Source: a bacterium (GTDB lineage Bacteria; Patescibacteriota; Patescibacteriia; UBA2196). Taken from it: 64,000 nt of DNA. Positions within the stretch are counted from its first letter, which is position 1. Each line of letters starts with the position of its first letter. Under the pieces are notes generated by a model. The model saw only the letters and a list, made by a program, of their open reading frames with translations, did no database searches and was not told where the DNA came from. The position numbers and the translations under genes were made by a program. Location of the stretch: contig DAOOOW010000002.1 of NCBI GenBank assembly GCA_035387885.1, forward strand, positions 7,869 to 71,868. The letters are read 5' to 3'. Of this stretch, positions 1 to 64,000 are shown one piece after another.

Positions 1-2
1 AG

Positions 3-281
3 GAACTTTTTAGAGCTTATTTTGGCGAGGGAAATTATCGTCTTTTGTTAGAACAAAAAAATCAAAAACGTTTTGGATGTTCTATTGATAAACTGGAAAG
101 TTTGTTTATTGGTTATGGCCCTGAAAATGAAAAAATAATGCTTGATATAATTAAGGGGAAAAAAGTTGTTTTAGAGGCGATAGAAGGCTCGGGGGTTGAT
201 ATACAATATACAAACTTAAAAAAAATATTTTCTAATATTGATTTAATTATTAAACCAAGACCAACATTTAAAATTGAATAG
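3..281 (+). CDS. 3' end of a gene that begins upstream of the window; product unknown
   Basis: Reading frame is open from the window edge to the stop at 279-281. The ORF track shows only the Met-initiated 45..281 part. No family recognised. Confidence 0.35.
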   Translation, partial: ELFRAYFGEGNYRLLLEQKNQKRFGCSIDKLESLFIGYGPENEKIMLDIIKGKKVVLEAIEGSGVDIQYTNLKKIFSNIDLIIKPRPTFKIE

Positions 282-323
282 AGACTCCATTTAAAATGTA
301 GGACGATTAAAATAAGATTTTGT

Positions 324-352
324 TTGACATATCTTTTTAAAAAAAATATAAT
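324..352 (+). promoter_or_regulatory. Sigma70-type promoter (TTGACA-17-TATAAT) driving tRNA-Leu
   Basis: TTGACA at 324-329, a 17-nt spacer, TATAAT at 347-352. The tRNA starts about 20 nt downstream. Confidence 0.6.
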
Positions 353-371
353 ATTCTTATTGATACATTTT

Positions 372-455
372 GCCCAGGTGGTGAAACTGGTATACACTCA
401 AGACTTAAAATCTTGCGGTCGCAAGGCCATGCGGGTTCGACCCCCGCCCTGGGCA
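372..455 (+). tRNA. tRNA-Leu (anticodon TAA), type II with long variable arm
   Basis: Acceptor GCCCAGG/CCTGGGC, anticodon loop CTTAAAA, variable arm CGGTCGCAAGGCCATGC, T-arm GGTTCGACCCC. No CCA encoded. Confidence 0.85.
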
Positions 456-463
456 AATTAAAG

Positions 464-489
464 GCCAGCTGTTTTTACAGTTGGTTTTT
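464..489 (+). terminator. Intrinsic terminator hairpin after tRNA-Leu
   Basis: CCAGCTG-TTTTTAC-AGTTGG stem-loop (one G.U pair) followed by a T-run. Confidence 0.45.
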
Positions 490-598
490 AATTTTGTTGT
501 CATCCCAGACCATATCGGGGATCCAGGATTTTAATTTGCTTAATTTAAGTTTTTGTTATAAAATTAAACCAATATAAATAATAAAAAAAGTTGTTTTT

Positions 599-1045
599 AT
601 GTTTAATCACATAATAAGTTTATTTATTGCTAATTTTTTAGCTATTTATTCTTTTCGTTTTTTTCTAACCGCTAAGGTTCTATTAATAGATAAGAAAATA
701 TTGAGTTCCGATTACCATCATCCTATTTGGGTGAATGTAATAAATTTTCTTGAAGCGACTATTTTTGTAGTTTTCTCACTTTTTAACAAAGATATTATAT
801 TTTTGAATTATTTGCTAGTGGCGGTTTTTCTTTCTTTAATTTATGCTCTTTTATTAAAGATTGAGTACATAAAAATAATTAAGGCAAATTATAGATACAA
901 CTGGCAACGTCTTGGTTATTTAATTCATTATAAAATTATCTTTTTAAATCAAACGGCACAAAAAGTTCATAAAATTATAAAGATGATAATTATATTTTTA
1001 ATAGTATTACCAATTATTTATAAAATAATGAATATATTTTTTTGA
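599..1045 (+). CDS. Hypothetical small membrane protein
   Basis: 148-aa hydrophobic ORF that overlaps the glyQS start by 4 nt. Very AT-rich, no recognised family. Confidence 0.3.
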   Translation: MFNHIISLFIANFLAIYSFRFFLTAKVLLIDKKILSSDYHHPIWVNVINFLEATIFVVFSLFNKDIIFLNYLLVAVFLSLIYALLLKIEYIKIIKANYRYNWQRLGYLIHYKIIFLNQTAQKVHKIIKMIIIFLIVLPIIYKIMNIFF

Positions 1046-2376
1046 GTAAAAATATGAAAACAGATATTAATAAGGTGTCTGTCACATCAGACAAAATGGA
1101 AAAAATAATTTCTCTGTGCAAGAGGCGCGGTTTTGTTTTTCCAGGTTCAGAAATTTATGGCGGTCTGCAAGGATTTTATGATTATGGTCCTTTGGGGGTA
1201 GAGATGAAAAATAATTTAAAAAAACTTTGGTGGCAATGGATGACGCGCCAACATGAAAATATTGTTGGCCTTGATGGCGCCATAATTACTAACCCCAAAG
1301 TTTGGGAAGCTTCTGGCCATCTAAAAAGTTTTGTTGACCCACTGGTTGAATGCAAGAAATGTCATCATCGTTTTAAAGCTGATGATTTGGCTGAAGAAAT
1401 GAAAAAATGTCCAGATTGTGCTGGAGAATTAACCGCGCCACGGATGTATAACACTTTAGTGCCAACCGAACTGGGAGTGATTGAGAGTGAAAAGACCAAA
1501 GCCTATCTCAGGGGTGAAGCCTGCCAAACAATTTATTTGAATTATAAAAATGTTTTAAATTCTACACGTGGCTTAAAAATTCCTTTTGGTATTTGTCAAA
1601 TTGGCAAAGCTTTTCGCAATGAAGTTACTCCGGGTAATTTTCTTTTTCGCCAAAGAGAATTTGAACAATGGGATTTGCAATGGTTTTGTCATCCGGATGA
1701 AATGGCCAAGTGGTTTGCATATTGGAAAAACGAAAGAATGAATTGGTATCAAGCAATTTTTACGCATCCAGAAAATCTTGGTTTTTATGAACATGAAAAA
1801 TTAGCTCATTATGCTAAAAAAGCTTTTGATATAGAATATCTGGCTTCACCAATTGGCAAAGAAATGGAGGGCCTTCATTGGCGCGGGGATTGGGATTTAT
1901 CTAATCACGCTAAATTTTCTGGTGAAGATTTGAGTTATTTTGATGCAGAAAAAAATGAAAAATTTGTGCCCCACATTGTAGAAACTTCTGGCGGAGTTGA
2001 TCGCACATTTTTGTTTTTATTGCTTGACGCCTATACAGAAGAAGAGGGCAGAGTGGTTTTAAAATTAAATTACAAAATCGCACCATACAAAGTCGCAGTT
2101 TTTCCGCTTTTAGCCAACAAACCTCAACTTGTTGAAAAAGCCAAAGAGATTTATAACAATTTAAAAAAAGAATTTAATGTCGCCTGGGACGAACGCGGTA
2201 ATATTGGCAAAAGATATTATTCTCAAGATGAAATTGGCACTCCATTTTGCGTCACCATTGATTTTGATTCTCTGGAAGACAAAAAAGTGACCATACGCGA
2301 TAGAGACACCATGAAGCAAGAACGTGTTGCTGTAGAAGATTTACACAATTACTTAACAAAAGTATTGTCATCCTAA
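1042..2376 (+). CDS. glyQS: Glycine--tRNA ligase, dimeric (alpha2) class II type
   Basis: The N-terminus RGFVFPGSEIYGGLQGFYDYGPLGVE and the class II motifs are typical of dimeric GlyRS. It contains a Cys/His insertion, CKKCHHRF...CPDC. Confidence 0.85.
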   Translation: MSKNMKTDINKVSVTSDKMEKIISLCKRRGFVFPGSEIYGGLQGFYDYGPLGVEMKNNLKKLWWQWMTRQHENIVGLDGAIITNPKVWEASGHLKSFVDPLVECKKCHHRFKADDLAEEMKKCPDCAGELTAPRMYNTLVPTELGVIESEKTKAYLRGEACQTIYLNYKNVLNSTRGLKIPFGICQIGKAFRNEVTPGNFLFRQREFEQWDLQWFCHPDEMAKWFAYWKNERMNWYQAIFTHPENLGFYEHEKLAHYAKKAFDIEYLASPIGKEMEGLHWRGDWDLSNHAKFSGEDLSYFDAEKNEKFVPHIVETSGGVDRTFLFLLLDAYTEEEGRVVLKLNYKIAPYKVAVFPLLANKPQLVEKAKEIYNNLKKEFNVAWDERGNIGKRYYSQDEIGTPFCVTIDFDSLEDKKVTIRDRDTMKQERVAVEDLHNYLTKVLSS

Positions 2377-2400
2377 ATTTGATTTAGGATCCAGAAAATT

Positions 2401-2897
2401 ATGAAGAAAGCTTTATTGTCATTGATGTACAAAAGGGTTTTTTAAATCTTGCCACAAAAAATTTTCCAGTTAAAATTAAAAAGTATTTAGAACAAAATAA
2501 ACATAAATTTGATTTAATTTTGTTTACTCAATATTTAAATCGACTCAATAGTCAATTTGTTAAATTTTTTAATTGGCGTGGCTTTATTGATAAAAAAGAA
2601 AATGATTTATGTGAAGAAATTAAATCCTTTATTAGCAAAAATAATTTATTTAAGAAGTATACTTACGGCAGTTTTGTGGATGATAAATTATTAAAAATTT
2701 TAAAGAAAAATAAAATTGAAGAAGTGTATCTTGTGGGCATTGCTACAGAAAATTGTGTTTTAAATTTTGCTAGGGATGCTTTTGATAGGGGATTCAAAAT
2801 TACAGTTTTAAAAAACTACTGCTTAAGCGATTCTGATAAAAAATTACACAAAGCAGCTTTGAAAATTATTAAAAACAATATTGGGGAAGTCAAATAA
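2401..2897 (+). CDS. Isochorismatase-family (cysteine hydrolase) protein; N-terminus apparently interrupted by a 1-nt frameshift
   Basis: The catalytic-Cys region LVGIATENCVLNFARDAFDRGF is present. The conserved N-terminal IVIDVQKGF motif is encoded upstream of the track ORF (2520..2897) in the same frame, but without a start codon. An ATG at 2401 (MKKALLS..) lies in another frame and stops after 14 codons. Confidence 0.5.
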
Positions 2898-2902
2898 ATT
2901 TT

Positions 2903-4168
2903 ATGCAAAAATATACTTTAAAAAATAAAACCAGAGTAATTTTAACGCCACTTAAAGGCACCAAGGCAGTGACGATTTTGGTTTTATATGGCGTGGGTTC
3001 GCGTTATGAAAGTGAAGAATTGGCTGGCATGTCGCATTTTTTAGAACACATGATGTTTAAAGGTACAACTAAAAGACCAAACACTCTGGCCTTGTCCAAA
3101 GAATTGGATCAAGTGGGGGCGCAATTTAATGCCTACACTGGTAAAGATCAAACAGGTTATTGGATTAAAGTTAATAGTGAACATTTAGATTTGGGTTTAG
3201 ATATGCTTTCAGACATGCTCCATAATTCTAAATTTGACGCTGAAGAATTAAACAGAGAAAAAGGCACGATTATAGAAGAAATAAATATGTATGAAGATAC
3301 TCCAGCCAGACACGTGGAGAGTTTGTTAGAAGAAATAGTTTTTAAAGGTAATACCTTGGCTCGTGATATTGCTGGTTCTAAAAAAACTGTCTCGTCTACT
3401 ACCAGAGAAAAAATGTTGGCCTATTGGCAAAAAAAATATAGTCCTCAAAGTTGCGTCATTAGTATTGCTGGTAAATTTAATCTTAATCAACTTAAAAAAA
3501 ATCTTGTTAAATATTTTGGCCAGGAAATGTCTCAGAGTAAAAAAAATAGTTTTGTTAAGTTCCGAGAATTTCAAAACAAACCGCAGCTTAAATTACAATA
3601 CAAAAAAACAGAGCAAGTGCATCTTTCTTTTGGTTTTACTGGGCCGAAATTAGCTGATAAAGATTTAATGGCCACGCAACTTTTGTCAGTTATTTTAGGT
3701 GGTTCGATGAGTTCCAGATTATTTATCAATATTCGCGAACGCCATGGTCTTTGTTATTATATTCGCGCCAGTCATGATCCTGTGCAAGATACGGGAATTT
3801 TTAATATTTCCGCTGGTCTTGATAAAAAAAGAATATTTACCGCTATCGAATTAATCTTGGAAGAAATAAGAAAAACTAAAAATCAAGGTATTACACTCGA
3901 AGAATTGAGTAAAGCCAAAGAATTTTTAAAAGGCCATTTAATTTTAGAAATGGAAGATTCCAGTAGTGTTGCCGATTGGTATGGCCGGCAGGAATTAATG
4001 TTAAATAAAACTAAAACGCCAGAAGAAAAAATTAAACAATTAATGGCTGTTAAAAAAACCTTTATTGATGCTGTGGCCAAGAAAATTTTTCAAACCAGCA
4101 AATTAAACCTGGCTTTAATTGGACCGTTTAAAAAGGAACAAGAATTTTTAAAATTACTTAAAATATAA
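2903..4168 (+). CDS. M16-family zinc peptidase (insulinase/pitrilysin-like)
   Basis: Inverted zinc motif HFLEHMMFKGT (HxxEH) near the N-terminus. The length and layout fit M16B. Confidence 0.8.
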   Translation: MQKYTLKNKTRVILTPLKGTKAVTILVLYGVGSRYESEELAGMSHFLEHMMFKGTTKRPNTLALSKELDQVGAQFNAYTGKDQTGYWIKVNSEHLDLGLDMLSDMLHNSKFDAEELNREKGTIIEEINMYEDTPARHVESLLEEIVFKGNTLARDIAGSKKTVSSTTREKMLAYWQKKYSPQSCVISIAGKFNLNQLKKNLVKYFGQEMSQSKKNSFVKFREFQNKPQLKLQYKKTEQVHLSFGFTGPKLADKDLMATQLLSVILGGSMSSRLFINIRERHGLCYYIRASHDPVQDTGIFNISAGLDKKRIFTAIELILEEIRKTKNQGITLEELSKAKEFLKGHLILEMEDSSSVADWYGRQELMLNKTKTPEEKIKQLMAVKKTFIDAVAKKIFQTSKLNLALIGPFKKEQEFLKLLKI

Positions 4169-4178
4169 CAAATACAAT

Positions 4179-4292
4179 TCTTAATTTCTAATTTTGAATT
4201 TTAAAATAAATCTTAATTTTATAATTTTTAAAATTGAAATATTATAAAATTATTTCAAAATTCCAAAATTAAAAATTCAAAATTTTAATCCT
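4179..4292 (+). repeat. AT-rich promoter-proximal repeat, copy 1 (related to 10890..10985)
   Basis: Shares TAATTTCTAATTTTGAATTTT... and ...AAATTATTTCAAAATTNNAAAATTAAAAATT with the region upstream of clpP. Confidence 0.5.
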
Positions 4293-5318
4293 ATGTCTTC
4301 TCAAACCTCTATTTCTTACACCTCAATTTTCCGCGTGGTGGCCGTACTTTTAGCACTTTTTGTTGCCTATGTAATTCGCGATGTTATTGGGTTATTATTT
4401 GTAGCCATAGTCATTGCGGCGGCTTTGGATCCTTTTGTAGATTATTTGCAAAAACATAAAATTCCGCGCTCAGTTTCTATTTTAGTGATTTTTTTAATTA
4501 CTTTGTCATTATTTAGTTTGGTGATTGTATTACTAATCCCACCCATTTCAGAACAAGTGGGACAATTAGCCAGAAACTTACCGGATTATTATGAAAAAGT
4601 GGCCTTAGGTTTTAATCGTTTAGGTTCTGATGGATCAGGCTCATCAGTCCCAGCAACTCTGCCGGACGCTCTTTCAAGTCTTAGTTCTAATTTGGCTGGT
4701 GCCACTGGTGGAGTGTTTACTACTTTAACAGGAATTTTTGGTGGTTTGATATCTCTGGTTTCTTTATTAGTGATTGTTTTTTATTTAATGGTCCAAGAAG
4801 ATGGTATTAAATATTATGTTAAACAAATTGTTCCAGAAAAATATAAAAAATATTCACTTGATTTATTTGATCGCATTCAAAATAAACTGGGTTTGTGGCT
4901 AAGAGGACAATTAATTTTGTGTTTGATGGTTGGTTTAGCAGTTTATATTGGTTTAACAATTTTAGGAGTTAAATATGCATTACTCTTGGGTTTTGTGGCA
5001 GCTATTACGGAAATAATACCTTATGTTGGTCCATTTATTGGGGCTATTCCAGGTGTCTTTATTGCTTTTTCAGATTCTCTAACGAAAGTTTTGTTGGTAG
5101 TTTTGGTATATTTTATTGTTCAACAACTAGAAAATAGTGTTTTGGTACCGAAAGTAATGCAAAAATCAGTGGGCTTGGATGCTGTGGTGGTTGTGGTGGC
5201 AATTTTAGTTGGTGGTTCACTTGGCGGAATTGTAGGTGCCCTTTTAGCAGTACCAGTGGCAGTCATTGTTGAAGTTGTTGCTGTAGACTTTATTAATAAA
5301 AAATATCCTCAAGCTTAA
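4293..5318 (+). CDS. AI-2E family transporter (PerM/UPF0118)
   Basis: Polytopic membrane protein with the characteristic N-terminal and C-terminal conserved blocks of the AI-2E family. Confidence 0.75.
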   Translation: MSSQTSISYTSIFRVVAVLLALFVAYVIRDVIGLLFVAIVIAAALDPFVDYLQKHKIPRSVSILVIFLITLSLFSLVIVLLIPPISEQVGQLARNLPDYYEKVALGFNRLGSDGSGSSVPATLPDALSSLSSNLAGATGGVFTTLTGIFGGLISLVSLLVIVFYLMVQEDGIKYYVKQIVPEKYKKYSLDLFDRIQNKLGLWLRGQLILCLMVGLAVYIGLTILGVKYALLLGFVAAITEIIPYVGPFIGAIPGVFIAFSDSLTKVLLVVLVYFIVQQLENSVLVPKVMQKSVGLDAVVVVVAILVGGSLGGIVGALLAVPVAVIVEVVAVDFINKKYPQA

Positions 5319-5319
5319 T

Positions 5320-6129
5320 ATGTTATATATAGTCGCTACACCAATTGGCAATTTGGAAGACATAACATTGCGTGCGCTTAGAATTTTTAAGAGTGTTGAT
5401 TATATTTTATGTGAAGATACGCGCGTCACCAAAAAACTTTTAGATCATTATGAAATTTATCCTATCAAATCTTTGGTCAAAGACCAAAGTGCCAAGCAAT
5501 TTGACAGGCTAAATAAAAAATTAATTAGTTATCATCAGCATAGTAGTGACAAAAAGATTCAGGAAATTCTTGAATTAATAAAAAATAATAATGTAGCATT
5601 AGTCACTGATGCTGGTACACCAGGTATTTCTGATCCGGGAAATAAATTGATTGCGCGTTTGGTAGAGACGAGGCATTGCCTCGTTTCTTCTAATACCAAC
5701 ATTGTACCTGTCCCTGGCCCCTCGGCTTTAATTACCGCACTTTCTATTTCTGGTTTGCCAACTGATAAATTTATTTTTAAAGGTTTTGTGCCTCATAAAA
5801 AAGGCCGTGAAACTTTTTTGCGTCAGGTTTTAGATTCAGAAGAGACTGTGGTTTTTTATGAATCCTGTCATCGAATTTTAAAAACACTTTCCGCGCTATG
5901 TTATCCGTCTTTTTGTCATTCCCGCGAAAGCGGGAATCCAGAAAAAGATAACTGGATCCCCGATCAAGTCAGGGATGACAAAAAAGAAAAACACCTTGTT
6001 GTCTGTCGTGAACTAACTAAAAAATTTGAAACTATTTATCGTGGCACTGCTAATGAAATTTTAGAACAAATAAAAAAGGACTTCCCGACGGGAAATCCTA
6101 AAGGCGAATTTGTCGTGATTAGTGGTTAA
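5320..6129 (+). CDS. rsmI: 16S rRNA (cytidine1402-2'-O)-methyltransferase RsmI, carrying a 66-bp in-frame palindromic repeat insertion
   Basis: N-terminus LYIVATPIGNLEDITLRALRIFKSVDYILCEDTR. The insertion at 5915-5980 (TGTCATTCCCGCGAAAGCGGGAATCC...GGATCCCCGATCAAGTCAGGGATGACA) encodes CHSRESGNPEKDNWIPDQVRDD. Confidence 0.8.
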   Translation: MLYIVATPIGNLEDITLRALRIFKSVDYILCEDTRVTKKLLDHYEIYPIKSLVKDQSAKQFDRLNKKLISYHQHSSDKKIQEILELIKNNNVALVTDAGTPGISDPGNKLIARLVETRHCLVSSNTNIVPVPGPSALITALSISGLPTDKFIFKGFVPHKKGRETFLRQVLDSEETVVFYESCHRILKTLSALCYPSFCHSRESGNPEKDNWIPDQVRDDKKEKHLVVCRELTKKFETIYRGTANEILEQIKKDFPTGNPKGEFVVISG

Positions 6130-6134
6130 AATTG

Positions 6135-6335
6135 TCACTTAATCACAAACGCAGAAATCAATTTGAAATATTGATTTAATATCAATAAACCCACCAAGAT
6201 GCAAATAATACAAAACCCTTGAAAACCAATAATTGGTGGACGACCAAACTCTGTGGCTCTCTCGATGTTTTTATTAATAATTAAACCCGCTACTCCTAAT
6301 ATCAAAAAAATAATGCCAAAAAAAAGATTCCACAT
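6135..6335 (-). CDS. Small two-TM membrane protein (hypothetical)
   Basis: An internal Met of the track ORF 6135..6461 is preceded by a strong RBS (AGGAGG, 4 nt spacer). Starting at the upstream Met would overlap metG. Confidence 0.45.
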   Translation of the reverse strand: MWNLFFGIIFLILGVAGLIINKNIERATEFGRPPIIGFQGFCIICILVGLLILNQYFKLISAFVIK

Positions 6336-6377
6336 AGTTCCTCCTGTTGTTGGATTACGAAATTTTAAAACCTTTTT

Positions 6378-7820
6378 ATGTCTAATAAATTTTATCTTAC
6401 CACAACTCTGCCTTATGTCAATGCTGAACCACACATTGGTTTTGCTTTGGAAATTATTCAAGCCGATGTTCTAGCGCGCTGGCACAGATTTTTAGGTCAG
6501 GAAGTTTTTTTTAATACTGGCACAGATGAACATGGTTTGAAAATTTATCGTAAAGCTTTGGCAGAAAATAAAACTCCCCAAGATTATTGCAATGAATACG
6601 CCACCAAATTTGATAATTTAAAAAGTGCTTTAAATTTAAGTTATAATAATTTTATCCGCACTACTGATGAACACCACACCAAGGCGGCCCAGGAGTTTTG
6701 GCAACGTTGCGAGAAAAATGGTGATATCTACAAAAAAAATTATAGCGTAAAATATTGTGTGGGTTGTGAACTAGAAAAAACCGAATCAGAACTGGTTAAT
6801 AACAAATGTCCAATTCATCCAAATTTAGACTTGGAATTAATTGCTGAAGAAAATTATTTTTTTAGTTTTTCCAAATATCAAGATAAACTTTTAGAATTAT
6901 ATAAAAATAACCCAGAGTTTGTTGTGCCTACCCATCGCTTGCATGAAATAAAAAATTTTGTGGAGGGCGGTTTAGAAGATTTTAGTATTTCTCGATTGAA
7001 AGAAAAAATGCCATGGGGCATTTCTGTGCCAGGCGATGAAAACCATGTGATGTATGTTTGGTTTGACGCTTTGGTTAATTATATTTCCTGTCTGGGTTGG
7101 CCAGATGATGAAAAAAAGTTTAAAGAATTTTGGCCAGGAACGCAAGTGGCAGGCAAAGATAATTTACGTCAACAAACTGCCATGTGGCAAGCCATGTTAA
7201 TGTCTGCTGGTTTACCAAATTCCAAACAAATTTTTATTCATGGTTTTATCACTGCTGGTGGAGAAAAAATGAGTAAATCACTTGGCAATGTGGTTAACCC
7301 TTTTGAGTTAGTTGAAAAATATGGCACTGATGCTATACGTTATTATCTTTTAGCAAAACTTCCACCATATGAAGATGGTGATTATACTGAAGAAAAATTT
7401 AAAGAAGCCTATACTGCTGACCTTTGCAACGGCCTTGGCAACCTTGTCTCGCGATTTTCTAATCTAATCGAAAAGAATAATCTTACTTTGCCATCCCGAC
7501 GAAAGTCGGGATCCAGCAATATTGATGGTAATCAATTGTCAAAAACATTTTCCGACAAATTATCTCACTATAAATTCAATGAAGCCCTAGAAGTTCTCTG
7601 GGCCAAACTTCGTGCTTGTGATGAAACAATTACCAAAACAGAACCTTGGAAAATTAAAGATCAAGAAAAACTCAAAGAAATTTTAGAGCCTATTGCAGAG
7701 GATATTTTAAATGTGGCCATTTTGCTCCAACCCTTTATGCCTAGTACGGCTGAAAAAATAATCAAGACTTTTACAGCAGAAAAAATTGTCAAAAGCGAAC
7801 CATTATTTCCAAGAATATAA
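6378..7820 (+). CDS. metG: Methionine--tRNA ligase (short form)
   Basis: LPYVNAEPHIGF (HIGH-type motif) and KMSKSLGN. A 23-bp hairpin repeat (ATCCCGACGAAAGTCGGGAT) lies in-frame at 7492-7514. Confidence 0.9.
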   Translation: MSNKFYLTTTLPYVNAEPHIGFALEIIQADVLARWHRFLGQEVFFNTGTDEHGLKIYRKALAENKTPQDYCNEYATKFDNLKSALNLSYNNFIRTTDEHHTKAAQEFWQRCEKNGDIYKKNYSVKYCVGCELEKTESELVNNKCPIHPNLDLELIAEENYFFSFSKYQDKLLELYKNNPEFVVPTHRLHEIKNFVEGGLEDFSISRLKEKMPWGISVPGDENHVMYVWFDALVNYISCLGWPDDEKKFKEFWPGTQVAGKDNLRQQTAMWQAMLMSAGLPNSKQIFIHGFITAGGEKMSKSLGNVVNPFELVEKYGTDAIRYYLLAKLPPYEDGDYTEEKFKEAYTADLCNGLGNLVSRFSNLIEKNNLTLPSRRKSGSSNIDGNQLSKTFSDKLSHYKFNEALEVLWAKLRACDETITKTEPWKIKDQEKLKEILEPIAEDILNVAILLQPFMPSTAEKIIKTFTAEKIVKSEPLFPRI

Positions 7821-7822
7821 TA

Positions 7823-7895
7823 CGAATTATTACAAATTATTTGCGAATTATATTAATTGAATTTTATTCGCACAATTCGCAAATAATTCGCTAAT
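7823..7895 (+). repeat. AATTCGC-box cluster upstream of the cvpA-like gene
   Basis: TTGCGAATTA...TTCGCACAATTCGCAAATAATTCGCTAATAATTAGCATA. The same boxes recur upstream of hup, rplK, rplA, GT2 57915 and downstream of 59769. Confidence 0.45.
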
Positions 7896-7912
7896 AATTA
7901 GCATAAAAACTT

Positions 7913-8428
7913 ATGACCATTTTAGATTTCATTCTCATTATTATTCTTTTTTTCTTCACCTTTTCTGGCTTTTGGTTTGGTTTAATCCACACGCTTGGAG
8001 CGCTTGTTGGCACTATTGCTGGCGTTTTAATTGCTGGTCATTATTTTGAAACTGGCACCAGTTTAATTAGTCCCATATTTATGGGTAATACTAATTTGGC
8101 CAGAATTGTGGCTTTTATTTTAATTTTTATTATTGTCAATCGTTTGGTTGGTTTAGTTTTTTGGCTTATCAATAAATTGTTTAATGTCATTGCTATTATT
8201 CCATTTTTAAAAACCATCAACCGTTTGGCTGGAGCAGTACTTGGTTTTTTAGAAGGTTCTTTGGTTTTAGGGGTAGTCATAATTATGATTGGTAAATTTC
8301 CTTTTGCAAATTTTATTATTCCAGCCATTGATGTTTCTAAAGTAGCTAAATATCTAATTTCTGTGGGCAAAATTCTCATGCCTCTTCTGCCAGAAATTGT
8401 TAAACATGCGCAATCATTTATTAAATAA
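7913..8428 (+). CDS. cvpA: CvpA-family membrane protein
   Basis: Four-TM protein whose N-terminus ILDFILIIILFFFTFSGFWFGLI... and length fit the colicin V production protein family. Confidence 0.55.
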   Translation: MTILDFILIIILFFFTFSGFWFGLIHTLGALVGTIAGVLIAGHYFETGTSLISPIFMGNTNLARIVAFILIFIIVNRLVGLVFWLINKLFNVIAIIPFLKTINRLAGAVLGFLEGSLVLGVVIIMIGKFPFANFIIPAIDVSKVAKYLISVGKILMPLLPEIVKHAQSFIK

Positions 8429-8444
8429 TTCGTTTACCCACCTG

Positions 8445-8485
8445 CGCTCCATGGCGACCAATTATCGCTCCGGCGGATAAACTCC
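8445..8485 (+). repeat. Palindromic repeat copy (CGCTCCGGCGGATAAACTC family); inverted partner lies inside tatD at 9067..9098
   Basis: 8445-8477 is the reverse complement of 9067-9098 with 31 of 33 positions matching. The 3' part CGCTCCGGCGGATAAACTC recurs in gyrB at 50574-50592. Confidence 0.7.
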
Positions 8486-8605
8486 AGTTTTAAAATAATA
8501 TTATCTTAAAAATAAGAACCTGCCCCTGCCTAGCCAGCAGGCAGTCGCCGTAGTCCAATTATGAAAATAGTTGTGATAGAAAATCGGCGAAGGCGGGCAA
8601 AGATT

Positions 8606-9439
8606 ATGCCACTAATCGATTCTCACTGCCATCTAAATTCTAAGGAATTTGAGAATAACTATAAAGAAATAATTGCCGATTGTCTTGAAAAAGAAATCGG
8701 TCTTCTTAACATTGGCGCGGATTTTGAAACCTCCAAACGCGCTGTAGAAATTGCTAGCGAGTATCCCAATAAACCAATTTACGCTTCTATTGGTATGCAC
8801 CCAGAAAGCATTCAGGAAAATTTTGATGCTGAAAAATTTCAAAAATTAATTAACCCCAAAACCGTGGCTGTTGGTGAAATCGGTTTAGAATATTTTTTTG
8901 ATAATAAGCAGGAATTAAAGGAAAAACAACAAGAATTATTTAGACAACAATTAAATTTTGCCATAAAAAATAATTTACCAGTAATTTTACACGCCCGTGG
9001 TTCAAAATTAAATCCCTACGATGTATATGAGGACATGTTAGATATTTTAAAAAAACAGGAACCTGCCCGCCGGAGCGATAATTGGTCGCGATGGAGCGAA
9101 GGCGGGGAGAAGGGTGTCGTCCACTGTTTTAGCGCTAGCCAGGAAATCGCTCAAAAATTTCTTGATCTGGGTTTTTATATTGGCCTAACTGGTTTAATTA
9201 CCTTTAAAAACAAATCAGTTGACAGTTTGCGCCAAACTGTTAAAATGATTCCTTTGGAGCGTCTTTTAGTGGAAACCGACACGCCATATATGACCCCAGA
9301 ACCACACAGGGGTGAGAAAAATTTGCCCCAATACACTGAATTTGTGGCCAGGAAACTAGCCGCAATAAAAGGTGTGAGTTATACAGAAATTTGTAAAATC
9401 ACCACAGAAAATTTTAAAAAATTGTTTTTAAAAAAATAA
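8606..9439 (+). CDS. tatD: TatD-family metal-dependent hydrolase/DNase, with an in-frame repeat insertion
   Basis: PLIDSHCHL start, internal HCFSG-type motif (VVHCFSAS). The inserted peptide PARRSDNWSRWSEGGEK is encoded by the palindromic element at 9062-9106. The upstream part of track ORF 8561.. is a repeat, not coding. Confidence 0.8.
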   Translation: MPLIDSHCHLNSKEFENNYKEIIADCLEKEIGLLNIGADFETSKRAVEIASEYPNKPIYASIGMHPESIQENFDAEKFQKLINPKTVAVGEIGLEYFFDNKQELKEKQQELFRQQLNFAIKNNLPVILHARGSKLNPYDVYEDMLDILKKQEPARRSDNWSRWSEGGEKGVVHCFSASQEIAQKFLDLGFYIGLTGLITFKNKSVDSLRQTVKMIPLERLLVETDTPYMTPEPHRGEKNLPQYTEFVARKLAAIKGVSYTEICKITTENFKKLFLKK

Positions 9440-9443
9440 TTTG

Positions 9444-9471
9444 TTCGCTCCAGTCTCCTGACTGGAGCGGC
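9444..9471 (+). repeat. CGCTCCAGTC-TCCT-GACTGGAGCG hairpin element downstream of tatD
   Basis: Perfect 10-bp stem with no T-run, so it is a repeat rather than a classic terminator. Variants occur at 15927-15951, 25327-25421 and in the 70-bp repeat. Confidence 0.5.
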
Positions 9472-9475
9472 AATG

Positions 9476-9546
9476 CTTCCTTAATGTAAAAGATTTTAAT
9501 TACATTATTGAACATAAAGCCTCCAGTCAGGAGACATGGAGGCAAC
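9476..9546 (+). repeat. 70-bp repeat copy 1; its SD-containing hairpin sits immediately upstream of rbfA
   Basis: Near-identical to 29993..30064. Contains the GCCTCCAGTC-AGGA-GACaTGGAGGC hairpin. Confidence 0.7.
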
Positions 9547-9552
9547 ATAGTT

Positions 9553-9885
9553 ATGCCCATCCCTCGCACCGACAAACTCAACAAAGAATTTCAACATTTG
9601 ATTGCCGAATTTGTGACAAGAGAACTAGATTTACCGATTGATTTTTTAGTTACTATTACTCATGTAGCCATAGATGGTGGATTATCTGAAGCTAGAATTT
9701 GGCTTTCTGTTTTACCTTTTGAAAAATCAGAAATAGCCATTGGTGAATTAATTAAAAATAAGCAAAACTTGGTTAATTATTTAAACAAAAATTTAAGCAT
9801 TAGAAGAATTCCACGTTTATTGTTTTTAATAGATGAAACAGAACAAGAAGCCACAGAGTTGGAGAAAATAATTAACAAAAATTAG
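9553..9885 (+). CDS. rbfA: Ribosome-binding factor A
   Basis: An internal Met of track ORF 9508.. gives an RbfA-sized protein (about 110 aa) with the KH-like core LPIDFLVTITHVAIDGGLSEARIWLSV. Confidence 0.7.
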   Translation: MPIPRTDKLNKEFQHLIAEFVTRELDLPIDFLVTITHVAIDGGLSEARIWLSVLPFEKSEIAIGELIKNKQNLVNYLNKNLSIRRIPRLLFLIDETEQEATELEKIINKN

Positions 9886-9887
9886 AA

Positions 9888-10895
9888 ATGACAACCACCG
9901 TAAAAAACATGTCCAACTTGAGCCCTACCATTGTTAACCAAATCTTCGACGCCGTTAAAAGCGCCAATAATATTCTTTTAGTTTCTCATATTCATCCAGA
10001 TGGTGATTCGCTGAGTTCCATGTTGGCTTTTTATAAATTTTTATTAAAAAATGATAAACAAGCTACCATGTTTGTGGCCGACAACTTGCCACCAGATTTT
10101 AATTTTTTAGTTAATTTTAATCAGATAGAAACTAATTTTGTTAATTTAAAAAATGAAAAATTTGATTTAATTGTTTTTCTAGATTGCGGAGATTATGAGA
10201 GGAGTGGGCTTAAAGATCATCAAGAAAAAATAACCAATACTCAAACTATCAATATCGATCATCATTATTCTAATAATAAATTTGCTAATGTTAATTTGGT
10301 CATGCCCAGCATGTCTTCTACAGCAGAAATTTTGTTCCACTTTTTTGAACAGATAAATTTTATTTTAGATATTAATGTGGCCAGTTTGCTTTTAACTGGT
10401 ATTCTAACAGACACCAATTTTTTTGTTTATTCTAATGCCAATGCCGTAACTTTAAAAGTGGCTGGAGAGTTAATAAAATTGGGCGCTAAAACCAATGTTG
10501 TTTTAGAGAATGTTTATCAAGGCCTGCCTTACAAAAGTTTAAAAATTTTTGGTAAGGCTCTGGCTCGTTTGAATATTAATCAAGAAAATAAATTAGCTAC
10601 CACAGCTATTTTTTTAGATGATTTGGAGGAAAGCAGAGTTACGAGTGATGATTTGGAAGGTTTGAATGATCATTTGAATAGAATGTTTGATGTCGAAGGA
10701 ACTTGTGTGTTTAAAGAAGCTGAAAATGGGTTAATTAAAGGCAGTTTACGCACCATGAAAAACAATGTCGATGTTTCGCTATTTGCTCAAAAATATGGTG
10801 GTGGAGGACATAAAAAAGCGGCTGGCTTTAAAACTGCTGGTAAAATTGTTAAAACAGAAGAAGGAGGGTGGAAGATAGAAAAGACAAATTTTTAA
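9888..10895 (+). CDS. nrnA: DHH/DHHA1 phosphoesterase (NrnA-like oligoribonuclease/pAp phosphatase)
   Basis: Motifs HIHPDGDSLSS, NIDHH and the DHHA1 motif GGGHKKAAG. Confidence 0.8.
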   Translation: MTTTVKNMSNLSPTIVNQIFDAVKSANNILLVSHIHPDGDSLSSMLAFYKFLLKNDKQATMFVADNLPPDFNFLVNFNQIETNFVNLKNEKFDLIVFLDCGDYERSGLKDHQEKITNTQTINIDHHYSNNKFANVNLVMPSMSSTAEILFHFFEQINFILDINVASLLLTGILTDTNFFVYSNANAVTLKVAGELIKLGAKTNVVLENVYQGLPYKSLKIFGKALARLNINQENKLATTAIFLDDLEESRVTSDDLEGLNDHLNRMFDVEGTCVFKEAENGLIKGSLRTMKNNVDVSLFAQKYGGGGHKKAAGFKTAGKIVKTEEGGWKIEKTNF

Positions 10896-10985
10896 TTTCT
10901 AATTTTGAATTTTTAAAAATTAAAATATTCAAAATTATTTCAAAATTGTAAAATTAAAAATTAAAAATTTTTTAAACTTGACTCT
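10890..10985 (+). repeat. AT-rich promoter-proximal repeat, copy 2 (related to 4179..4292), overlapping a clpP promoter
   Basis: Shared TAATTTCTAATTTTGAATTTTT block. TTGACT-17-TAATAT lies directly downstream at about 10976-11006. Confidence 0.5.
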
Positions 10986-11014
10986 TAATAAAACACCATA
11001 TAATATATAAACAT

Positions 11015-11590
11015 ATGAATCTCATACCTACTGTTATTGAAAAAACCAATTTAGGTGAACGAGCCTATGATATTTATTCTCGTTTGCTTAAGGACCGCAT
11101 AATTTTTTTAGGCTCGGCTATTGATGACGCAATAGCCAACACTGTCATTGCCCAATTGCTTTTTTTAGATTCGGAAGATAATAAAAAAGATATCAAATTA
11201 TATATTAATTCCCCGGGTGGTTCGGTTACTGCAGGCCTGGCCATTTATGACACTATGCAATATGTTAAAGCTGATGTTTCCACAATTTGCGTGGGGACTG
11301 CTGCCTCGATGGGCGCCGTAATTTTGGCTGCTGGAGCCAAAGGTAAGAGATTGGCTTTGCCCAATGCGGAAATAATGTTGCATCAAGTTATGGGCGGAGC
11401 TGAAGGTCAAGCTATTGATATAAAAATTAGGGCTGAACATATTTTAAAAGTTAAAGATAAATTAAATAAAATTTTAGCCGAACATATTGGCCAAAGTTTA
11501 GATAAAATAGAGAAAGATTCTGATCGCGATTTTTTTATGACTGCTGAAGAAGCTAAAAAATATGGTTTAATAGACAAGATAATTAAATAA
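11015..11590 (+). CDS. clpP: ATP-dependent Clp protease proteolytic subunit
   Basis: Catalytic Ser/His blocks GTAASMGA and MLHQVMGG. The whole length is strongly ClpP-like. Confidence 0.92.
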
Positions 11591-11621
11591 TAAATTTATA
11601 ACTTATAGATGGAGGTAGGTA

Positions 11622-12098
11622 ATGACTGGACAAAATATTCGACTGGCTGTGATTTTTTTGGTTATTACAGAAGATTCCCATGGTAAAAAAATAATTGCCA
11701 TTGGTAAAAAAAGATCAAACTCGCCCAAATTTATGGCTGGTTGTTGGCATATTCCTGGTGGCACTAGTTGTTTAAGTGATTATCTTAATTTAAAATCTTT
11801 TGCCGAGCTTATTCAAAGAATTGCCGAACGAGAAGCTAAAGAAGAATTGGGTGTTGAAGTTGATTTTAAAAAAATTCTCCATTCACAGGCAATTATAAAG
11901 CCAGATAAAGGCGAATTTTTGCAAATGGTCTACGTGCTTTGTCGTCCGGTAGATAATTCACAAATAAATTTAAAGCACGGCAGCGATTTAGAAGATGCTA
12001 AATGGGTGCCTTTTAATAAAGTTTTAGAATATTTGGATGTCAAAGCCATTGAGCATCTGCCTGATGGTATCAAATTATTTATTACTTCTTTTGTTTAA
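11622..12098 (+). CDS. NUDIX hydrolase
   Basis: NUDIX box ...AELIQRIAEREAKEELGV (REUxEExGU). Confidence 0.65.
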   Translation: MTGQNIRLAVIFLVITEDSHGKKIIAIGKKRSNSPKFMAGCWHIPGGTSCLSDYLNLKSFAELIQRIAEREAKEELGVEVDFKKILHSQAIIKPDKGEFLQMVYVLCRPVDNSQINLKHGSDLEDAKWVPFNKVLEYLDVKAIEHLPDGIKLFITSFV

Positions 12099-12114
12099 AA
12101 AACGGAGGCAAGCA

Positions 12115-12654
12115 ATGGGTAATGCACAATTATCTCTAGGTTTGGTTATTATCAATACTCAACAGGAAATTTTGCTGATCAGAAAAAAAGATGAAAAACG
12201 ATGGCATCTTTGCTGGTGTGAAATGAAAATTGGAGAGTCATTTAAAAATGCGATTAAAAAATCTATGAGAGAGTTTTTTTCTGTTATTGGTGCAGAAATT
12301 GGTGGTGTGGTTTATTTAGGGACTTCTGTCCTTCAAGAAGAGTATCTTATTGGAGGAGAAAATTCAGTTTCGATTCTTGTGCAAGTGATTATACAGAGAC
12401 CAAAAAAAATTATAACCCCCAAATGGTGGGAAGCTAAATGGTTTTCAATTAAAGGATTGTCTAAACAAAACAATGTTGCATCCTGGCTTGGGGAAGAACT
12501 CGACAGGTTAAGCAGAAGAATTGGAAAAACGGATGGGAATCTTCTTACGGTGGATGATTTTGATCCAGAATCTTTTGAAATAACAAAAACTTTGTTAAAA
12601 GATATGGAAGCATTGAATGACGATAGAGAGCCGGAATGGCCTGGCGATCGTTAA
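12115..12654 (+). CDS. Hypothetical protein, possibly a degenerate NUDIX-fold protein with an acidic C-terminal tail
   Basis: Start at the ATG 7 nt after GGAGG (internal to track ORF 12037..). The GESFKNAIKKSMREFFSVIG stretch resembles a NUDIX box that lacks the catalytic EE. Confidence 0.4.
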   Translation: MGNAQLSLGLVIINTQQEILLIRKKDEKRWHLCWCEMKIGESFKNAIKKSMREFFSVIGAEIGGVVYLGTSVLQEEYLIGGENSVSILVQVIIQRPKKIITPKWWEAKWFSIKGLSKQNNVASWLGEELDRLSRRIGKTDGNLLTVDDFDPESFEITKTLLKDMEALNDDREPEWPGDR

Positions 12655-12676
12655 TTGCAAAAAAAATATATCTTTA

Positions 12677-12705
12677 CACCGAGCGCGATTTGCTCGGTTT
12701 TTTAT
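12677..12705 (+). terminator. Intrinsic terminator
   Basis: CACCGAGC-GCGATTT-GCTCGGT stem followed by TTTTTTATTTT. Confidence 0.7.
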
Positions 12706-12711
12706 TTTATC

Positions 12712-12740
12712 TTGCCAAAAAAACTTTTTAATGCTATAAT
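12712..12740 (+). promoter_or_regulatory. Candidate sigma70 promoter (TTGCCA-17-TATAAT), about 300 nt upstream of rny
   Basis: Hexamers at 12712-12717 and 12735-12740 with 17-nt spacing. Confidence 0.4.
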
Positions 12741-13038
12741 TAAAATATTAAAAATTAATTACTTCCAAAAATATAAAAATAAGGGATTAGAAAAGATTTT
12801 TGGCTAACATTAGTATAAATTATTTTGAATTTTTTAAATACAATTAGCTGCTATGAAATCAGTTTTTGACTTATCAAACATTTTAAATATAAATTATCTT
12901 TTAGATAAAAAAATCTAATATTTTTTGTTGTCTATTTTTGATTGCTAATTTTAAAATTAATTCAATAACAATTTAATTAAAATCTTTTTAAACTCCCATG
13001 ATTGAAATTTTTTATATTTCAGGAAATCAGGGAGTTTT

Positions 13039-14550
13039 ATGATACTTTATTTAATTATTGGTTTAGTAGCGGGACTTGGCGGAGGTTATTTAATTCGTCG
13101 TTATGTTGCCAGTCGCTACGCTGAAAATGCTGAAGCTAAGGCCGAAAAAATTTTGGAAGAAGCTAAAAATAAACAAAGAGATTTATTGATTGAAGCTAAA
13201 GATAAGGCTTTAAAAATTATCGATGAGGCTAAAAAAGACGAGCAAGACAGACGTAAAGAAATTAGTTCTTTGCAAATACGTTTGGAAAAAAGGGAAACTC
13301 TTTTTGATCAAAAATTGTTGGAATTTGAAGATAAAAAACAACAACTTTTAGACAAAGTAGAAAAAGTGGAAAAAGTTAAACAAGATATTGAGACAGTTAA
13401 AGAAGAACAAATGGCTAAGCTGCAAAAAATTGCAGAAATGACTAAAGATCAGGCTCAAAAAGTTTTATTGGATAACACCGAAAGAACTGTCAAAGAAGAA
13501 TTACTTTCTTTAATGCGCAAAGTGGAAAATCAAACTCAAGAAGAATTAGATAAAAAAGCTAAAGAACTCTTGACTTTGGCTATTGAAAGATGCGCGTCTT
13601 CTCATGCGGCCGAAACTACTAGCTCGACCGTTTCTATACCAAGTGATGAAATGAAAGGTAGAATTATTGGTAAAGAAGGTCGCAATATTAAAACTTTAGA
13701 AAATATGTTGGGGGTAGAAATAATTGTGGATGATACGCCTGGTGCTATTATTGTTTCAGGATTTTCTCCCATCAGAAGACAAGTGGCTAAATTGACTTTA
13801 GAAAAACTTGTTGCTGATGGTCGAATCCATCCTGGCAGAATTGAAGAGACTATTGAACAAGTTAAAAAAGAATTAGCTTTGGAAATTAAAAAAGCTGGTG
13901 AAGATGCTGCCTATCAATTAGGTATTGCTGGTTTAGATCCTAAGTTAATTCAAATTTTGGGTCGCTTAAAATATCGTACTTCTTATGGGCAAAATGTTTT
14001 ACAACATTCCATTGAAGTAGCCAATTTATCGGGTTTATTGGCCGAAGAATTAGGTGTTAATGCGTCATTAGCTAAAAAAGCTGGTTTATTACATGATATT
14101 GGTAAAGCAGTAGATCATGAAGTTGAAGGCACTCATCCAGAAATTGGCTATAACATTTTGAAAAAATATGGTATGCCAGAAGAAGTGGCCAAAGTGGCTA
14201 TTGAGCATCATTTGGATCACCCAGAGACATTACTTGGTGCTATTGGCAAAGTAGCTGATGCAATTTCTGGGGCTAGATTGGGTGCTAGAAAAGATTCTTA
14301 TGAAAATTATATCCAAAGATTGGGTGAATTAGAAGATACAGCCAAAGCATTTGAAGGTGTGGAAAAAGTTTATGCCATTCAAGCCGGTAGAGAGGTGCGT
14401 ATTTTTATTTCTCCAGAAAAAATTGATGATTATGCAGCTAAAAAATTGGCTCGTGAGATTGCCAATAAAATTGAACAAGAATTAAAATATCCTGGAGAAA
14501 TTAAAGTTAATGTGATTAGGGAAACAAGAGTTATTGAATATGCAAGATAA
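13039..14550 (+). CDS. rny: Ribonuclease Y
   Basis: N-terminal TM, coiled-coil region, KH domain (GKEGRNIKTLE...) and HD domain (LHDIGK). Confidence 0.92.
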   Translation: MILYLIIGLVAGLGGGYLIRRYVASRYAENAEAKAEKILEEAKNKQRDLLIEAKDKALKIIDEAKKDEQDRRKEISSLQIRLEKRETLFDQKLLEFEDKKQQLLDKVEKVEKVKQDIETVKEEQMAKLQKIAEMTKDQAQKVLLDNTERTVKEELLSLMRKVENQTQEELDKKAKELLTLAIERCASSHAAETTSSTVSIPSDEMKGRIIGKEGRNIKTLENMLGVEIIVDDTPGAIIVSGFSPIRRQVAKLTLEKLVADGRIHPGRIEETIEQVKKELALEIKKAGEDAAYQLGIAGLDPKLIQILGRLKYRTSYGQNVLQHSIEVANLSGLLAEELGVNASLAKKAGLLHDIGKAVDHEVEGTHPEIGYNILKKYGMPEEVAKVAIEHHLDHPETLLGAIGKVADAISGARLGARKDSYENYIQRLGELEDTAKAFEGVEKVYAIQAGREVRIFISPEKIDDYAAKKLAREIANKIEQELKYPGEIKVNVIRETRVIEYAR

Positions 14551-14554
14551 GCAT

Positions 14555-14675
14555 TACTAAAGTTTATCCCGAGTGTCTATTTTGGTCGCTTTGAACCGAA
14601 CTTGCCTACCGGTAGGCGGGGGATCTCATTTTTAAAATTAGAGATCTCTCACTAATCGCTCGAGATAAACTTGGA
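14555..14675 (+). repeat. Intergenic palindromic repeat element (GTTTATCCCGAG ... CTCGAGATAAAC termini)
   Basis: Terminal inverted repeats with one mismatch, with internal CCTACCGGTAGG and GAGATCTCTC sub-palindromes. Same family as 42655.., 45394.., 51700.., 54355... Confidence 0.65.
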
Positions 14676-14681
14676 AATTTT

Positions 14682-15476
14682 ATGACCATTATTTTTTTTG
14701 GAGATATTGTTGGGAAAATTGGCCGCGAGGCCATAAAAAAAGTTTTGCCAGAGCTTAACAAGAAATTTAAGCCAGATTTAATTATGGCCAATGTAGAGAA
14801 TTTGGCTCATGGCAAAGGAGTAACTGAAAAAACTTTAGATGAAATGGTAGAAGCCGGTATTAATATTTTTACTTCTGGTAATCATATTACTAAAAAGGGT
14901 GAGTTTGGAAAAATTTTAAGTGATGAAAAATATCAATTAGTGAGACCAGCTAATTATCCACCCACGGTGGTTGGTCGAGAATATTTAAAATTGAAAATAA
15001 AAAATAAAAATGTTTTTATTTTGAATTTTTTAGGCAGAGTTTTTTTTAGAGAAACAGTAGATTGTCCGTTTAGAAAATTTGATGAAATATACAATTTGCT
15101 TAAAATTAAAAAAAATGATATAGTTTTAATAGATTTTCACGCTGAAGCAACTTCAGAAAAGCGAGCTTTTGGTTGGTATGTTGATGGTCGGGCTAGTGCA
15201 CTGTTTGGGACGCATACTCACATTGAAACAGCTGATGAGAAAATTTTGCCCCTTGGGACTGGCTATATTACAGATGTAGGCATGACCGGAGGTTTAGAAA
15301 CTGTGATTGGTGTAAAAAAAGATAATATTATTGAAGGTTTTTTATCCCAAACCACTGTTTTGCACGAATTTCCAGAAACTGGACCAGTGGAAGTCAATGC
15401 TCTTTTGATAAAAATCGATGATCAATCTGGCAAGTGTTGGGAGCTCAAAAGAATCCATAAAGAAATAAAAATTTAA
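14682..15476 (+). CDS. ymdB: YmdB-like metallophosphoesterase (2',3'-cyclic nucleotide phosphodiesterase family, TIGR00282-like)
   Basis: IIFFGDIVGKIGREAI...MANVENLAHGKG...SGNH motifs. Adjacent to rny, as in the Bacillus rny-ymdB arrangement. Confidence 0.75.
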   Translation: MTIIFFGDIVGKIGREAIKKVLPELNKKFKPDLIMANVENLAHGKGVTEKTLDEMVEAGINIFTSGNHITKKGEFGKILSDEKYQLVRPANYPPTVVGREYLKLKIKNKNVFILNFLGRVFFRETVDCPFRKFDEIYNLLKIKKNDIVLIDFHAEATSEKRAFGWYVDGRASALFGTHTHIETADEKILPLGTGYITDVGMTGGLETVIGVKKDNIIEGFLSQTTVLHEFPETGPVEVNALLIKIDDQSGKCWELKRIHKEIKI

Positions 15477-15477
15477 T

Positions 15478-15560
15478 TTGCGAATTATTACCAATTTAAT
15501 ACTAATTTTGCGAATTATTAAATTCGCATTATTCGCTAATAATTTGTAATAATTAGCATA
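15478..15560 (+). repeat. AATTCGC / TTTGTAATAATT box cluster upstream of hup
   Basis: TTTGCGAATTATTAAATTCGCATTATTCGCTAATAATTTGTAATAATTAGCATA, ending 7 nt before the hup ATG. Confidence 0.45.
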
Positions 15561-15566
15561 CTTGAT

Positions 15567-15845
15567 ATGAACAAATCAGAACTCATTATGTCTTTAGCAG
15601 AAAAACTTTCTGTGGAAAAAGCGGTCGCTGAAAAAATGCTTAATACTTTGGTTGATATGATTGTAGAAGAATTAAAAAAAGGCGGGGAAGTAACTATTAC
15701 AGGTTTTGGAACTTTTTTGGCGAAACGTCGAGAAGCTCGCATGGGTGTTAACCCCCAAAATCCTAGCGAGAAAATTCAGATTCATGCTGTGACCGTGCCG
15801 AAATTTAAAGCTGGTAAAACCTTGAAAGATGCCTTGAAAGCTTAA
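15567..15845 (+). CDS. hup: DNA-binding protein HU
   Basis: MNKSELI...GGEVTITGFGTF...R.GRNPQT-like arm. 92 aa. Confidence 0.9.
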   Translation: MNKSELIMSLAEKLSVEKAVAEKMLNTLVDMIVEELKKGGEVTITGFGTFLAKRREARMGVNPQNPSEKIQIHAVTVPKFKAGKTLKDALKA

Positions 15846-15959
15846 TTCTTTAATTGTAAACTCAAGCGACTATTTTAGTTGTTAAGAGTTTGGGGATCCT
15901 TTTTTTAATTTTCTAATCATTTTTTCGCTCCAGTCTTTTGATTGGAGCGTTGGTGTATT

Positions 15960-16958
15960 ATGCCAAAATATAAAATTGGAACTAAATACATTGCCAATCG
16001 TTTAGACAAATTTCTTTTTGAAAAAATAAAAAAATTTTCTCGTTCTCAAATTCAAAAGCAAATAAAAGATGGATTAATTTTAGTGAACAATAAAATTATT
16101 CAGCCACATTATTTTTTAAAAGAAAAAGATGTTATAGAAATAAAGAAATCAGAAATTAAGAAATTGGGGGATAGTGGTTCTCTCCAGTCTCCAAACCGGA
16201 GCGACAACGTATTAAACCACCAATCAGGAGACCAGAGGGAACAGCCAATAGAAATAATTTTTGAAACCCCAGATTATTTAGTCATTAATAAACCAGAAGG
16301 TTTATTGGTGCATCCAGGCAATGTTCACTCCGACAAAACTTTGATTGATTGGTTAATTAAAAAATATCCGAGTATTAAAAAAGTTTTTGATAAAGATAAT
16401 AAGATTGGTAAAACCAGACCGGGCATTGTTCATCGACTAGATCGTGATGTTTCTGGTTTAATGGTCATTGCTAAAACTCAGCCCATGTTTGATTATTTAA
16501 AAAATCAGTTTAAAGATAGAGTCATCAAAAAAGAGTATTTAGCTTTGGTTCATGGCGAAGTTTCTTTAGATGTTGGTAGAATCGAGCGTGCACTCATTCG
16601 TTCTAAAAAAACTGGTTTAATAGCTGCGCAAACAGAAGAAAATTCGCTTGGTAAAGAAGCCATTACTGAATTTTCGGTTATACAAAGATATAAAAAATAT
16701 ACACTTTTGCAGATTAAACTTTTAACCGGTCGCACTCATCAAATTCGCGTGCATCTTAAAAGTATTGGTCATAGTATTTTAGGCGATAAACTCTATATAA
16801 CTCGCAATATTCGTCTTAAAGCCAAAAAACCAACAGTAAACAATATTTTTTTATTATCTAAAAAATTGGGTTTTTATGATTTGGAAAATAATTGGCAAGA
16901 ATTCAAAATTAAAGAACCAAAATGGTGGCTTGAATATTTAAAGATTTTAAAATCTTGA
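15960..16958 (+). CDS. RluA-family pseudouridine synthase (RluD-like, S4 domain plus catalytic domain) with an in-frame repeat insertion in the inter-domain linker
   Basis: HRLDRDVSGLMVIAKT catalytic motif. A roughly 60-bp element at 16190-16250 (CTCCAGTCTCC...GGAGACCAGAG) encodes SLQSPNRSDNVLNHQSGDQRE. Confidence 0.75.
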   Translation: MPKYKIGTKYIANRLDKFLFEKIKKFSRSQIQKQIKDGLILVNNKIIQPHYFLKEKDVIEIKKSEIKKLGDSGSLQSPNRSDNVLNHQSGDQREQPIEIIFETPDYLVINKPEGLLVHPGNVHSDKTLIDWLIKKYPSIKKVFDKDNKIGKTRPGIVHRLDRDVSGLMVIAKTQPMFDYLKNQFKDRVIKKEYLALVHGEVSLDVGRIERALIRSKKTGLIAAQTEENSLGKEAITEFSVIQRYKKYTLLQIKLLTGRTHQIRVHLKSIGHSILGDKLYITRNIRLKAKKPTVNNIFLLSKKLGFYDLENNWQEFKIKEPKWWLEYLKILKS

Positions 16959-17091
16959 CACGTTTTTATAATTATATTACTATAAAAATAACTAAATTTA
17001 TCAACCATAAACACGAATTTTGTATAAATTGGATTTTAAAACCATAATTCATAATTCATTCCGCCAGTTGGCGGATCATAATTTAAATTTT

Positions 17092-17454
17092 ATGTCAGAA
17101 GTTCAAAAAACAGAAGCAATCGAATTAACAAATCTTAAACCAGGTATGGTGGTTAAGGTTTATGAGAAAATTAAAGATATTGATGCTAAGGGCAAAGAAA
17201 GAACCCGTTCTCAGATTTTTGAGGGCACGGTTTTAGCAGTTAAAAACTCTAAAACTAGTATGGGTTCTTTTGTTGTTAGAAAAATTTCCGAAGGCGTGGG
17301 CGTGGAAAAAATTTATCCTTTGCAATCACCTTTAATTGAAAAGATAATTTTTGTTAAACAGATTAAAGTTAATCGCGCCAAGCTTTATTATTTAAGAAAT
17401 TACAAAAAAAGATTAAAAGAAAAGAAAGTAATTAAAGTTAAAAAAGAAGTTTAA
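17092..17454 (+). CDS. rplS: Ribosomal protein L19
   Basis: MVVKVYEKIKD..RSQIFEGTVLA core. Start set at the internal Met; the upstream part of the track ORF contains a CCGCCAGTTGGCGG palindrome. Confidence 0.85.
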   Translation: MSEVQKTEAIELTNLKPGMVVKVYEKIKDIDAKGKERTRSQIFEGTVLAVKNSKTSMGSFVVRKISEGVGVEKIYPLQSPLIEKIIFVKQIKVNRAKLYYLRNYKKRLKEKKVIKVKKEV

Positions 17455-17572
17455 TTAATTTGATTTATTGTTATTTTTTGCTATAATAAAAGCGATTCCT
17501 TCGCTTTTATTTGTTTATAATAATATCCCGTAGGGACAGGTTTCAAACCTGTCCCTACAAAATAAAATTTCC

Positions 17573-17656
17573 TGCGGACGTGGCGGAATTGGTATACGCG
17601 CAGCCTTGAGGTGGCTGTGGTCGCAAGGCCTTGGAGGTTCAAGTCCTCTCGTCCGC
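17573..17656 (+). tRNA. tRNA-Leu (anticodon GAG), type II
   Basis: Acceptor GCGGACG/CGTCCGC, anticodon loop TTGAGGT, long variable arm TGGTCGCAAGGCCTTGG, T-arm GGTTCAAGTCC. Confidence 0.8.
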
Positions 17657-17675
17657 ATTTACTCAAGAAACTGTT

Positions 17676-18356
17676 ATGAAAAATATTTTCATAATTCCAG
17701 GCTATGGGATACCTAAAAATATCTTAAAAGATGAACCATGTAAAAGATATTTGGGTTTGGTTTTTAATCAAATTTATCAAATTTGTTTAGATAAAAAAGA
17801 GCATAAGCCCATAATAATTTTTTGTGGTGGGCATACGGATATTTTTAAGCCTTATAAAAGAACAGAATCTGCAGAAATGAAAAAACTATTTTTATGGTTT
17901 GCCAAACGAGATTTTGTTAAAAATTATACTAAGAGTTGGCAATATAAAATAGAAAATAAATCATTATCAACTGTTGAGAATTTACTATTTGTTAAAAAAA
18001 TTACTGATACATTAAATGGAGAAAAATATTTTTATATTTTTGTGGAGTATACACGGATATTTAAGATAAAAACTTTTGCCAAAAGGATATTTGTTAATAA
18101 ATTTTCAATTATAGATTTAGATTTTGATTTATCCATTAATCGTTATAGAGATCCAGAATTTATAAAGAAGAAAGAAAAAATAGAGATTAAATTTGGCTTA
18201 AAATCTATAAAAGATTATAAATTTTTGTTAGAGTACAGAAAGGTTTTACACGAAAGATTGTCTTTTTTCAGAAATCTTGGTCCGCAACAGCATAAAGAGG
18301 CAATTAATATTTGGTGGCAAAATAAAATAAAAGAATTAGAAAATATGGGCGCTTAG
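17676..18356 (+). CDS. DUF218-domain protein (YdcF/SanA/ElyC family)
   Basis: IIIFCGGHTD ... RTESAEMKK ... SLSTVENL blocks typical of DUF218. The 3' end overlaps the tRNA-Val start by about 10 nt. Confidence 0.5.
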   Translation: MKNIFIIPGYGIPKNILKDEPCKRYLGLVFNQIYQICLDKKEHKPIIIFCGGHTDIFKPYKRTESAEMKKLFLWFAKRDFVKNYTKSWQYKIENKSLSTVENLLFVKKITDTLNGEKYFYIFVEYTRIFKIKTFAKRIFVNKFSIIDLDFDLSINRYRDPEFIKKKEKIEIKFGLKSIKDYKFLLEYRKVLHERLSFFRNLGPQQHKEAINIWWQNKIKELENMGA

Positions 18357-18423
18357 CTCAGCTGGTTAGAGCGACTCGTTTACACCGAGTAGGCCAGGGG
18401 TTCGAATCCCTTAGCGCCCACCA
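18347..18423 (+). tRNA. tRNA-Val (anticodon TAC), CCA encoded
   Basis: Acceptor GGGCGCT/AGCGCCC, anticodon loop TTTACAC, T-arm GGTTCGAATCC, 3' CCA. Confidence 0.85.
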
Positions 18424-18430
18424 AATTGAA

Positions 18431-19549
18431 ATGGATCTAATAAAACATCCCAATCCAGAAATTAAAAATGGAGATAACGAGTTATTAGTAGCACATCCTG
18501 ATTTTTTAGAGCAATTAAAAAAATTTCCGTTAAAGATTCAAAGAGATTTTATGGAATTGTCTAGGTGTTCTCAGTTGATGATTTTACAAACAGAGAAAGT
18601 GCGTAAATCAAATAAAGAAACAAATAAAAGTAGAAGTTTTTATATCGAGACAGGAACAGAGGAACAGTGGGAGGAAATTAGTCGAGAAATACGTCATGAA
18701 AAAGGAGATTATTCTGAAGAGGAAATTGAGGAAATGGATTTGTCGGAGATAGAATTGATTATTAGACAAGTTTTACATTCTTTTTTTCGATATTTAAAAG
18801 AAAGGGAAGGAATGGGTGATAGATTTTTCGTCGATCAAGAAGTTGTTAAAGAATTATTGAATTTATTGTGGTCAGGTCGTAAAGAAAATTCTTTCACTTC
18901 ATTTGAACCAGATTATTATAAAGAAATAAGAGCTGAATATGATAGATTGAACGAAGAAAAGAGGAAGCTTGTTGCAGAATTACAAAAAATGGCAACTAAA
19001 AAACTTAATCGGCCGATGAAAAAAAGATTTACAGATTTAAATGCATTATTAGTTCAAGAATTTGGTTATATTTTTCGAGGTGTTGATGGAAGTAGTTATG
19101 AAAGTGAATGGGGTGGTGCTCCTAAGAAAGATCGTTTAAAAATTTTAAAAAGTGAATTGAGTTTACAACAAAGCGAAATAACTCAGCAAAAAACTTTGGC
19201 CTATGCACTTAAATATTTTAGTGCTGAAGAATTTGCAGTTATATTTAACGAGATTTTAGAATCCAGAGCTTCCTTTTTAAGGAAGAAAAATCCAAAATTT
19301 CTTAATGACGCGATTAAGGCAATTGAATCTTGGTTTGTTTTGCATGAAAGTGAAAAACCGCTTAAAGAAAAAAAAGAATTAACTGGCGATAAAAAAGAAA
19401 AAATTGGAAAAATTATAAAACATTTTTGGCGATTATTTAATTCTTATTTACGGCTTTTAAAAGAACCTAGTGCCGAAGAACAACAATTAAGTGGAACAGT
19501 TAGTCAATTAAGTGTTGCGCTTAATCTTCTTAATAAAATAAATTCTTAA
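18431..19549 (+). CDS. Hypothetical protein (372 aa, highly charged, predicted helical)
   Basis: Long ORF with a consistent codon style and no recognisable motif. Lies between tRNA-Val and tRNA-Ala. Confidence 0.5.
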   Translation: MDLIKHPNPEIKNGDNELLVAHPDFLEQLKKFPLKIQRDFMELSRCSQLMILQTEKVRKSNKETNKSRSFYIETGTEEQWEEISREIRHEKGDYSEEEIEEMDLSEIELIIRQVLHSFFRYLKEREGMGDRFFVDQEVVKELLNLLWSGRKENSFTSFEPDYYKEIRAEYDRLNEEKRKLVAELQKMATKKLNRPMKKRFTDLNALLVQEFGYIFRGVDGSSYESEWGGAPKKDRLKILKSELSLQQSEITQQKTLAYALKYFSAEEFAVIFNEILESRASFLRKKNPKFLNDAIKAIESWFVLHESEKPLKEKKELTGDKKEKIGKIIKHFWRLFNSYLRLLKEPSAEEQQLSGTVSQLSVALNLLNKINS

Positions 19550-19568
19550 ATTAATAGTTTTATATTTT

Positions 19569-19820
19569 ATGAAATACGTCATTTCTATTTTGGGTTTGAT
19601 TATTGGTTTTTTTCTGGTTATTAAAACGGAATGGATGATCCGGAATTTTGGTTATTCAGAATGGGCGGAAACAAAATTTGCTATGTGGGGCGGTTCGCGC
19701 ATGGCCTATAAATTGGGTGGTATAATAATTATTATTGTGTCTATAATGTGGGCGACTGGTTGGGCCCAAGATATTTTAGTGGCCATTTTTACCCCAGGCA
19801 AAAGAATTGGAATTGAATAA
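19569..19820 (+). CDS. Small membrane protein (hypothetical)
   Basis: 83 aa with two predicted TM helices. Confidence 0.35.
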   Translation: MKYVISILGLIIGFFLVIKTEWMIRNFGYSEWAETKFAMWGGSRMAYKLGGIIIIIVSIMWATGWAQDILVAIFTPGKRIGIE

Positions 19821-19906
19821 AAAGCGAATAATGAATTATGAATTATGGTTTTTAATTTTTTTATTTTTCCCGTTATTCATGATTCATAATTCATAATACA
19901 AATTTT

Positions 19907-19982
19907 GGGCCCTTAGCTCATTTGGTAGAGCACCTGCTTTGCAAGCAGGGGGTGACCGGTTCGAGCCCGGTAGGGTCCACCA
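19907..19982 (+). tRNA. tRNA-Ala (anticodon TGC), CCA encoded
   Basis: G3:U70 pair in the acceptor GGGCCCT/AGGGTCC, anticodon loop TTTGCAA, 3' CCA. Confidence 0.88.
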
Positions 19983-20023
19983 TTTACTTTAATCGTTTGT
20001 TTAAAGAATAAAATTATCTGAAA

Positions 20024-20099
20024 CCTGCTTTGTATGCAGTGGGGGTTAAAAAGACACCCAAGTGTCTTTTTAACGGTTCGAGTCCAGTAGGGTCCACCA
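20024..20099 (+). pseudogene. 3' fragment of a tRNA-Ala-like gene (anticodon arm to CCA end) carrying an inserted hairpin; no 5' half
   Basis: CCTGCTTTGTATGCAG anticodon-arm relic, inserted AAAAAGACACCCAAGTGTCTTTTT hairpin, then GGTTCGAGTCCAGTAGGGTCCACCA matching the Ala T-arm/acceptor/CCA. No matching 5' acceptor strand upstream. Confidence 0.6.
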
Positions 20100-20141
20100 T
20101 TTTTTTATATTATTTTAAACTATTTATATCTGCACATATCT

Positions 20142-20585
20142 ATGAGTTCAGAACATAAAGACACATATTTCGTCGCAGTAAAAGTTTTTTTTAAAAAAGA
20201 TGGCAAGCTTTTGATATTGAAAGACAATTTTGGAGATTGGGATTTGCCAGGTGGCAGGATTAAAAAAGATGAGTTTGAGGCTCCACTTGACCAGATTATC
20301 AAACGTAAAATGTCCGAAGAATTGGGTAACGACATTAAATATACTATTGGTAAACCAATCGTTTTTTTAAGACATGAAAGAGTTGAACAGAGTGAAGGAA
20401 ATCCAACCGTAAGGATATTTGCTGTTGGTTATGAAGGTGTTTTGGAGAATGGGACAATTCAGCTTTCGGAAAGGCATCCAGAAATGCTCTGGGTTGATCC
20501 AAATGATTTTGAGCCCGAAAAGTATTTTAAAGGAGGTTGGTTGAAAGGAGTCCGCGAATATTTGAGCATTCATAATAAAAATTAA
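20142..20585 (+). CDS. NUDIX hydrolase
   Basis: GGRIKKDEFEAPLDQIIKRKMSEELG NUDIX box. Confidence 0.65.
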   Translation: MSSEHKDTYFVAVKVFFKKDGKLLILKDNFGDWDLPGGRIKKDEFEAPLDQIIKRKMSEELGNDIKYTIGKPIVFLRHERVEQSEGNPTVRIFAVGYEGVLENGTIQLSERHPEMLWVDPNDFEPEKYFKGGWLKGVREYLSIHNKN

Positions 20586-20717
20586 TTTTGATAATCTGGT
20601 GTCAAAACTGGCACAGACGCAGTTCGCCAATAAAAATTTCACCCTTAGGATGAAATTTTTATTTTGTAAAATTATTATATTTTTGCTAAACTAAAGCTAA
20701 TTATGTAAGATGATTTT

Positions 20718-22205
20718 ATGATTCAAACCAAAACTCTCACTCAAAATACCGCCTATTATACTGGCGCTTTAATTTTGCAAAAGATTTTGGCTTTTGTTTA
20801 TTTTACCTTTTTGGCTAGGGGACTTGGGGTAGAGGATTTGGGTAAATATAGTTTTGCTTTTTCTTTCACAACAATTTTTTCAGTATTCGTTGATGTGGGT
20901 TTAAATTCTGTTTTAACTCGTGAAATTGCTAAAGATAGAAATAAAACCAAGGAAATTTTGGTCAATGTGCTTGGAGTAAAATTGCTGTTAGGTTTTTTCA
21001 CCTATTTTTTAGTTGTGGCCGTAATTAATTTTATGGGCTATCCAGAATTGACCAAACAATTGGTTTATCTAACTGGTATGATTATGCTTCTGGATACTTT
21101 TTCAGCTACATTTTGGGGAGTGCTTCGCGGTCATCAAAATTTAAAATATGAAAGTCTGGGTATAATTTTTTTTCAAGTTTCGATTGTAGTCGTTGGTGCA
21201 ATTTTGTTATTAATGAATGTTGGTGTGGTAGCGCAAGTTTTAGCAGTCACGGCTGGCAGTTCTTTTTTATGTCTTTATTCTTTTATAGAAATGCGTCGTC
21301 GGTTGCATTTGAAATTGCAAGTTAGTTGGGATAAGAAATTAATTAAAGCTTTATTAAAAATATCTATCCCTTTTGCCTTAACCGGAATTTTAGCCAGGTT
21401 AAACACTCAAGTGGACACAATTTTTTTATCCAAAATTGGTTGTGTCTCCCAAAATATTTGTGATAATAATGTGGGTATCTATGCCGTAGCCACTAAAATT
21501 ACTTTAGCTATCCATTTTGTACCTTTAGCTTTTGTGGCGGCGCTTTTTCCAGCTTTGGCTGAATATTATGCTACTGATAAAAAAAGGTTGGCTGATGCTT
21601 TTGAAAAAGCCATGCGTTATTTGATGTTCATGGCTATGCCGATCGCTATAGGCATTGGAGTTTTAGCGCCAGATTTTATAGCCAAAATTTTTGGCGCAGA
21701 ATATGGATCAGCGGTTTTGCCTTTGCAAATTTTAATGATTTCTTTGCCGTTTTTGTTTTTGACTTTTCCCATTGGTTCACTTCTAAATGCCACTTCTCGT
21801 CAGATGAAAAATACCCGTCAAGTGGCTGTGGCTGTGTTAGTAAATTTTCTTTTAAATTTATATTTAATACCTAAAATTAATTATGTCGGCGGAGCTGTTT
21901 CTTCTTTAGTAAGCACTTTGGCAATGTTTTATTTGGGTCTTAGGGCGTGTAGACAAGTAATGGATTATGACAAAAAATTTTTATGGAAAAGTTTTTTGCA
22001 ATATCTTTTTTCTGCCACAATTATGGGCATAATTTTATGGCTGTTGCTTTTTAAAATTAATTTTATAATTTTAATTATTCTCGGTGTGATAATTTATTTT
22101 ATCTGCCTTTTTACTCTTGGCGCTTTTACCAAAAAAGATTTAGACGAAATGCTTTGGTCATTAAAAATTAAAAAAAATAATCCTCCTAATAATTCTGCCA
22201 TTTAA
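20718..22205 (+). CDS. Polysaccharide/oligosaccharide flippase (Wzx-like, MOP superfamily)
   Basis: About 14 TM segments. The N-terminal block YYTGALILQKILAFVYFTFLARGLGVEDLGKYSFAF is typical of Wzx/RfbX flippases. Confidence 0.75.
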   Translation: MIQTKTLTQNTAYYTGALILQKILAFVYFTFLARGLGVEDLGKYSFAFSFTTIFSVFVDVGLNSVLTREIAKDRNKTKEILVNVLGVKLLLGFFTYFLVVAVINFMGYPELTKQLVYLTGMIMLLDTFSATFWGVLRGHQNLKYESLGIIFFQVSIVVVGAILLLMNVGVVAQVLAVTAGSSFLCLYSFIEMRRRLHLKLQVSWDKKLIKALLKISIPFALTGILARLNTQVDTIFLSKIGCVSQNICDNNVGIYAVATKITLAIHFVPLAFVAALFPALAEYYATDKKRLADAFEKAMRYLMFMAMPIAIGIGVLAPDFIAKIFGAEYGSAVLPLQILMISLPFLFLTFPIGSLLNATSRQMKNTRQVAVAVLVNFLLNLYLIPKINYVGGAVSSLVSTLAMFYLGLRACRQVMDYDKKFLWKSFLQYLFSATIMGIILWLLLFKINFIILIILGVIIYFICLFTLGAFTKKDLDEMLWSLKIKKNNPPNNSAI

Positions 22206-22213
22206 TAAATATT

Positions 22214-23398
22214 ATGTCTGCTAAAGAAAAAACCCTCTTAGTCACTCTTGATTTTCCCCCTCTGTTTGGTGGCGTGGCTAATTATTATTTTGAACGAGTT
22301 AAGATATTGTCTAAAGAGGAGATATTTGTTTTAATGAATCAAATTACGGATTACAAATTACAGATTACAAATTACGATTTTAAAATTTATTATAAATCCT
22401 TTTTTACCAAATTGCTTTGGCCTCATTGGCTTCCCCTAATTTGGCATATTTATAGAATTGTTAAAAAAGAAAAAATAAATAAAATTTGGGTGGGGCAAGT
22501 TTTACCAGTAGGCACGGCGGTTTGGGGGATATCTCGTCTTTTGTCATTCCAGCGATCCGCCAGCTGGCGGATGAAATCCAGTAATTTTTTTAGTCGAAGA
22601 GATCCTTCGACTTCAGCCTCGCATTGCTCGGCTTCCGTTCAGGATGACAAAATACGTCCTTTGGCGTATTTTGTCACTTGTCATGGCAATGATTTGCTGC
22701 GCGCTAAAAATCAGCCACGAAAATTTAAAATTGCTAAACTTATTTTTCGTGACGCTGAATTTGTTGAAGCTAATACTGAATTTACTAAAAATATTTTAAT
22801 TAATGATTTCCAAATTCCAGCAGAAAAAATTAAAATTGTTTATCCGGTTAATACTTTAAAAAAGGAAATGGTTGACGAAAAAAAAGTTAGTGAGTTGCGT
22901 GAAAAGTATAATCTAATTGGCAAAAAAGTTTTATTAACTGTTGGCCGATTAGTGAAATCCAAAGGCATTGATCAAGTTATTTGTGCCTTGCCAAAAGTTT
23001 TGGAAAAAATACCAGATTTAGTATATTTAATTGTTGGTGATGGACCTGATAAAGAAAGATTAACACAGATTGTTGGCGAATTTGCAGGGACAGGTTACGA
23101 CCTGTCCCTGCCAACCCAAAATAATAAAATAATTTTTATTGGCAGTGTGCTAAACGAAGAATTACCAAATTATTATGCTCTGGCCAATGCTTTTATTTTA
23201 ACTCCGCGAAAGAATTATTTTGGAGATACAGAAAGTTTTGGGATAGTTTATTTAGAAGCCAAAGAATTTGATTTGCCTATTGTTGCTGGCAATGTTGGTG
23301 GAGCTAAAGAAATTGCCAAAGCTTACAATCAAATGCATTTGATTGATTCTGAAAATATAGAAGAAGTGGTAGAAAAAATAATTGCCATAATAAAATAA
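22214..23398 (+). CDS. Glycosyltransferase family 4 (GT-B, retaining) with three in-frame repeat insertions
   Basis: C-terminal GT4 blocks (VGRLVKSKGID..., ESFGIVYLEAKEFDLPIVAGNVGG). Insertions: ATTACAAAT repeat 22352-22380 (ITDYKLQITNY), 108-bp palindromic element 22542-22649, and hairpin TGCAGGGACAGGTTACGACCTGTCCCTGCC at 23084-23112. Confidence 0.7.
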   Translation: MSAKEKTLLVTLDFPPLFGGVANYYFERVKILSKEEIFVLMNQITDYKLQITNYDFKIYYKSFFTKLLWPHWLPLIWHIYRIVKKEKINKIWVGQVLPVGTAVWGISRLLSFQRSASWRMKSSNFFSRRDPSTSASHCSASVQDDKIRPLAYFVTCHGNDLLRAKNQPRKFKIAKLIFRDAEFVEANTEFTKNILINDFQIPAEKIKIVYPVNTLKKEMVDEKKVSELREKYNLIGKKVLLTVGRLVKSKGIDQVICALPKVLEKIPDLVYLIVGDGPDKERLTQIVGEFAGTGYDLSLPTQNNKIIFIGSVLNEELPNYYALANAFILTPRKNYFGDTESFGIVYLEAKEFDLPIVAGNVGGAKEIAKAYNQMHLIDSENIEEVVEKIIAIIK

Positions 23399-23402
23399 AA
23401 AT

Positions 23403-23429
23403 AAAAAAACGGTGGTTTTTTGACCACCG
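23403..23429. terminator. Bidirectional intrinsic terminator
   Basis: AAAAAAACGGTGGTT-TTTT-GACCACCG with A-run and T-run flanks. Confidence 0.55.
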
Positions 23430-23460
23430 AGATGATGTTTAAATCTCGAATTTATAATAA

Positions 23461-23802
23461 TTAATTCTCCTTTATATACAGTTCCCATTTATACGCCAAT
23501 AAAAACTTGCATAGGCCACTTATTAATGTTATTAATAAACAAACATTAATATACTGATTAATTGTAGCCATTGTTTTGATTCCTATTACAAAAACAGAAA
23601 TTGTGGGGATCAACATGCTCAGAACAACAAAAAATGGAAGGAGTCTTAAATTAGAGATTACCATTACCATCTTTTTTGATAGTTTTATATTTTCCTTGTG
23701 TATTTTGATTAATTTAGCCAAAAATGCCAAAATAGCACCAATACTCACGCCAACTAGACTATACATTCCAAGATTAAACCAAACAATCATTGTCTCATTC
23801 AT
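23461..23802 (-). CDS. Hypothetical membrane protein
   Basis: 113-aa ORF with three predicted TM helices between convergent genes. The opposite-strand ORF 23576..23839 is less protein-like. Confidence 0.3.
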   Translation of the reverse strand: MNETMIVWFNLGMYSLVGVSIGAILAFLAKLIKIHKENIKLSKKMVMVISNLRLLPFFVVLSMLIPTISVFVIGIKTMATINQYINVCLLITLISGLCKFLLAYKWELYIKEN

Positions 23803-23844
23803 AATTTATTGTCTCCAGTTTATAAATTTTAAAAAATAATTTTT

Positions 23845-24585
23845 ATGTTGCTCTCAATTATAATTCCAACCTACAACAATCAAAAAAATCTGTCAAGATG
23901 TCTTTTGAGTTTAAAAGAACAAACCGTTTTTGAATTATATAAAAAAGAAGTAGAAGTAATAATAATTAACGATGGTGGTGAATCTTTTGAAATGCACGGG
24001 GTTCTTCCTCTCTCGCATCCGCGGGATCGTCATAATGACATCCTTTATAAAATATTTACCATAAAACATTCTGGTGCGTCAGCGGCTAGAAATTTTGGTT
24101 TTACAAAATTAACCGGCCAATATGTTTTTTTCTGTGATAGTGATGTAATTTTTTTAAAAAATAATGCTCTAGAAAAAATGATAAAAATTTTAGAGCAAAA
24201 TCTAAACAAAGCTTACTGTTACTCATCGTTTAAATTTGGTTGGAAAATATTTAAATTATTTTCTTTTGATCAAGAAAAATTAAAACAAAATAATTATATT
24301 TCCACCATGTCAATAATCCGCCGGAGTGCTTTGGAAAAATTATCATTTCCTAACATTCCTTTTGATGAATCTTTAAAAAAATTTCAAGATTGGGATTTGT
24401 GGTTGGCGCTTTTAAAACTAGGGGAGACTGGAATTTTTTTAGACGAAATTTTGTGGCAAGCCAAGTCAGGGGGCACTATGAGCAAGTGGATTCCTAAAAT
24501 TTTTTATAAAATATTTAAAAATAGTCATAAAGTTCAAGCTTATCAAAAAGCCAAAGAAATTATTATAAAAAAGTACAATTTGTAG
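23845..24585 (+). CDS. Glycosyltransferase family 2
   Basis: IIIPTYNNQKNLSRCLLSL ... NDGG ... DSD(V) motifs of GT-A/GT2. Confidence 0.75.
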   Translation: MLLSIIIPTYNNQKNLSRCLLSLKEQTVFELYKKEVEVIIINDGGESFEMHGVLPLSHPRDRHNDILYKIFTIKHSGASAARNFGFTKLTGQYVFFCDSDVIFLKNNALEKMIKILEQNLNKAYCYSSFKFGWKIFKLFSFDQEKLKQNNYISTMSIIRRSALEKLSFPNIPFDESLKKFQDWDLWLALLKLGETGIFLDEILWQAKSGGTMSKWIPKIFYKIFKNSHKVQAYQKAKEIIIKKYNL

Positions 24586-24651
24586 ATTGCAATAGATTGA
24601 TTGATTTTTAATGTTAATGTGTTAATATGCTAAAATGTTAATATGCTTTAC

Positions 24652-24723
24652 GGCCCGTTCGTCTAGTGGCTAGGACGCCAGGTTCTCATCCTGGTAACAG
24701 GAGTTCGATTCTCCTACGGGCTA
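24652..24723 (+). tRNA. tRNA-Glu (anticodon CTC)
   Basis: GTCTAGTGGCTAGGAC D-arm, anticodon loop TTCTCAT, GGTAACAGGAGTTCGATTCTCC typical of tRNA-Glu. No CCA. Confidence 0.8.
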
Positions 24724-24811
24724 TAAAAACATCTTTATCAGCAAGGTGTTTTTTGTTTGATATTTTAATTCGGGCCTTTTCTTTTTGCTAAAAAAAAGCT
24801 AAGATAGATTT

Positions 24812-25972
24812 ATGAAAATCCTCTATGCAGGTGGTGGCACCATGGGCTCGGTTAGTCCCTTAATTGCTATCCATCAGAAATTAGTGTCAAAGTATCCAGT
24901 GCCAGAGTATCAATGTTTTTGGTTAGGAACACATAATGGACCTGAAAAAGAAGTGGTTGAAAAGGTTGGTATAAAATTTGAAGTTATTGAAAGCGGCAAA
25001 TTCCGCCGTTATTTTGATTTAAAAAATTTGTTAGATTTTTTTAGAATTATTATTGGTTTTTTTCAAGCTCTTTATTGGTGTTTTAAATTTAAACCAGATA
25101 TAATTTTAACTGCTGGTTCATTTATCTCGGTACCAGTAGCCTATGCGGCTTTTTTCTATGGCGCTTCAGTTTTTGTGCATCAACAAGATATTGAAGTTGG
25201 CTTGGCCAATAAATTAATGGCCCCCGTTGCGAAAAAAATAACTGTAGCTCTAGAAAAATCCCTGCAAGATTTTGATTCCAAAAAAGTTGTTTTGGTCGGC
25301 AATCCTGTGCGTTTAAGTTGTTCTGTTCGCTCCAGTCTCCCTGCCTCGTCGGTAGGCGGGCCGACTGGAATGGAATTGTACATTAATGAGCACAAAGTCT
25401 CCAGCCAGGAGACTGGAGCGAACAATAGTATTAACGATTTTAAGTTTCAAAATAATTTACCAACTGTTTTAATTCTTGGCGGTGGCACAGGTGCCATGAC
25501 TATTAATGAATTAGTTTGGCAGTCGTTGCCAGAATTAATAAAATTTTGCAATATTATTCATATTACCGGTAAAGAAAAAAATTTGAATAATGAATCTGGA
25601 ATTATAAATTATGAAAAAAAATATAAAAATTTTGAATTTTTAGATGAACAAAAAATTTATTCAGCTATGCAGGTAGCCGAAGTGGTGGTTACGCGCGCTG
25701 GTATGTCAGCCTTAACTGAGTTGGCCTATTTTAAAAAACCAACCGTCATTATTCCCATTGCTGATTCGCATCAAGAAAAAAATGCTAAATATTTTGCTAA
25801 CCATGAAGCTGCTATTAATTTATCTCAAAAAAATTTAACTAAGGAAAATTTTGTCGCTCAGATAAAAAATTTATTAAATGATAAAAATAGACAACAAGAA
25901 ATGGGGGAGAATATGCAGCAGATTTTTATTGATTATTCCGGCGAAAAATATTTAGAGGAAATTTTAAAATAA
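24812..25972 (+). CDS. MurG-family glycosyltransferase (GT28) with a 100-bp repeat inserted in-frame at the inter-domain linker
   Basis: N-terminal KILYAGGGTMGSVSPLIAI and C-terminal TRAGMSALTELAYFKKPTVIIP blocks. The inserted peptide is VRSSLPASSVGGPTGMELYINEHKVSSQETGAN. Confidence 0.65.
   Translation: MKILYAGGGTMGSVSPLIAIHQKLVSKYPVPEYQCFWLGTHNGPEKEVVEKVGIKFEVIESGKFRRYFDLKNLLDFFRIIIGFFQALYWCFKFKPDIILTAGSFISVPVAYAAFFYGASVFVHQQDIEVGLANKLMAPVAKKITVALEKSLQDFDSKKVVLVGNPVRLSCSVRSSLPASSVGGPTGMELYINEHKVSSQETGANNSINDFKFQNNLPTVLILGGGTGAMTINELVWQSLPELIKFCNIIHITGKEKNLNNESGIINYEKKYKNFEFLDEQKIYSAMQVAEVVVTRAGMSALTELAYFKKPTVIIPIADSHQEKNAKYFANHEAAINLSQKNLTKENFVAQIKNLLNDKNRQQEMGENMQQIFIDYSGEKYLEEILK
25325..25424 (+). 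repeat. Palindromic element with 15-bp terminal inverted repeats (GTTCGCTCCAGTCTCC ... GGAGACTGGAGCGAAC) inside the MurG-like CDS
   Basis: Perfect terminal inverted repeats flank a roughly 70-bp body containing CTGCCTCGTCGGTAGGCGGG. Confidence 0.7.
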
Positions 25973-25976
25973 TTTT

Positions 25977-27407
25977 ATGTCAGAACAAGAATTACTCAAA
26001 AATTTATTTCAGAAATATTTTGGAATTGCAGCTGTGGAAATTAAAGCTCTAAAAGGCGATGGCTCAGATCGCACGGTTTATAGATTGAAAAATGGCCGAC
26101 AAACTGCCATTGGAGTTTATGGTAAAAATCGTAAAGAAAATGAGGCCTTTATTTCTTTTTCTAAAACGCTCTCGGAACAAAAAATAAAAGTTCCAGAAAT
26201 TTATCTTATAGATCTAGATCATAATATTTATTTAGAAGAAGATTTGGGCGATGAGCTGTTGTTTACTTGGCTAGAAAGAATGGGAATGGAAAAAAAAAGT
26301 TTTAACCCATTAATAGTGGGTAAGTATAAAAAAGTATTAAAAGTTTTACCAATTATCCAAATTGTGGCTGGTAAAAATATAAATTACGGCTTGTGTTATC
26401 AGCACATTGAATTTGCTCATGAATCCATGTTGTGGGATATGCATTATTTTAAGTGGAATTTTTTAAATTTATTTTATAAAGACGTGATTGATAATGAATT
26501 ATTAGAAAAAGATTTTAACGCTTTAGCCGATTTTTTATTGCAAGAAAGAAAAGATTTTTTTGTCTATCGAGATTTTCAGTCCAGAAATATCATGTTGAAA
26601 AATGACGAACCATATTTTATAGATTATCAATCTGGTAGGCGCGGGGCCTTGCAATATGATTTAGTCTCTTTACTTTATGATGCTAAGGCCAAAATTCCAG
26701 AGAGTGTCAGAGAAGAATTGTTGGATTTTTATTTAGAAGAAGTTAATAAAATTATAGCAGTAGACAAAGAGAGGTTTAAAAAATATTTTTATGGTTTTGT
26801 TTTAATTAGAATTATGCAGGCCTTGGGAGCTTATGGTTTTTTGGGTGTGGTTAAAAATAAACCGCAATTTTTAAGTAGTATTCCTTTGGCCTTAGAAAAT
26901 TTAGCCGGCTTAAAAGAAAAATTTTCTTTTTTGGAACAAATGCCGATTTTAAAAAAAATTATTGAAAAAATTTCTCAGGCAAACAATTGGTCAGAAATAG
27001 CCCCTGCTAAAAAAGAATTAGTGGTTAGAATTTATAGTTTTGGTTTTGCATATGATAAGCGGCCCCTTGATAACAGTGGCAATAATGGCGGTTTTATTTT
27101 TGATTGTCGCGGTTTGGCTAATCCTTTTTGGGAAGAAAAATTAAAATCCTTAAGTGGTTTGGATGAGGAAGTTAAAAAATATTTAGATGCCAAAGATAGA
27201 GTCCAAAATTTTTTGTGGCATAGTTATGAATTGATAGATTTAACAATAGATAGTTATCAAACTAAAGGTTACATGGATTTAATGGTTTCTTATGGTTGTA
27301 CTGGCGGGCAGCATCGTTCTGTTTATTGCGCTGAAAAATTAGCAGAGCATTTGAAAAATAGAGGTATTAAAACAGTGGTAGAACATTTAGTTTTAGCAAA
27401 AATATGA
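25977..27407 (+). CDS. Fusion protein: AmgK-like anomeric sugar kinase (APH-fold) N-terminal domain joined to a RapZ C-terminal domain
   Basis: APH catalytic loop VYRDFQSRNIML. The C-terminus carries DCRGLANPFW...LSGLD...GCTGGQHRSVYCAEKLAEHLKNRG, matching the RapZ/YvcJ C-terminal domain. Confidence 0.65.
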   Translation: MSEQELLKNLFQKYFGIAAVEIKALKGDGSDRTVYRLKNGRQTAIGVYGKNRKENEAFISFSKTLSEQKIKVPEIYLIDLDHNIYLEEDLGDELLFTWLERMGMEKKSFNPLIVGKYKKVLKVLPIIQIVAGKNINYGLCYQHIEFAHESMLWDMHYFKWNFLNLFYKDVIDNELLEKDFNALADFLLQERKDFFVYRDFQSRNIMLKNDEPYFIDYQSGRRGALQYDLVSLLYDAKAKIPESVREELLDFYLEEVNKIIAVDKERFKKYFYGFVLIRIMQALGAYGFLGVVKNKPQFLSSIPLALENLAGLKEKFSFLEQMPILKKIIEKISQANNWSEIAPAKKELVVRIYSFGFAYDKRPLDNSGNNGGFIFDCRGLANPFWEEKLKSLSGLDEEVKKYLDAKDRVQNFLWHSYELIDLTIDSYQTKGYMDLMVSYGCTGGQHRSVYCAEKLAEHLKNRGIKTVVEHLVLAKI

Positions 27408-28141
27408 AGGCTTTAATTTTGGCTGCAGGATTGGGAACTCGTTTGCGGCCTTTGACTGAAAAAAATCCCAAAGCCTTGATCAAAGTTGGTAGTTTAACAC
27501 TTCTGGAAAGAGCTGTTTTTTATTTACAAAAAAATGGTATTGAAGATATGGCGATTAATGTGCATTATTTAGCGCCACAAATTGTTGGTTTTATAGCTAA
27601 AAATCCGCAGTTAAACATCAAGTTTATTTTTGAAGAAAAAGAAATTTTGGAGACTGGGGGAGCTATAAAAAACGCGGAAAGTTTTTTAAAAGATTCTGAA
27701 CCGTTTGTAGTTTTTAATGTGGATGTTTTAACTAATGCCAATTTAAATTTAGCTCTGGCATTTCATAAAAAAAATCAGGCTTTGGCGACTCTTTTGGTTA
27801 ATAACAGAAACACAGCAAGACCATTTTTGGTTGATGCCAGTGGAAATTTAGCTGGCCATTTTGATAAAAAAAATAATTTAAAGAGAATAGTTTTAAAAAA
27901 ATATCAGACACCCTTAAGAGAAGTTGGTTTTATGGGCATACATATCATTTCTCCAAAAATTTTTGAGTTAATGCCAGAAGATAATTGTTTTAGTGTTGTG
28001 GACTTGTATTTGGGTCTGCTAGCCAAGGGATATTTAATAAATGTTTTTGAATTTAATAAAGCTTATTGGCAAGATGTGGGCACAGTTGAACGTTGGCAAC
28101 AAGCAGAGAATGATTTAAAAAATGGACTAATTTTAAATTAA
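27404..28141 (+). CDS. Sugar-1-phosphate nucleotidyltransferase, MurU-like (N-acetylmuramate alpha-1-phosphate uridylyltransferase family)
   Basis: MKALILAAGLGTRLRPLTEKNPKALIKV N-terminal NTP-transferase motif. Coupled by a 4-nt overlap to the upstream kinase gene. Confidence 0.65.
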   Translation: MKALILAAGLGTRLRPLTEKNPKALIKVGSLTLLERAVFYLQKNGIEDMAINVHYLAPQIVGFIAKNPQLNIKFIFEEKEILETGGAIKNAESFLKDSEPFVVFNVDVLTNANLNLALAFHKKNQALATLLVNNRNTARPFLVDASGNLAGHFDKKNNLKRIVLKKYQTPLREVGFMGIHIISPKIFELMPEDNCFSVVDLYLGLLAKGYLINVFEFNKAYWQDVGTVERWQQAENDLKNGLILN

Positions 28142-28163
28142 AAATAATTTTTGATAAAAAAAT

Positions 28164-28188
28164 AGCCCCTATGTTTAGGGGCTTGTTT
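28164..28188. terminator. Bidirectional terminator between murU-like and prs (convergent)
   Basis: AGCCCCT-ATGTTT-AGGGGCT hairpin with flanking A/T runs. Confidence 0.55.
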
Positions 28189-28191
28189 AAA

Positions 28192-29178
28192 TCATGAAAT
28201 TATTGTGAACTTTTCTGGGAACAAATCAGAAATAGATTCATCTTCATGAGTTCTTTTAATAGCTTCTGCTAATAGCGACCCAACAGAAACAATTTCTACT
28301 TTATCTTTCATGTTTGGCGGAATATTGATAGGCAGAGTGTCGCAGAACCATATTTTTTGGACAGCTGGATGATCTATGTTATCCCAAGCTTGTCCTGACA
28401 ATACCCCGTGAGTTACCGCCAGATAAACAATGTCTGCTCCTTCTTCGACTATTTTGTTAATATTGCCTCGAAGTGTGCCACCAGTATCAATCAGGTCGTC
28501 AACAATAAGCGCATTTCTTTCTCTAACATTACCCATGATGTCTTTAGTGGTACACTGATTGTGCCCTGTTCTTTCTTTGTTGACTATAGCCAAAGGAACA
28601 CATAGCCTATTGGCGTAAGATTTTCCCAATTTTGAGGCTCCGACGTCTGGTGCAACAATTGTTAAATCGGTAATATTTGCCTGTTTAATATGGTCAAGCA
28701 AAAGACCGCTGGTATATAAATGATCAACTGGTATGTCAAAAAAACCTTGAATTTGCGGTGCATGAAATTCAATTGTCAGAACTCTATTTGCTCCAGCTTG
28801 GGTAATTAGGTTGGCTATTAATTTGGCCGTAATCGGCACACGTGGTTGATCTTTTCTGTCTTGTCTGGCATAGCCATAATAAGGAATAACCGCTGTAATT
28901 CTTTTTGCCGAAGCCCTTTTTGCAGCATCTATCATAATGAGAAGCTCTAACAGATTATCAGCTGATGCACCTGTCGATTGAACTAAAAAAACATCACAAC
29001 CGCGGATATTTTCTTCGTATTTTACCCATATTTCTCCATCTGAAAAATTTTTTACTGTTATCGTTCCTAATGCGAATTTTTTTTCCATAAGACGAGAAAG
29101 TTCCTGACAAATTTTTTCAGTCAAGGATAGATTAGCACGTCCGGAAAAAATTTTTAAATCTCCGTAATTAGATGACAT
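28192..29178 (-). CDS. prs: Ribose-phosphate pyrophosphokinase
   Basis: Full-length PRPP synthetase similarity, including the PRPP-binding loop DDLIDTGGT. Confidence 0.9.
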   Translation of the reverse strand: MSSNYGDLKIFSGRANLSLTEKICQELSRLMEKKFALGTITVKNFSDGEIWVKYEENIRGCDVFLVQSTGASADNLLELLIMIDAAKRASAKRITAVIPYYGYARQDRKDQPRVPITAKLIANLITQAGANRVLTIEFHAPQIQGFFDIPVDHLYTSGLLLDHIKQANITDLTIVAPDVGASKLGKSYANRLCVPLAIVNKERTGHNQCTTKDIMGNVRERNALIVDDLIDTGGTLRGNINKIVEEGADIVYLAVTHGVLSGQAWDNIDHPAVQKIWFCDTLPINIPPNMKDKVEIVSVGSLLAEAIKRTHEDESISDLFPEKFTIIS

Positions 29179-29250
29179 TTTACCTCCAATATTTTTATTG
29201 TAAAAATTTTTTTTGACACCTTTACTTTAATTTAGCAATTAAAAAACATT

Positions 29251-29279
29251 TTGGCAAGAGTTCAAAAAAATGTTATAAT
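29251..29279 (+). promoter_or_regulatory. Sigma70 promoter with extended -10 (TTGGCA-17-TGTTATAAT)
   Basis: Hexamers at 29251-29256 and 29274-29279; TG at -15/-14. Lies about 50 nt upstream of the 29330 ORF. Confidence 0.5.
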
Positions 29280-29329
29280 TATCAACAAGATAATCAACAG
29301 ATAACTAAAATAAAAATAAATTTAATTTT

Positions 29330-29941
29330 ATGAATTTACCCCATCATGGTCATGAACAAAGAAAGATTAAAAATCCTAAAAAAGATTTAATGAATGGCGC
29401 TTTAAAATATCTATTGTTTATCAGTGGTATTTTTATGTTTGCTTTCGCCATGTTTTCACCTATCTATGCTATTTTTGTGGAGCAAGTCGGTGGGGGCATT
29501 GAAGTGGCAGCCAATTCTTGGGCCATTTTTGGAGCGGTAGCTGGTTTACTAACTTTTTTATTTAGTCATTATGAAAACGAGATGCATGAAACAGAATTAG
29601 CTATTGCTTGGTCACAATTTGTAGTTGGTTTGGGTTATGTTTTGTTGTGTTTTACAGATAATGTGACAGTTCTTTATATTGATATGATAATTTTAGGTGT
29701 GGGAGAAGCTTTATATTGGCCAGCTTTTCATTCTGTTTTTGCTAAACACACTGATGGTAAAAAATCTACGTCTCAGTGGGGAATTTATGACGGCTTGGCC
29801 TATTTTGTACCAGCTGTTGGTTCAGCCATTGGCGGTTGGTTGGTTGCCAGTTATGGTTTTGAAATAATTTTTGCCATTATGGCAGCCATGTCTTTTTTCT
29901 GCGGTATTTTCATTATTTTATTACCCAGAAAAGCCTTATAG
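29330..29941 (+). CDS. Membrane protein, MFS-like six-TM half-transporter (hypothetical)
   Basis: 203 aa with about six TM helices. Weak MFS-like loop G(x)EALYWPAF. Confidence 0.4.
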   Translation: MNLPHHGHEQRKIKNPKKDLMNGALKYLLFISGIFMFAFAMFSPIYAIFVEQVGGGIEVAANSWAIFGAVAGLLTFLFSHYENEMHETELAIAWSQFVVGLGYVLLCFTDNVTVLYIDMIILGVGEALYWPAFHSVFAKHTDGKKSTSQWGIYDGLAYFVPAVGSAIGGWLVASYGFEIIFAIMAAMSFFCGIFIILLPRKAL

Positions 29942-29992
29942 ATCACAACTATGTCATCCCCGGGCGTAGTTTCGTGCCCCCGGGACGTCAAT

Positions 29993-30064
29993 GTTCCTTA
30001 AAGTAAAAAAATTTTAATCACATTATTGAACAAATAGCCTCCAGTCAGGAGACATGGAGGCAAC
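29993..30064 (+). repeat. 70-bp repeat copy 2 (not followed by a + strand gene)
   Basis: Matches 9476..9546, with the same GCCTCCAGTCAGGAGACATGGAGGC hairpin. Preceded by a TGTCATCCCCGGGCG...CCCCCGGGACG palindrome. Confidence 0.7.
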
Positions 30065-30081
30065 GCAAAATATAATAGCAA

Positions 30082-30107
30082 AAAAACACTTATAAAAAGT
30101 GTTTTTT
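30082..30107. terminator. Bidirectional intrinsic terminator
   Basis: AAAAACACTT-ATAAAA-AGTGTTTTT with T-run; sits between the 70-bp repeat and the dut 3' end. Confidence 0.55.
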
Positions 30108-30119
30108 ATTATTTATTTT

Positions 30120-30542
30120 TTAATACCCACTTGAACTTTGCCAATTTTCCCCACGCTCTGTTTCTGATAATTCTTTAACTTCTTGAATTTCCAGGGGCTC
30201 TATTTTTTGCACTAAAAATTGGGCAATTCTGTTGCCTTTTTCTACTTTGTATTTTTCATGACTAGTGTTTAAAAGACAAACACCAATTTCACCCCTAAAA
30301 TTTGAATCAATTACGCCAGCCAAAGTGGTTAAACCGTGTTTGATGGGCAGTCCAGATCTATCCCAAATTAGCATGACATAACCAGCGGGAATTTCTACAG
30401 CCACGCCGATTTTGAAAGTATAACGCTCGCCAGGCATTAATTCTTTTTCTTCATAAGAATATAAATCCATGCCAGCATCGCCAACTCGGCCATACGTTGG
30501 CATTTGTGCATCAGGATAAATTTTTTTAATTTTGAGATTCAT
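30120..30542 (-). CDS. dut: dUTP diphosphatase
   Basis: All five dUTPase motifs, including RVGDAGMDL and RSGL. Confidence 0.9.
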   Translation of the reverse strand: MNLKIKKIYPDAQMPTYGRVGDAGMDLYSYEEKELMPGERYTFKIGVAVEIPAGYVMLIWDRSGLPIKHGLTTLAGVIDSNFRGEIGVCLLNTSHEKYKVEKGNRIAQFLVQKIEPLEIQEVKELSETERGENWQSSSGY

Positions 30543-31128
30543 TGATTATTTTTTCCAAAATTTTATTAATTTGTGTATGCAGTTCATCTAAAGAACCTTC
30601 ATTAACAATGGTGAAATCGGCCATAGCAATCGGTCCAGCTTTTTCAATATTTTCTATTTCAGCATAATCTCTGGCCTTCGCTTCTTCTTTAGAAAAGGAA
30701 CGAAATTTTAAATTAGGATCAACCTCATATCGACTTTTTCTGTTTTCCAGTCTTTCATAACGAGTTTTAGGGGAAGCATAAACAGCTATAACAATTAAAT
30801 CATCACCATATTTATTTTTTAATTCTTTATATTCAGACCAGCTATAAAGTCCATCAGCTAAAACATTTTTGTCTTCTGAAAGTAGGGCGTCTATTTTTGG
30901 CATATTCAAAATAGCAAAAGCGGCTGGCCCGTATTGTTTTCTTAGTGCTTCTCTAATTGGTCTTTCATTAGCTTCAGTTGGTTCTAAATTTCTTTTTTTT
31001 ATTTCATCTAAAGTAACTTGGCCAAATCTAATATAAGCATAACCTGCTTTAACAAAATATTCTCCCACTTCGCTTTTGCCGGAGCCACAAAGGCCAGAAA
31101 TACAAATTATTTTTTGTTTTTTATTCAT
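30526..31128 (-). CDS. P-loop nucleotide/nucleoside kinase (putative dNMP kinase-like)
   Basis: Walker A ISGLCGSGKS. Small kinase fold embedded between dut and dCMP deaminase. Confidence 0.5.
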   Translation of the reverse strand: MNKKQKIICISGLCGSGKSEVGEYFVKAGYAYIRFGQVTLDEIKKRNLEPTEANERPIREALRKQYGPAAFAILNMPKIDALLSEDKNVLADGLYSWSEYKELKNKYGDDLIVIAVYASPKTRYERLENRKSRYEVDPNLKFRSFSKEEAKARDYAEIENIEKAGPIAMADFTIVNEGSLDELHTQINKILEKIINESQN

Positions 31129-31130
31129 AT

Positions 31131-31628
31131 TTACATGTCTTTATAAGTTTCCATAACATTTTCTATCACATCTAATTGTACATTGGCTTGCTCAAATAAC
31201 TCTCTAGTTAGTTTAGCACCATGATAATGTTTCAAACAGACAACTCTTTTGATACCGACTGCCACTAACATACGAGCACAAACATAACATGGTTCCATTT
31301 TTACATAGATAGTGCAACCATCTAAGGAAATTCCATTTTTGGCAGCTTGGCAAATGGCATTTTGTTCTGCATGAATTGTACGTACGCAATGTTTAGAAAC
31401 TGTGCCGTCATCATTAATCACTTCATGAATGATATGACCTTCATCATCGCAGTGAGCTGTGCCTGGTGGTGAACCAACATAGCCCGTGGCGACGATTCTC
31501 TTATCACGTACAACTACACAGCCGGATCTTCCCCGATCGCAAGTACCTCGTTCACCGATTAATGCGATTAAATTCATAAAATATTCATCCCAACTGGGGC
31601 GAACATGATTTGTTTGTTCTTCTGACAT
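31131..31628 (-). CDS. comEB: dCMP deaminase (ComEB family)
   Basis: Zinc-binding HAEQNAI and PCYVC motifs. Confidence 0.88.
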   Translation of the reverse strand: MSEEQTNHVRPSWDEYFMNLIALIGERGTCDRGRSGCVVVRDKRIVATGYVGSPPGTAHCDDEGHIIHEVINDDGTVSKHCVRTIHAEQNAICQAAKNGISLDGCTIYVKMEPCYVCARMLVAVGIKRVVCLKHYHGAKLTRELFEQANVQLDVIENVMETYKDM

Positions 31629-31753
31629 AAGTTTGAAATTTATTTTTTATAATTATATTTTATCTTATATATGCTCAGTGTCAATTTTTTGTCAAACCAA
31701 AAACCCGCTTTTTTAAAAAGCGAGTTTTAAAATTATATTAAATAATTTTTCAT

Positions 31754-31825
31754 TTGCCGGGGGGCAGAATCGGACTGCCAACGCCAAGATTTTCAGTCTT
31801 GCGCTCTACCATTGAGCTACCCCGG
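31754..31825 (-). tRNA. tRNA-Phe (anticodon GAA)
   Basis: Reverse complement reads GCCGGGGTAGCTCAATGGTAGAGCGCAAGACTGAAAATCTTGG...TCCGATTCTGCCCCCCGGCA. Confidence 0.85.
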
Positions 31826-31836
31826 CAAAAAATAAA

Positions 31837-31875
31837 TGGGCATAGATGGATTTGAACCATCGACATCTACCTTAT
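31837..31875 (-). pseudogene. 3' half (anticodon loop to acceptor) of a variant tRNA-Ile(TAT) copy
   Basis: Reverse complement TATAAGGTAGATGTCGATGGTTCAAATCCATCTATGCCC. Its acceptor TATGCCC pairs with the GGGCATA of fragment 32035..32072, not with the intact gene. Confidence 0.6.
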
Positions 31876-31924
31876 ACTATGTATAATTACTGCGTTCGCA
31901 AAAAATGCAAATGCCAAGGCAATG

Positions 31925-31997
31925 GTGGGCACGGATGGATTTGAACCATCGACATCCACCTTATAAGGGTGGCGCTCTAACCGCTGAGCTACGTGCC
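31925..31997 (-). tRNA. tRNA-Ile (anticodon TAT, i.e. UAU)
   Basis: Reverse complement GGGCACGTAGCTCAGCGGTTAGAGCGCCACCCTTATAAGGTGGATGTCGATGGTTCAAATCCATCCGTGCCCA. Anticodon arm is a perfect palindrome with loop CTTATAA. Confidence 0.8.
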
Positions 31998-32034
31998 CAG
32001 TGGATTTAAGCATTTGCCTTTTTGCTCTCTTGTA

Positions 32035-32072
32035 ATTATAAGGGTGGCGCTCTAACCGCTGAGCTATATGCC
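32035..32072 (-). pseudogene. 5' half (acceptor to anticodon loop) of a variant tRNA-Ile(TAT) copy
   Basis: Reverse complement GGGCATATAGCTCAGCGGTTAGAGCGCCACCCTTATAA. Flanked on both sides by GTAATTATAA (32031-32040 and 32073-32082). Confidence 0.6.
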
Positions 32073-32227
32073 CGTAATTATAAAATACATAATAAATATT
32101 AGCAAGACTTTAGCCCGCTTGTCAAAGTTTTAAAATTATAGTAGAATATACTTATTGATAATTTTTAAACTTTTTACATTTTAAATCTTTTGGGATTTGT
32201 AATTTGTAATTTGTAATTTTAAAAAAT

Positions 32228-32494
32228 ATGCCTCAACAAAAAAATGCTGAAAAATCATTAAGACAGATTAAAAAAAGAACTGCTAAAAACGATAAAATTC
32301 GCAATGGTTTAGATATTTTGACTCGTCAACTTAAAAAAGCTATGGTTCTTAAAGACGCCCCTAAATCTCAAGAATTAGTCAAAAAATTAACCAAAGCTTG
32401 GGATAAAGCCGCTCAAAAAAAAGTTTTAAAGAAAAACACCGCGGCTAGAAAAAAATCCAGAATAATGAAGAAAGTAAATACTTTGAGTAAATAA
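32228..32494 (+). CDS. rpsT: Ribosomal protein S20
   Basis: Basic 88-aa protein with the S20 N-terminal [13 protein letters not shown] and the helical C-terminus. Confidence 0.85.
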
Positions 32495-32501
32495 TATTTT
32501 T

Positions 32502-33038
32502 ATGTCTAAAAATCAAGTAATCATTTTATTGAGTATAATTATTGCTATCTTTTTGGTTGTGGGATATTTTGAGATTGCTAAATGTGATTGCCAAAAAAAT
32601 TTAGAAAATAATTCGGCTGATGTGACTACGGAACAAGAAAATACTATTAATCAAAATCAAGAAATAACTGTTCCGGTTACTGAACCGACTGAACAGTTAA
32701 ATACAAATTCTATGGAATTACAAAAAGAAATTTTAAAAGAAGGTACTGGTGATAAACAAATTGCTAATGGCGAAACTGCCGTGGTTCATTATACTGGTTG
32801 GCTAACTGACGGCACAAAATTTGATTCTAGTGTTGATCGAGGTACGCCTTTTGAATTTAAATTGGGTGCTGGGCAAGTTATTACTGGTTGGGATCAAGGA
32901 GTTTCGGGTATGAAAGTGGGTGAGAAAAGAAAATTAACTATCCCTTATACTTTAGCTTATGGCGAAGCGGGTATTCCTGGCGCCATTCCAGCCAAAGCCA
33001 CTTTAATTTTTGAAGTGGAATTATTGGGAATTAAATAA
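32502..33038 (+). CDS. FKBP-type peptidyl-prolyl cis-trans isomerase with N-terminal membrane anchor
   Basis: [17 protein letters not shown]...[36 protein letters not shown] core. Confidence 0.88.
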
Positions 33039-33077
33039 TAAATTAATTTTTTGTAATCAAATTACAAATTTAAAAGT

Positions 33078-33539
33078 ATGTCAACTTTTTTTTCACCAGA
33101 ACAAAACCAAGAAATAAATCGAAAAAATGAAGAGCAAAGACTTTTGGGATTAGAAAATTTAAGGAATAAAGCCGAAGAATTAGGTTATCAAGAAGTATCT
33201 TCGTTTGAAGAATTAGGACTTACACCAAAAGAATTAGAACGAGCAAAAGATGGTTATGCAACAAAAGAATTTATACATCTTAAAAAAGACGATGAGATTG
33301 AAAGAAAGAAGGGGGGTCTGTTTTTAAAAGCCAATAGAGCAGGTGGAACACCGGTAAAAGTTGTGGCAATTGTTTATGGTACAGACAATGGAAATAATTA
33401 TAATATAGCGGCTGATTTATTTTCTCCTGGTTTTTATGAGGGAATGGGTTGCAATCATGATTTTAATTTTGAAGAGATGGCTGCAAATTTAAAAAATGCT
33501 TTAAAGTTAGAACCTTACCCATTATCTTTTGAAAAATAA
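33078..33539 (+). CDS. Hypothetical protein
   Basis: 153-aa soluble ORF, no recognised motif. Terminator-like hairpin AAAAACCA-N10-TGGTTTTTT just downstream. Confidence 0.45.
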   Translation: MSTFFSPEQNQEINRKNEEQRLLGLENLRNKAEELGYQEVSSFEELGLTPKELERAKDGYATKEFIHLKKDDEIERKKGGLFLKANRAGGTPVKVVAIVYGTDNGNNYNIAADLFSPGFYEGMGCNHDFNFEEMAANLKNALKLEPYPLSFEK

Positions 33540-33639
33540 TTTTTGAATCAAAAACCATTTATTATAGTGGTTTTTTGTTTGCTTGTAAAAAGGGGATTTT
33601 AAGGGTAAAATGAATTTAAATATACATCGTAAGATTGCG

Positions 33640-33790
33640 ATATTTTATCCCCTCCTTTTAAAGGAGGGGCTTAAGCCGAAGGCTAAGGGGGTGGTTATAG
33701 TATTAAGACAAAATTAATTTTTAATACCATGACCGCCCCCTCCGGCTAATCGCCGAGAGACCCCGCCTTTAAAAGGTGGGGATAGGGGAA
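33640..33790 (+). repeat. Composite palindromic repeat cluster (CCCCTCCTTTTAAAGGAGGGG and CCCCGCCTTTAAAAGGTGGGG units)
   Basis: Two related perfect palindromes plus a GC-rich linker. Related CCCCTCCTT(G/T)AAAAGGAGGGG copies at 40975-40998 and 56718-56740 (the latter inside a CDS). Confidence 0.6.
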
Positions 33791-33792
33791 TT

Positions 33793-35403
33793 ATGCTATC
33801 CAAAAATCAATCCAACCTCCAAAAATTTCTGCAAACTCTAAACCAGAGTGCGGTTTTGGATTGGTCAAAAAAATTAATTAAAGAATATCCCAAGGCTGAA
33901 GTCTATTTAGTTGGCGGCGCTGTTAGAGACGCTCTTTTAGGTGTTAAAGATAATAAAGATTTTGATTTTGTGGTCAGAGGCATATCAATGAAAAATTTAG
34001 AAAAATTTTTAGGCCGTTTGGGGTGGGTTGAAAAATTGGGGCGTAATTTTGGCGTTTTAAAATTTAAACCGAAAAAATTTGCTCAAGATAAAAATTCCAG
34101 CCCTATTTTACAAAATAAAAAAGTGCTGGATAAATTTGAACCATTGGATATCGCTTTGCCTCGCAGTGATTTTGCTTTTAATACTGGTGGCTATAAAGAT
34201 GTGCAGGTTAAATTTGATAAAGATTTGAATATAGAAGAAGATTTACTGCGTCGAGATTTTACCATTAATGCTATTGCCTATAATTTGGTTAAAAAAGAGA
34301 TTGTTGATCCATATGGTGGTTTGATTGATTTAAAAAATAAAACCATTCGGGCGGTTGGCCAACCAAAAATTAGATTGCGAGAAGATTATTCCAGAATTTT
34401 AAGAGCCATCAGATTGTCTTGCCAATTAAATTTTGAAATTGAAGAAAAAACACTCACTGCTGTAAAAAAATTAGCAAAAAATTTAAACGCAAAAAATAAA
34501 GCAGGGGAGTGGATAACTCCCAGAGAAACCATTGCTAAAGAAATTTTGCGTGCTTTTTATTATAACCCCATATGCGCTTTTGATTTATGTGACGAGTTAA
34601 ATATTTTTAAAGTTTTAATGCCCGAACTTTTAAAAATGAAAAATTGCACCCAGCCAGCCAATTTTCATTCTGAAGGCGATGTCTGGCAACATACAAAATT
34701 GGCCTTGGAGAAATTAGATAGTAAAGAATTTGTGTTATTTGAAAAAAAGATAGAAAAGTTATTAGTGACAAGTGACAGGCGACAAGTAGAAAAAGAAAAA
34801 AGTGATCAGCTGGAATTAATTTTGGCTGTTATTTTTCATGATATTGGCAAACCTTATGTAAAGGAAACACCAGAAAAAAATGGCACTGACAGAATTCGTT
34901 TTAATGACCATGATAATTTTGGTGCCGATTTAACCAAGAGTATTTGTGAACGCTTAACTTTTTCTTCGCCAGAAAAATATGGGGTGGAAATTGATAATAT
35001 TGTTAAACTTGTTAGAAGGCATATGATGTTAATCAATGGTCATCCAAGTCAATTTCGTCCGACCACCATTGAAAAATATTTTTTTTCTGATAATTTTCCA
35101 GGTATTAATTTACTTAAATTGGCTTATTTGGATTCTTTGGCCACTATCCCCAAGACTGGTAAATTGGAAATGAATTTGGTTGGGGCTTTAATTAAAAGAA
35201 TTAAAGAGTTACAATCTTTAATGGTGCATAAAAAAACCAGAGCACAATTACCCGCACCTTTGCTTGATGGGGTTGAGATTATGAGACTGTTAAAAATTAA
35301 ACCAGGTAAAGAAGTTGGTGAATTAAAAGAAAAACTTCGCGAAGCGCAATTAATTGGGAAAATAAAAAATAAATCCGAAGCTAAAAAATATTTGCAAAAA
35401 TAA
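33793..35403 (+). CDS. cca: CCA-adding tRNA nucleotidyltransferase / poly(A) polymerase family with HD domain
   Basis: Pol-beta head LVGGAVRDALLG..DFDF and HD motif IFHDIGKP. Confidence 0.8.
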   Translation: MLSKNQSNLQKFLQTLNQSAVLDWSKKLIKEYPKAEVYLVGGAVRDALLGVKDNKDFDFVVRGISMKNLEKFLGRLGWVEKLGRNFGVLKFKPKKFAQDKNSSPILQNKKVLDKFEPLDIALPRSDFAFNTGGYKDVQVKFDKDLNIEEDLLRRDFTINAIAYNLVKKEIVDPYGGLIDLKNKTIRAVGQPKIRLREDYSRILRAIRLSCQLNFEIEEKTLTAVKKLAKNLNAKNKAGEWITPRETIAKEILRAFYYNPICAFDLCDELNIFKVLMPELLKMKNCTQPANFHSEGDVWQHTKLALEKLDSKEFVLFEKKIEKLLVTSDRRQVEKEKSDQLELILAVIFHDIGKPYVKETPEKNGTDRIRFNDHDNFGADLTKSICERLTFSSPEKYGVEIDNIVKLVRRHMMLINGHPSQFRPTTIEKYFFSDNFPGINLLKLAYLDSLATIPKTGKLEMNLVGALIKRIKELQSLMVHKKTRAQLPAPLLDGVEIMRLLKIKPGKEVGELKEKLREAQLIGKIKNKSEAKKYLQK

Positions 35404-35405
35404 AA

Positions 35406-35435
35406 AGTCTCCCGTCATCTGACGGGAGATTTTTG
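35406..35435 (+). terminator. Intrinsic terminator after cca
   Basis: GTCTCCCGTCA-TCT-GACGGGAGA followed by TTTTTGG. Confidence 0.7.
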
Positions 35436-35440
35436 GTCAG

Positions 35441-35674
35441 TCAAAAATCAAGGTTTGTCATCTCTGATCGTCTGTTTGTTAAACAATGATTGTTTAACAA
35501 ACTATCTTGCCGTCTAAGCAAGGCTATTGTAGGGCCTTTATCCGCAGTGGTTTCGACTTCATAAGTCTTTTCACTTATTGAAGTTCCCAAAGTCTCGATT
35601 TTTGTTTTAATTTTTTCAGGTTTTTTCGAACAGTAACATTTCGCTTGCCCTGGTGTTATAATGACTACCGCCAC
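35441..35674 (-). CDS. Questionable small ORF (77 aa, GTG start); may instead be a noncoding transcript
   Basis: Only ORF in this 400-bp gap, with a weak RBS. A TTGACA-17-AATAAT promoter candidate lies upstream on the minus strand at about 35775-35815. Confidence 0.2.
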   Translation of the reverse strand: MAVVIITPGQAKCYCSKKPEKIKTKIETLGTSISEKTYEVETTADKGPTIALLRRQDSLLNNHCLTNRRSEMTNLDF

Positions 35675-35821
35675 TAACCATTTGTGGAGAGGTTTTCTTT
35701 ACGCCATCGTGTGGGCCTCCTATTTTTTTTCTAAAACAAACTAGTTATTTTATTAATTTTTATTTTTTTTAAAATTACTTCTAATTATTTCACTTTTTTT
35801 AAAAAATGTCAAATAAAAAAA

Positions 35822-35850
35822 TCTCCCGTTTACAGACGGGAGAGATAGTT
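35822..35850 (-). terminator. Intrinsic terminator for the 35855..36154 gene (minus strand)
   Basis: Minus-strand ATCTCTCCCGTC-TGTAAA-CGGGAGAT followed by TTTTTTTATTT. Confidence 0.65.
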
Positions 35851-35854
35851 GATT

Positions 35855-36154
35855 TTAACCAAGTTTGGTACATGTGATAATCACACCCTTAAGATGTGGC
35901 AATTGACGATGAAAATGTCTTTTGAGATTAGTTTGAGTTGGACCTCTTTTTGAACCAGCAAAAGGCATTCTGTGAATTTGGGCGCTTGGTAGATTATCAC
36001 CGTCAATTGGTTTAGCTGATTCACCATACTCCAAATTGTGCATTTTTTCTTCAATAAGCTGTTGACTGAGAGAATAAAAAATTTCTATTTGTTTTTTTGT
36101 CCAATGAACGATCAATACAAACCATTCTGCTGATGTGTATTTTTTCTTTTGCAT
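35855..36154 (-). CDS. Hypothetical 99-aa soluble protein downstream of a structured leader RNA
   Basis: Strong RBS GGAGG with a 7-nt spacer. No family recognised. Confidence 0.5.
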   Translation of the reverse strand: MQKKKYTSAEWFVLIVHWTKKQIEIFYSLSQQLIEEKMHNLEYGESAKPIDGDNLPSAQIHRMPFAGSKRGPTQTNLKRHFHRQLPHLKGVIITCTKLG

Positions 36155-36235
36155 TTTACCTCCAAAATTATTAGATTTTTATTAAAGTGATAAATTAAGC
36201 CTAATATTTTAATTAAAAAAGTCAAATAAAAAATA

Positions 36236-36402
36236 AAAAGCCCGACCAATTTAGGGCTTCAAGAGGGGGGAAGGTTCCTTGGAGGTTGAACTAAGCTGGC
36301 CGGGCAAAATAGAGCCGGTTATCCTTGGAATAAGTGCCGAGTGTGGAAATTAATTTCCAAGAATAAGCCGGCTTTTGTTGTCTGAATTGATTTGTGTGTT
36401 TA
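36236..36402 (-). ncRNA. Candidate structured RNA (riboswitch/attenuator-like leader, or sRNA) ending in an intrinsic terminator
   Basis: Minus-strand transcript of about 165 nt. It contains a 15-bp helix GCCGG(C)UUAUUCUUGG / CCAAGGAUAACCGGC enclosing an AAAUUAAUUU hairpin, a GGAACCUUCC hairpin, then the terminator AAGCCC-UAAAUUGGUC-GGGCUU plus U-tract (plus coordinates 36236-36262). Confidence 0.35.
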
Positions 36403-36409
36403 TATTTAT

Positions 36410-36438
36410 ATAATAATAAACTGAATAAAAAATGTCAA
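36410..36438 (-). promoter_or_regulatory. Consensus sigma70 promoter on the minus strand (TTGACA-17-TATTAT)
   Basis: Minus-strand -35 at plus 36433-36438 and -10 at plus 36410-36415, with exact 17-nt spacing. Confidence 0.5.
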
Positions 36439-36494
36439 GAGTCATTTAAGGAGTGCTTATTCCCAAAATATTTTTTAAATGTTAAGATATATTT

Positions 36495-36800
36495 ATGTTA
36501 ATCAAAGAAGAAGTTCAACATATTGCCGATTTGGCCAGAATCGAACTGACTAATCAGGAAACAGAAAAATATCAAGAGCAACTTGGTCATATTTTAGATT
36601 ATATGGAAAAATTAAAAGAAGTTGATATTGCTAGTGTTACCGTTTCTGATAGTGGCACAAATGATTTAGAAAATATTTGGCGAGAAGATGCAATTAAAAC
36701 ACAAGATGCAATTAACAACAGTCAAGAAAATGAAACTAATTTAATTGACATGGCGCCAAGTGTGGAAAATCGGCAAGTGAAAGTAAAATCAGTATTTTAA
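36495..36800 (+). CDS. gatC: Asp/Glu-tRNA amidotransferase subunit C
   Basis: About 100 aa with the N-terminus VQHIADLARIELT. Confidence 0.8.
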   Translation: MLIKEEVQHIADLARIELTNQETEKYQEQLGHILDYMEKLKEVDIASVTVSDSGTNDLENIWREDAIKTQDAINNSQENETNLIDMAPSVENRQVKVKSVF

Positions 36801-36831
36801 TTTTTTGTTTTTATTTTATTTTTATAAACAC

Positions 36832-36892
36832 GGGATCCCTCGACTTAGGCCTCGCTTTGTTCGGCCTTCGCTCGGGATGATAACTTTCAAAG
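36832..36892 (+). repeat. Intergenic palindromic repeat (GGGATCCCTCGACT...CGCTCGGGATGATAAACT)
   Basis: Same family as 56470-56516, 45394-45450 and 14555-14675. Confidence 0.6.
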
Positions 36893-38332
36893 ATGATTAA
36901 AGAATTACATCAAAAACTTATTAATAAAGAAATATCCGCAGTGGAACTCACTCGCGATTATTTAGCGCGCGCAGAAGCCAAAAACTCTGAACTTAATGCT
37001 TTTATCACAATAGTTAGTGATTCTGCTTTAAGACAAGCAGTGGCAGTTGATAGAAAAATAAAAAATAATGAAGAAATTTCGTTAATTGCTGGCCTGCCTT
37101 GTAGTATTAAAGATGTCATTATGACAGAGGGTATTAGGACTACAGCTGCATCTAAAATTTTAGAAAATTATATTGCTTCTTATGACGCCACGTCTGTTGG
37201 CAAAATAAAAAATGCTAAGGCTGTAATTTTGGGTAAAAATAATTGCGATGAATTTGCCATGGGCGGCTCTAATGAAAATTCTGGTTTTGGTCCAGTTAAA
37301 AATCCACTTGATTTAGAACGCGTGCCAGGTGGATCTTCTGGTGGCTCTGCAGTAAGTGTGGCTGCGGATTTAGCAGTTTATGCTCTAGGCACAGATACTG
37401 GTGGTTCAGTGCGCCAACCAGCGGCTTTTTGTGGAGTGGTTGGTCTGAAACCAACTTATGGGGCAGTTTCACGTCATGGTTTAATTGCTATGGCTTCATC
37501 ATTAGACCAAATTGGACCATTAACAAAAAATATTGAAGACGCCAAAATTATTTTTGATATAATTAAAGGCAAAGATAAATTTGACTCAACGAGTCAAGAA
37601 TTTCCAATTTCCAACCAGCCTACCGGACGGACAGGTTTCCAATTTCCAATAAATTTTAAAAAATTAAAAATCGGCATTCCTAAAGAATATTTTGTTAAAG
37701 GCATTGACACTGAAGTGGAATCCGCGGTGCGTGAAGTAATAAAAAAAGCAGAAGCATTGGGCGCGGAAATTGTGGAAGTTAGTTTGCCATATACTGAATA
37801 TGCGCTGGCTGTTTATTATATTATCCAACCTGCAGAAGCCAGCGCCAATTTAGCGCGCTTTGATGGCATTCGTTATGGCAAGCGAGCTGAGGCGACTGAA
37901 AATTTAATTGAAGTTTATAAAAAAACTCGCGCGGAATTTTTAGGTGAAGAAGTTAAAAGAAGAATAATGCTCGGCACTTACACTTTATCGGCTGGATATT
38001 TTGACGCTTATTATAAAAAAGCCAACGCAGTTAGAAAATTAATTAAGCAAGATTTTACTAATGTGTTTGAAAGCGTTGATTTATTAATTACTCCAACCAC
38101 ACCTACCTCTGCTTTTAAATTAGGTGAAAAAACTAGCGATCCATTAACAATGTATTTGGAAGATATTTTTACAGTACCGATTAATTTAGCTGGTTTACCG
38201 GCCATGTCCATGCCAGCCGGCCAAACAAAATCCGGTTTGCCCATTGGGGTACAATTAATTGCCCCATGGTTTGGGGAAGATGTTTTGTTTGAGGTGGGGG
38301 AGGAGTTAGAAAGAGTAATCCGTAATATGTAA
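36893..38332 (+). CDS. gatA: Glutamyl-tRNA(Gln)/Asp-tRNA(Asn) amidotransferase subunit A
   Basis: Amidase signature GGSSGGSAVSVAADLAVYALGTDTGGSVRQPAAFCGVVGLKPTYG. Confidence 0.92.
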   Translation: MIKELHQKLINKEISAVELTRDYLARAEAKNSELNAFITIVSDSALRQAVAVDRKIKNNEEISLIAGLPCSIKDVIMTEGIRTTAASKILENYIASYDATSVGKIKNAKAVILGKNNCDEFAMGGSNENSGFGPVKNPLDLERVPGGSSGGSAVSVAADLAVYALGTDTGGSVRQPAAFCGVVGLKPTYGAVSRHGLIAMASSLDQIGPLTKNIEDAKIIFDIIKGKDKFDSTSQEFPISNQPTGRTGFQFPINFKKLKIGIPKEYFVKGIDTEVESAVREVIKKAEALGAEIVEVSLPYTEYALAVYYIIQPAEASANLARFDGIRYGKRAEATENLIEVYKKTRAEFLGEEVKRRIMLGTYTLSAGYFDAYYKKANAVRKLIKQDFTNVFESVDLLITPTTPTSAFKLGEKTSDPLTMYLEDIFTVPINLAGLPAMSMPAGQTKSGLPIGVQLIAPWFGEDVLFEVGEELERVIRNM

Positions 38333-38468
38333 TCCGTAATCTGTAAAAGGAATAAATTGATTTAAAAATTTTATTACCAATTACTAATTACCAATTACAA
38401 ATTACTTTTTGTTGTTTTATTGCCAAATTTTATATTTATGATAGAATAATTCTAGTTTTTTATTGGGC

Positions 38469-38565
38469 GGAGCGGTAGTTCAGTTGGTTAGAACGCTGCC
38501 CTGTCATGGCATGAGGGTTGAAATCTGCCCCAAGGCAGATTTCAACGGTTCAAGTCCCGTCGTAA
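38469..38565 (+). pseudogene. Variant tRNA-Asp-like 5' portion (acceptor 5' strand to T-arm) with a 31-nt hairpin insertion in the variable region; lacks a 3' acceptor strand
   Basis: Identical to tRNA-Asp through the anticodon loop (CTGTCA), then TGGCATGAGGGTTGAAATCTGCCCCAAGGCAGATTTCA and ACGGTTCAAGTCCC. It is followed by GTCGTAAT, not by CCGCTCC. Confidence 0.55.
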
Positions 38566-38608
38566 TATTTTATTTTATTTTTACATTTTAATAAATGGTT
38601 CCCCAAAC

Positions 38609-38682
38609 GGAGCGGTAGTTCAGTTGGTTAGAACGCTGCCCTGTCACGGCAGAGGTCACGGGTTCGAGTCCCGTCCGCTCCG
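38609..38682 (+). tRNA. tRNA-Asp (anticodon GTC)
   Basis: GGAGCGGTAGTTCAGTTGGTTAGAACGCTGCCCTGTCACGGCAGAGGTCACGGGTTCGAGTCCCGTCCGCTCCG. Clean cloverleaf, no CCA. Confidence 0.85.
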
Positions 38683-38722
38683 TTTGGCGAATAATAAAAG
38701 TAAGATGAAATATTATAAAAAA

Positions 38723-38810
38723 CTGTCATGGCATGAGGGTTGAAATCTGCCCCAAGGCAGATTTCAACGGTTCAAGTCCCTGCCTACCGGCAGGCAGACC
38801 GTCCGCTCCG
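38723..38810 (+). pseudogene. Variant tRNA-Asp-like 3' portion (anticodon loop to 3' acceptor end) duplicating 58 nt of 38501..38558 and carrying an 18-nt palindrome in the T-loop
   Basis: CTGTCATGG...GGTTCAAGTCCC is identical to the upstream pseudo-copy. It then continues with TGCCTACCGGCAGGCAGA and CCGTCCGCTCCG (the correct Asp 3' end). Confidence 0.55.
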
Positions 38811-38839
38811 TTTAAAAAAGAATTTTTTAATCTAAAAAC

Positions 38840-39541
38840 ATGCCAGAAATAAACCCAGAAAGAAAAAAAGATGAATTTTGGAAAAGACATTTTGAGTATT
38901 ATGATTTTTTCCAACAGCAGTTTTCCTGGTATCAACAAACAATCAAATTTCACCTCGCGCAGATGGAAGGGTGTGAAAGAATATTGGATACGGGGGCAGG
39001 TAGTGGCAATTTAACAAAAGAATTATTAGAAAAATCCCATAGAGTTGTCGCAATAGATAGTGAAAAATATGCTTTGGAGCAATTAAGAGAAAAAACTAAA
39101 GAAATCGGAAAAAACCTGGAAATTGTAACTAACGATGTTTGCCAGATGGGTTTTGCAGATAATTCATTTGATGGTGTTACTTCAATGTTTCTATTGCCAT
39201 TTATAAAAGATGCAGAAGCATATTTAAGAGAAGTATATAGAATACTAAAGAATGGTGGTAAATTTTCTATTTCAGCCTGGGCACCAGAGCCAGATATTTT
39301 TAAAAGAATAAAAGAAAAAATTGAAGAGGAATTGACACAGAAAAATATTCTTCCGCAAAAACAATTAATGTGGGAAGAATTTTTAAAAACTAGTGCTATA
39401 AATGCCACCAATGTCAAAGAAAGTGGTTTAACGAAAGATAAAATTTTAGGAATGTTAAAAACTTTAAAATTTGTGGATAGCCAAGAATTTGTAGATGTAG
39501 CTTATGAAAAATACGCTTATTTTATAACTTGTAATAAATAA
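38840..39541 (+). CDS. Class I SAM-dependent methyltransferase
   Basis: Motif I ILDTGAGSGNLT and post-I acidic residue (VAIDSE). Confidence 0.7.
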   Translation: MPEINPERKKDEFWKRHFEYYDFFQQQFSWYQQTIKFHLAQMEGCERILDTGAGSGNLTKELLEKSHRVVAIDSEKYALEQLREKTKEIGKNLEIVTNDVCQMGFADNSFDGVTSMFLLPFIKDAEAYLREVYRILKNGGKFSISAWAPEPDIFKRIKEKIEEELTQKNILPQKQLMWEEFLKTSAINATNVKESGLTKDKILGMLKTLKFVDSQEFVDVAYEKYAYFITCNK

Positions 39542-39809
39542 AACCAAAATGCTTAATAAAAATTTAAATTTAAAATATTTATTTACCAATATTTCTGTAG
39601 TCTTTGGTGTGGTTTTGGTCTAGCGAGGAATCTGGTATATTTTGGATGAACTTGATAAATGGCTTTTTGGCGGTAGTTATTTTTGGACAGCTTTAGTTGG
39701 TATAATTATTGGTTTATTGATTTTGTATTTTCCCGACAGAGATTTAAAAGAAATTGGCAAATTATAATAAAAATAAAATTTTTAATTTTGTCTATCACAA
39801 CCGACCTAT

Positions 39810-40499
39810 ATGACTGTTTTTCAATTAAAACTTTTAGCCATTATTACCATGGCGATTGATCATATTGGTCTGTTTTTTTTTCCTGAACATATAACTTGGC
39901 GCATTATCGGTCGATTGGCCTTCCCCATTTTTGCTTGGTTGATTGCCAATGGCGCCAGACACACCCACAACATTAATGCTTATTTAAAACGTCTTTTAAT
40001 TTTTGCTCTAATTTCTCAAATACCTTATTGGCTGGCTTTTCGTTTAATAGATCCAACCTTTATTTCGCCAAACATATTTTTTACGCTATTCCTTGGTTTA
40101 TTGGCTATAAAAATAATTCAGGGAAAAAAGCAGTTGTGGTTAAGTGTTGTTATTACTATTATTTGCGCTTTGTGCGCTTATTTAATGCAAGCTAGTTATG
40201 GCATAGTGGGTGTTTTGTCCATGGTATTTTTTTATATATTTTTTGAGCAAAAAATATATTTGTTTTTATCAGAGGCAATAATTTTCCTGTTGCCACTTAT
40301 GGCGGCTAGTTGGCCTGTTTTCAAACCCTTAAGTCCGTATTTAATGGACAACTTTATTTATCAGCCGGTTTGTCTGGCATCATTATTTTTAATTTTTTTA
40401 TATAATGATCAACAGGGTTTAAAGGCAAAATATTTTTTCTATATTTTTTATCCCGCGCATTTTTTTATTATTTATCTGGTAAAATTAATCGCCTATTAG
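39810..40499 (+). CDS. TraX-family membrane protein
   Basis: N-terminal FQLKLLAIITMAIDHIG, characteristic of TraX (pfam05857-like). No other conjugation genes nearby. Confidence 0.5.
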   Translation: MTVFQLKLLAIITMAIDHIGLFFFPEHITWRIIGRLAFPIFAWLIANGARHTHNINAYLKRLLIFALISQIPYWLAFRLIDPTFISPNIFFTLFLGLLAIKIIQGKKQLWLSVVITIICALCAYLMQASYGIVGVLSMVFFYIFFEQKIYLFLSEAIIFLLPLMAASWPVFKPLSPYLMDNFIYQPVCLASLFLIFLYNDQQGLKAKYFFYIFYPAHFFIIYLVKLIAY

Positions 40500-40617
40500 T
40501 TTGTTATTATTAGCCAATTTGTTATAATATATTTAAGTTTTGTAATATAATTGTGTATAACTGCCAAACATAAAAATTAATCAGTTTAAACTAAAAAGGT
40601 TTAGACAACATAATTTT

Positions 40618-40794
40618 ATGGAAGATATGTTAGTTGTAGGCTCAAAAGTTAAAGCCTATATCAAATCAAAAAATCTACACACCTCTGGCGATTTTGCAGA
40701 AGCCTTGAGCAAAGAAGTAGCTCATATGATCGACAAAGCTGCCAAAAGATGTGAAGACAACAAAAGATCAACTTTAAGACCAAGTGATCTTTAA
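40618..40794 (+). CDS. Small (58 aa) basic protein, possibly histone-fold/DUF1931-like DNA-binding protein
   Basis: MEDMLVVGSKVKAYIKSKNLHTSGDFAEALSKEVAHMIDKAAKRCEDNKRSTLRPSDL. Below the track length cut-off. Followed by the GGGTTTAA/TTAAACCC hairpin. Confidence 0.4.
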   Translation: MEDMLVVGSKVKAYIKSKNLHTSGDFAEALSKEVAHMIDKAAKRCEDNKRSTLRPSDL

Positions 40795-41008
40795 AAAAAC
40801 AGGGTTTAAATTAAACCCAATAAAACGCAAAAATTCGCTGAAATGGGCGGATTTTTGCTTTTAGATAATGTTTGCGGTTTTTATAGATATTTGGTAAAAT
40901 AAAAGGGTAAAAAGTAAAAGTTTAACTCAGCGCCTATTGGCGATTTATTAACCACCCCGCCCGACTTCGTCGAGGCGCCCCTCCTTGAAAAGGAGGGGAC
41001 AGCAAGTC

Positions 41009-41404
41009 ATGTCATTATCCAAATACCTTACTTTAATGACCTTAGCCACCCTACTTTGCTGGGCTTCTTTTATAATTGTAGTTAATACTATTAATCCATT
41101 TAATACAGCAATCTTGGGTTTTGTCTTTTTTTACAGTTCTTTGTTTTTGTCGTTAATTGGTACTCTGTCTATTTTGGGATTTTTATTAAGAAATTTATTA
41201 AATAAAAATCAATTTATTAGTGTGCAGATAATGACTTCTTTTCGTCAAAGTATTTGGTTGGCCCTGATGATTGTTATTGGTTTATATTTACAAAGTCAAA
41301 AATTGGTGGCTTGGTGGAATTTATTAATATTAATACTGCTAATGATTTTATTGGAGTTTTATTTTATTTATCAAAGTGAAGAAACTTTAGAAAAAGAAAA
41401 TTGA
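41009..41404 (+). CDS. Hypothetical membrane protein (4 TM)
   Basis: An internal Met of track ORF 40985.. begins the hydrophobic protein. The upstream region consists of repeat palindromes. Confidence 0.4.
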   Translation: MSLSKYLTLMTLATLLCWASFIIVVNTINPFNTAILGFVFFYSSLFLSLIGTLSILGFLLRNLLNKNQFISVQIMTSFRQSIWLALMIVIGLYLQSQKLVAWWNLLILILLMILLEFYFIYQSEETLEKEN

Positions 41405-41454
41405 TTTTATATTTTTAATGTTAAAAGCAATTATTTTTTGTCATTTCAGACCGT

Positions 41455-41580
41455 TATGTCCCGCAACCGTGGGAGCGGATTGGGAATTCTAGTAGTTGAA
41501 GAAAAAAGCGCGGGTTTAAATCCATGGGATCCCCGCTTTAAGAGCCTAATCGGCATGGCCGGCGGGGATGACAGATAGCA
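41455..41580 (+). repeat. Palindromic repeat element upstream of pheS (TGTCATTTCAGACC ... GGGATCCCCGCTTTAAGAGCCTAATCGGCATGGCCGGCGGGGATGACAG)
   Basis: The 3' module is about 90 percent identical to 55631-55678, the copy upstream of 56071. Confidence 0.65.
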
Positions 41581-41583
41581 TTT

Positions 41584-42651
41584 ATGAAAATTCTACTCCA
41601 AAATTTAAAACAAGAAATTACGGAAAAAATAAAACTTGTCAAAAACGAAGCTGATTTGGAACATTTGCGTTTAGAATATTTAAGTCGCAAAGGCAAATTT
41701 ACCGAAAGTTTAAAAGCCCTTAAAGATGTAGCCGTAGCTGAACGACCAGTTATTGGCAAATTGGCTAATGAAGTTAAACAAGAAGTAGAACATTTATTTG
41801 CCCAAACTCAAAATGCTTTTAGTGGAGAAAATAATTTTAAGCAGTCGGGAGGAAAAAATCCGCCAACTGGCGGAGAAAAAATTTATGATGCTACTTTGCC
41901 TGGTCTTAAAAAACCAATGGGCACTTATCATCCGATTACTCAAATTATCAAAGATTTAAATCAAGCTTTTCAGTCTTTAAATTTTGAAATTTATGAAGAT
42001 AATGAAATTACTACTGAAGAGCAAGCTTTTGATAATTTAAATTTTCCTCCTAATCATCCGGCTAGAGAAAGCATGGATACTTATTGGATAAAAGGCTCGG
42101 AAGATAGAAGTGGTCAAGAAAAACTTTGTTTGCGCCCTCATCTAACTGGCAATAGCGTCAACTATATGAAAATTCATCAGCCGCCATTTCGTTTTGTTTA
42201 TCCGGGCCGAGTTTTTCGCAGCGAAGCCACCGACGCTGGCCATGAAAGATGTTTTTATCAATACGAAGCATTAATTGTGGATGAAAATATTTCTTTTTCT
42301 GCCGGCAAAGTTTTAATTCAAACTATTTTAAATAAAGTTTTTGGTAAAGAAATTCCGGTGCGCATGCGGGCTGGGTTTTTCCCGTTTGTAGAACCAGGTT
42401 TTGAAATTGATATGCAATGTCAGGTTTGCGGGGGAGTTGGTTGCTCTGTTTGCAAACACAATGGTTGGTTGGAAGTAATGCCTGGTGGAGCGCCTCACCC
42501 TAATGTTCTAAAAGCTGGTGGCCTTGATCCAAAAAAATGGCAGGGCTTTTATATTAATGTCGGCCTTGATCGCTTGGTGATGATGAAATATGGCATTGAT
42601 GATGTGCGCCTGATGCATTTTGGTGATTTAAGATTTCTAAGACAATTTTAA
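41584..42651 (+). CDS. pheS: Phenylalanine--tRNA ligase alpha subunit
   Basis: Class II motifs FRSEATDAGHERCFYQYEAL and GFFPFVEPGFEIDMQC. Cys-rich CQVCGGVGCSVCKH insert. Confidence 0.9.
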   Translation: MKILLQNLKQEITEKIKLVKNEADLEHLRLEYLSRKGKFTESLKALKDVAVAERPVIGKLANEVKQEVEHLFAQTQNAFSGENNFKQSGGKNPPTGGEKIYDATLPGLKKPMGTYHPITQIIKDLNQAFQSLNFEIYEDNEITTEEQAFDNLNFPPNHPARESMDTYWIKGSEDRSGQEKLCLRPHLTGNSVNYMKIHQPPFRFVYPGRVFRSEATDAGHERCFYQYEALIVDENISFSAGKVLIQTILNKVFGKEIPVRMRAGFFPFVEPGFEIDMQCQVCGGVGCSVCKHNGWLEVMPGGAPHPNVLKAGGLDPKKWQGFYINVGLDRLVMMKYGIDDVRLMHFGDLRFLRQF

Positions 42652-42654
42652 TTT

Positions 42655-42795
42655 TCAAAGTTTATCCCGAGCGATTAGTTGAGGGATCTCTATTTAGTAA
42701 TCTGTAATAAGTAATATGTAATAAGTAATAAAAACACTTTGTCATCCCGGCTCAAATTGCCACTGGTAATTTTTCGCTGATTCGGGATCCAGAAA
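42655..42795 (+). repeat. Composite intergenic repeat (GTTTATCCCGAGCG...GAGGGATCTC; AT-rich GTAATNNGTAATA tandem; TGTCATCCCGG...TTCGGGATCC)
   Basis: Three of the recurring repeat families are juxtaposed in 140 bp. Confidence 0.6.
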
Positions 42796-42806
42796 TACAA
42801 ATAATT

Positions 42807-43214
42807 ATGAGTATCCCCGTTCATTTGGCAACCAATACTATTATTGGCGCAATATTTTACCGTTTTGGCATTATTGATTTGTTAAAATTTTATTTATTAT
42901 TTATTGCTCTCGGATTTTTATTAGATGTTGATCATGTTTTATATTTTATTATTAAAGAACGAACCTTAAATCCAAAGAAACTATTTACGGCCGGCAGAGC
43001 TGAACGCCGAAAAATGAAAGCTCATCTTTATATTTTTCACTCGCCAGAATTTAATTTGCTTTTATTAATTTTATCTTTTTTTAATCAAATATTTTTTATC
43101 ATATTATTAAGTAATTTAATTCATCTAAGTTTAGATATTATTGAACATTATCGTTTCCATAAAAATTTTAAGTGGTTAAAAGAGTGGAGTTTGATTAATA
43201 ATTTAATTAGATAA
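42807..43214 (+). CDS. Hypothetical membrane protein
   Basis: 135 aa with three or four TM helices. Confidence 0.4.
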   Translation: MSIPVHLATNTIIGAIFYRFGIIDLLKFYLLFIALGFLLDVDHVLYFIIKERTLNPKKLFTAGRAERRKMKAHLYIFHSPEFNLLLLILSFFNQIFFIILLSNLIHLSLDIIEHYRFHKNFKWLKEWSLINNLIR

Positions 43215-43300
43215 AATAATTTTTTCTGGATCATGACTTTCGTCAGGATGACAACTCTTTTTTCCATAATACATTATTCATAATACATAATTCACACCTT

Positions 43301-44380
43301 ATGTCTGTCGTAAAAATTTTTATTTTAACAGTTCTCGCGTTTGTGGGCGCGTTTTGGTGGGCGCCGATTTTGGCGCGCTCTTTACACAAGTGGCAATTAT
43401 GGAAAAAACAAGCGCGTAAATATACGCCCGATGGCCGTGTTTTAGAAACATTCAAAAAAATTGAAAAAGATGACAAGGTCTTTACTCCACGGGGTGGCGG
43501 ACTTTTAATTTGGGTGACAATTTTGGTCCTAGCTTTGGTTATTGCTTTTTTCAATCGTTTGTTTGATGGTTTTTTTACCAATCTTAATTTTTTATCGCGC
43601 GCGGAAACTTGGCTGCCGCTTTTTACTTTGGTAGCGGCTGGGATAATTGGTTTACTTGATGATTTGTTAACTACCCGCTTAGCTGGCGGCAAATATTTAG
43701 GTGGTGGCATGAGTTTGGGCAAGCGCATTATTATTATTTTAATTATTGGCTTAATTGGCGCCTGGTGGTTTCATTTTAAATTGGGCTGGGACACCATTCA
43801 TATCCCTTTTTTTGGTGATTTCTATATTAATGGTTTTTATATTCCGCTTTTTGCCATTACCATGGTGGCGGTTTTTTCTTCAGGTGTAATCGATGGTATT
43901 GATGGGCTTTCTGGCGGTGTGTTCGCTCCGATTTTTGTCACTTTTGGCGTGATTGCCTTTATGCGTGGTCAAGTTAATTTAGCTGCTTTTTGCGCCATGA
44001 TTGCCGGGACTTTGGCCGTGTTTTTGTGGTTTAATGCCCCGCCAGCGCGTTTTTATATTGGTGAAACCGGTATTTTACCTTTAACTACAGTTTTGACCAT
44101 TATTGCCTTTTTAACCAACACTATTTTGCTTTTACCTCTAGCCGGCATTATGCTCGTTTTAACCACTCTTTCTGATATTGTTCAAATTACTTATCGTCAA
44201 TATGGTTTAAGACGCGGTTGGCCCCAAGAAAAACGGCAGTTTTTTATTGCCGCTCCCTTGCACCATAATTTTCAGTTTAAAGGTATTAAAAATGAAACCA
44301 TTGTTATGCGCTATTGGATCATCACGGCCATTGCCTGCGTTACTACTTTAATGATTTATTTGTTGGACAAAGGAATATAA
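43301..44380 (+). CDS. MraY/WecA-family polyprenyl-phosphate sugar-1-phosphate transferase
   Basis: Ten-TM topology and conserved IIGLLDDLL (Mg-binding DD). Confidence 0.6.
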   Translation: MSVVKIFILTVLAFVGAFWWAPILARSLHKWQLWKKQARKYTPDGRVLETFKKIEKDDKVFTPRGGGLLIWVTILVLALVIAFFNRLFDGFFTNLNFLSRAETWLPLFTLVAAGIIGLLDDLLTTRLAGGKYLGGGMSLGKRIIIILIIGLIGAWWFHFKLGWDTIHIPFFGDFYINGFYIPLFAITMVAVFSSGVIDGIDGLSGGVFAPIFVTFGVIAFMRGQVNLAAFCAMIAGTLAVFLWFNAPPARFYIGETGILPLTTVLTIIAFLTNTILLLPLAGIMLVLTTLSDIVQITYRQYGLRRGWPQEKRQFFIAAPLHHNFQFKGIKNETIVMRYWIITAIACVTTLMIYLLDKGI

Positions 44381-44444
44381 TTTCTATTTGTCATCCTGAA
44401 TTTGTTTGCCCCGCATTTGCAGCGGATTCAGGATCCAAAAAATT

Positions 44445-45209
44445 ATGAACCAATTAGAAAAAATAAAAAATACGCCAATAAAAACACCAAAGTGGATTGT
44501 GGATTTAAAATATTTTGACGATCGTTTTAAAGTAAACAATAAAATTAAAAAAAGAAAATTAAATAAAAAACACGGACTATTCGCGGAAAAAATTGTCGAT
44601 TATAGAAAATATGGTTTAAAAGGAGAGAGTTATTATTGGCAATTTAGACAGGAAAAACAATTTAAAAAAATAAAAAATTTATTACCAAAAGAATTTTATT
44701 TACGGAAAAGTATTGTTGAAGATTTGCAAAAAGTTAATAATTTTTTAAAAAAATATAACTTATCTCTGTATGTTAAAAGCGGTTATCGCAATGAAGAAGT
44801 CCAGTTAGCTGCTATTGATTATTTTTCTGCTAAGGGTGATGAAAAACAAAAAATGCTTTTTGCTCAACCCAAAGAAAGAAGTGCTAATCATCCCTATCCT
44901 CATTCCACTGGTGCCACTTTTGATTTAACATTATATGACTTAAAGAGAAAACAATTTATAAATTTAAGATTTAGAAAAGACATTACCGTATTTGGCATTG
45001 AGAGAGTTAAAAAAATAACAACTACGGAAAAGAAAATTAGAGCCTACCGTCGGCTATTATATAATATCCTTTGCACACCAGTTATTTTAGAAAAAGAAAA
45101 TTTATTTACCGCCCATCCATTTGAATATTGGCATTTTTCCCGTGGTGATCAATTGGCTAGATTTTGGTCAGGTTCGGACAAGATGGCTTATTACGGCGAA
45201 GCAAAATAA
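44445..45209 (+). CDS. D-Ala-D-Ala dipeptidase-like M15 peptidase (VanX/DdpX-like)
   Basis: SANHPYPHSTGATFDLTLYD (S-x-H-x-x-G-x-A-x-D) and EYWHFS (E-x-x-H) motifs. The start is internal to track ORF 44406.., whose 5' end is a repeat. Confidence 0.6.
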   Translation: MNQLEKIKNTPIKTPKWIVDLKYFDDRFKVNNKIKKRKLNKKHGLFAEKIVDYRKYGLKGESYYWQFRQEKQFKKIKNLLPKEFYLRKSIVEDLQKVNNFLKKYNLSLYVKSGYRNEEVQLAAIDYFSAKGDEKQKMLFAQPKERSANHPYPHSTGATFDLTLYDLKRKQFINLRFRKDITVFGIERVKKITTTEKKIRAYRRLLYNILCTPVILEKENLFTAHPFEYWHFSRGDQLARFWSGSDKMAYYGEAK

Positions 45210-45211
45210 AT

Positions 45212-46123
45212 ATGTTTAAACTTTTTTACAAAATCAAATATTTTTTCGGCACAATATATCGTGGGTTGATTGGCAGATCCCATAATGCTTTTGACCAGGC
45301 GCCAGAAATAAATAAAGATGTAGAAAATTTTGTAATTGGGAAAAGTGAGGAGGGAAGAGAAATAAGAGTTTATAAAATTGGAAGCCAATCCATGAGATCT
45401 CTCGACTCCTCCGACAGTGCTTTGCCTGCCGGAGTCGCTCGAGATAAACTTAAAAAAATATTATTTGTTGCTGGTATTCATGGCAATGAAGTTGGCACAG
45501 TCAAGTTAGCTGGAAATATTATTAATTATTTTTTTAATGTAACTCCGAGCTTTAGCTCGGATGAATCCGATCTAAAGGCCGGAGTTACAAAAGACCACAC
45601 TCTTTATGTTATTCCTTGTTTAAACCCCGATGGTTATGAGCGTGCCTTAAAAAATCCTGATTATGCGCATCGTGGCCGAGTGGGACGTAATAACAGTCGT
45701 GGTGTAGATTTAAATAGAAATTTTCTAACTCAAAATTTTCAAAAAAATTCCGAGTGGGGTTTTGGCAGAAATTATGGCGATGAAAAAATTGCCGCTTATT
45801 GTGGAGAATTTGGTGGTTCAGAAAGAGAAACGCAAGCTTTAATAAAATTTATTAAACAAGAAAATATTCAAAATTTAATTATGCTTCACAACGCTGGCAA
45901 AGATGTGGTTTATAATTCCGGCGATCAAGTAGCCAAAAAATGGGCAGAAATTTATAACAAATTTACCAAATTTAAAATCAGAACAGATCTAAATTATTCC
46001 GGTGGCGTTGCTGAATGGGCTAAAGAAAATAATATTCATTATTTAACTGTAGAAGGTTCAAGCAGGTGGGGAAGTGATTGGCGAAAACAAAAAAGCGCGG
46101 TTGAAAAAATTATTAATTCATAA
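45212..46123 (+). CDS. M14-family zinc carboxypeptidase (MpaA/gamma-D-Glu-Dap peptidase-like) with an in-frame repeat insertion
   Basis: GIHGNEVGT (HxxE) and GVDLNRNF motifs. The 57-bp element at 45394-45450 encodes RSLDSSDSALPAGVARDKL. Confidence 0.65.
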   Translation: MFKLFYKIKYFFGTIYRGLIGRSHNAFDQAPEINKDVENFVIGKSEEGREIRVYKIGSQSMRSLDSSDSALPAGVARDKLKKILFVAGIHGNEVGTVKLAGNIINYFFNVTPSFSSDESDLKAGVTKDHTLYVIPCLNPDGYERALKNPDYAHRGRVGRNNSRGVDLNRNFLTQNFQKNSEWGFGRNYGDEKIAAYCGEFGGSERETQALIKFIKQENIQNLIMLHNAGKDVVYNSGDQVAKKWAEIYNKFTKFKIRTDLNYSGGVAEWAKENNIHYLTVEGSSRWGSDWRKQKSAVEKIINS

Positions 46124-46141
46124 ATCTTAATTTATAATTTT

Positions 46142-48700
46142 ATGTTATTATCTTTAAACTGGCTTAAACAATATGTTAATTTGCCCAAAAATTTAACGGC
46201 TAAAAAATTAGCTCATGATTTAACCATGTCCACTGTGGAAGTGGAAAGCATTGAAAATCAAGCAGAAATGTTTGATAAAATTGTGGTTGGTAAAATAGTT
46301 GAAGTAAAAAATCATCCGAATGCTGACAAATTAAAATTGGTTAGCGTTGATGTTGGTAAAAACGCCCCCAAAGGGGCTAAGAAAATTGATGTTGTGTGTG
46401 GTGGTATTAATTTGTGCGAAGGCATGTTGGTAGCTGTAGCCTTGCCTGGGAGCAAAGTCCGCTGGCACGGAGAAGGGGATTTGGTGGAATTACAAGAGAC
46501 AGAAATTCGTGGTCAAAAATCTTTTGGTATGATTTGTTCAAGTAATGAAATTGGTTTAGAAAGTATGTTTTCTTGTGGTGAAAAAGAAATTTTGGATTTG
46601 GGCATTGTGGTTCAAGACAGGGCCTTGAACCAACACCTAAAACCGGGGCAAAATTTAGCTGAAGCTTTGGGTTTAGATGACACCATTATTGAATTGGATA
46701 ATAAATCCATTACGCACCGGCCTGATTTATGGAATCATTATGGAGTTGCCAGAGAACTAGCTGTAATATATAAAACTCCTTTGGAGAAATTCCAAATTAC
46801 AAATAACAAATTCCAAATAAATTCCAAATTACAAAATTCAAAATTTAAAAACAATAACTTATCAATTAAAATTCAAGATAAAAAACTTTGTCCACGCTAT
46901 ATTGGTTGCTTAATTAAAAATGTTAAAGTTGGTCCATCGCCAGAATGGTTAGTTAAAAGTTTAGAAGCAGTTGGTTTACGTTCCACAAATAATATTGTGG
47001 ATATTACTAATTATGTGATGTTGGATGTGGGTGAACCAATGCATGCGTTTGATAAAGCAAAGCTTTATCAAACGCAAATCCGAAATCAGAAATCCCTGCC
47101 TCGCCGGCAGGCAGGCGAAATCCGAAAAAATGAAAAAATAGAAATTAATATTAGAACTGCAAAAAATGGTGAAAAAATAAAAACTTTTAATGGGGTGGAA
47201 AGAAAATTGGATGAAAACATACTTGTGATTGCCGACAGTGAAAAACCAATTGCTTTGGCTGGAGTCATGGGCGGACTTGATTCTTCGGTTGATGACAAGA
47301 CAACAGAAATTATTTTAGAAGCGGCCAATTTTGATGCCTTTAATGTGCGTAAAACCACGCAAAAATTAAATATCAGAACCGAAGCATCTAATCGTTTTGA
47401 AAAAAAATTAGCAGGAGAATTTGCTATACTTGGTATGCAAAAAGCTTTGCAATTGATTAAAGAAATAATTCCTGAAGCAGAAATGGGTTCAATGGTTGAT
47501 ATAAATTATGCTAAAAACCCAGATATCAAAATTAAAATTGAACATGAGTTTATTGAGAAAAGAATTGGCCAGGAAATCAGTTCGAAAGAAATAAAAAATA
47601 TTTTGGAAAGATTGGGTTTTGTCGTAGAGACGCAAGATATTGCGTCTCAAAACACGGGATACAAAATAACCGTTCCTTATTGGCGCTCAACTGGCGACAT
47701 TGATTGCCCAGAAGATATTGTGGAAGAAGTTGCCAGAATTTATGGTTATAATAATTTAAAAGATCAACCACTGGGAGTTAAACTGCATAAGCAAATTTTG
47801 CAACCAGAATTTGAATTATGTCAAAAAATTAAAGATTTTTTGGTTTTAAACTCTGGTTTAAACGAGATTTTTAACTATCCTTGGACTGAAGAAATTTACT
47901 TGAAAAAACTGGGGGAAAATGGTAAAATGATTATTGTAGCCAATCCGCCTTCCGAGGCTAATAAATGGCTCCAAAACAGCTTAATTCCCAATTTAGTTAA
48001 AAACATTGAAGATAATTTACGCTATTTTGATGAGTTTGGTATTTTTGAAATGGCTAATGTTTATTTACCCAGTAACCAAGAGTCAAAAATGTTGGCTATT
48101 GGTTTTGTTAGTCCAAAAAACACGGATGCATTTTTATCAGTCAAAGGAATTATAGAAAATATTTTTAATATTTTACAGATTACAGATTATAGATTACAGA
48201 TTACAAAAACATCAGAAAGTTATTTAAATAGTGAAAAAAGTTTAGCTGTGTGTGTAGGTGATAAACAACTTGGTTGGCTTGGAGAACTTAAAAAAGAAAT
48301 TTACCAAAAGTTTAATTTTAAAAATAGAAATATTTGTTTGACGGAAATAAATTTGACTGAGTTGATTGCTGTGGCTAAAAATGTGTCTGTTAAAAAATAT
48401 CAACCCTTGCCACAATTTCCTAGTGTAGTTCGCGATTTGGCCTTTGAGTTGGGTTGGTCAGTAAATTGGGAAAGCGTTAATAAAGAGATCCTGAAACTAG
48501 TTCAGGATGACAACATTAAAAAAGAAACAGAATTTTTATCTGAATTTGATCTTGGGAACAAAAAATCTTTAGCTTTTAGAATAATTTATCAAGCCCATAG
48601 AACCTTAACAGATAAAGAAGTTGATAATATCCAAGAAAAAATTATCAAATTAATTACAGAAAAATTTGCTGGCAAGTTAAGAGTAAATTTGAAAAAATAA
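46142..48700 (+). CDS. pheT: Phenylalanine--tRNA ligase beta subunit
   Basis: N-terminal tRNA-binding domain KIVVGKIVEVKNHPNADKLKLVSVDVG plus B3/4 and B5 domains. Three in-frame repeat insertions: 46793-46862, 47076-47128, 48172-48206. Confidence 0.9.
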   Translation: MLLSLNWLKQYVNLPKNLTAKKLAHDLTMSTVEVESIENQAEMFDKIVVGKIVEVKNHPNADKLKLVSVDVGKNAPKGAKKIDVVCGGINLCEGMLVAVALPGSKVRWHGEGDLVELQETEIRGQKSFGMICSSNEIGLESMFSCGEKEILDLGIVVQDRALNQHLKPGQNLAEALGLDDTIIELDNKSITHRPDLWNHYGVARELAVIYKTPLEKFQITNNKFQINSKLQNSKFKNNNLSIKIQDKKLCPRYIGCLIKNVKVGPSPEWLVKSLEAVGLRSTNNIVDITNYVMLDVGEPMHAFDKAKLYQTQIRNQKSLPRRQAGEIRKNEKIEINIRTAKNGEKIKTFNGVERKLDENILVIADSEKPIALAGVMGGLDSSVDDKTTEIILEAANFDAFNVRKTTQKLNIRTEASNRFEKKLAGEFAILGMQKALQLIKEIIPEAEMGSMVDINYAKNPDIKIKIEHEFIEKRIGQEISSKEIKNILERLGFVVETQDIASQNTGYKITVPYWRSTGDIDCPEDIVEEVARIYGYNNLKDQPLGVKLHKQILQPEFELCQKIKDFLVLNSGLNEIFNYPWTEEIYLKKLGENGKMIIVANPPSEANKWLQNSLIPNLVKNIEDNLRYFDEFGIFEMANVYLPSNQESKMLAIGFVSPKNTDAFLSVKGIIENIFNILQITDYRLQITKTSESYLNSEKSLAVCVGDKQLGWLGELKKEIYQKFNFKNRNICLTEINLTELIAVAKNVSVKKYQPLPQFPSVVRDLAFELGWSVNWESVNKEILKLVQDDNIKKETEFLSEFDLGNKKSLAFRIIYQAHRTLTDKEVDNIQEKIIKLITEKFAGKLRVNLKK

Positions 48701-48720
48701 AAATTAATAATTTTTTATAG

Positions 48721-50904
<2,184 letters not shown>

Positions 50905-50916
50905 TTTTAAAATTTT

Positions 50917-51633
50917 ATGAGTATAAAAATAGACAAAGTTATAAGAGGCGCTCTTGTGGCCGGAAGTCTTTTTATCGGTGCGGAAGGTGTTGAGGCAAAA
51001 CCACCAACAGCAAATCCAAAAAATCGCGAAAAAAAAACAGAAATGAGAAATGAAGTTGAAATCAGTGCCGAGGACGCTTTTGAAAGAGCTAAAAAATATC
51101 TAGCTAAAAAAGAAAAAGAAAATCCTGGCAGAGGAGTAGAAATTTTCAATGATCCCAAGGCAATTGAAAATATTTTGGCCAGAGTTATGATGTCTGAAGA
51201 AAAACGCCATCCCAATCAGTGGCATTTAGCCATTTTAATAGCTTGGACAGTTATTAATCGAGTAAGAAACGGGGGAATGGCTTTAACCTCAGAGGCAGTT
51301 ATGAAAGTTGTTACCCATGATAAAGATTTTGGTTTACAAAGTAAAGGTCGTCCCTATGATACTAGTTATGAGATTTTTACAGAAGATCCAAATATCCAAA
51401 AAAAAACAGCTGGTTATTATCGGATTTTTTCCAGAATGATTTTAGATGGCGAATTTAATGATTACAATAAAGGACAAGTTAGTTTTTTTCATATACAAGC
51501 TCAAAGAGCAGCTCATGCTAAAGACCCTAGTTTGTATCCATCTCCAGAACAGGTTATAAAAAACAGAGAAGGTGAAGGCTTGGAAATAGTATTAGAGATT
51601 CCCGGTTATGTTGTATTTTTTAAAAAAAAATAG
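50917..51633 (+). CDS. Secreted protein, possible cell-wall hydrolase (SleB/CwlJ-like)
   Basis: Signal peptide. The WHLAILIAWTVINRVRNG block resembles the Hydrolase_2 core. Weak assignment. Confidence 0.35.
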   Translation: MSIKIDKVIRGALVAGSLFIGAEGVEAKPPTANPKNREKKTEMRNEVEISAEDAFERAKKYLAKKEKENPGRGVEIFNDPKAIENILARVMMSEEKRHPNQWHLAILIAWTVINRVRNGGMALTSEAVMKVVTHDKDFGLQSKGRPYDTSYEIFTEDPNIQKKTAGYYRIFSRMILDGEFNDYNKGQVSFFHIQAQRAAHAKDPSLYPSPEQVIKNREGEGLEIVLEIPGYVVFFKKK

Positions 51634-51675
51634 CTTGTTTGACAACCTAATGCTGATTATGCTACTCTAATTATA

Positions 51676-51696
51676 GAGACCAAGCAGGTCTTTTTA
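51676..51696 (+). terminator. Intrinsic terminator
   Basis: GAGACC-AAGCA-GGTCTT followed by TTTTT. Confidence 0.5.
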
Positions 51697-51771
51697 AAAT
51701 CCTTAAAGTTTATCTTGAGGCCTCAAGGCTAAGAGATCTCTCTTGTTTGTAAATAAATTAAAAAATAAGAT

Positions 51772-51954
51772 ATGAATAAACTTACCCAGTATTTTTCAGA
51801 GTCAAAAACAGAATTAAAAAAAGTTATTTGGCCCACCAAAAAGCAAACTCTTAACCACACCTTATTGGTTATTGGTTTTTCTTTGGGCATGGCCATTTTT
51901 TTGGGCGCTGTAGATTTGGGTTTAACCAAATTAATGGAATTAATTTTAAAATAA
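51772..51954 (+). CDS. secE: Preprotein translocase subunit SecE
   Basis: 60 aa with a single TM. KKVIWPTKKQT motif. Directly upstream of nusG. Confidence 0.8.
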   Translation: MNKLTQYFSESKTELKKVIWPTKKQTLNHTLLVIGFSLGMAIFLGAVDLGLTKLMELILK

Positions 51955-51955
51955 T

Positions 51956-52501
51956 ATGGCAAAACAATCCTTACAAATGGGCCGCCGTTGGTATGCTCTA
52001 CATACTTATTCTGGCTATGAAGAAAATGTGGCTCATAATTTAAAACAAAGAATTGATTCTTTGGATATGCAGGATAAAATTTTTCAAGTTTTAGTGCCTA
52101 AAGAAAAGAAAATTAAAATAAAAAATGGTCGGCGTACAACTATTGAAGAAAAAATTTATCCTGGTTATGTTTTGATAGATATGATTGTTGATGATGCCTC
52201 CTGGTATGTGGTTCGCAATACACCCAATGTTAATGGTTTTATTGGCGCTGGCAATACACCCACCCCAGTATCTGACGCTGAAATGGAAGCTCTGCAAAAA
52301 AGAATGGGCATTGAAGAACCTAAATATAAATTTGATATTATAGTGGATGATCCTGTTAAAGTGGTGGATGGGCCGTTTAAAGATTTGGAAGGCAAAGTGG
52401 CTGAGGTTGACGAATCAAGAGGTCGGGTTAAAGTTTTGGTCAATATGTTTGGTCGTGAAACTCCTGTGGATTTAGACTTTTTACAAGTAAAGAAAATCTA
52501 A
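51956..52501 (+). CDS. nusG: Transcription termination/antitermination factor NusG
   Basis: NGN domain WYALHTYSGYEENV and KOW domain GKVAEVDESRGRVKVLVNMFGRETPVDL. Confidence 0.92.
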   Translation: MAKQSLQMGRRWYALHTYSGYEENVAHNLKQRIDSLDMQDKIFQVLVPKEKKIKIKNGRRTTIEEKIYPGYVLIDMIVDDASWYVVRNTPNVNGFIGAGNTPTPVSDAEMEALQKRMGIEEPKYKFDIIVDDPVKVVDGPFKDLEGKVAEVDESRGRVKVLVNMFGRETPVDLDFLQVKKI

Positions 52502-52594
52502 CTAATGCGAATTAATAGCGAATTAATAGCGAATGGTGCGAATGAAAAAAATTTGTAAAATTCGTAAAAAATTTGTAATAATTCGGAATTTTAT
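52502..52594 (+). repeat. GCGAATTAATAGCGAAT / AATTTGTAATAATTCG box cluster upstream of rplK
   Basis: Tandem GCGAATTAATAGCG units, then AAATTTGTAAAATTCGTAAAAAATTTGTAATAATTCGG, ending 9 nt before the rplK ATG. Confidence 0.5.
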
Positions 52595-53017
52595 ATGGCA
52601 AAAAACATTAAAACAATTATTAAATTACAAATTAAAGCTGGAGCAGCTAATCCTGCGCCACCTGTTGGTCCAGCTTTGGGTCAGCATGGCTTAAATATTT
52701 CAGAATTTTGTTCTAAATTTAATGAGGCGACCAAAGATAAAATGGGCGATGTTATCCCAGTAGAAATTACAGTTTATGAAGATAGAACTTATGATTTTAA
52801 ATTGAAAACGCCACCAGCCGCGGAATTAATTAAAAAAGCTGCCAAGATTGAAAAAGGTTCTGGTAAGCCCAATTCAGAAAAAGTTGGCAAAATTACTAAA
52901 GCTCAAGTTAGAGAAATTGCTGAAAAGAAAATGGTAGATTTAAACGCGGGTAACTTGGAAGCAGGTATGAAAATTATTGAAGGCACCGCCAGACAAATGG
53001 GCATAACTGTTGAATAA
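52595..53017 (+). CDS. rplK: Ribosomal protein L11
   Basis: [26 protein letters not shown]. Full L11. Confidence 0.95.
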
Positions 53018-53122
53018 ATTTTTAATTTTAAATTTTAAATTTTAAAATAATTTTCAATTTTAAATTTACAATTAATGTATTCTGTCATTCCAATAAAAGC
53101 GGGAATCCAGAAAATTAACATT

Positions 53123-53554
53123 ATGGACCAAGAACAAATTTCATCAACACAAACTCCAGTACAAAATACTGTTTCAAATAATTTTGATGAACAAAAGTTT
53201 GCTAAAAAGGTCAAAACAGCAGGTATTTCGTCAATTATTTATGGTATTTTATTAATTGTGTTGGTAGTATATTATGCTTTAGCAGCTAATAAAATTAGTT
53301 TAGGTACTATATTAATGTTACTCTTTAGTGCAGTTTTTATTGTTTTAGGCATAAAAATTAAAAAAGCTTTATTAAATAGTCAGCGTAATTGGTTGGCTGT
53401 TATTATAGGTTTTAGTATTATAATTATGATTTTAAATTTTGTTTTAAGTGGCAGTATTGGTGGTTTATTAAATTTAGTTTTTTTAGCTATTTTTATTGAT
53501 GGGTATTCTGCTATAAACAGAAAAGAACAAAAATCATTTAACATCACAAAATAA
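53123..53554 (+). CDS. Hypothetical membrane protein inserted between rplK and rplA
   Basis: Four-TM ORF with an internal Met start. The upstream part of track ORF 53075.. overlaps a TGTCATTCC...GGGAATCC repeat. Confidence 0.4.
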   Translation: MDQEQISSTQTPVQNTVSNNFDEQKFAKKVKTAGISSIIYGILLIVLVVYYALAANKISLGTILMLLFSAVFIVLGIKIKKALLNSQRNWLAVIIGFSIIIMILNFVLSGSIGGLLNLVFLAIFIDGYSAINRKEQKSFNITK

Positions 53555-53673
53555 TTTTTTATAATATAAATTAACTTGTGGGAGATTCGCCAGTCCCGAA
53601 TCGCTACAACCACAAAATTATTACATTTTTTATTCGCATAATTCGCACGAAATTTGTAATAATTCGTAATAAA

Positions 53674-54348
53674 ATGAAAAAATCCAAACGCATGTTAGAA
53701 GCAGAATCTAAAATTGATAAAAATAAATTTTATTCTTTAGACGAAGCTCTAACTTTAATTAAAGAAGTTTCCAAAACCAAGTTTGACGAATCTGTGGAAG
53801 CTCATATCAGACTTGGTATTGATCCCTCTAAGGGCGAACAACAAATTAGAGCCAATGTGGTTTTACCTCATGGCGCTGGCAAAGTGAAAAGAGTGGCAGT
53901 GTTTACTGAAAACGAAAAGGAAGCAATTGATGCTGGCGCGGATATTTATGGCGGTAAAGAATTGATTGAAAAAATTAAAAATACTGGGGTGATTGAATTT
54001 GATATTGCTTTGGCTTCACCAGAAATTATGAAAGACATGGCTAGCATTGCTAAAATTTTAGGTCCCAAAGGTTTAATGCCTAGCCCTAAAAATGAAACTG
54101 TTTCTAAAAATATTAAAAAATCTGTAGAAGAATTGAAAAAAGGAAAAATTACTTTTAAAAACGACGAAACAGCTAATATCCATCAATTTATTGGTAAAGT
54201 TTCTTGGAATTTAGTCAAACTTACAGAAAATTATAATGCTTTTATGGAAGCTTTAAAAAAAGCCAAACCCTCTGGTGTTAAAGGCGCTTATATTACGCAA
54301 ATAGTTCTATGTTCTTCTATGGGGCCTGGGGTTAAGATAATTGTATAG
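53674..54348 (+). CDS. rplA: Ribosomal protein L1
   Basis: An internal Met gives an L1-sized protein (about 224 aa) with FDESVEAHIRLGIDP and LGPKGLMPSPK motifs. Preceded by the AAATTTGTAATAATTCGTAAT box. Confidence 0.92.
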   Translation: MKKSKRMLEAESKIDKNKFYSLDEALTLIKEVSKTKFDESVEAHIRLGIDPSKGEQQIRANVVLPHGAGKVKRVAVFTENEKEAIDAGADIYGGKELIEKIKNTGVIEFDIALASPEIMKDMASIAKILGPKGLMPSPKNETVSKNIKKSVEELKKGKITFKNDETANIHQFIGKVSWNLVKLTENYNAFMEALKKAKPSGVKGAYITQIVLCSSMGPGVKIIV

Positions 54349-54506
54349 ATTTTTAGTTTATCCAGAGCGAGCGAAGTTATACAATAGTATAACGAAGTCC
54401 GAGGGATCCCGCGGAAAAATGATCATTATGATTTTATAATAAAAACACCTTTTAGATGAGGTGTTTTTAAGTTGCTAAAAAACCATAATTTAGGTAAACT
54501 TAAGGT

Positions 54507-55499
54507 ATGAAATTGTCTATTATTATTGTTTCTTGGAATACCCGCGAATTGGTTTTAAAATGTTTAAAATCAATTTTTTCTTATTTAAAAAACATTTCTT
54601 TTGATGTTTATTTAGTTGACAACAATTCCACTGACAGCACAGTTGAAGAAGTTGAAAAATATAAAGCAGAAAATAATTTAGAAAATTTGCATATTATTGC
54701 TAATAAAAAGAATGTGGGTTTTGCTCGGGCTAATAATCAAGCGATAACTCTCTGCTGTCATTCTTATGCCAGTCAGGATCTAGAAATAAAAGAAGGAAAT
54801 TCCTGGATCCCCAATCCTGCCTCATTGGCAGATAAGCAAGTCGGGGATGACAAAAATGGCTATTTTTTATTGCTCAACCCAGACACTGAACTTATTGATG
54901 ATTCTTTAATTAAAATGATAGAATTTGCTAAAACAAACCCGGATATTGTTATTGTTGGACCCAAACTTTTAAATATAGATTTAAGTTTACAAAAATCTTG
55001 TCGCCAGTTTCCCAAACTTTTAGATCAGCTTTTAATTCAATTAAAATTTTATAATTTTTGGCCTGAAAAATTTAAAGCTACGCGCGAATATTTTATGTTA
55101 GATTTTGATTATGATAGTAGTGGGGAAGTGGAGCAAGTTATGGGGGCAGCCATGCTTATTAAAAAAAGTGTTTTTGATAAAATTGGTTTATTAGATGAAA
55201 ATTTCTGGGCGATTTTTGAAGAGGTAGATTTTTGTCAACGAGCTAAAGATGTTGGTTATAAAATTTATTATTTTGCGAACACTAAAATTGTTCATCATAA
55301 AGAGCAAAGTTTTGGGCAGTGGAAAAAACTGCGTAAGCAAATAAATTTTAATCATTCGCTATATTATTATTTTAAAAAACACAAACCCATTTGGCAGTTA
55401 TTTATTCTCTGGCTGGTCCAGCCAATAAATTTATTTTTAACTTTAGTGGATATGTTAATTGGCGTTAGACATTTTTTTGGTAAAAGTAAGGATTTGTAA
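54507..55499 (+). CDS. Glycosyltransferase family 2 (rhamnosyltransferase-like) with a repeat insertion of about 97 bp
   Basis: LSIIIVSWNTRELVLKCLKSI ... VDNNSTDST ... DxD region. The TGTCATTC...GGGGATGACAA element at 54756-54852 encodes HSYASQDLEIKEGNSWIPNPASLADKQVGDDK. Confidence 0.75.
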   Translation: MKLSIIIVSWNTRELVLKCLKSIFSYLKNISFDVYLVDNNSTDSTVEEVEKYKAENNLENLHIIANKKNVGFARANNQAITLCCHSYASQDLEIKEGNSWIPNPASLADKQVGDDKNGYFLLLNPDTELIDDSLIKMIEFAKTNPDIVIVGPKLLNIDLSLQKSCRQFPKLLDQLLIQLKFYNFWPEKFKATREYFMLDFDYDSSGEVEQVMGAAMLIKKSVFDKIGLLDENFWAIFEEVDFCQRAKDVGYKIYYFANTKIVHHKEQSFGQWKKLRKQINFNHSLYYYFKKHKPIWQLFILWLVQPINLFLTLVDMLIGVRHFFGKSKDL

Positions 55500-55537
55500 A
55501 ATATTTATTAATAATCATTTATTAAGAGCATCCTTTT

Positions 55538-55685
55538 TACTGTCATTCCCGACCGCCTTCCCGATAGCAATCGGGAGGCGGATCGGGAATCCCGTTGATT
55601 ACAGAAAAAAGTTTGTGTTTATATTCACGAGATCCCCGCTCTGAGAGCCTAATCGGCAGTGCCGGCGGGGATGACAACTAGGGGG
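55538..55685 (+). repeat. Composite palindromic repeat (TGTCATTCCCGACCGCCTTCCCGATAGCAATCGGGAGGCGGATCGGGAATCCC, then GAGATCCCCGCTCTGAGAGCCTAATCGGCAGTGCCGGCGGGGATGACAA)
   Basis: The second module is near-identical to 41530-41578. Confidence 0.65.
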
Positions 55686-55714
55686 GCGAAAGCCATAAAA
55701 CTAGAAAATAAAAA

Positions 55715-55768
55715 ACCCCGAACATTTGTGCACCGTTTGTGTTTAGATGTTCGGGGTAAAGTTTTTTA
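55715..55768 (+). terminator. Terminator-like long hairpin
   Basis: ACCCCGAACAT ... ATGTTCGGGGT (11-bp stem, 20-nt loop) followed by TTTTTT. Confidence 0.5.
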
Positions 55769-56070
55769 CACTTTTATTTTTTTTGGGAATGCAAAAATGT
55801 TTCTTTGGATATTTGGGAAAAAGAAAGAACTGTTGCGTTATTGGGTTTTGTATCCCCAGATAAATTTCTTATAATCATCAGTTCCACTTCTTTTAGAGGA
55901 AAAAATTCTCTATTTGTTTGAAATGTGTAATTGCCGAAAGTTAAATTATTATTATTTGAATAAGTGGCAAGAAAAGAACAAAACCAATAGGTTTCCATAA
56001 ATAATTTCTCCAGTATTTTAATTTTTTGTGAATTTATGTACCTAAAATTTAGCATATTATTATTATTATT

Positions 56071-57834
56071 ATGTCAAGTTTTATTAGTAAAAAATATTTT
56101 TTCATTACATTTTTTCTGCTAATATTAGCAGAAATTTTTTCATATTTAAGTTGGCAAAATCCGCTAATAAATACAATTTGTTTTAGTCTTATAATTTTAA
56201 TCACCTTAATTATATCTTGGCGCAAATTAGAATATGGTTTTTATATTTTATTTGCCGAATTGTTTATTGGCTCATTTGGCTATCTCTTTTCTTTAACAAT
56301 TAATGGCTTTCGCGTATCTTTGCGCATGGGAATCTTTGTGGTGGTGATGGCAACTTGGCTATATCGCTATTTAACGCAATTGACAACGCAATTTAACGCC
56401 AACAAAGATTGTCATTCCGACCGAAGGTCGACAAGTGAAACATTGTCGAACGTAGTGGAGGAATCTAAAAATGAGATCCCTCGACTCCGCTTCGCTCCGC
56501 TCGGGATGACAAAAGAAAAAGCGAGGATAACAAAAAAAACAATGGTCACATTTGCTGTTGTAATTATTTGGGCTTTTATCTGGGGCTTAATTCGTGGCAA
56601 TGGATTTAGTAATGTTTTTTTAGATTTTAATAATTGGCTATACTTTTTAATTATTTTGCCAGTATTTGGTGTTCTAAAAAAATATAACCACCCTGGCTCG
56701 TCCAAATTGCCAGAAGGACTCGCCACCCCTCCTTTAAAAGGAGGGGACAGTAAAAATGTTTTTTTTAAAAATATTATTTCAATTCTTTCTGCGGCCGTAA
56801 TAATTATTTTTTTAAAGACATTTTTTTTATTTTATCTTTTTACCCATGGTTTTGCTGACATTGGTTCGGAAATTTATAGATGGGTGCGCGACACGCGCAT
56901 TGGTGAAATTACTCTAATGGGTGGGGGGCTTTATAGAATATTTATTCAATCGCAAATCTATAGTTTGTTGTTATTTTGTATTTTGTTTTTTAAGGGTTGT
57001 CATCCCGAGCGGAGCGAAGCGGAGTCGAGGGATCCCGTAGATAAAAATAAAAAAGAAAACAACCAAAAATTACCTATTACTTATTACCTATTACTTATTA
57101 CCTCTCTTACCACCATTATTCTTAGCCTCTCCAGAAGTTTCTGGCTTGGCTTAACTGTTAGTTTAATTATTTATTTTTTTTACACATTACACATTATTCA
57201 TTACACATTACTTTTCTTTTTTAAATCCTTTTCAAAACTTCTTATAGTTGTTATTATGAGTTTGTGTCTAATTGTGGCCACACTCTATCTGCCGCCAAAA
57301 AAGGATTATGATTTGTCTGTTTTAATTTCTAAGCGAGGCATTTCCAGTAGCGAGCCAGCCAGTTCTTCTAGAATAAGTCAATTAAAACCTTTGCTTTTGG
57401 CCATTAGCCAGCATCCTATAATTGGTTCTGGCTTTGGCACCACTGTAACTTATAAATCCACTGATCCCCGCGCCATTCAAGAATCATTAAACAATTCTGG
57501 TCTTATTAAGACTTACGCTTTTGAGTGGGGATATTTGGACATGATGTTAAAATTTGGTGCACTGGGATTATTTGCTTACCTATATTTAATTTATTTAATA
57601 ATGAAAAGATTGTTGAATTTCCAATTTCCAATTTCCAATTTCCAAACAAATTGCAAATTTAAAATTCAAAATCAAAAACTTGTTAACCATAATTCATTAT
57701 TCATTATTCATTATTCACTTTTCTTTGCCCTGCTTGCCTTGCTCATTGTTAACATTTTTAGCCCCTATTTAAATCATCCCTTGGGCATTGGCTTCCTCAT
57801 TTTAATGCTAATAGTTGCGAATGAGGGCGAATGA
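56071..57834 (+). CDS. O-antigen ligase/polymerase-family (Wzy_C-like) polytopic membrane protein, heavily interrupted in-frame by repeat elements
   Basis: More than ten TM segments. At least six repeat insertions remain in frame: 56409-56516, 56718-56740, 56999-57041, about 57071-57104, 57607-57662, 57690-57722. Confidence 0.5.
   Translation: MSSFISKKYFFITFFLLILAEIFSYLSWQNPLINTICFSLIILITLIISWRKLEYGFYILFAELFIGSFGYLFSLTINGFRVSLRMGIFVVVMATWLYRYLTQLTTQFNANKDCHSDRRSTSETLSNVVEESKNEIPRLRFAPLGMTKEKARITKKTMVTFAVVIIWAFIWGLIRGNGFSNVFLDFNNWLYFLIILPVFGVLKKYNHPGSSKLPEGLATPPLKGGDSKNVFFKNIISILSAAVIIIFLKTFFLFYLFTHGFADIGSEIYRWVRDTRIGEITLMGGGLYRIFIQSQIYSLLLFCILFFKGCHPERSEAESRDPVDKNKKENNQKLPITYYLLLITSLTTIILSLSRSFWLGLTVSLIIYFFYTLHIIHYTLLFFFKSFSKLLIVVIMSLCLIVATLYLPPKKDYDLSVLISKRGISSSEPASSSRISQLKPLLLAISQHPIIGSGFGTTVTYKSTDPRAIQESLNNSGLIKTYAFEWGYLDMMLKFGALGLFAYLYLIYLIMKRLLNFQFPISNFQTNCKFKIQNQKLVNHNSLFIIHYSLFFALLALLIVNIFSPYLNHPLGIGFLILMLIVANEGE
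56470..56516 (+). repeat. 37-bp repeat GATCCCTCGACTCCGCTTCGCTCCGCTCGGGATGACA inside a CDS; exact inverted copy at 56999..57041
   Basis: 56479-56515 is the exact reverse complement of 57002-57038; the two are separated by about 490 bp of coding sequence. Confidence 0.75.
56999..57041 (+). repeat. Inverted copy of the 37-bp repeat (TGTCATCCCGAGCGGAGCGAAGCGGAGTCGAGGGATC)
   Basis: See 56470..56516. Confidence 0.75.
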
Positions 57835-57914
57835 GTACGAATATTTATTCGCAAAATTCGCTTTAAATTTGCAATAATTCGCAGGAAACATTTTTAACTA
57901 TATAAAATATCTGT

Positions 57915-58967
57915 ATGGAAAAAAAATCACCAACATTATCAGTGTGCATCGTAACCTGGAATTCTATGAAATTCATCCAAGATTGTTTGGAATCTATTTT
58001 ACGTCAGCGAGTTTTTTTAGATAACACGCAAGTTGATTGGACTATTAATATTGTGGACAATGGTTCTGAAGATGGCACAGTAGAATTTATTAAAAAAAAT
58101 TATGCGCAAATTAAAATTTTAAAAAATGTTAATAATTTGGGCTTTTGTCGGGCCTATAATCAGGCCATAAAAATGCACAATTCAGATTGGGTTTTACTTC
58201 TAAATGTGGATACAATTTTAGAACAAAATTTTTTTGAAGAGATGTTTAAAGTTATTTTGACCACCGAAGAGAGAATTGGAGCTTTGGGCCCAAAAGTTTT
58301 AAGATCGGAGACTGTCATTGAAGATGGCTTGCCAAAAGTTTTAAAAAGTAATAGACTAGATTCTTGCGGTTTAGAAATTAAAAAATCCAGATTAGTTAGA
58401 AATATTGGTGAGGGTGAGGAAGATAGTGGACAATATGATGATCATGGTGAGTTTTTTGGATTTTCTGGCACAGCTATTTTTTTAAAAAGGGAAGCGTTAG
58501 AAGATGTAAAAATAGGAGAGGAAATTTTGGACGAAGATTTTTTTGCCTATCAAGACGATTTTGATCTTTTTTACAGATTAAGAAATTATGGCTGGCACAA
58601 TTTATTTGTATCTCAAGCCAAAGTTTATCATTTTCGTTCGGCCAAGATGAACATCTTAAAACCTTGGCAATTTTGGCAAATAATTAGAGCCCGTCGTTCT
58701 AAATCTTTATTAATTAATTATCACTCTTATAAGAATCATCTTTGGGCGCTTATTAAAAATGAAACTTGGCTGAATTTTTTATATCACTCACCATATATTT
58801 TTTGGTTAGAATTTAAAAAGTTTATCTTTATTTTATTTTTTGAGCAAAAAACTTTAAAATCTATAAAAATATTTTTTAAATTATTGCCCAAGATGTTATT
58901 TAAAAGAAAAATTATTATGTCTAGAAAAAAAGTAAATCCGCAAGAACTAAGAAAATGGTTTAAATAA
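57915..58967 (+). CDS. Glycosyltransferase family 2
   Basis: LSVCIVTWNSMKFIQDCLESI ... VDNGSEDGT ... LGFCRAYNQAI. Confidence 0.75.
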   Translation: MEKKSPTLSVCIVTWNSMKFIQDCLESILRQRVFLDNTQVDWTINIVDNGSEDGTVEFIKKNYAQIKILKNVNNLGFCRAYNQAIKMHNSDWVLLLNVDTILEQNFFEEMFKVILTTEERIGALGPKVLRSETVIEDGLPKVLKSNRLDSCGLEIKKSRLVRNIGEGEEDSGQYDDHGEFFGFSGTAIFLKREALEDVKIGEEILDEDFFAYQDDFDLFYRLRNYGWHNLFVSQAKVYHFRSAKMNILKPWQFWQIIRARRSKSLLINYHSYKNHLWALIKNETWLNFLYHSPYIFWLEFKKFIFILFFEQKTLKSIKIFFKLLPKMLFKRKIIMSRKKVNPQELRKWFK

Positions 58968-58971
58968 TTTT

Positions 58972-59769
58972 ATGAAATTATCCATTGTGATTTTAAATTA
59001 TAAGACAAAAAATTTGGTTCGAGAATGTTTAACCAACATTCTGGCTTTAAATTTAAAATTAACCCATGAAATTATAGTCGTGGATAATAATTCCCAAGAT
59101 GGCCTGGAAAAAATGATCAGCGAAGAATTTTCAGAAGTTAAATTTTTTCAAACCGGGGAAAATAAGGGTTGTGGCGCTGGCAATAATTGGGGAGTTAAAA
59201 AAGCTTGGGGTGAGTATGTTTTAATTATCAATCCTGATGTTGTTGTTTTGTCAAATTCTATTGAAAAGTTGGTTAATTTTTTAGATAATAATCAGAAGGT
59301 TGGTCTAATCGCCCCGAAATTACTTTATCCCAACAGAGAAGATCAACCTTCAAGATATCGTTTTCCTAAATTTTATATGCCGGTTTTTATTCGCACCGAA
59401 CTTGGTCTTTTGAAAAAAGGTAAAGAAAAAATAGGGAATTATTTTATGGAAGATGTTAAAAATAATACCCCCCAAGCTGTTGATTGGGTTAGGGGGGCCA
59501 GTTTTTTGATGCGTCGTGATTTGTGGCAAAAAATTAATGGTTTTGATGAAAGATATTTTATTTATTTAGAGGACACAGATCTTTGCCGGCGTGTTTGGTT
59601 GGCTGGTTTTGAGGTTTGGTATTTGCCAGAAGCTGAAATGATTCATTATTATTTTCACGAATCTGGTAGTGGAACCTGGAGACGTGATATTTTAAACAGA
59701 TTAACTTGGGTGCACATTGTTTCTTGGTTTAAATATTTTTGGAAATGGCGAGAAATAACTACGAATTAA
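58972..59769 (+). CDS. Glycosyltransferase family 2
   Basis: LSIVILNYKTKNLVRECLTNI ... VDNNSQDG ... GCGAGNNWG ... EDTDLCRR. Confidence 0.75.
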   Translation: MKLSIVILNYKTKNLVRECLTNILALNLKLTHEIIVVDNNSQDGLEKMISEEFSEVKFFQTGENKGCGAGNNWGVKKAWGEYVLIINPDVVVLSNSIEKLVNFLDNNQKVGLIAPKLLYPNREDQPSRYRFPKFYMPVFIRTELGLLKKGKEKIGNYFMEDVKNNTPQAVDWVRGASFLMRRDLWQKINGFDERYFIYLEDTDLCRRVWLAGFEVWYLPEAEMIHYYFHESGSGTWRRDILNRLTWVHIVSWFKYFWKWREITTN

Positions 59770-59823
59770 TAGCGCCTGTCTGCCGATTAGGCAGAAATAA
59801 CACGTTAATTTTTGCGAATAAAA

Positions 59824-59850
59824 AAACGACACCCCGGGGTGTCGTTTTTA
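59824..59850. terminator. Strong bidirectional intrinsic terminator
   Basis: AAAAAACGACACCCC-GGGGTGTCGTTTTT. Confidence 0.7.
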
Positions 59851-59863
59851 AAATTGATTTATT

Positions 59864-60928
59864 TTATTTTAGCAACACTTCTCTTGCTCCTGGTACAATT
59901 TCTAGCCAAATATTACCAGGCTGAAATTTTATTTCTTGACCATCAAAATCGTAAAAAATTGTTCGCTCTTGCGAACTACTTTTTTGCCAATTGCCACGCA
60001 TGAGTTTACCATTAATAAAAATCCAAGCCCGACCTTGGCCAGTATTGGTAACGCTTAAACGATCAGCTGCGTCCAAATGAATTTCTTCTGGAATAAATTG
60101 GATAATTAAATTTTTAACGCTAATTTGTTCTTGGTTATTGGCATCAATTTGCGGGCTTTCATTTTGGAATCTTAAATATTTTTCCGTTGAGGTATTGTAC
60201 GTATATTTGATGTCAAACAAACTACCAGCCGAATAATCAATATTTATTTCGTTTATTGTTTCCACGAATTTTGTTTCGGCTGGATCAAATTGCCAGACTT
60301 GATAAGTTGGCGTGCTAGTAGCTAGATTAAAATATATTTGGGCGGACTTTATTTTTTCACTATCAGTAAAAAGATTATGAGGAGCTGTGTGATTATTATC
60401 ACGATAAAAAAATAAAGTGCCCAAATAACTGATTTCGTTTAAATCTAAAAGAGCTAAAGTATTGATTTTTTCTAAAGCTTCAACCGAACCACCACTGTGG
60501 CCATAAAGAGCATTAATTTCTTTAACCCAATCAAGATAATATGGTCTGGCGCTTCTTATTGGTCCAATTTTTTTAATTTCATCATTATTAGCAAAAACAG
60601 CCATCATTCTAGTTGTGCCTCCTTCTACAAGACAATTATAAACCACTTGAGCTTGGCTAAGACCTGCTTGTGGCCAGGCGTCAGGGTGGTTGTCAATCAT
60701 GAGAGCCACCGGCCAAATTTCTTTTTCTTCTTGAGTGGTGACGCAAACGCCATCTAATTTTCTGTGGAATTGGCAATTTGATTTTATGTTTTTTATTACT
60801 AATGAATTTGTTATGGGAGCTTTTTTATTTATTAGAATATAACCGCTAATCGCCAATAACAAAATAGCCATTAGAGCAATAATGGCCAAAATTATCTTTT
60901 TCTTAAATATTTTTTTTAAAATATTCAT
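59864..60928 (-). CDS. DUF3048-domain lipoprotein/secreted protein (YerB-like)
   Basis: N-terminal TM/signal, then MIDNHPDAWPQAGLSQAQVVYNCLVEGGTTRMMAVF, characteristic of DUF3048. Confidence 0.55.
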   Translation of the reverse strand: MNILKKIFKKKIILAIIALMAILLLAISGYILINKKAPITNSLVIKNIKSNCQFHRKLDGVCVTTQEEKEIWPVALMIDNHPDAWPQAGLSQAQVVYNCLVEGGTTRMMAVFANNDEIKKIGPIRSARPYYLDWVKEINALYGHSGGSVEALEKINTLALLDLNEISYLGTLFFYRDNNHTAPHNLFTDSEKIKSAQIYFNLATSTPTYQVWQFDPAETKFVETINEINIDYSAGSLFDIKYTYNTSTEKYLRFQNESPQIDANNQEQISVKNLIIQFIPEEIHLDAADRLSVTNTGQGRAWIFINGKLMRGNWQKSSSQERTIFYDFDGQEIKFQPGNIWLEIVPGAREVLLK

Positions 60929-60930
60929 TA

Positions 60931-61446
60931 TTATTCAAAAATTTGTAGAGTATAACCATTGCTGGCTGTCTCAGTAAAATTTTTTTCTGGACAAGACCCA
61001 GAACCATGATCTTTGACATTAAGTTCAAAGTTTTTTATTTGCAAAATAGCAAAAGGTCTTTCACAGCCATATGATCCAGCTGGAAATTTTTGATAAAGAT
61101 AATAATAATTTCCTTGATTAAGAGGGTCTTTATTTTTTTTATCAATAATTTTTTCTTGTCGTAGAATGTTTATAAATTCTTCGGTAGAATGTTCGTGGGG
61201 TTCTAAGGAACTATCCCAACCGTCAAAATCATAATCAGTAGATTCTGGCAATGTGTTAAATTTATTTTGGTAGACGTGTAAAGCTGTTTCTAATTGTTTA
61301 ATGTCTATTTTTCTTTTAATATCTCTAACTTTAGAAAATATTCCATCTATATAATTAATACATATAATTGTTAAAATTAAGACCAAAAACCAAGCAAAAA
61401 TTTTGCCGGCTTTATTATCAGAAATTTGTCGACGAGTCAAATCCAT
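60931..61446 (-). CDS. Membrane-anchored protein with pseudopilin (GspG-like) globular domain; lacks a canonical prepilin leader
   Basis: KQLETALHVYQNKFNTLPES...DGWD...DPLNQGNYYY resembles the T2SS/T4P pseudopilin body. The N-terminus is a TM anchor without the G-FTLIE motif. Confidence 0.35.
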   Translation of the reverse strand: MDLTRRQISDNKAGKIFAWFLVLILTIICINYIDGIFSKVRDIKRKIDIKQLETALHVYQNKFNTLPESTDYDFDGWDSSLEPHEHSTEEFINILRQEKIIDKKNKDPLNQGNYYYLYQKFPAGSYGCERPFAILQIKNFELNVKDHGSGSCPEKNFTETASNGYTLQIFE

Positions 61447-61535
61447 TTTTTATAATACAAAATTGCAAAATTTAATGGAAGGGTAGAATTAAAATATTGT
61501 TCCATGCGTCCTCGCATTTTGTATTTTTTGTTGTC

Positions 61536-62207
61536 TTATTTTTTGTTATCTTTTACTTCTTCGGTTTTACTTTCCGCTGTTGCTTTAGGTGTATTAGTTG
61601 TCTCTCCCGTGGTTACAGTTTCCGGTACCAGGGCAACTTCTTTTTTGGGTTCTTCGGCTAACACAATTACTGTTTCTAGATCTGTTAACAAGGTTAAAGA
61701 TGAGGGCATAATTAAGTCTTTAGCCCGAATAATTGAGCCGATTCCTTTTAAAAGACTTAAATCAATATCAAAATGCGAAATTAAATCTCCTGGCAAACAT
61801 TCCACTTCAATCGTATCTAGTGTCTTTACTAAGACCCCGCCAAAATCTTTAACCGCGGGTGATTCATTAATAAAATTAAGTTCAATAGCAGTTTTAATTT
61901 TTTCTTTCATGTTAACCTGATAAAAATCTAAATGATTAATAGTACCCTTAAGAGGATCATGAGCAATATCTTGAATTAAAACTTTAATAGGGGCGTCTTG
62001 ATCGACCACCAAATCAACCAGCTCTGATTCACTGATTTTATTAAGTAATTTTTGTAATTCAATTTCATCGATGGCTAAATTAAGATTGGCAATTTTATGG
62101 CCATAGAGAACAGCTGGAATTAAACCATTATCTCTCAAGTTTTGTAATTTATTACCGATAATTTTTCTCTTTTGAGCCTTTAGTGTAAAAGTTTGTTGCT
62201 GAGTCAT
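61536..62207 (-). CDS. rplY: Ribosomal protein L25 / general stress protein Ctc form
   Basis: N-terminal L25 domain (RNDGLIPAVLYG) plus the C-terminal Ctc extension and an acidic tail. Confidence 0.85.
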   Translation of the reverse strand: MTQQQTFTLKAQKRKIIGNKLQNLRDNGLIPAVLYGHKIANLNLAIDEIELQKLLNKISESELVDLVVDQDAPIKVLIQDIAHDPLKGTINHLDFYQVNMKEKIKTAIELNFINESPAVKDFGGVLVKTLDTIEVECLPGDLISHFDIDLSLLKGIGSIIRAKDLIMPSSLTLLTDLETVIVLAEEPKKEVALVPETVTTGETTNTPKATAESKTEEVKDNKK

Positions 62208-62376
62208 AAGTTTAAATTATTTTTTAGACTATTTAAATAGTAGTCTATTGCTTTAAAAAAGTCAAATTTAAGATAAAAAAATTTATTTACAAAATAGCAA
62301 GGGAGTGCTATATTTTTGGTGTCAGATGGTGTTCTACAAAAAATAAAACAATTACAATTAAAAATAGGGGGTAGTT

Positions 62377-63300
62377 ATGAAAAGATTTTCTTGGCTAGTG
62401 TTAGTTCTTGGTTGTTTAAATTTTAATTGTTCTTGGTTGGAATTTTTTAAACAAACAACAGATAAGGCGGTGATTATCGTTGAAGAAAGTGATTTTGTTC
62501 AAGACAAGAGTAGTCGGCTGGTTTTAATTGGTAATAAATACAAGTTTTTGGAACTTGATTTGAAGATAGAACGCGGAGCACTAGTGTCTGGTTTTGATTT
62601 TATAATAAAAGGCACTGGAGCTGAAGCCGTAGAGTTTGTAACAGTTGGTGGTCAAGTTATTTATCCTCGAAATAATATGGTAGAGTTCAAAAAATTAAAT
62701 ATTAAATCAGGCAAAATTATTTTTTTTATCACCTTTAAACAAGAACCATTATTCTCGGGCACAAATCTCAGATTTTGTTTACAAACGGTATATAAAAAAA
62801 ACACCGCTGGTAAATTAAAAAAATATAATTCTAATATAACTAGCCAGACAATGATTCTGGTAAATGGTTTTCCGCTTATTGAATCAGAAAAAAATTTTTC
62901 TAAAATTGATGCCGGTAAACTGAAAACAGACGAGTTGGTTGTCGGAGTTAATGAAAAAGGTGGGGAGATATATTTAAAAGAAATAATTTGGGCATGTAAA
63001 GTTACGGGAGCCGAGTTGCTTGATGTTTTTTTATCAGATGGTTTTTCTAAGATTAGAGATGAGCGTTATCATAAAAATCAAGCCTCGGCAGATACTTTTA
63101 GATTTAATTTTAATCTGGCACAAAGACAAATGGTTATTTGGCCAAGACAAGTTAAAAAATTTTATTTAGAAATTAAAATTGATTGGTATAATAAAGTTGA
63201 AATAAAAACCCAACCAGTGGAATTGATTTGGAGTGATGGCAGAAAAGAATTTAGTCAAAAAAATTTGGCTAAAGAGCAAATTATTATTTTTAATTGGTGA
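62377..63300 (+). CDS. Hypothetical secreted/lipoprotein
   Basis: Signal peptide with LGC lipobox-like sequence. No recognisable domain. Confidence 0.45.
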   Translation: MKRFSWLVLVLGCLNFNCSWLEFFKQTTDKAVIIVEESDFVQDKSSRLVLIGNKYKFLELDLKIERGALVSGFDFIIKGTGAEAVEFVTVGGQVIYPRNNMVEFKKLNIKSGKIIFFITFKQEPLFSGTNLRFCLQTVYKKNTAGKLKKYNSNITSQTMILVNGFPLIESEKNFSKIDAGKLKTDELVVGVNEKGGEIYLKEIIWACKVTGAELLDVFLSDGFSKIRDERYHKNQASADTFRFNFNLAQRQMVIWPRQVKKFYLEIKIDWYNKVEIKTQPVELIWSDGRKEFSQKNLAKEQIIIFNW

Positions 63301-63344
63301 TTTCTTAAGCAGTGGTTGTCTAAAACAGCCACTGCTTTTTTTGA

Positions 63345-64000
63345 TTATAATTCTAGGTTTTTTTGTTTTATAAGTTTTTGAAGATGGTTTAGAAAATCTG
63401 TTTTGGAAAATTCTTGAGCCTCTTTTTGGCCACGTTTTCTAATTTGTAATTTGTCTGAAGCCATTTCTTTGTCGCCAATAACCAACATGTAGGGAATTTT
63501 TTCTGCCACAGCTTTGCGAATTTTATTGCCCACAGTTTCATTTTCATCCCAGACTTCCACTCGCATTTCTTCAGCCTTAAATTCTTCAGCCAATTTTCTA
63601 CAATGTTCAATATGTTTTTCACCCACAGAAATTATAACCATTTGGGTAGGCGAGAGCCACAAAGGAAACGCCCCAGCGTAATGTTCAATCAAGACTCCTA
63701 GAAATCTTTCAAATGAACCAAAAAGAGCTCGGTGCAACATATAGGGTTGTTCGTCTTCACCTTGGTTATTAGTAAAAGTCATAGCAAATCTTTCTGGTAA
63801 ATTAAAATCAAATTGTAAAGTAGAACATTGCCATTCGCGACCCAAAGCGTCTTTGACTTTAAAATCCAATTTTGGTCCGTAGAAAACCGCTCCACCAATA
63901 TCTTTTTGGTAATTTAATTTTTTTTCTTGAGCCACGCGTTCTAAGACATTTTCGGTAAATTTCCATCCTTCGTCATTACCAGCGTATTTGCTGTTTTGTG
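63345..64000 (-). CDS. thrS: Threonine--tRNA ligase, C-terminal part (gene continues beyond the window end)
   Basis: Class II motif 3 region and anticodon-binding domain (MVIISVGEKHIEHCRKLAEEF...IPYMLVIGDKE). The minus-strand frame is open to position 64000. Confidence 0.85.
   Translation of the reverse strand, partial: QNSKYAGNDEGWKFTENVLERVAQEKKLNYQKDIGGAVFYGPKLDFKVKDALGREWQCSTLQFDFNLPERFAMTFTNNQGEDEQPYMLHRALFGSFERFLGVLIEHYAGAFPLWLSPTQMVIISVGEKHIEHCRKLAEEFKAEEMRVEVWDENETVGNKIRKAVAEKIPYMLVIGDKEMASDKLQIRKRGQKEAQEFSKTDFLNHLQKLIKQKNLEL

What the first reader, a model, noticed from the sequence alone, without database searches (positions are those of the whole stretch)
36236..36438. Minus-strand unit of consensus promoter, roughly 165-nt GC-rich structured RNA, intrinsic terminator, and a strong-RBS 99-aa ORF: candidate riboswitch/attenuator or terminated sRNA
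On the minus strand, TTGACA-17-TATTAT (plus coordinates 36438-36410) is followed by a transcript that is much more GC-rich than its surroundings. The transcript folds into:
- a 15-bp helix (GCCGG(C)UUAUUCUUGG with CCAAGGAUAACCGGC) enclosing an AAAUUAAUUU hairpin;
- a GGAACCUUCC hairpin;
- a canonical terminator AAGCCC-UAAAUUGGUC-GGGCUU plus UUUUUAUUUUUU at 36262-36236.
About 75 nt downstream sits GGAGG-7nt-ATG of a 99-aa soluble ORF (36154-35855) of unknown family, which has its own terminator at 35850-35822. This aptamer-like domain, terminator and ORF layout is the textbook architecture of a transcription-attenuating riboswitch or leader. I cannot match the fold to a known riboswitch class by eye. 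The ORF is also flanked by direct repeats (AAAAAA(T)GTCAAATAAAAAA at 35800-35822 and 36215-36237), which are minus-strand TTGAC boxes.
Basis: partly seen in the sequence, partly recalled or inferred. Interest (0 to 1): 0.55.

Follow-up and report, generated by a model that had tools for sequence, protein, structure and literature searches.

The report
Candidate C-rich small RNA, Patescibacteria
This is a real, strongly conserved non-coding RNA of about 165 nt with its own promoter and terminator in an uncultured Patescibacteria (CPR) genome; it is most likely a small regulatory RNA whose exposed C-rich loops pair with ribosome-binding sites, not a riboswitch, and it always sits next to a fast-evolving small protein gene of unknown function.

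Summary
The described unit is real. On the minus strand there is a near-consensus promoter, a GC-rich RNA of two long helices (fold z = -5.8 to -6.1), a T-tract and a genuine 99-aa gene. The RNA is single-copy and matches no Rfam family. Related Patescibacteria genomes keep the same layout divergent from gatC. Between the window and relative L008 the RNA is 92% identical and the terminator-to-ORF spacer 94%, while flanking housekeeping proteins are 76-77% identical and the ORF only 35%. That indicates strong selection on the non-coding parts. All seven loci with an ORF99-family gene carry an upstream RNA with two mostly unpaired C-rich motifs (CCUCC-like, then CCCC). Every such gene has a GGAGG ribosome-binding site, which is rare in this genome (about 6 of 67 genes). 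A second promoter follows the terminator in 7 of 8 loci, and RNA sequence and fold differ between relatives. These features fit a discrete anti-Shine-Dalgarno small RNA of the RsaE/LhrC/6C kind, not a riboswitch. Target specificity is unproven: the cognate pairing test was not significant. The protein has no detectable relatives or fold match. Verdict: a new, lineage-restricted sRNA candidate of a known kind; moderate interest.

The parts
36410..36438 (-). Promoter P1 of the RNA: TTGACA (36438-36433), 17-nt spacer, TATTAT (36415-36410). The predicted transcription start is near 36403.
   Evidence: 11 of 12 consensus positions. An equivalent 11-12 of 12 promoter occurs at the same place in L008, L004, L001, L010 and L013. 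The start site is inferred, not measured.
36374..36403 (-). Unstructured A/C-rich 5' leader of the RNA (AUAAACACACAAAUCAAUUCAGACAACAAAA).
   Evidence: Unpaired in the minimum-free-energy fold. AAACACACAA is shared with L008.
36314..36372 (-). Helix 1: GCCGG(C)UUAUUCUUGG paired with CCAAGGAUAACCGGC. It encloses a small hairpin (36358-36345) and the loop CACACUCGGCAC (36345-36334), which is invariant in the window, L008 and L004.
   Evidence: Both-side changes in L004 keep the pairs: A-U to U-G and A-U to G-C in the alignment, and GGAAAU/AUUUCC to GGGAAC/GUUCCC in the inner hairpin.
36240..36305 (-). Helix 2 domain: closing stem GCCCGGCCAGCUUAG / CUAAAUUGGUCGGGC, an internal loop, an inner stem CAAGG/UCUUG and an apical loop. 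The domain ends at the T-tract, so it doubles as the intrinsic terminator hairpin.
   Evidence: L004 carries a compensating U-A insertion (CCCUGG...CCAGGG).
36279..36287 (-). C-rich motif 1, AACCUCCAA, an anti-Shine-Dalgarno-like sequence in the internal loop. ACCUCCAA is the exact complement of UUGGAGGU at the ORF's ribosome-binding site.
   Evidence: It is the best partner for this motif among 71 translation-initiation regions in the window.
36263..36274 (-). C-rich motif 2, CCUUCCCCCCUC, in the apical loop.
   Evidence: of the 13 nt in the two motifs together, 11 are unpaired in the minimum-free-energy fold. Equivalent C-runs occur in all seven ORF99-linked RNAs.
36225..36239 (-). T-tract (UUUUUAUUUUUUAUU) that ends the RNA.
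   Evidence: Conserved in L008, L004, L001 and L010.
36198..36225 (-). Promoter P2 for the ORF: TTGACT (36225-36220), 16-nt spacer, TAGGCT (36203-36198). The -35 box is intact and the -10 box is weak.
   Evidence: A homologous box occurs in L008, L004 and L001 (TTGACT-16-TAAAAT), L013 (TTGACA-17-TATTAT), L007 and L016; it is absent in L010. The stretch from 36239 to 36155 is 94% identical to L008.
36159..36163 (-). GGAGG Shine-Dalgarno sequence of the ORF, 4 nt before the ATG.
   Evidence: All eight ORF99-family genes have GGAGG, whereas only about 6 of 67 genes in the window do.
35855..36154 (-). 99-aa ORF ('ORF99'), a member of a tiny orphan protein family found only in Patescibacteria-type metagenome contigs. 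Predicted topology is beta-beta-alpha-beta-alpha-beta, with invariant W11, S28, G71-P72 (RGPT motif) and F81.
   Evidence: family. (AlphaFold2 pLDDT 80, pTM 0.72). No Pfam, PADLOC, PHROG, PDB-sequence or PDB-fold match.
35822..35843 (-). Intrinsic terminator of ORF99 (UCUCCCGUCUGUAAACGGGAGA followed by a U-tract).
35784..35812 (-). Promoter P3 (TTGACA-17-AATAAT with an upstream TG) of the downstream paralog.
   Evidence: The same sequence lies in front of the intact paralog in L008.
35441..35707 (-). Disrupted paralog of ORF99: ATG GCG TAA (a stop at codon 3), then an in-frame reading frame of 85 codons.
   Evidence: translation. (BLASTP E = 2e-13 to the intact 92-aa paralog P0010 of L008). 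(hhalign probability 88.6% to the family).
35408..35429 (-). Terminator of the paralog. It has the same stem family (UCUCCCG...CGGGAGA) as the ORF99 terminator.

Best explanation
The element is a separately transcribed small RNA of about 165 nt.

Anatomy. A strong sigma-70-type promoter drives an unstructured A/C-rich leader followed by two long hairpin domains. The second domain ends in a U-tract and terminates the transcript. That domain displays two exposed C-rich sequences: ACCUCCAA in an internal loop and CCUUCCCCCCUC in the apical loop. Both mimic the anti-Shine-Dalgarno end of 16S rRNA.

Proposed mechanism. These loops base-pair with G-rich ribosome-binding sites and block translation initiation. 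The most probable targets are the mRNAs of the adjacent ORF99-family gene(s). Those genes carry unusually strong GGAGG sites and are transcribed from their own weaker promoter just past the terminator.

Shown here:
- promoter and terminator signals;
- a stable fold that is conserved, with some compensatory changes;
- much stronger conservation of the RNA and the 5' UTR than of neighbouring genes;
- recurrence of unpaired C-rich motifs in every RNA that sits next to an ORF99-family gene;
- sequence complementarity to the ORF's ribosome-binding site.

Inferred:
- that the RNA accumulates as a discrete transcript;
- that it acts by pairing;
- that ORF99 is its target;
- that the effect is repression.
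For: 1. Transcription-unit signals. P1 scores 11 of 12 and 11-12 of 12 in five related loci. A stable terminal hairpin is followed by a U-tract.

2. Structure. z = -5.8 to -6.1 for the window and L004, and -4.9 for the L001 type. The consensus fold has 41 pairs: 3 keep pairing through changes on both sides, and several more through G-C to G-U changes.

3. Selection (window versus L008). The RNA core is 92% identical and the T-tract/P2/5' UTR stretch 94%. By comparison GatC is 77% and Cca 76% identical at the amino-acid level, and the ORF is 61% identical in nucleotides and 35% in amino acids.

4. C-rich motifs.
- All seven RNAs upstream of ORF99-family genes carry CCUCC/CUCCU followed 3-25 nt later by CCCC, and these bases are mostly unpaired.
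- The syntenic RNAs in L088 and L090, which lack ORF99, have no such unpaired motif.
- The composite motif occurs only 3 times in 128 kb of window sequence, counting both strands.
- In each relative's locus, its only occurrence on the transcribed strand is in the RNA.

5. Targets.
- Every ORF99-family gene has a GGAGG site, against about 6 of 67 genes in the window.
- The ORF99 initiation region is the best partner for motif 1 among 71 initiation regions.
- Contiguous complementarity reaches 8 nt in the window and L013 and 7 nt in L008 and L010.
- The L008 paralog shows a bipartite match, GAGGGGU-N10-AGGAGGU against ACCUCCU-N10-CCCUCC.

6. A separate promoter between the terminator and the ORF is present in 7 of 8 loci.

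7. Precedent. Unpaired UCCC or C-rich loops that bind Shine-Dalgarno sequences and block initiation are documented for RsaE and other Rsa RNAs (PMC2790875), LhrC (PMC4132741) and the 6C sRNA, which acts without RNA chaperones (PMC6486639).
Against: - There are no expression data, so a discrete transcript is not shown.
- Covariation rests on only three distinct sequences of this RNA type.
- Each sRNA does not pair significantly better with its own ORF's initiation region than with those of other loci (733 of 5,040 permutations do as well). The complementarity could therefore be generic CCUCC/GGAGG pairing.
- Pairing of 5-8 nt is short.
- L010 lacks the second promoter, so in that locus the ORF may depend on read-through.
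- The four RNA types are not demonstrably homologous: covariance-model scores of 8.7-13 bits are within noise. The shared motifs could be convergent, or partly a side effect of C-rich composition. About 5% of shuffles of the RNA's own composition carry the composite motif.
- The strongly conserved helix 1 and its invariant loop CACACUCGGCAC are not explained by this model.
Confidence: 0.45

Rival explanations
1. The RNA is a cis-acting leader: a riboswitch, or a protein- or RNA-dependent attenuator. In this model the RNA is the 5' part of the ORF99 mRNA. A signal decides whether transcription stops at the T-tract or reads through into the ORF.
For: - The promoter, structured RNA, terminator, ORF order is kept in all loci.
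- L010 has no recognisable second promoter, so its ORF may need read-through.
- The 3' strand GGGC can pair with either of two upstream GCCC segments in the window, L008 and L004.
- The invariant loop CACACUCGGCAC in helix 1 could be a binding site.
- The RNA and the ORF are present or absent together in most genomes examined.
Against: - No Rfam riboswitch or leader matches, even at E <= 10.
- Both alternative pairings still end in a hairpin followed by the U-tract, so neither is an antiterminator.
- There is no multi-helix junction.
- There is no leader peptide: the RNA contains no AUG.
- The terminator-to-ATG distance is 70-110 nt and contains a conserved -35 box in 7 of 8 loci.
- RNA sequence and architecture differ between relatives, unlike ligand-binding aptamers.
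- Read-through folds show no interaction with the ribosome-binding site.
Confidence: 0.2
2. The RNA works through a protein rather than through mRNA pairing. It could be the bound partner, sponge or antidote of the ORF99-family protein, in a two-component module resembling a type III toxin-antitoxin pair. Alternatively it could sequester another protein that binds C-rich RNA.
For: - The RNA, terminator, small-ORF order resembles type III toxin-antitoxin loci (general knowledge of ToxIN-type systems).
- The module is accessory: it is absent from L086/L087, where cca abuts gatC.
- The ORF is duplicated, decays (a pseudogene in the window) and evolves much faster than its surroundings (35% versus 76-77% identity). 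This behaviour is typical of conflict systems.
- The protein is small and basic, with no known fold.
Against: - The RNA contains no tandem repeats.
- The protein has no PADLOC, Pfam or PDB match.
- ORF99 has its own promoter.
- Nothing shows toxicity or RNA binding.
Confidence: 0.15
3. The element has no RNA function of its own. It could be a large terminator or insulator structure, or a decayed remnant of the tRNA operon that occupies this position in relatives.
For: - In L088 and L013, tRNA genes lie at the same position, divergent from gatC, and are followed by a GC-rich hairpin.
- The region lies between divergent genes.
Against: - A dedicated near-consensus promoter drives it.
- It is 92% identical to L008, where neutral DNA should be far more diverged.
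- It shows no similarity to tRNA.
- There is nothing upstream on this strand for it to terminate.
Confidence: 0.05
4. It is a divergent copy of a known housekeeping RNA, such as SRP RNA, 6S RNA, RNase P RNA or tmRNA.
For: The element is of comparable size and GC-rich in an AT-rich genome, and the Rfam scan found no housekeeping RNA elsewhere in this 64-kb window.
Against: - No Rfam hit at E <= 10 in the window or in relatives.
- ARAGORN finds no tmRNA or tRNA.
- The two-hairpin architecture lacks the SRP domain IV or 6S central-bubble layout.
- The element is absent from close relatives, which a housekeeping RNA would not be.
Confidence: 0.02

Closest known systems
RsaE/RoxS and the other 'C-rich box' (UCCC) sRNAs of Staphylococcus and Bacillus (PMC2790875)
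   Same: - Size of about 100-170 nt, with its own promoter, a 5' hairpin and a 3' intrinsic terminator.
- Two or more unpaired C-rich motifs in the most conserved regions.
- The motifs are complementary to Shine-Dalgarno sequences.
- A low-GC host genome.
   Different: - No sequence or structure homology: the Rfam RsaE model gives no hit.
- The motif here is a fuller anti-SD sequence (ACCUCC), not UCCC.
- Strong SD sites are rare in this genome, so the potential target set would be small.
- It is tightly linked to one orphan gene family.
- There is no experimental evidence.
LhrC family of Listeria monocytogenes (PMC4132741)
   Same: - C-rich motifs sit in a hairpin loop, and the motif-bearing domain doubles as the terminator hairpin.
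- The motifs bind the G-rich sequence upstream of a start codon.
- The RNA is poor in G; here the excess of C over G, (C-G)/(C+G), is +0.31.
   Different: - LhrC is multicopy and is induced by envelope stress through LisRK. This RNA is single-copy and its regulation is unknown.
- No homology.
6C sRNA of Actinobacteria (PMC6486639)
   Same: Hairpin loops with runs of C act as direct mRNA-binding sites without Hfq or ProQ. That is relevant because chaperone-independent G-C pairing would suit a reduced CPR genome.
   Different: - The 6C RNA comes from high-GC hosts and has a conserved two-loop architecture.
- No Rfam 6C hit here.
Type III toxin-antitoxin loci (ToxIN type; from general knowledge)
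   Same: The gene order is promoter, non-coding RNA, intrinsic terminator, small protein gene. The module is accessory and patchily distributed.
   Different: - No tandem RNA repeats.
- The protein is unrelated to known toxins.
- A separate promoter serves the ORF.

Membership tests
Riboswitch / transcription attenuator | The aptamer or leader matches a described class. | tested here: not met
   Rfam 15 at the gathering threshold and at E <= 10 on the window and eight related loci returned only tRNAs and noise.
Riboswitch / transcription attenuator | Mutually exclusive terminator and antiterminator structures. | tested here: inconclusive
   Two alternative pairings exist for the 3' GGGC strand, but both leave a hairpin followed by the U-tract. 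No antiterminator was seen. Co-transcriptional folding was not modelled.
Riboswitch / transcription attenuator | The regulated ORF has no promoter of its own downstream of the terminator. | tested here: not met
   TTGAC[AT] followed after 16-17 nt by a -10-like box lies directly after the T-tract in 7 of 8 loci, 29-62 nt before the ATG. This is sequence-level evidence only.
Riboswitch / transcription attenuator | The sensor core is conserved across distant relatives. | tested here: not met
   Four different RNA types occur among loci whose ORFs are homologous. A covariance model of the window type scores the others at noise level.
C-rich-loop anti-SD sRNAs (functional class: Rsa RNAs, LhrC, 6C) | A discrete gene with its own promoter and an intrinsic terminator. 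| tested here: met
   These are sequence signals; the transcript itself was not observed.
C-rich-loop anti-SD sRNAs (functional class: Rsa RNAs, LhrC, 6C) | Two or more unpaired C-rich motifs in conserved regions. | tested here: met
   11 of 13 motif nucleotides are unpaired in the window RNA, and the same pattern holds in all seven ORF99-linked RNAs. One search shows the motif is rare in the background.
C-rich-loop anti-SD sRNAs (functional class: Rsa RNAs, LhrC, 6C) | Complementarity to the ribosome-binding site of target mRNAs. | tested here: met
   ACCUCCAA pairs with UUGGAGGU of ORF99, the top-ranked partner among 71 initiation regions for that motif. Specificity beyond the generic anti-SD/SD match is not significant.
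C-rich-loop anti-SD sRNAs (functional class: Rsa RNAs, LhrC, 6C) | Inhibition of translation initiation is demonstrated. | not testable with these tools
   This needs toeprinting or reporter assays.
RsaE, LhrC or 6C RNA families (homology) | A match to the family's covariance model. | tested here: not met
   No hit at E <= 10. The element works like these RNAs but is not a member of their families.
Type III toxin-antitoxin (ToxIN-like) | The antitoxin RNA is made of tandem repeats. | tested here: not met
   Tandem Repeats Finder reports only the T-tract.
Type III toxin-antitoxin (ToxIN-like) | The toxin belongs to a known endoribonuclease or defence family. | tested here: not met
   No Pfam, PADLOC, PHROG or PDB match.
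Housekeeping RNAs (SRP, 6S, RNase P, tmRNA, tRNA) | A covariance-model or ARAGORN match. | tested here: not met
GC-rich palindrome family of this window (CCCNCC-TTNAAAA-GGNGGG) | Sequence similarity to the other copies. | tested here: not met
   Self-BLAST and the covariance model find a single copy of the RNA. The four palindromes lie elsewhere.

The most novel reading that the evidence does not exclude
The RNA and the fast-evolving ORF99-family gene(s) form a self-contained accessory module of a kind not yet described. In this reading a small RNA with anti-Shine-Dalgarno loops keeps a small effector protein (a toxin, defence factor or host-interaction factor) translationally silent. That is functionally like an RNA-antitoxin system, but without antisense overlap, RNA repeats or any known toxin fold. 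The module inserts next to gatC in episymbiotic CPR bacteria.
Probability: 0.15. Interest if true: 0.7.

Novelty: new member of a known kind. Interest (0 to 1): 0.45.

Why it matters
Regulatory small RNAs have essentially not been described in CPR/Patescibacteria. Three searches of the full-text paper library found no such report, and Rfam has no matching family.

This locus offers a well-delimited candidate under clear purifying selection. It has a simple, testable mechanism (anti-SD loops) and an obvious first target, the neighbouring gene. It sits in a genome where strong Shine-Dalgarno sites are rare, so the target set should be small.

If confirmed, it would extend the chaperone-independent 'C-rich loop' mode of riboregulation to a very distant, reduced-genome lineage. 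It would also give a handle on an orphan, rapidly diversifying small-protein family.

Tried and rejected
1. Rfam at the gathering threshold on the whole window, and at E <= 10 on 35380-36600 and on eight related loci, returned only tRNAs and sub-threshold noise. The best hit was Arrc14 at 26 bits against a gathering score of 99.

2. The metagenome scan with the RNA pattern CCACACTCGGCACN{8,30}AACCGGC gave 68 hits. All were chance matches inside high-GC coding DNA, and none was related.

3. The genome-contig scan with the protein family found only one further true locus (L005, identical to L001) and one spurious Clostridium hit.

4. The wider family alignment was too diverse to use for the search for related loci.

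5. An unconstrained 40-nt duplex scan of the window was too permissive to be informative.

6. The cca start region looked like the best partner for motif 2. This was rejected as a conserved target. Its G-run is one arm of a GC-rich palindrome, and the cca start regions of L004 and L001 are not G-rich.

7. I suspected a second non-coding RNA at 35405-35810 (z = -4.7). It is instead a disrupted paralog of ORF99.

8. The test for co-evolution of each sRNA with its own ORF's initiation region was not significant.

9. A covariance model of the window-type RNA does not detect the other RNA types above noise, so a single homologous family cannot be claimed.

10. Two AlphaFold models with PDB fold searches, and PADLOC, PHROG, Pfam and PDB-sequence searches, gave no function for the protein.

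11. P0008, a 1,885-aa eukaryote-like repeat protein hit by the profile, was dismissed as a spurious low-complexity match.
Full report
**What is in the sequence**

All features below are on the minus strand.
- A promoter, TTGACA-17-TATTAT, lies at 36438-36410 and matches 11 of 12 consensus positions.
- About 30 nt of unstructured A/C-rich leader follow.
- A GC-rich core follows at 36372-36240. Its GC content is 0.51, against 0.18-0.24 in the flanks and 0.33 for the window.
- The core folds into two long hairpin domains (-51.1 kcal/mol, z = -5.8 to -6.1; none of 200 shuffles folds as well).
- A T-tract lies at 36239-36225.
- Next comes TTGACT-16-TAGGCT (36225-36198), then GGAGG four nucleotides before the ATG of a 99-aa ORF (36154-35855), then a clean terminator at 35843-35822.

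The element occurs once in the window. It has no tandem repeats and no tRNA or tmRNA signal.

I make three corrections:
- The GGAACCUUCC hairpin is not conserved.
- The terminator's 3' strand more probably closes a long 14-bp helix.
- The SD-to-ATG spacing is 4 nt, not 7.

**Known families**

Rfam 15 finds nothing but tRNAs in the window at the gathering threshold. At E <= 10 it finds nothing credible on the locus; the best hit is 26 bits against a gathering score of 99. It also finds nothing in eight related loci. The element is therefore not SRP, 6S, RNase P, tmRNA, a T-box or any curated riboswitch or leader.

**The ORF is a real gene of an orphan family**
- A word-indexed search of 5.8 billion proteins found three homologs.
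- A full HMMER profile search of 1.84 billion representatives found five more distant clusters.
- A profile built from all members found no further family cluster, only the paralog P0010 already seen in L008.
- The alignment has in-frame indels and invariant W11, S28, G71-P72 and F81.
- AlphaFold2 gives a beta-beta-alpha-beta-alpha-beta model (pLDDT 80, pTM 0.72).
- That model has no significant PDB neighbour (best E = 0.12).
- Pfam, PADLOC, PHROGs and PDB sequences give nothing.
- One locus is labelled 'Patescibacteria group bacterium', and the window's own GatC is from a 'bacterium' MAG.

**Comparative anatomy**

Contigs encoding the homologs show the same arrangement. gatA and gatC lie on one strand. 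Divergent from gatC come a promoter, a structured RNA, a terminator and then the small ORF. A convergent cca or ligA follows.

The RNAs fall into four types:
- Type i (window, L008, L004): two hairpins.
- Type ii (L001/L005, L010): one long hairpin closed by AAGCCCUGAUAAG/CUUAUCAGGGCUU, with a compensatory change from AAUCAAAG/CUUUGAUU to AACCAAGG/CUUUGGUU.
- Type iii (L013): a tRNA, a long hairpin and a separate terminator.
- Type iv (L016).

A covariance model built from type i recovers only type i. The other types score 8.7-13 bits, which is inside the noise. Homology between types therefore cannot be claimed.

Genomes found through GatC show that the module is accessory:
- In L086/L087, cca abuts gatC and there is neither RNA nor ORF.
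- L088 has three tRNAs and a hairpin at this position but no ORF.
- L090 has a small hairpin and no ORF.

**Evidence for function of the RNA**

Within type i, the consensus fold has 41 pairs. Three are kept through changes on both sides and several more through one-sided G-C to G-U changes. Manual inspection adds the inner hairpin GGAAAU/AUUUCC versus GGGAAC/GUUCCC, and a compensating U-A insertion in helix 2. With three sequences this is suggestive rather than statistical.

The stronger argument is differential conservation between the window and L008:

| Segment | Identity |
|---|---|
| RNA core | 92% (nt) |
| T-tract, second promoter and 5' UTR | 94% (nt) |
| GatC | 77% (aa) |
| Cca | 76% (aa) |
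| ORF | 61% (nt), 35% (aa) |

. The non-coding segments are the most constrained sequences in the neighbourhood.

**The shared feature**
- All seven RNAs that precede an ORF99-family gene carry an anti-Shine-Dalgarno-like CCUCC or CUCCU, followed 3-25 nt later by a C-run.
- These bases are mostly unpaired in the predicted folds, and they sit inside a domain closed by a 13-15-bp helix.
- C exceeds G in every one of these RNAs, with (C-G)/(C+G) up to +0.44.
- The syntenic RNAs of the two ORF-less genomes (L088, L090) have no unpaired C-rich motif.
- The composite motif occurs three times in 128 kb of window sequence, counting both strands. In each related locus, its only occurrence on the transcribed strand is in the RNA.
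- About 5% of shuffles of the RNA's own composition contain the motif, so composition alone does not explain four independent types.

On the target side:
- Every ORF99-family gene has a full GGAGG site.
- In my crude gene set for the window, only about 6 of 67 genes have GGAGG and 26 have no detectable SD.
- The ORF99 initiation region is the best partner for motif 1 among 71 initiation regions.
- Contiguous complementarity is 8 nt in the window (ACCUCCAA/UUGGAGGU) and in L013 (CCUCCUUG/CAAGGAGG), and 7 nt in L008 and L010.
- The L008 paralog shows a bipartite match.

**Limits**
- Each RNA does not pair better with its own ORF than with the ORFs of other loci (733 of 5,040 permutations do as well). 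The complementarity is therefore generic anti-SD/SD pairing, not shown co-evolution.
- The apparent match of motif 2 to the cca start is explained by a GC-rich palindrome and is not conserved.
- Nothing here measures transcription.

**Leader versus separate sRNA**

Against a riboswitch or attenuator:
- No known class matches.
- There is no junction and no leader peptide.
- Both alternative 3' pairings remain terminators.
- A promoter with an intact -35 box follows the T-tract in 7 of 8 loci.
- The RNA architecture changes between relatives.
- Read-through transcripts are not predicted to sequester the SD with the C-rich motifs. Loop-loop contacts cannot be seen by this method.

For a leader:
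- The gene order is conserved.
- L010 lacks the second promoter.

I put a discrete sRNA with anti-SD loops at about 0.45, a cis-acting leader at 0.2, a protein-centred or toxin-antitoxin-like module at 0.15, and non-functional or housekeeping explanations at 0.07 or less.

**Comparison with known systems**

The closest functional analogues are the C-rich-loop sRNAs of Gram-positive bacteria.
- RsaE and other Rsa RNAs use unpaired UCCC motifs to bind Shine-Dalgarno sequences and prevent initiation-complex formation (PMC2790875).
- LhrC uses three UCCC sites, including the terminator loop (PMC4132741).
- The mycobacterial 6C sRNA binds targets through C-rich loops without chaperones (PMC6486639).

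The present RNA works like these on paper, but it is not a member of their families because no covariance-model match exists.

The layout also recalls type III toxin-antitoxin loci. However, the defining RNA repeats and known toxin families are absent.

**Verdict**

This is a real, selected, previously unannotated structured RNA gene, restricted to a small Patescibacteria clade and physically coupled to an orphan, rapidly diverging small-protein gene. It is best read as a new sRNA family of a known mechanistic kind. Interest is moderate. It is a clean and testable entry point into riboregulation in CPR bacteria, where I found no prior reports. The mechanism is inferred and the phylogenetic reach is narrow.

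Noticed in passing
window 35441-35707 (minus), with promoter 35812-35784 and terminator 35429-35408: A second ORF99-family gene lies directly downstream, with its own promoter, AGGAGG site and terminator. It is disrupted by a TAA at codon 3 (ATG GCG TAA), after which the frame stays open for 85 codons. The intact 92-aa counterpart is present at the same place in L008. This is either a pseudogene or a gene re-initiated at the internal GTG.
   Followed up: yes
window 33650-33668, 33762-33780, 40979-40997, 56727-56745: There are four copies of a GC-rich palindrome, CCC[TG]CC-TT[TG]AAAA-GG[AT]GGG. In at least two copies the G-rich arm lies where the ribosome-binding site of the next gene would be (cca at 33793; the ORF starting at 41009, followed by GACAG). 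They therefore look like hairpins that sequester the Shine-Dalgarno sequence. The same GGAGGGGACAG motif precedes cca in L010. These G-arms are also the best predicted partners of the RNA's apical C-run.
   Followed up: partly
window 35855-36154 versus L008 323-631: The ORF is hypervariable between conserved flanks. Its coding sequence is 61% identical in nucleotides and 35% in amino acids, while the 5' UTR immediately upstream is 94% identical and the neighbouring housekeeping proteins are 76-77% identical. This suggests diversifying selection or cassette replacement.
   Followed up: partly
whole window (crude set of 67 ORFs): Shine-Dalgarno usage appears weak. Only about 6 genes have GGAGG within 4-16 nt of a candidate start, and 26 have no recognisable SD core. 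The gatC start at 36495 has none.
   Followed up: partly
L088 2178-2415 (minus) and L013 1032-1112 (plus): In two relatives the position divergent from gatC holds tRNA genes, followed by a GC-rich hairpin and a terminator. The L013 tRNA is 81 nt long, with an unusually long insertion in the anticodon arm (possibly an intron), and scores 50 bits.
   Followed up: no
window 38469-38532 (plus): A 64-nt tRNA-like hit scores 31.6 bits, just above the Rfam gathering score of 29. It lies 77 nt upstream of a normal tRNA at 38609-38682. It could be a truncated or degenerate tRNA.
   Followed up: no
window 36387-36414 (plus): A plus-strand promoter-like site, TTGATT-16-TATAAT, overlaps the -10 region of the RNA's promoter back to back. 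It is probably the gatC promoter. The two divergent promoters would then share the same AT-rich stretch and might interfere with each other.
   Followed up: no

Follow-up and report, generated by a model that had tools for sequence, protein, structure and literature searches.

How does a predicted polytopic membrane protein come to carry repeats across 16% of its reading frame (287/1764 nt), including an exact inverted pair, and do these repeats act upon the gene? The locus lies in a 64-kb window, which is the whole stretch of DNA analyzed here, from a Candidatus Kuenenbacteria-like host (Patescibacteria/CPR) with a tiny genome. A first-pass annotation had read the inverted pair as the possible terminal repeats of a composite element able to invert the segment between them, or else the gene as a hotspot. 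We consider it highly probable that five loops of the protein have been filled in-frame by three classes of dispersed small repeats, and that the inverted pair represents nothing more than one REP unit present twice. The three classes are:

Class 1: TGTC-tagged REP, with an unpaired tag, an A-T/T-A stem start, a variable interior and an approximate CCA tail, occurring solo or as a doublet
Class 2: CCCCTCC/GGAGGGG hairpin
Class 3: heptanucleotide tandem arrays

The Wzy_C gene and its product

The 587-codon, O-antigen-ligase-like frame described at first pass is real. The ORF (56071..57834, forward strand, 587 aa, uninterrupted) matches Pfam Wzy_C (PF04932) over aa 341-504 with 42.6 bits (E 6.9e-11), above the curated cut-off of 31.7 bits. 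Its protein is identical to P0121/HPA25319.1, most of the 585 homologues retrieved carry the PF04932 annotation, and three GT2 genes flank the gene. All 32 family-invariant columns (118 homologues) are kept, and the AlphaFold2 model (pLDDT 87.2, pTM 0.90) has 14 helices and a confident core. The model also contains a conserved 80-aa loop (407-486) with invariant R422, R434, G452, G454, D465 and R467, the sidedness of which we infer from homology. Judged by these alignments, the putative catalytic core has been conserved despite the repeat load, and the gene product is predicted to be a functional Wzy_C-type glycan ligase/polymerase and polytopic membrane protein. A profile search of PDB sequences with the protein found no match and a Foldseek search of the model against the PDB returned nothing significant (top, FtsW, E = 0.027); we therefore assign the structure neither to WaaL nor to Wzy.

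Repeat blocks inside the gene

We identified the following blocks within the frame, at sites labeled A to E:

56410..56465, forward strand: left unit of the site-A doublet, a TGTC-tagged REP of the long form, encoding CHSDRRSTSETLSNVVEES
56475..56511, reverse strand: right unit of the site-A doublet and arm 1 of the inverted pair (56475-56512), encoding IPRLRFAPLGMT
56726..56746: CCCCTCC-N7-GGAGGGG hairpin at site B, CCCCTCCTTTAAAAGGAGGGG, encoding PPLKGG
56998..57034, forward strand: solo canonical TGTC unit at site C and arm 2 of the inverted pair (56997-57034), encoding CHPERSEAESRD
57069..57103, forward strand: heptamer array ATTACCT/ATTACTT x5 at site C, encoding LPITYYLL
57180..57211, forward strand: heptamer array TTACACA x4.6 at site D, in the turn of helices 10/11, encoding LHIIHYTL
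57616..57645, forward strand: heptamer array AATTTCC x4.3 at site E, encoding NFQFPISNFQ
57688..57717, forward strand: heptamer array CATTATT x4.3 at site E, encoding SLFIIHYS
56475-56512 / 56997-57034: exact inverted pair, 38 nt, 100% complementary, 484 nt apart

The inverted pair is as exact as had been claimed, but it is 38 nt long rather than 37 bp, and the positions first given (56479-56515/57002-57038) need a 4-nt shift; no such pair arose in 100 shuffles of the sequence. The other elements in the earlier list likewise exist, but at coordinates off by 1-9 nt, and the TTACACA array at 57180-57211, a fourth heptamer array, was absent from that list. TGTCATTCCGACCGAAGGTCG begins at 56410, and the left unit of site A that starts there has a 52-nt interior with a nested hairpin. 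The whole site-A doublet (56410-56511) comprises 102 nt, or 34 codons, and folds at z = -4.07, while the site-B hairpin folds at z = -4.5. Peptides predicted to span repeat junctions in the protein include NEIPRLRFAPLGMTK and GCHPERSEAESRDPVDK.

A TGTC-tagged repeat family across the window

The window holds 20 TGTC units, about one per 3 kb, arranged as 10 solo units and 5 doublets (unit starts 5914/5956, 22542/22603, 54756/54807, 55541/55632 and 56410/56475). Unit boundaries were set by hand; an automatic finder requiring at least 6 perfect outer pairs missed half of them. With boundaries so corrected, the TGTC tag and the AT stem start are present in 20/20 units and the AT closure in 19/20, while the tail is CCA in approximately 10/20 (9 by script) and CCC, CTC or CTA in most others; the tails of the inverted-repeat arms are CTC and CCC. 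Units measure 24-56 nt and the doublets, inverted with their tags outward, approximately 70-140 nt. Some units are placed 10-18 nt ahead of start codons or within mRNAs. Short units with a stem of 8-9 bp and a loop of 4-5 nt make up 8/20 (e.g., 5914, 5956, 48488, 2366), and the other 12/20 are longer inside (31-52 nt), apparently through the nesting of hairpins. Doublets and most single units fold far better than shuffled sequences. The canonical unit (TGTCATCCCGAGCGGAGCGAAGCGGAGTCGAGGGATC) is a poor hairpin, with a 5-bp outer stem and a weakly paired 23-nt interior (dG -2.2 kcal/mol, z = +1.7), and for this reason falls outside the REP geometry of stem 8-9 and loop 4-5. Y-R covariation of the outer stem was observed in 129/130 matches of a genome scan. 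Two further doublets lie in the immediate neighborhood:

55541..55676: intergenic TGTC doublet just upstream of the Wzy_C gene, units 55541-55590 (forward strand) and 55632-55676 (reverse strand), z = -5.7
54756..54852: in-frame TGTC doublet in the neighboring GT2 gene, aa 84-116, CHSYASQDLE...KQVGDDK

The two arms are members of this window-wide family. Both copies of the canonical unit in the window sit in the Wzy_C gene, an arrangement with a chance of about 3/190 under random placement among the 20 units, which suggests a local copying event. The CCCCTCC/GGAGGGG hairpin is a second dispersed family, with copies at 33649, 40978 and 56726 where 0 are expected. Heptamer arrays, which often adjoin the tag side of TGTC units, also occur in intergenic DNA and in essential genes such as PheT. 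In-frame repeats are found in the genes for PheT, PheS, MetRS, L19, an RsmI-like methylase, GT1 and GT2 as well, and in-frame insertion is thus genome-wide rather than limited to the Wzy_C gene.

Doublets end in inverted TGTCATYCCGA of approximately 11 nt; T-rich sequence adjoins them at one end and A-rich sequence at the other, with no consistent direct repeat. A target-site duplication, as expected of a MITE, was sought at the doublets and none was callable, with flanks this A/T-rich and orthologues this diverged; no pair of filled and empty sites was found among close relatives, and transposition was accordingly not observed. The 50/61 ORFs of the window that were scanned contain no transposase or recombinase domain, Y1_Tnp included. 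Scanning the whole window against Rfam gave 9 tRNAs and nothing else; the repeats matched no RNA family.

Insertions occupy alternating loops

Compared with 117 aligned homologues, the protein has net insertions at sites A, B, C and E, and site D (TTACACA) is only about 1 aa above the homologue median. Between helices 4 and 13, every other loop is one of the five insertion loops, and their length varies across the 118 homologues with a standard deviation of 4.4-11.8 aa, against 0-2.1 in the loops that alternate with them. The latter, of fixed length, hold nearly all of the loop-borne invariant residues. In the AlphaFold2 model, the blocks of low pLDDT coincide with four of the five insertion loops, namely A, B, C and E. 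All of the insertion loops are on one membrane face, which is probably the cytoplasmic one, as helix parity and homology to O-antigen ligases would have it. In effect, the repeat insertions show, as a natural experiment would, which loops of a Wzy_C membrane enzyme are permissive.

Syntenic orthologues are filled at the same five sites by the same repeat classes with differing sequences. The site-B hairpin is in the same place in one of them (P0002), appears as a C7/G7 variant in another (P0003) and is missing from a third (P0004). Site C bears a full doublet in orthologues instead of a solo unit, with ATTACTT/ATTACTC arrays in the place of the array here, and site D has CATTATT or ATTACCC arrays or no array. 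The first-pass annotation had proposed comparison with orthologues and a topology prediction: the repeat classes are shared and the sequences are not, and the insertions fall in length-variable loops. Its description of the gene as a hotspot also holds, in that five alternating loops are permissive in all orthologues; the tolerance itself is genome-wide and not specific to this gene.

Spread of the units beyond this genome

Exact matches to the canonical 36-mer occur in 117 metagenome contigs with GC contents of 35-71%. Of 124 exact copies in metagenomes, most are preceded by the tag TGTC and 16 by CGTC, and homodimer doublets of the canonical unit occur among the contigs. A second low-GC genome (L151) has the site-A heterodimer doublet in-frame as well, but within another gene, and a short version of the left site-A unit is found in L151. 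The TGTC search pattern additionally recovers Sphingomonas units with a stem of 8 and a loop of 4, as the geometry published for the family prescribes. Both cosmopolitan units are absent from viral contigs, and there is thus no hint of phage carriage. Units of 28-36 nt are thus conserved exactly across phyla, with no known transposase.

It is conceivable, though we think it unlikely, that TGTC/CGTC units, doublets and heptamer arrays share one mobilization or copying mechanism that is active now in many phyla. Hints in this direction are the identical 28-36-nt units at 35-71% GC, the lack of a RAYT, and loops that accept nested hairpins. If true, much of the novel loop sequence in the membrane and housekeeping proteins encoded by ultra-small CPR genomes would come from this mechanism.

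Origin of the insertions and alternative explanations

In the explanation we favor, units and doublets would have spread as non-autonomous DNA elements, either through transposition based on hairpins or single strands or through copy conversion from one unit to another, and selection would have purged copies that break the frame or fall in constrained segments. The survivors would be in-frame copies in permissive, probably cytoplasmic loops, an outcome that Rickettsia palindromic elements share. We assume that the peptides so gained (about 90-130 aa) are most likely neutral passengers.

The identity between the arms corresponds to a single unit (T + TGTC + stem-loop + C) and ends at the flanks, and arm 1 is half of the 102-nt doublet with its own partner at 56410-56465, neither of which fits the ends of a composite element. 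A composite transposon was rejected, the arms being ordinary dispersed REP units whose 36-mer is found in 117 unrelated metagenome contigs. Surface glycan synthesis genes are classic targets of phase variation, and a gene of this type with exact 38-nt arms 484 nt apart invites the idea of a switch, in which RecA-type or site-specific recombination of the arms would flip the core between them; such a flip would shut the gene off cleanly by introducing a stop at aa 156. The intervening 484 nt, however, code for conserved helices of the core in which invariant residues lie, the arms are members of a dispersed family, and the units of orthologues at both arm sites differ and do not match, so that the inverted pair lacks conservation. 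Neither the neighborhood nor the scanned ORFs of the window contain an invertase or recombinase. With the normal junction defined as GCTCGGGATGACAA followed by AAGAAAAAG and the inverted one as GCTCGGGATGACAA followed by CCCTTAAAAAAC, the inverted-junction 32-mer was absent from both public collections scanned, one of genome contigs and one of metagenome contigs. A single orientation is seen in 4/4 near-identical assemblies from different samples, which, as consensus assemblies, could hide a rare subpopulation. The source samples are JGI 3300009782, JGI 3300010355 and those sequenced for GCA_964498445.1 and HPA25319.1. We consider such a switch very improbable. Much the same can be said, with hardly more room for it, of a contingency locus in which slippage of heptamer arrays shifts the frame and turns expression stochastically ON and OFF. 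The four in-ORF arrays have 4.3-5 heptamers, a unit that is not a multiple of 3, orthologues have arrays with other units at the same sites, consistent with rapid turnover, and one near-identical population carries a frameshifted allele (P0122/L242). That frameshift, however, is a 1-nt deletion at 57686, just before an array, and not the slip of a unit; heptamer slippage as the cause of the 21-aa-shorter P0122 is therefore ruled out. The copy number of all four arrays is equal in the four near-identical assemblies, which show no repeat variation at all, two of the arrays are imperfect (84-85% period-7 matches) and all four are short, and like arrays lie in PheT and in intergenic DNA, where ON/OFF control makes no sense.

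The peptides could instead have been co-opted as functional loop extensions, for example in docking the neighboring glycosyltransferases or in regulation. Most close orthologues retain the insertions of sites A, C and E, the loops there are at least 8 aa longer than the minimum in 83-102 of the 118 homologues, every insertion is on one face, and the AlphaFold2 model predicts short helices within sites A and C (124-134, 314-320). Yet orthologues have only the repeat class in common at each site and no related sequence, the shortest homologues (459-480 aa) manage entirely without insertions, pLDDT is low at sites A, B, C and E, and identical elements sit in unrelated genes; co-option thus seems to us improbable. 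Least credible of all, to the point of being almost negligible, is a decaying pseudogene in which repeats pile up under lost selection. Repeats do occupy 16% of the ORF and one population has a truncated allele, but the 587-codon frame is unbroken with 32/32 invariant residues, the modeled core is confident, every insertion preserves the frame, syntenic orthologues are intact at similar repeat loads, and the allele is full-length in 3/4 populations.

For annotators, peptides such as CHPERSE..., ...FAPLGMT/..DDK, PPLKGG and ITNYxLQ in CPR proteins can now be understood as derived from repeats.

Comparison with known repeat systems

The window units resemble the CGTC-tagged REP superfamily, to which Neisseria dRS3 as well as RPE-4 and RPE-6 of Rickettsia conorii belong (Di Nocera, De Gregorio & Rocco 2013, PMC3733652). 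Its description gives an unpaired 4-nt tag that is often TGTC and can be CCTC, a stem starting with AT, a CCA tail, dimers with 20-100 bp spacers, heterodimers, in-frame intragenic copies (even two per ORF), short forms with a stem of 8-10 and a loop of 3-5, some unit types shared across species, and no known dedicated transposase (PMC3733652). The tag, the stem start, the solo and inverted dimeric arrangement, the heterodimers, the in-frame copies and the sharing of some unit types between species are all found here. The differences are the density of about one unit per 3 kb, that 12/20 window units have long interiors (31-52 nt), that the canonical unit of the inverted pair has a 5-bp outer stem and a tail other than CCA, and that the host belongs to Patescibacteria/CPR, a phylum outside the consulted part of that description. 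Our search of the literature on REPs and repeats in Patescibacteria/Kuenenbacteria found nothing relevant. In a 2018 survey of HUH endonucleases, the CGTC REPs appear in the reference list only.

As in REPINs, inverted REP pairs form one larger hairpin and are dispersed, mostly intergenic and non-autonomous; unlike REPIN/RAYT systems, which have a GTAG tag and a Y1 HUH transposase, the tag here is TGTC and the window contains no RAYT gene. Cyanobacterial STRR elements are dispersed heptanucleotide tandem repeats of unknown function. They serve fingerprinting (PMC5088731), and the arrays described here are likewise short, dispersed and of 7-nt period, but with different units (ATTACNN, CATTATT, AATTTCC), in an AT-rich host and frequently translated in-frame. 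With invertible switches and contingency loci the gene shares inverted repeats around a segment and tandem repeats of non-multiple-of-3 units in a surface-polysaccharide gene, but there is no invertase, no alternative orientation or copy-number change in four populations, and the repeats are not gene-specific.

A functional analogy exists with Rickettsia palindromic elements, small repeats which proteins tolerate in-frame in many unrelated genes of a reduced genome, some of them essential (PMC10969869, PMC3733652). Here too the repeats lie in-frame in unrelated genes with the fold preserved. RPE-1-type elements are approximately 100-150 bp long with a conserved peptide, whereas the elements of the window measure 24-56 nt as units and 67-136 nt as doublets, with interiors so variable that the encoded peptides are highly variable as well. 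By this analogy, the phenomenon would be a Rickettsia-type one in a new phylum, ordinary in kind and notable in load, extending translated palindromic repeats to the Patescibacteria, another lineage of very small genomes, and fitting the idea that repeats persist in such genomes where selection is weak or repair functions are missing.

Repeats within the Wzy_C gene

The 587-aa open reading frame at 56071-57834 (+ strand) matches Pfam Wzy_C at 42.6 bits (threshold 31.7) and is flanked by three GT2 glycosyltransferase genes. Its product is identical to HPA25319.1 (P0121) and has relatives in Candidatus Kuenenbacteria and other Patescibacteria. Syntenic orthologues share the gene order L1-(YkuD)-GT2-Wzy_C-GT2-GT2-DUF3048-L25-ThrRS; the YkuD/FG-GAP gene (about 470 aa) separates L1 from the first GT2 gene in more distant relatives (orthologous loci L001 3165-4571, L002 3111-4529 and L003 1474-2889) and is missing at window 54349-54506 and in near-identical assemblies. 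A (TAT)6 trinucleotide run at 56055-56072 continues without a gap into the Wzy_C start codon (ATG).

The exact inverted repeat described in the first-pass annotation is present, 4 nt from the coordinates given there: its arms are 100% complementary and 484 nt apart, and none of 100 shuffles gave as strong a match. The other repeats it listed are all there at slightly offset coordinates. Together the repeat blocks make up 287 of the gene's 1764 nt, in five loops of the protein (sites A-E).

Repeats in the Wzy_C gene
56410 (start), TGTCAT... unit, site A
56475-56512, inverted-repeat arm 1, 38 nt, site A
56726-56746, CCCCTCC..GGAGGGG hairpin, site B
56997-57034, inverted-repeat arm 2, 38 nt, site C
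57069-57103, heptamer array, site C
57180-57211, heptamer array, site D, absent from the earlier list
57616-57645, heptamer array, site E
57688-57717, heptamer array, site E

Both arms are themselves REP units: arm 1 forms the right half of a compact doublet of 102 nt (56410-56511, 34 codons), and arm 2 is a solo unit. Their identity starts one base before the TGTC tag and stops one base past the stem, and the flanks diverge at once. The pair therefore represents one unit present twice rather than, as had been suggested, the ends of a larger composite element.

A family of TGTC units

Searching the window for the end motif of the arm yielded 20 units in its 64 kb. Their TGTC tag is unpaired, the stem begins with AT in all and closes with AT in 19, the interior varies (20-52 nt), and the tail is CCA in about half and CCC, CTC or CTA in the others. 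Ten units are solo; the other ten pair up, tags outward, as five inverted doublets (5914/5956, 22542/22603, 54756/54807, 55541/55632 and 56410/56475). Against shuffled controls, four of these doublets and most units show far better folding (z -3.5 to -5.7). The exception among the doublets is the one in the GT2 gene (z = -0.33), and the 36-nt canonical unit, the type forming both arms, makes a hairpin of little stability (dG -2.2 kcal/mol, z = +1.7).

Judging by sequence comparison, long units look like short ones whose loop has a further small hairpin nested in it. The left unit of a doublet on metagenome contig L151 (9738-9797 region) lacks about 28 nt found in window unit 56410-56465, the unit at 22542-22577 holds an independent TCCGCCAGCTGGCGGA palindrome that stands alone at 17060 and 41859, and units of compared locus L013 (3986-4039, 4697-4750) match a cosmopolitan unit of 29 nt with 25 nt added.

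Three solo units (42740-42806, 44389-44447 and 53083-53125) end 10-18 nt upstream of start codons (ORFs of at least 135 aa; ...GGATCCAGAAAATTATG), with the sole purine-rich, Shine-Dalgarno-like stretch in their 3' stem arm, and may affect 5' UTR folding or the initiation of translation.

The suggestion that the gene is a hotspot is supported. Its load is the heaviest, but it exemplifies something that happens genome-wide: seven more genes of the window have TGTC units, heptamer arrays or small palindromes inserted in-frame.

Other window genes with in-frame repeats
5320-6129, RsmI-like methylase, repeat at 5914-5980
6378-7820, MetRS, 7491-7514
17020-17454, L19, 17060-17075
22214-23398, GT1, within 22340-22649
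41584-42651, PheS, 41859-41874
46142-48700, PheT, two heptamer arrays and one unit (46787-46851, 48173-48205, 48488-48512)
GT2 adjoining the Wzy_C gene, doublet 54756/54807

Heptamer arrays are often found no more than about 10-30 nt away from the TAG side of TGTC units or doublets (window 42696-42749, 43226-43294 and 53015-53093; sites C and E of L002/L003), which suggests a mechanistic or positional link. Two opposed arrays at 38315-38405 (GTAATCC/GTAATAT; ATTACCA/ATTACAA) form a long imperfect palindrome that separates a GatA-like amidase gene from a tRNA cluster. Arrays with units of 10-11 nt around CGAAT/TTCGCA/TACGAA (e.g. TAATAGCGAAT, AATTCGCAAAT, GCGAATGAGG) occur in intergenic DNA at 7821-7903, 52503-52585, 57817-57890 and about 53600-53670, upstream of several genes and, in one case, directly behind the Wzy_C stop codon. 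Other families of small GC-rich palindromes are intergenic: CGCTCCAGTCTYYTGAYTGGAGCG (9446-9469, 15926-15949), CTCCCGT..ACGGGAG (35409-35428, 35823-35842) and CCCCTCC..GGAGGGG (33649-33669, 40978-40998). Some of them precede T runs and may be terminators. An Rfam scan of the window returned tRNAs only.

Insertions in variable loops

The insertions are restricted to length-variable loops on one face of the protein. At the same five sites orthologues carry the same repeat classes with unrelated sequences: TGTC doublets at A and C, C-rich/G-rich hairpins at B, and heptamer arrays of differing units at C, D and E. Across 118 homologues (459-641 aa, the window protein ranking fifth longest) the standard deviation of loop length is 11.1, 7.6, 11.8, 4.4 and 10.8 aa at A to E, and 0-2.1 in the alternating loops, where almost every invariant residue found in a loop is located. 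The core of the enzyme is undamaged, and all 32 invariant columns of the alignment are kept.

The AlphaFold2 model is confident (pLDDT 87.2, pTM 0.90), with low-confidence blocks at aa 111-150 (A), 201-230 (B), 311-340 (C) and 511-540 (E); site D is the turn joining helices 10 and 11. A Foldseek search with this model and a PDB sequence search found no relative. By helix parity, a conserved 80-aa loop (407-486) lies on the face opposite all five sites. It should be extracytoplasmic by homology to O-antigen ligases, from which we infer that the insertions are cytoplasmic.

Inversion or dispersal

Inversion of the segment between the arms had been proposed as a possible switch. Inverting the 484 nt would end the protein with a stop codon at aa 156 and take away conserved helices, so that only an OFF state would result. 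Four near-identical assemblies, aligned across some 7 kb (the window, GCA_964498445.1, JGI 3300009782 and JGI 3300010355), all have the same orientation, the inverted-junction 32-mer has no match in two large collections (genome contigs and metagenome contigs), and neither the neighbourhood nor the 50 scanned window ORFs contain a recombinase or transposase domain. Every REP unit and heptamer array is unchanged among the four, which differ only by a few SNPs and three small indels. Near-identical assembly L241 has a single-base insertion at about 55679, upstream of the gene, and a (TAT)n run one repeat shorter before the start codon (3-nt deletion at 56054-56056); JGI 3300009782 (L242, 4616 region) has a 1-nt deletion at 57686, just before the CATTATT array, that cuts the protein (P0122) to 566 aa, so that it lacks its two final helices as well as the invariant PYLNHPLG motif. 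This could be a true null allele or an assembly error. Since these are consensus assemblies, rare variants may exist.

Complete doublets turn up again elsewhere, both in other genes and in other genomes. The site-A heterodimer doublet is found in-frame in a different, GT1-like ORF on L151, a 35%-GC contig from a sample shared with one orthologue. We suggest that units and doublets spread as non-autonomous DNA, through a hairpin- or single-strand-based reaction or conversion between units sharing conserved ends; selection would keep only in-frame copies within permissive loops, and the encoded peptides would be passengers. Both canonical copies of the window lie in the Wzy_C gene, a chance of about 3/190 under random placement among units; local copying or conversion may lie behind this. 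As orthologues carry a full doublet at site C, the window copy there may be a former doublet with its right half decayed and its left unit overwritten.

Relation to known repeat families

A pattern from the window consensus (TGTCATCCYGA-N4-34-TCRGGATCCAG) matches at least 119 loci, with hosts including many CPR lineages, Sphingomonas (stem-8/loop-4 form), Gammaproteobacteria, Armatimonadota, Nitrospirota, Bacteroidota and Campylobacterota. The stem Y and R positions are complementary in 129 of 130 matches, and units of 28-29 nt are identical between phyla. Exact copies of the canonical unit occur in 117 metagenome contigs (L124-L240; GC 35-71%, mostly 55-65%), often followed by TGCGGTT and sometimes as homodimer doublets with a 44-nt spacer (e.g. 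L141 658-773). The two cosmopolitan units are absent from viral contigs, and our literature search found no paper tying such repeats to Patescibacteria.

The architecture of the window units agrees with what has been published on the CGTC-tagged REP superfamily, which includes Neisseria dRS3 and Rickettsia conorii RPE-4/RPE-6: its tails fit CCA, its inverted dimers are often heterodimers with spacers of 20-100 bp, in-frame intragenic copies occur, at times two per ORF, and no dedicated transposase is known (PMC3733652). The heptamer arrays resemble cyanobacterial STRR in period only. In-frame REP/RPE insertions are already known (PMC3733652; PMC10969869); three points are worth noting here: the insertions fall in alternating loops, heptamer arrays occur along with the units, and unit sequences are identical across phyla.
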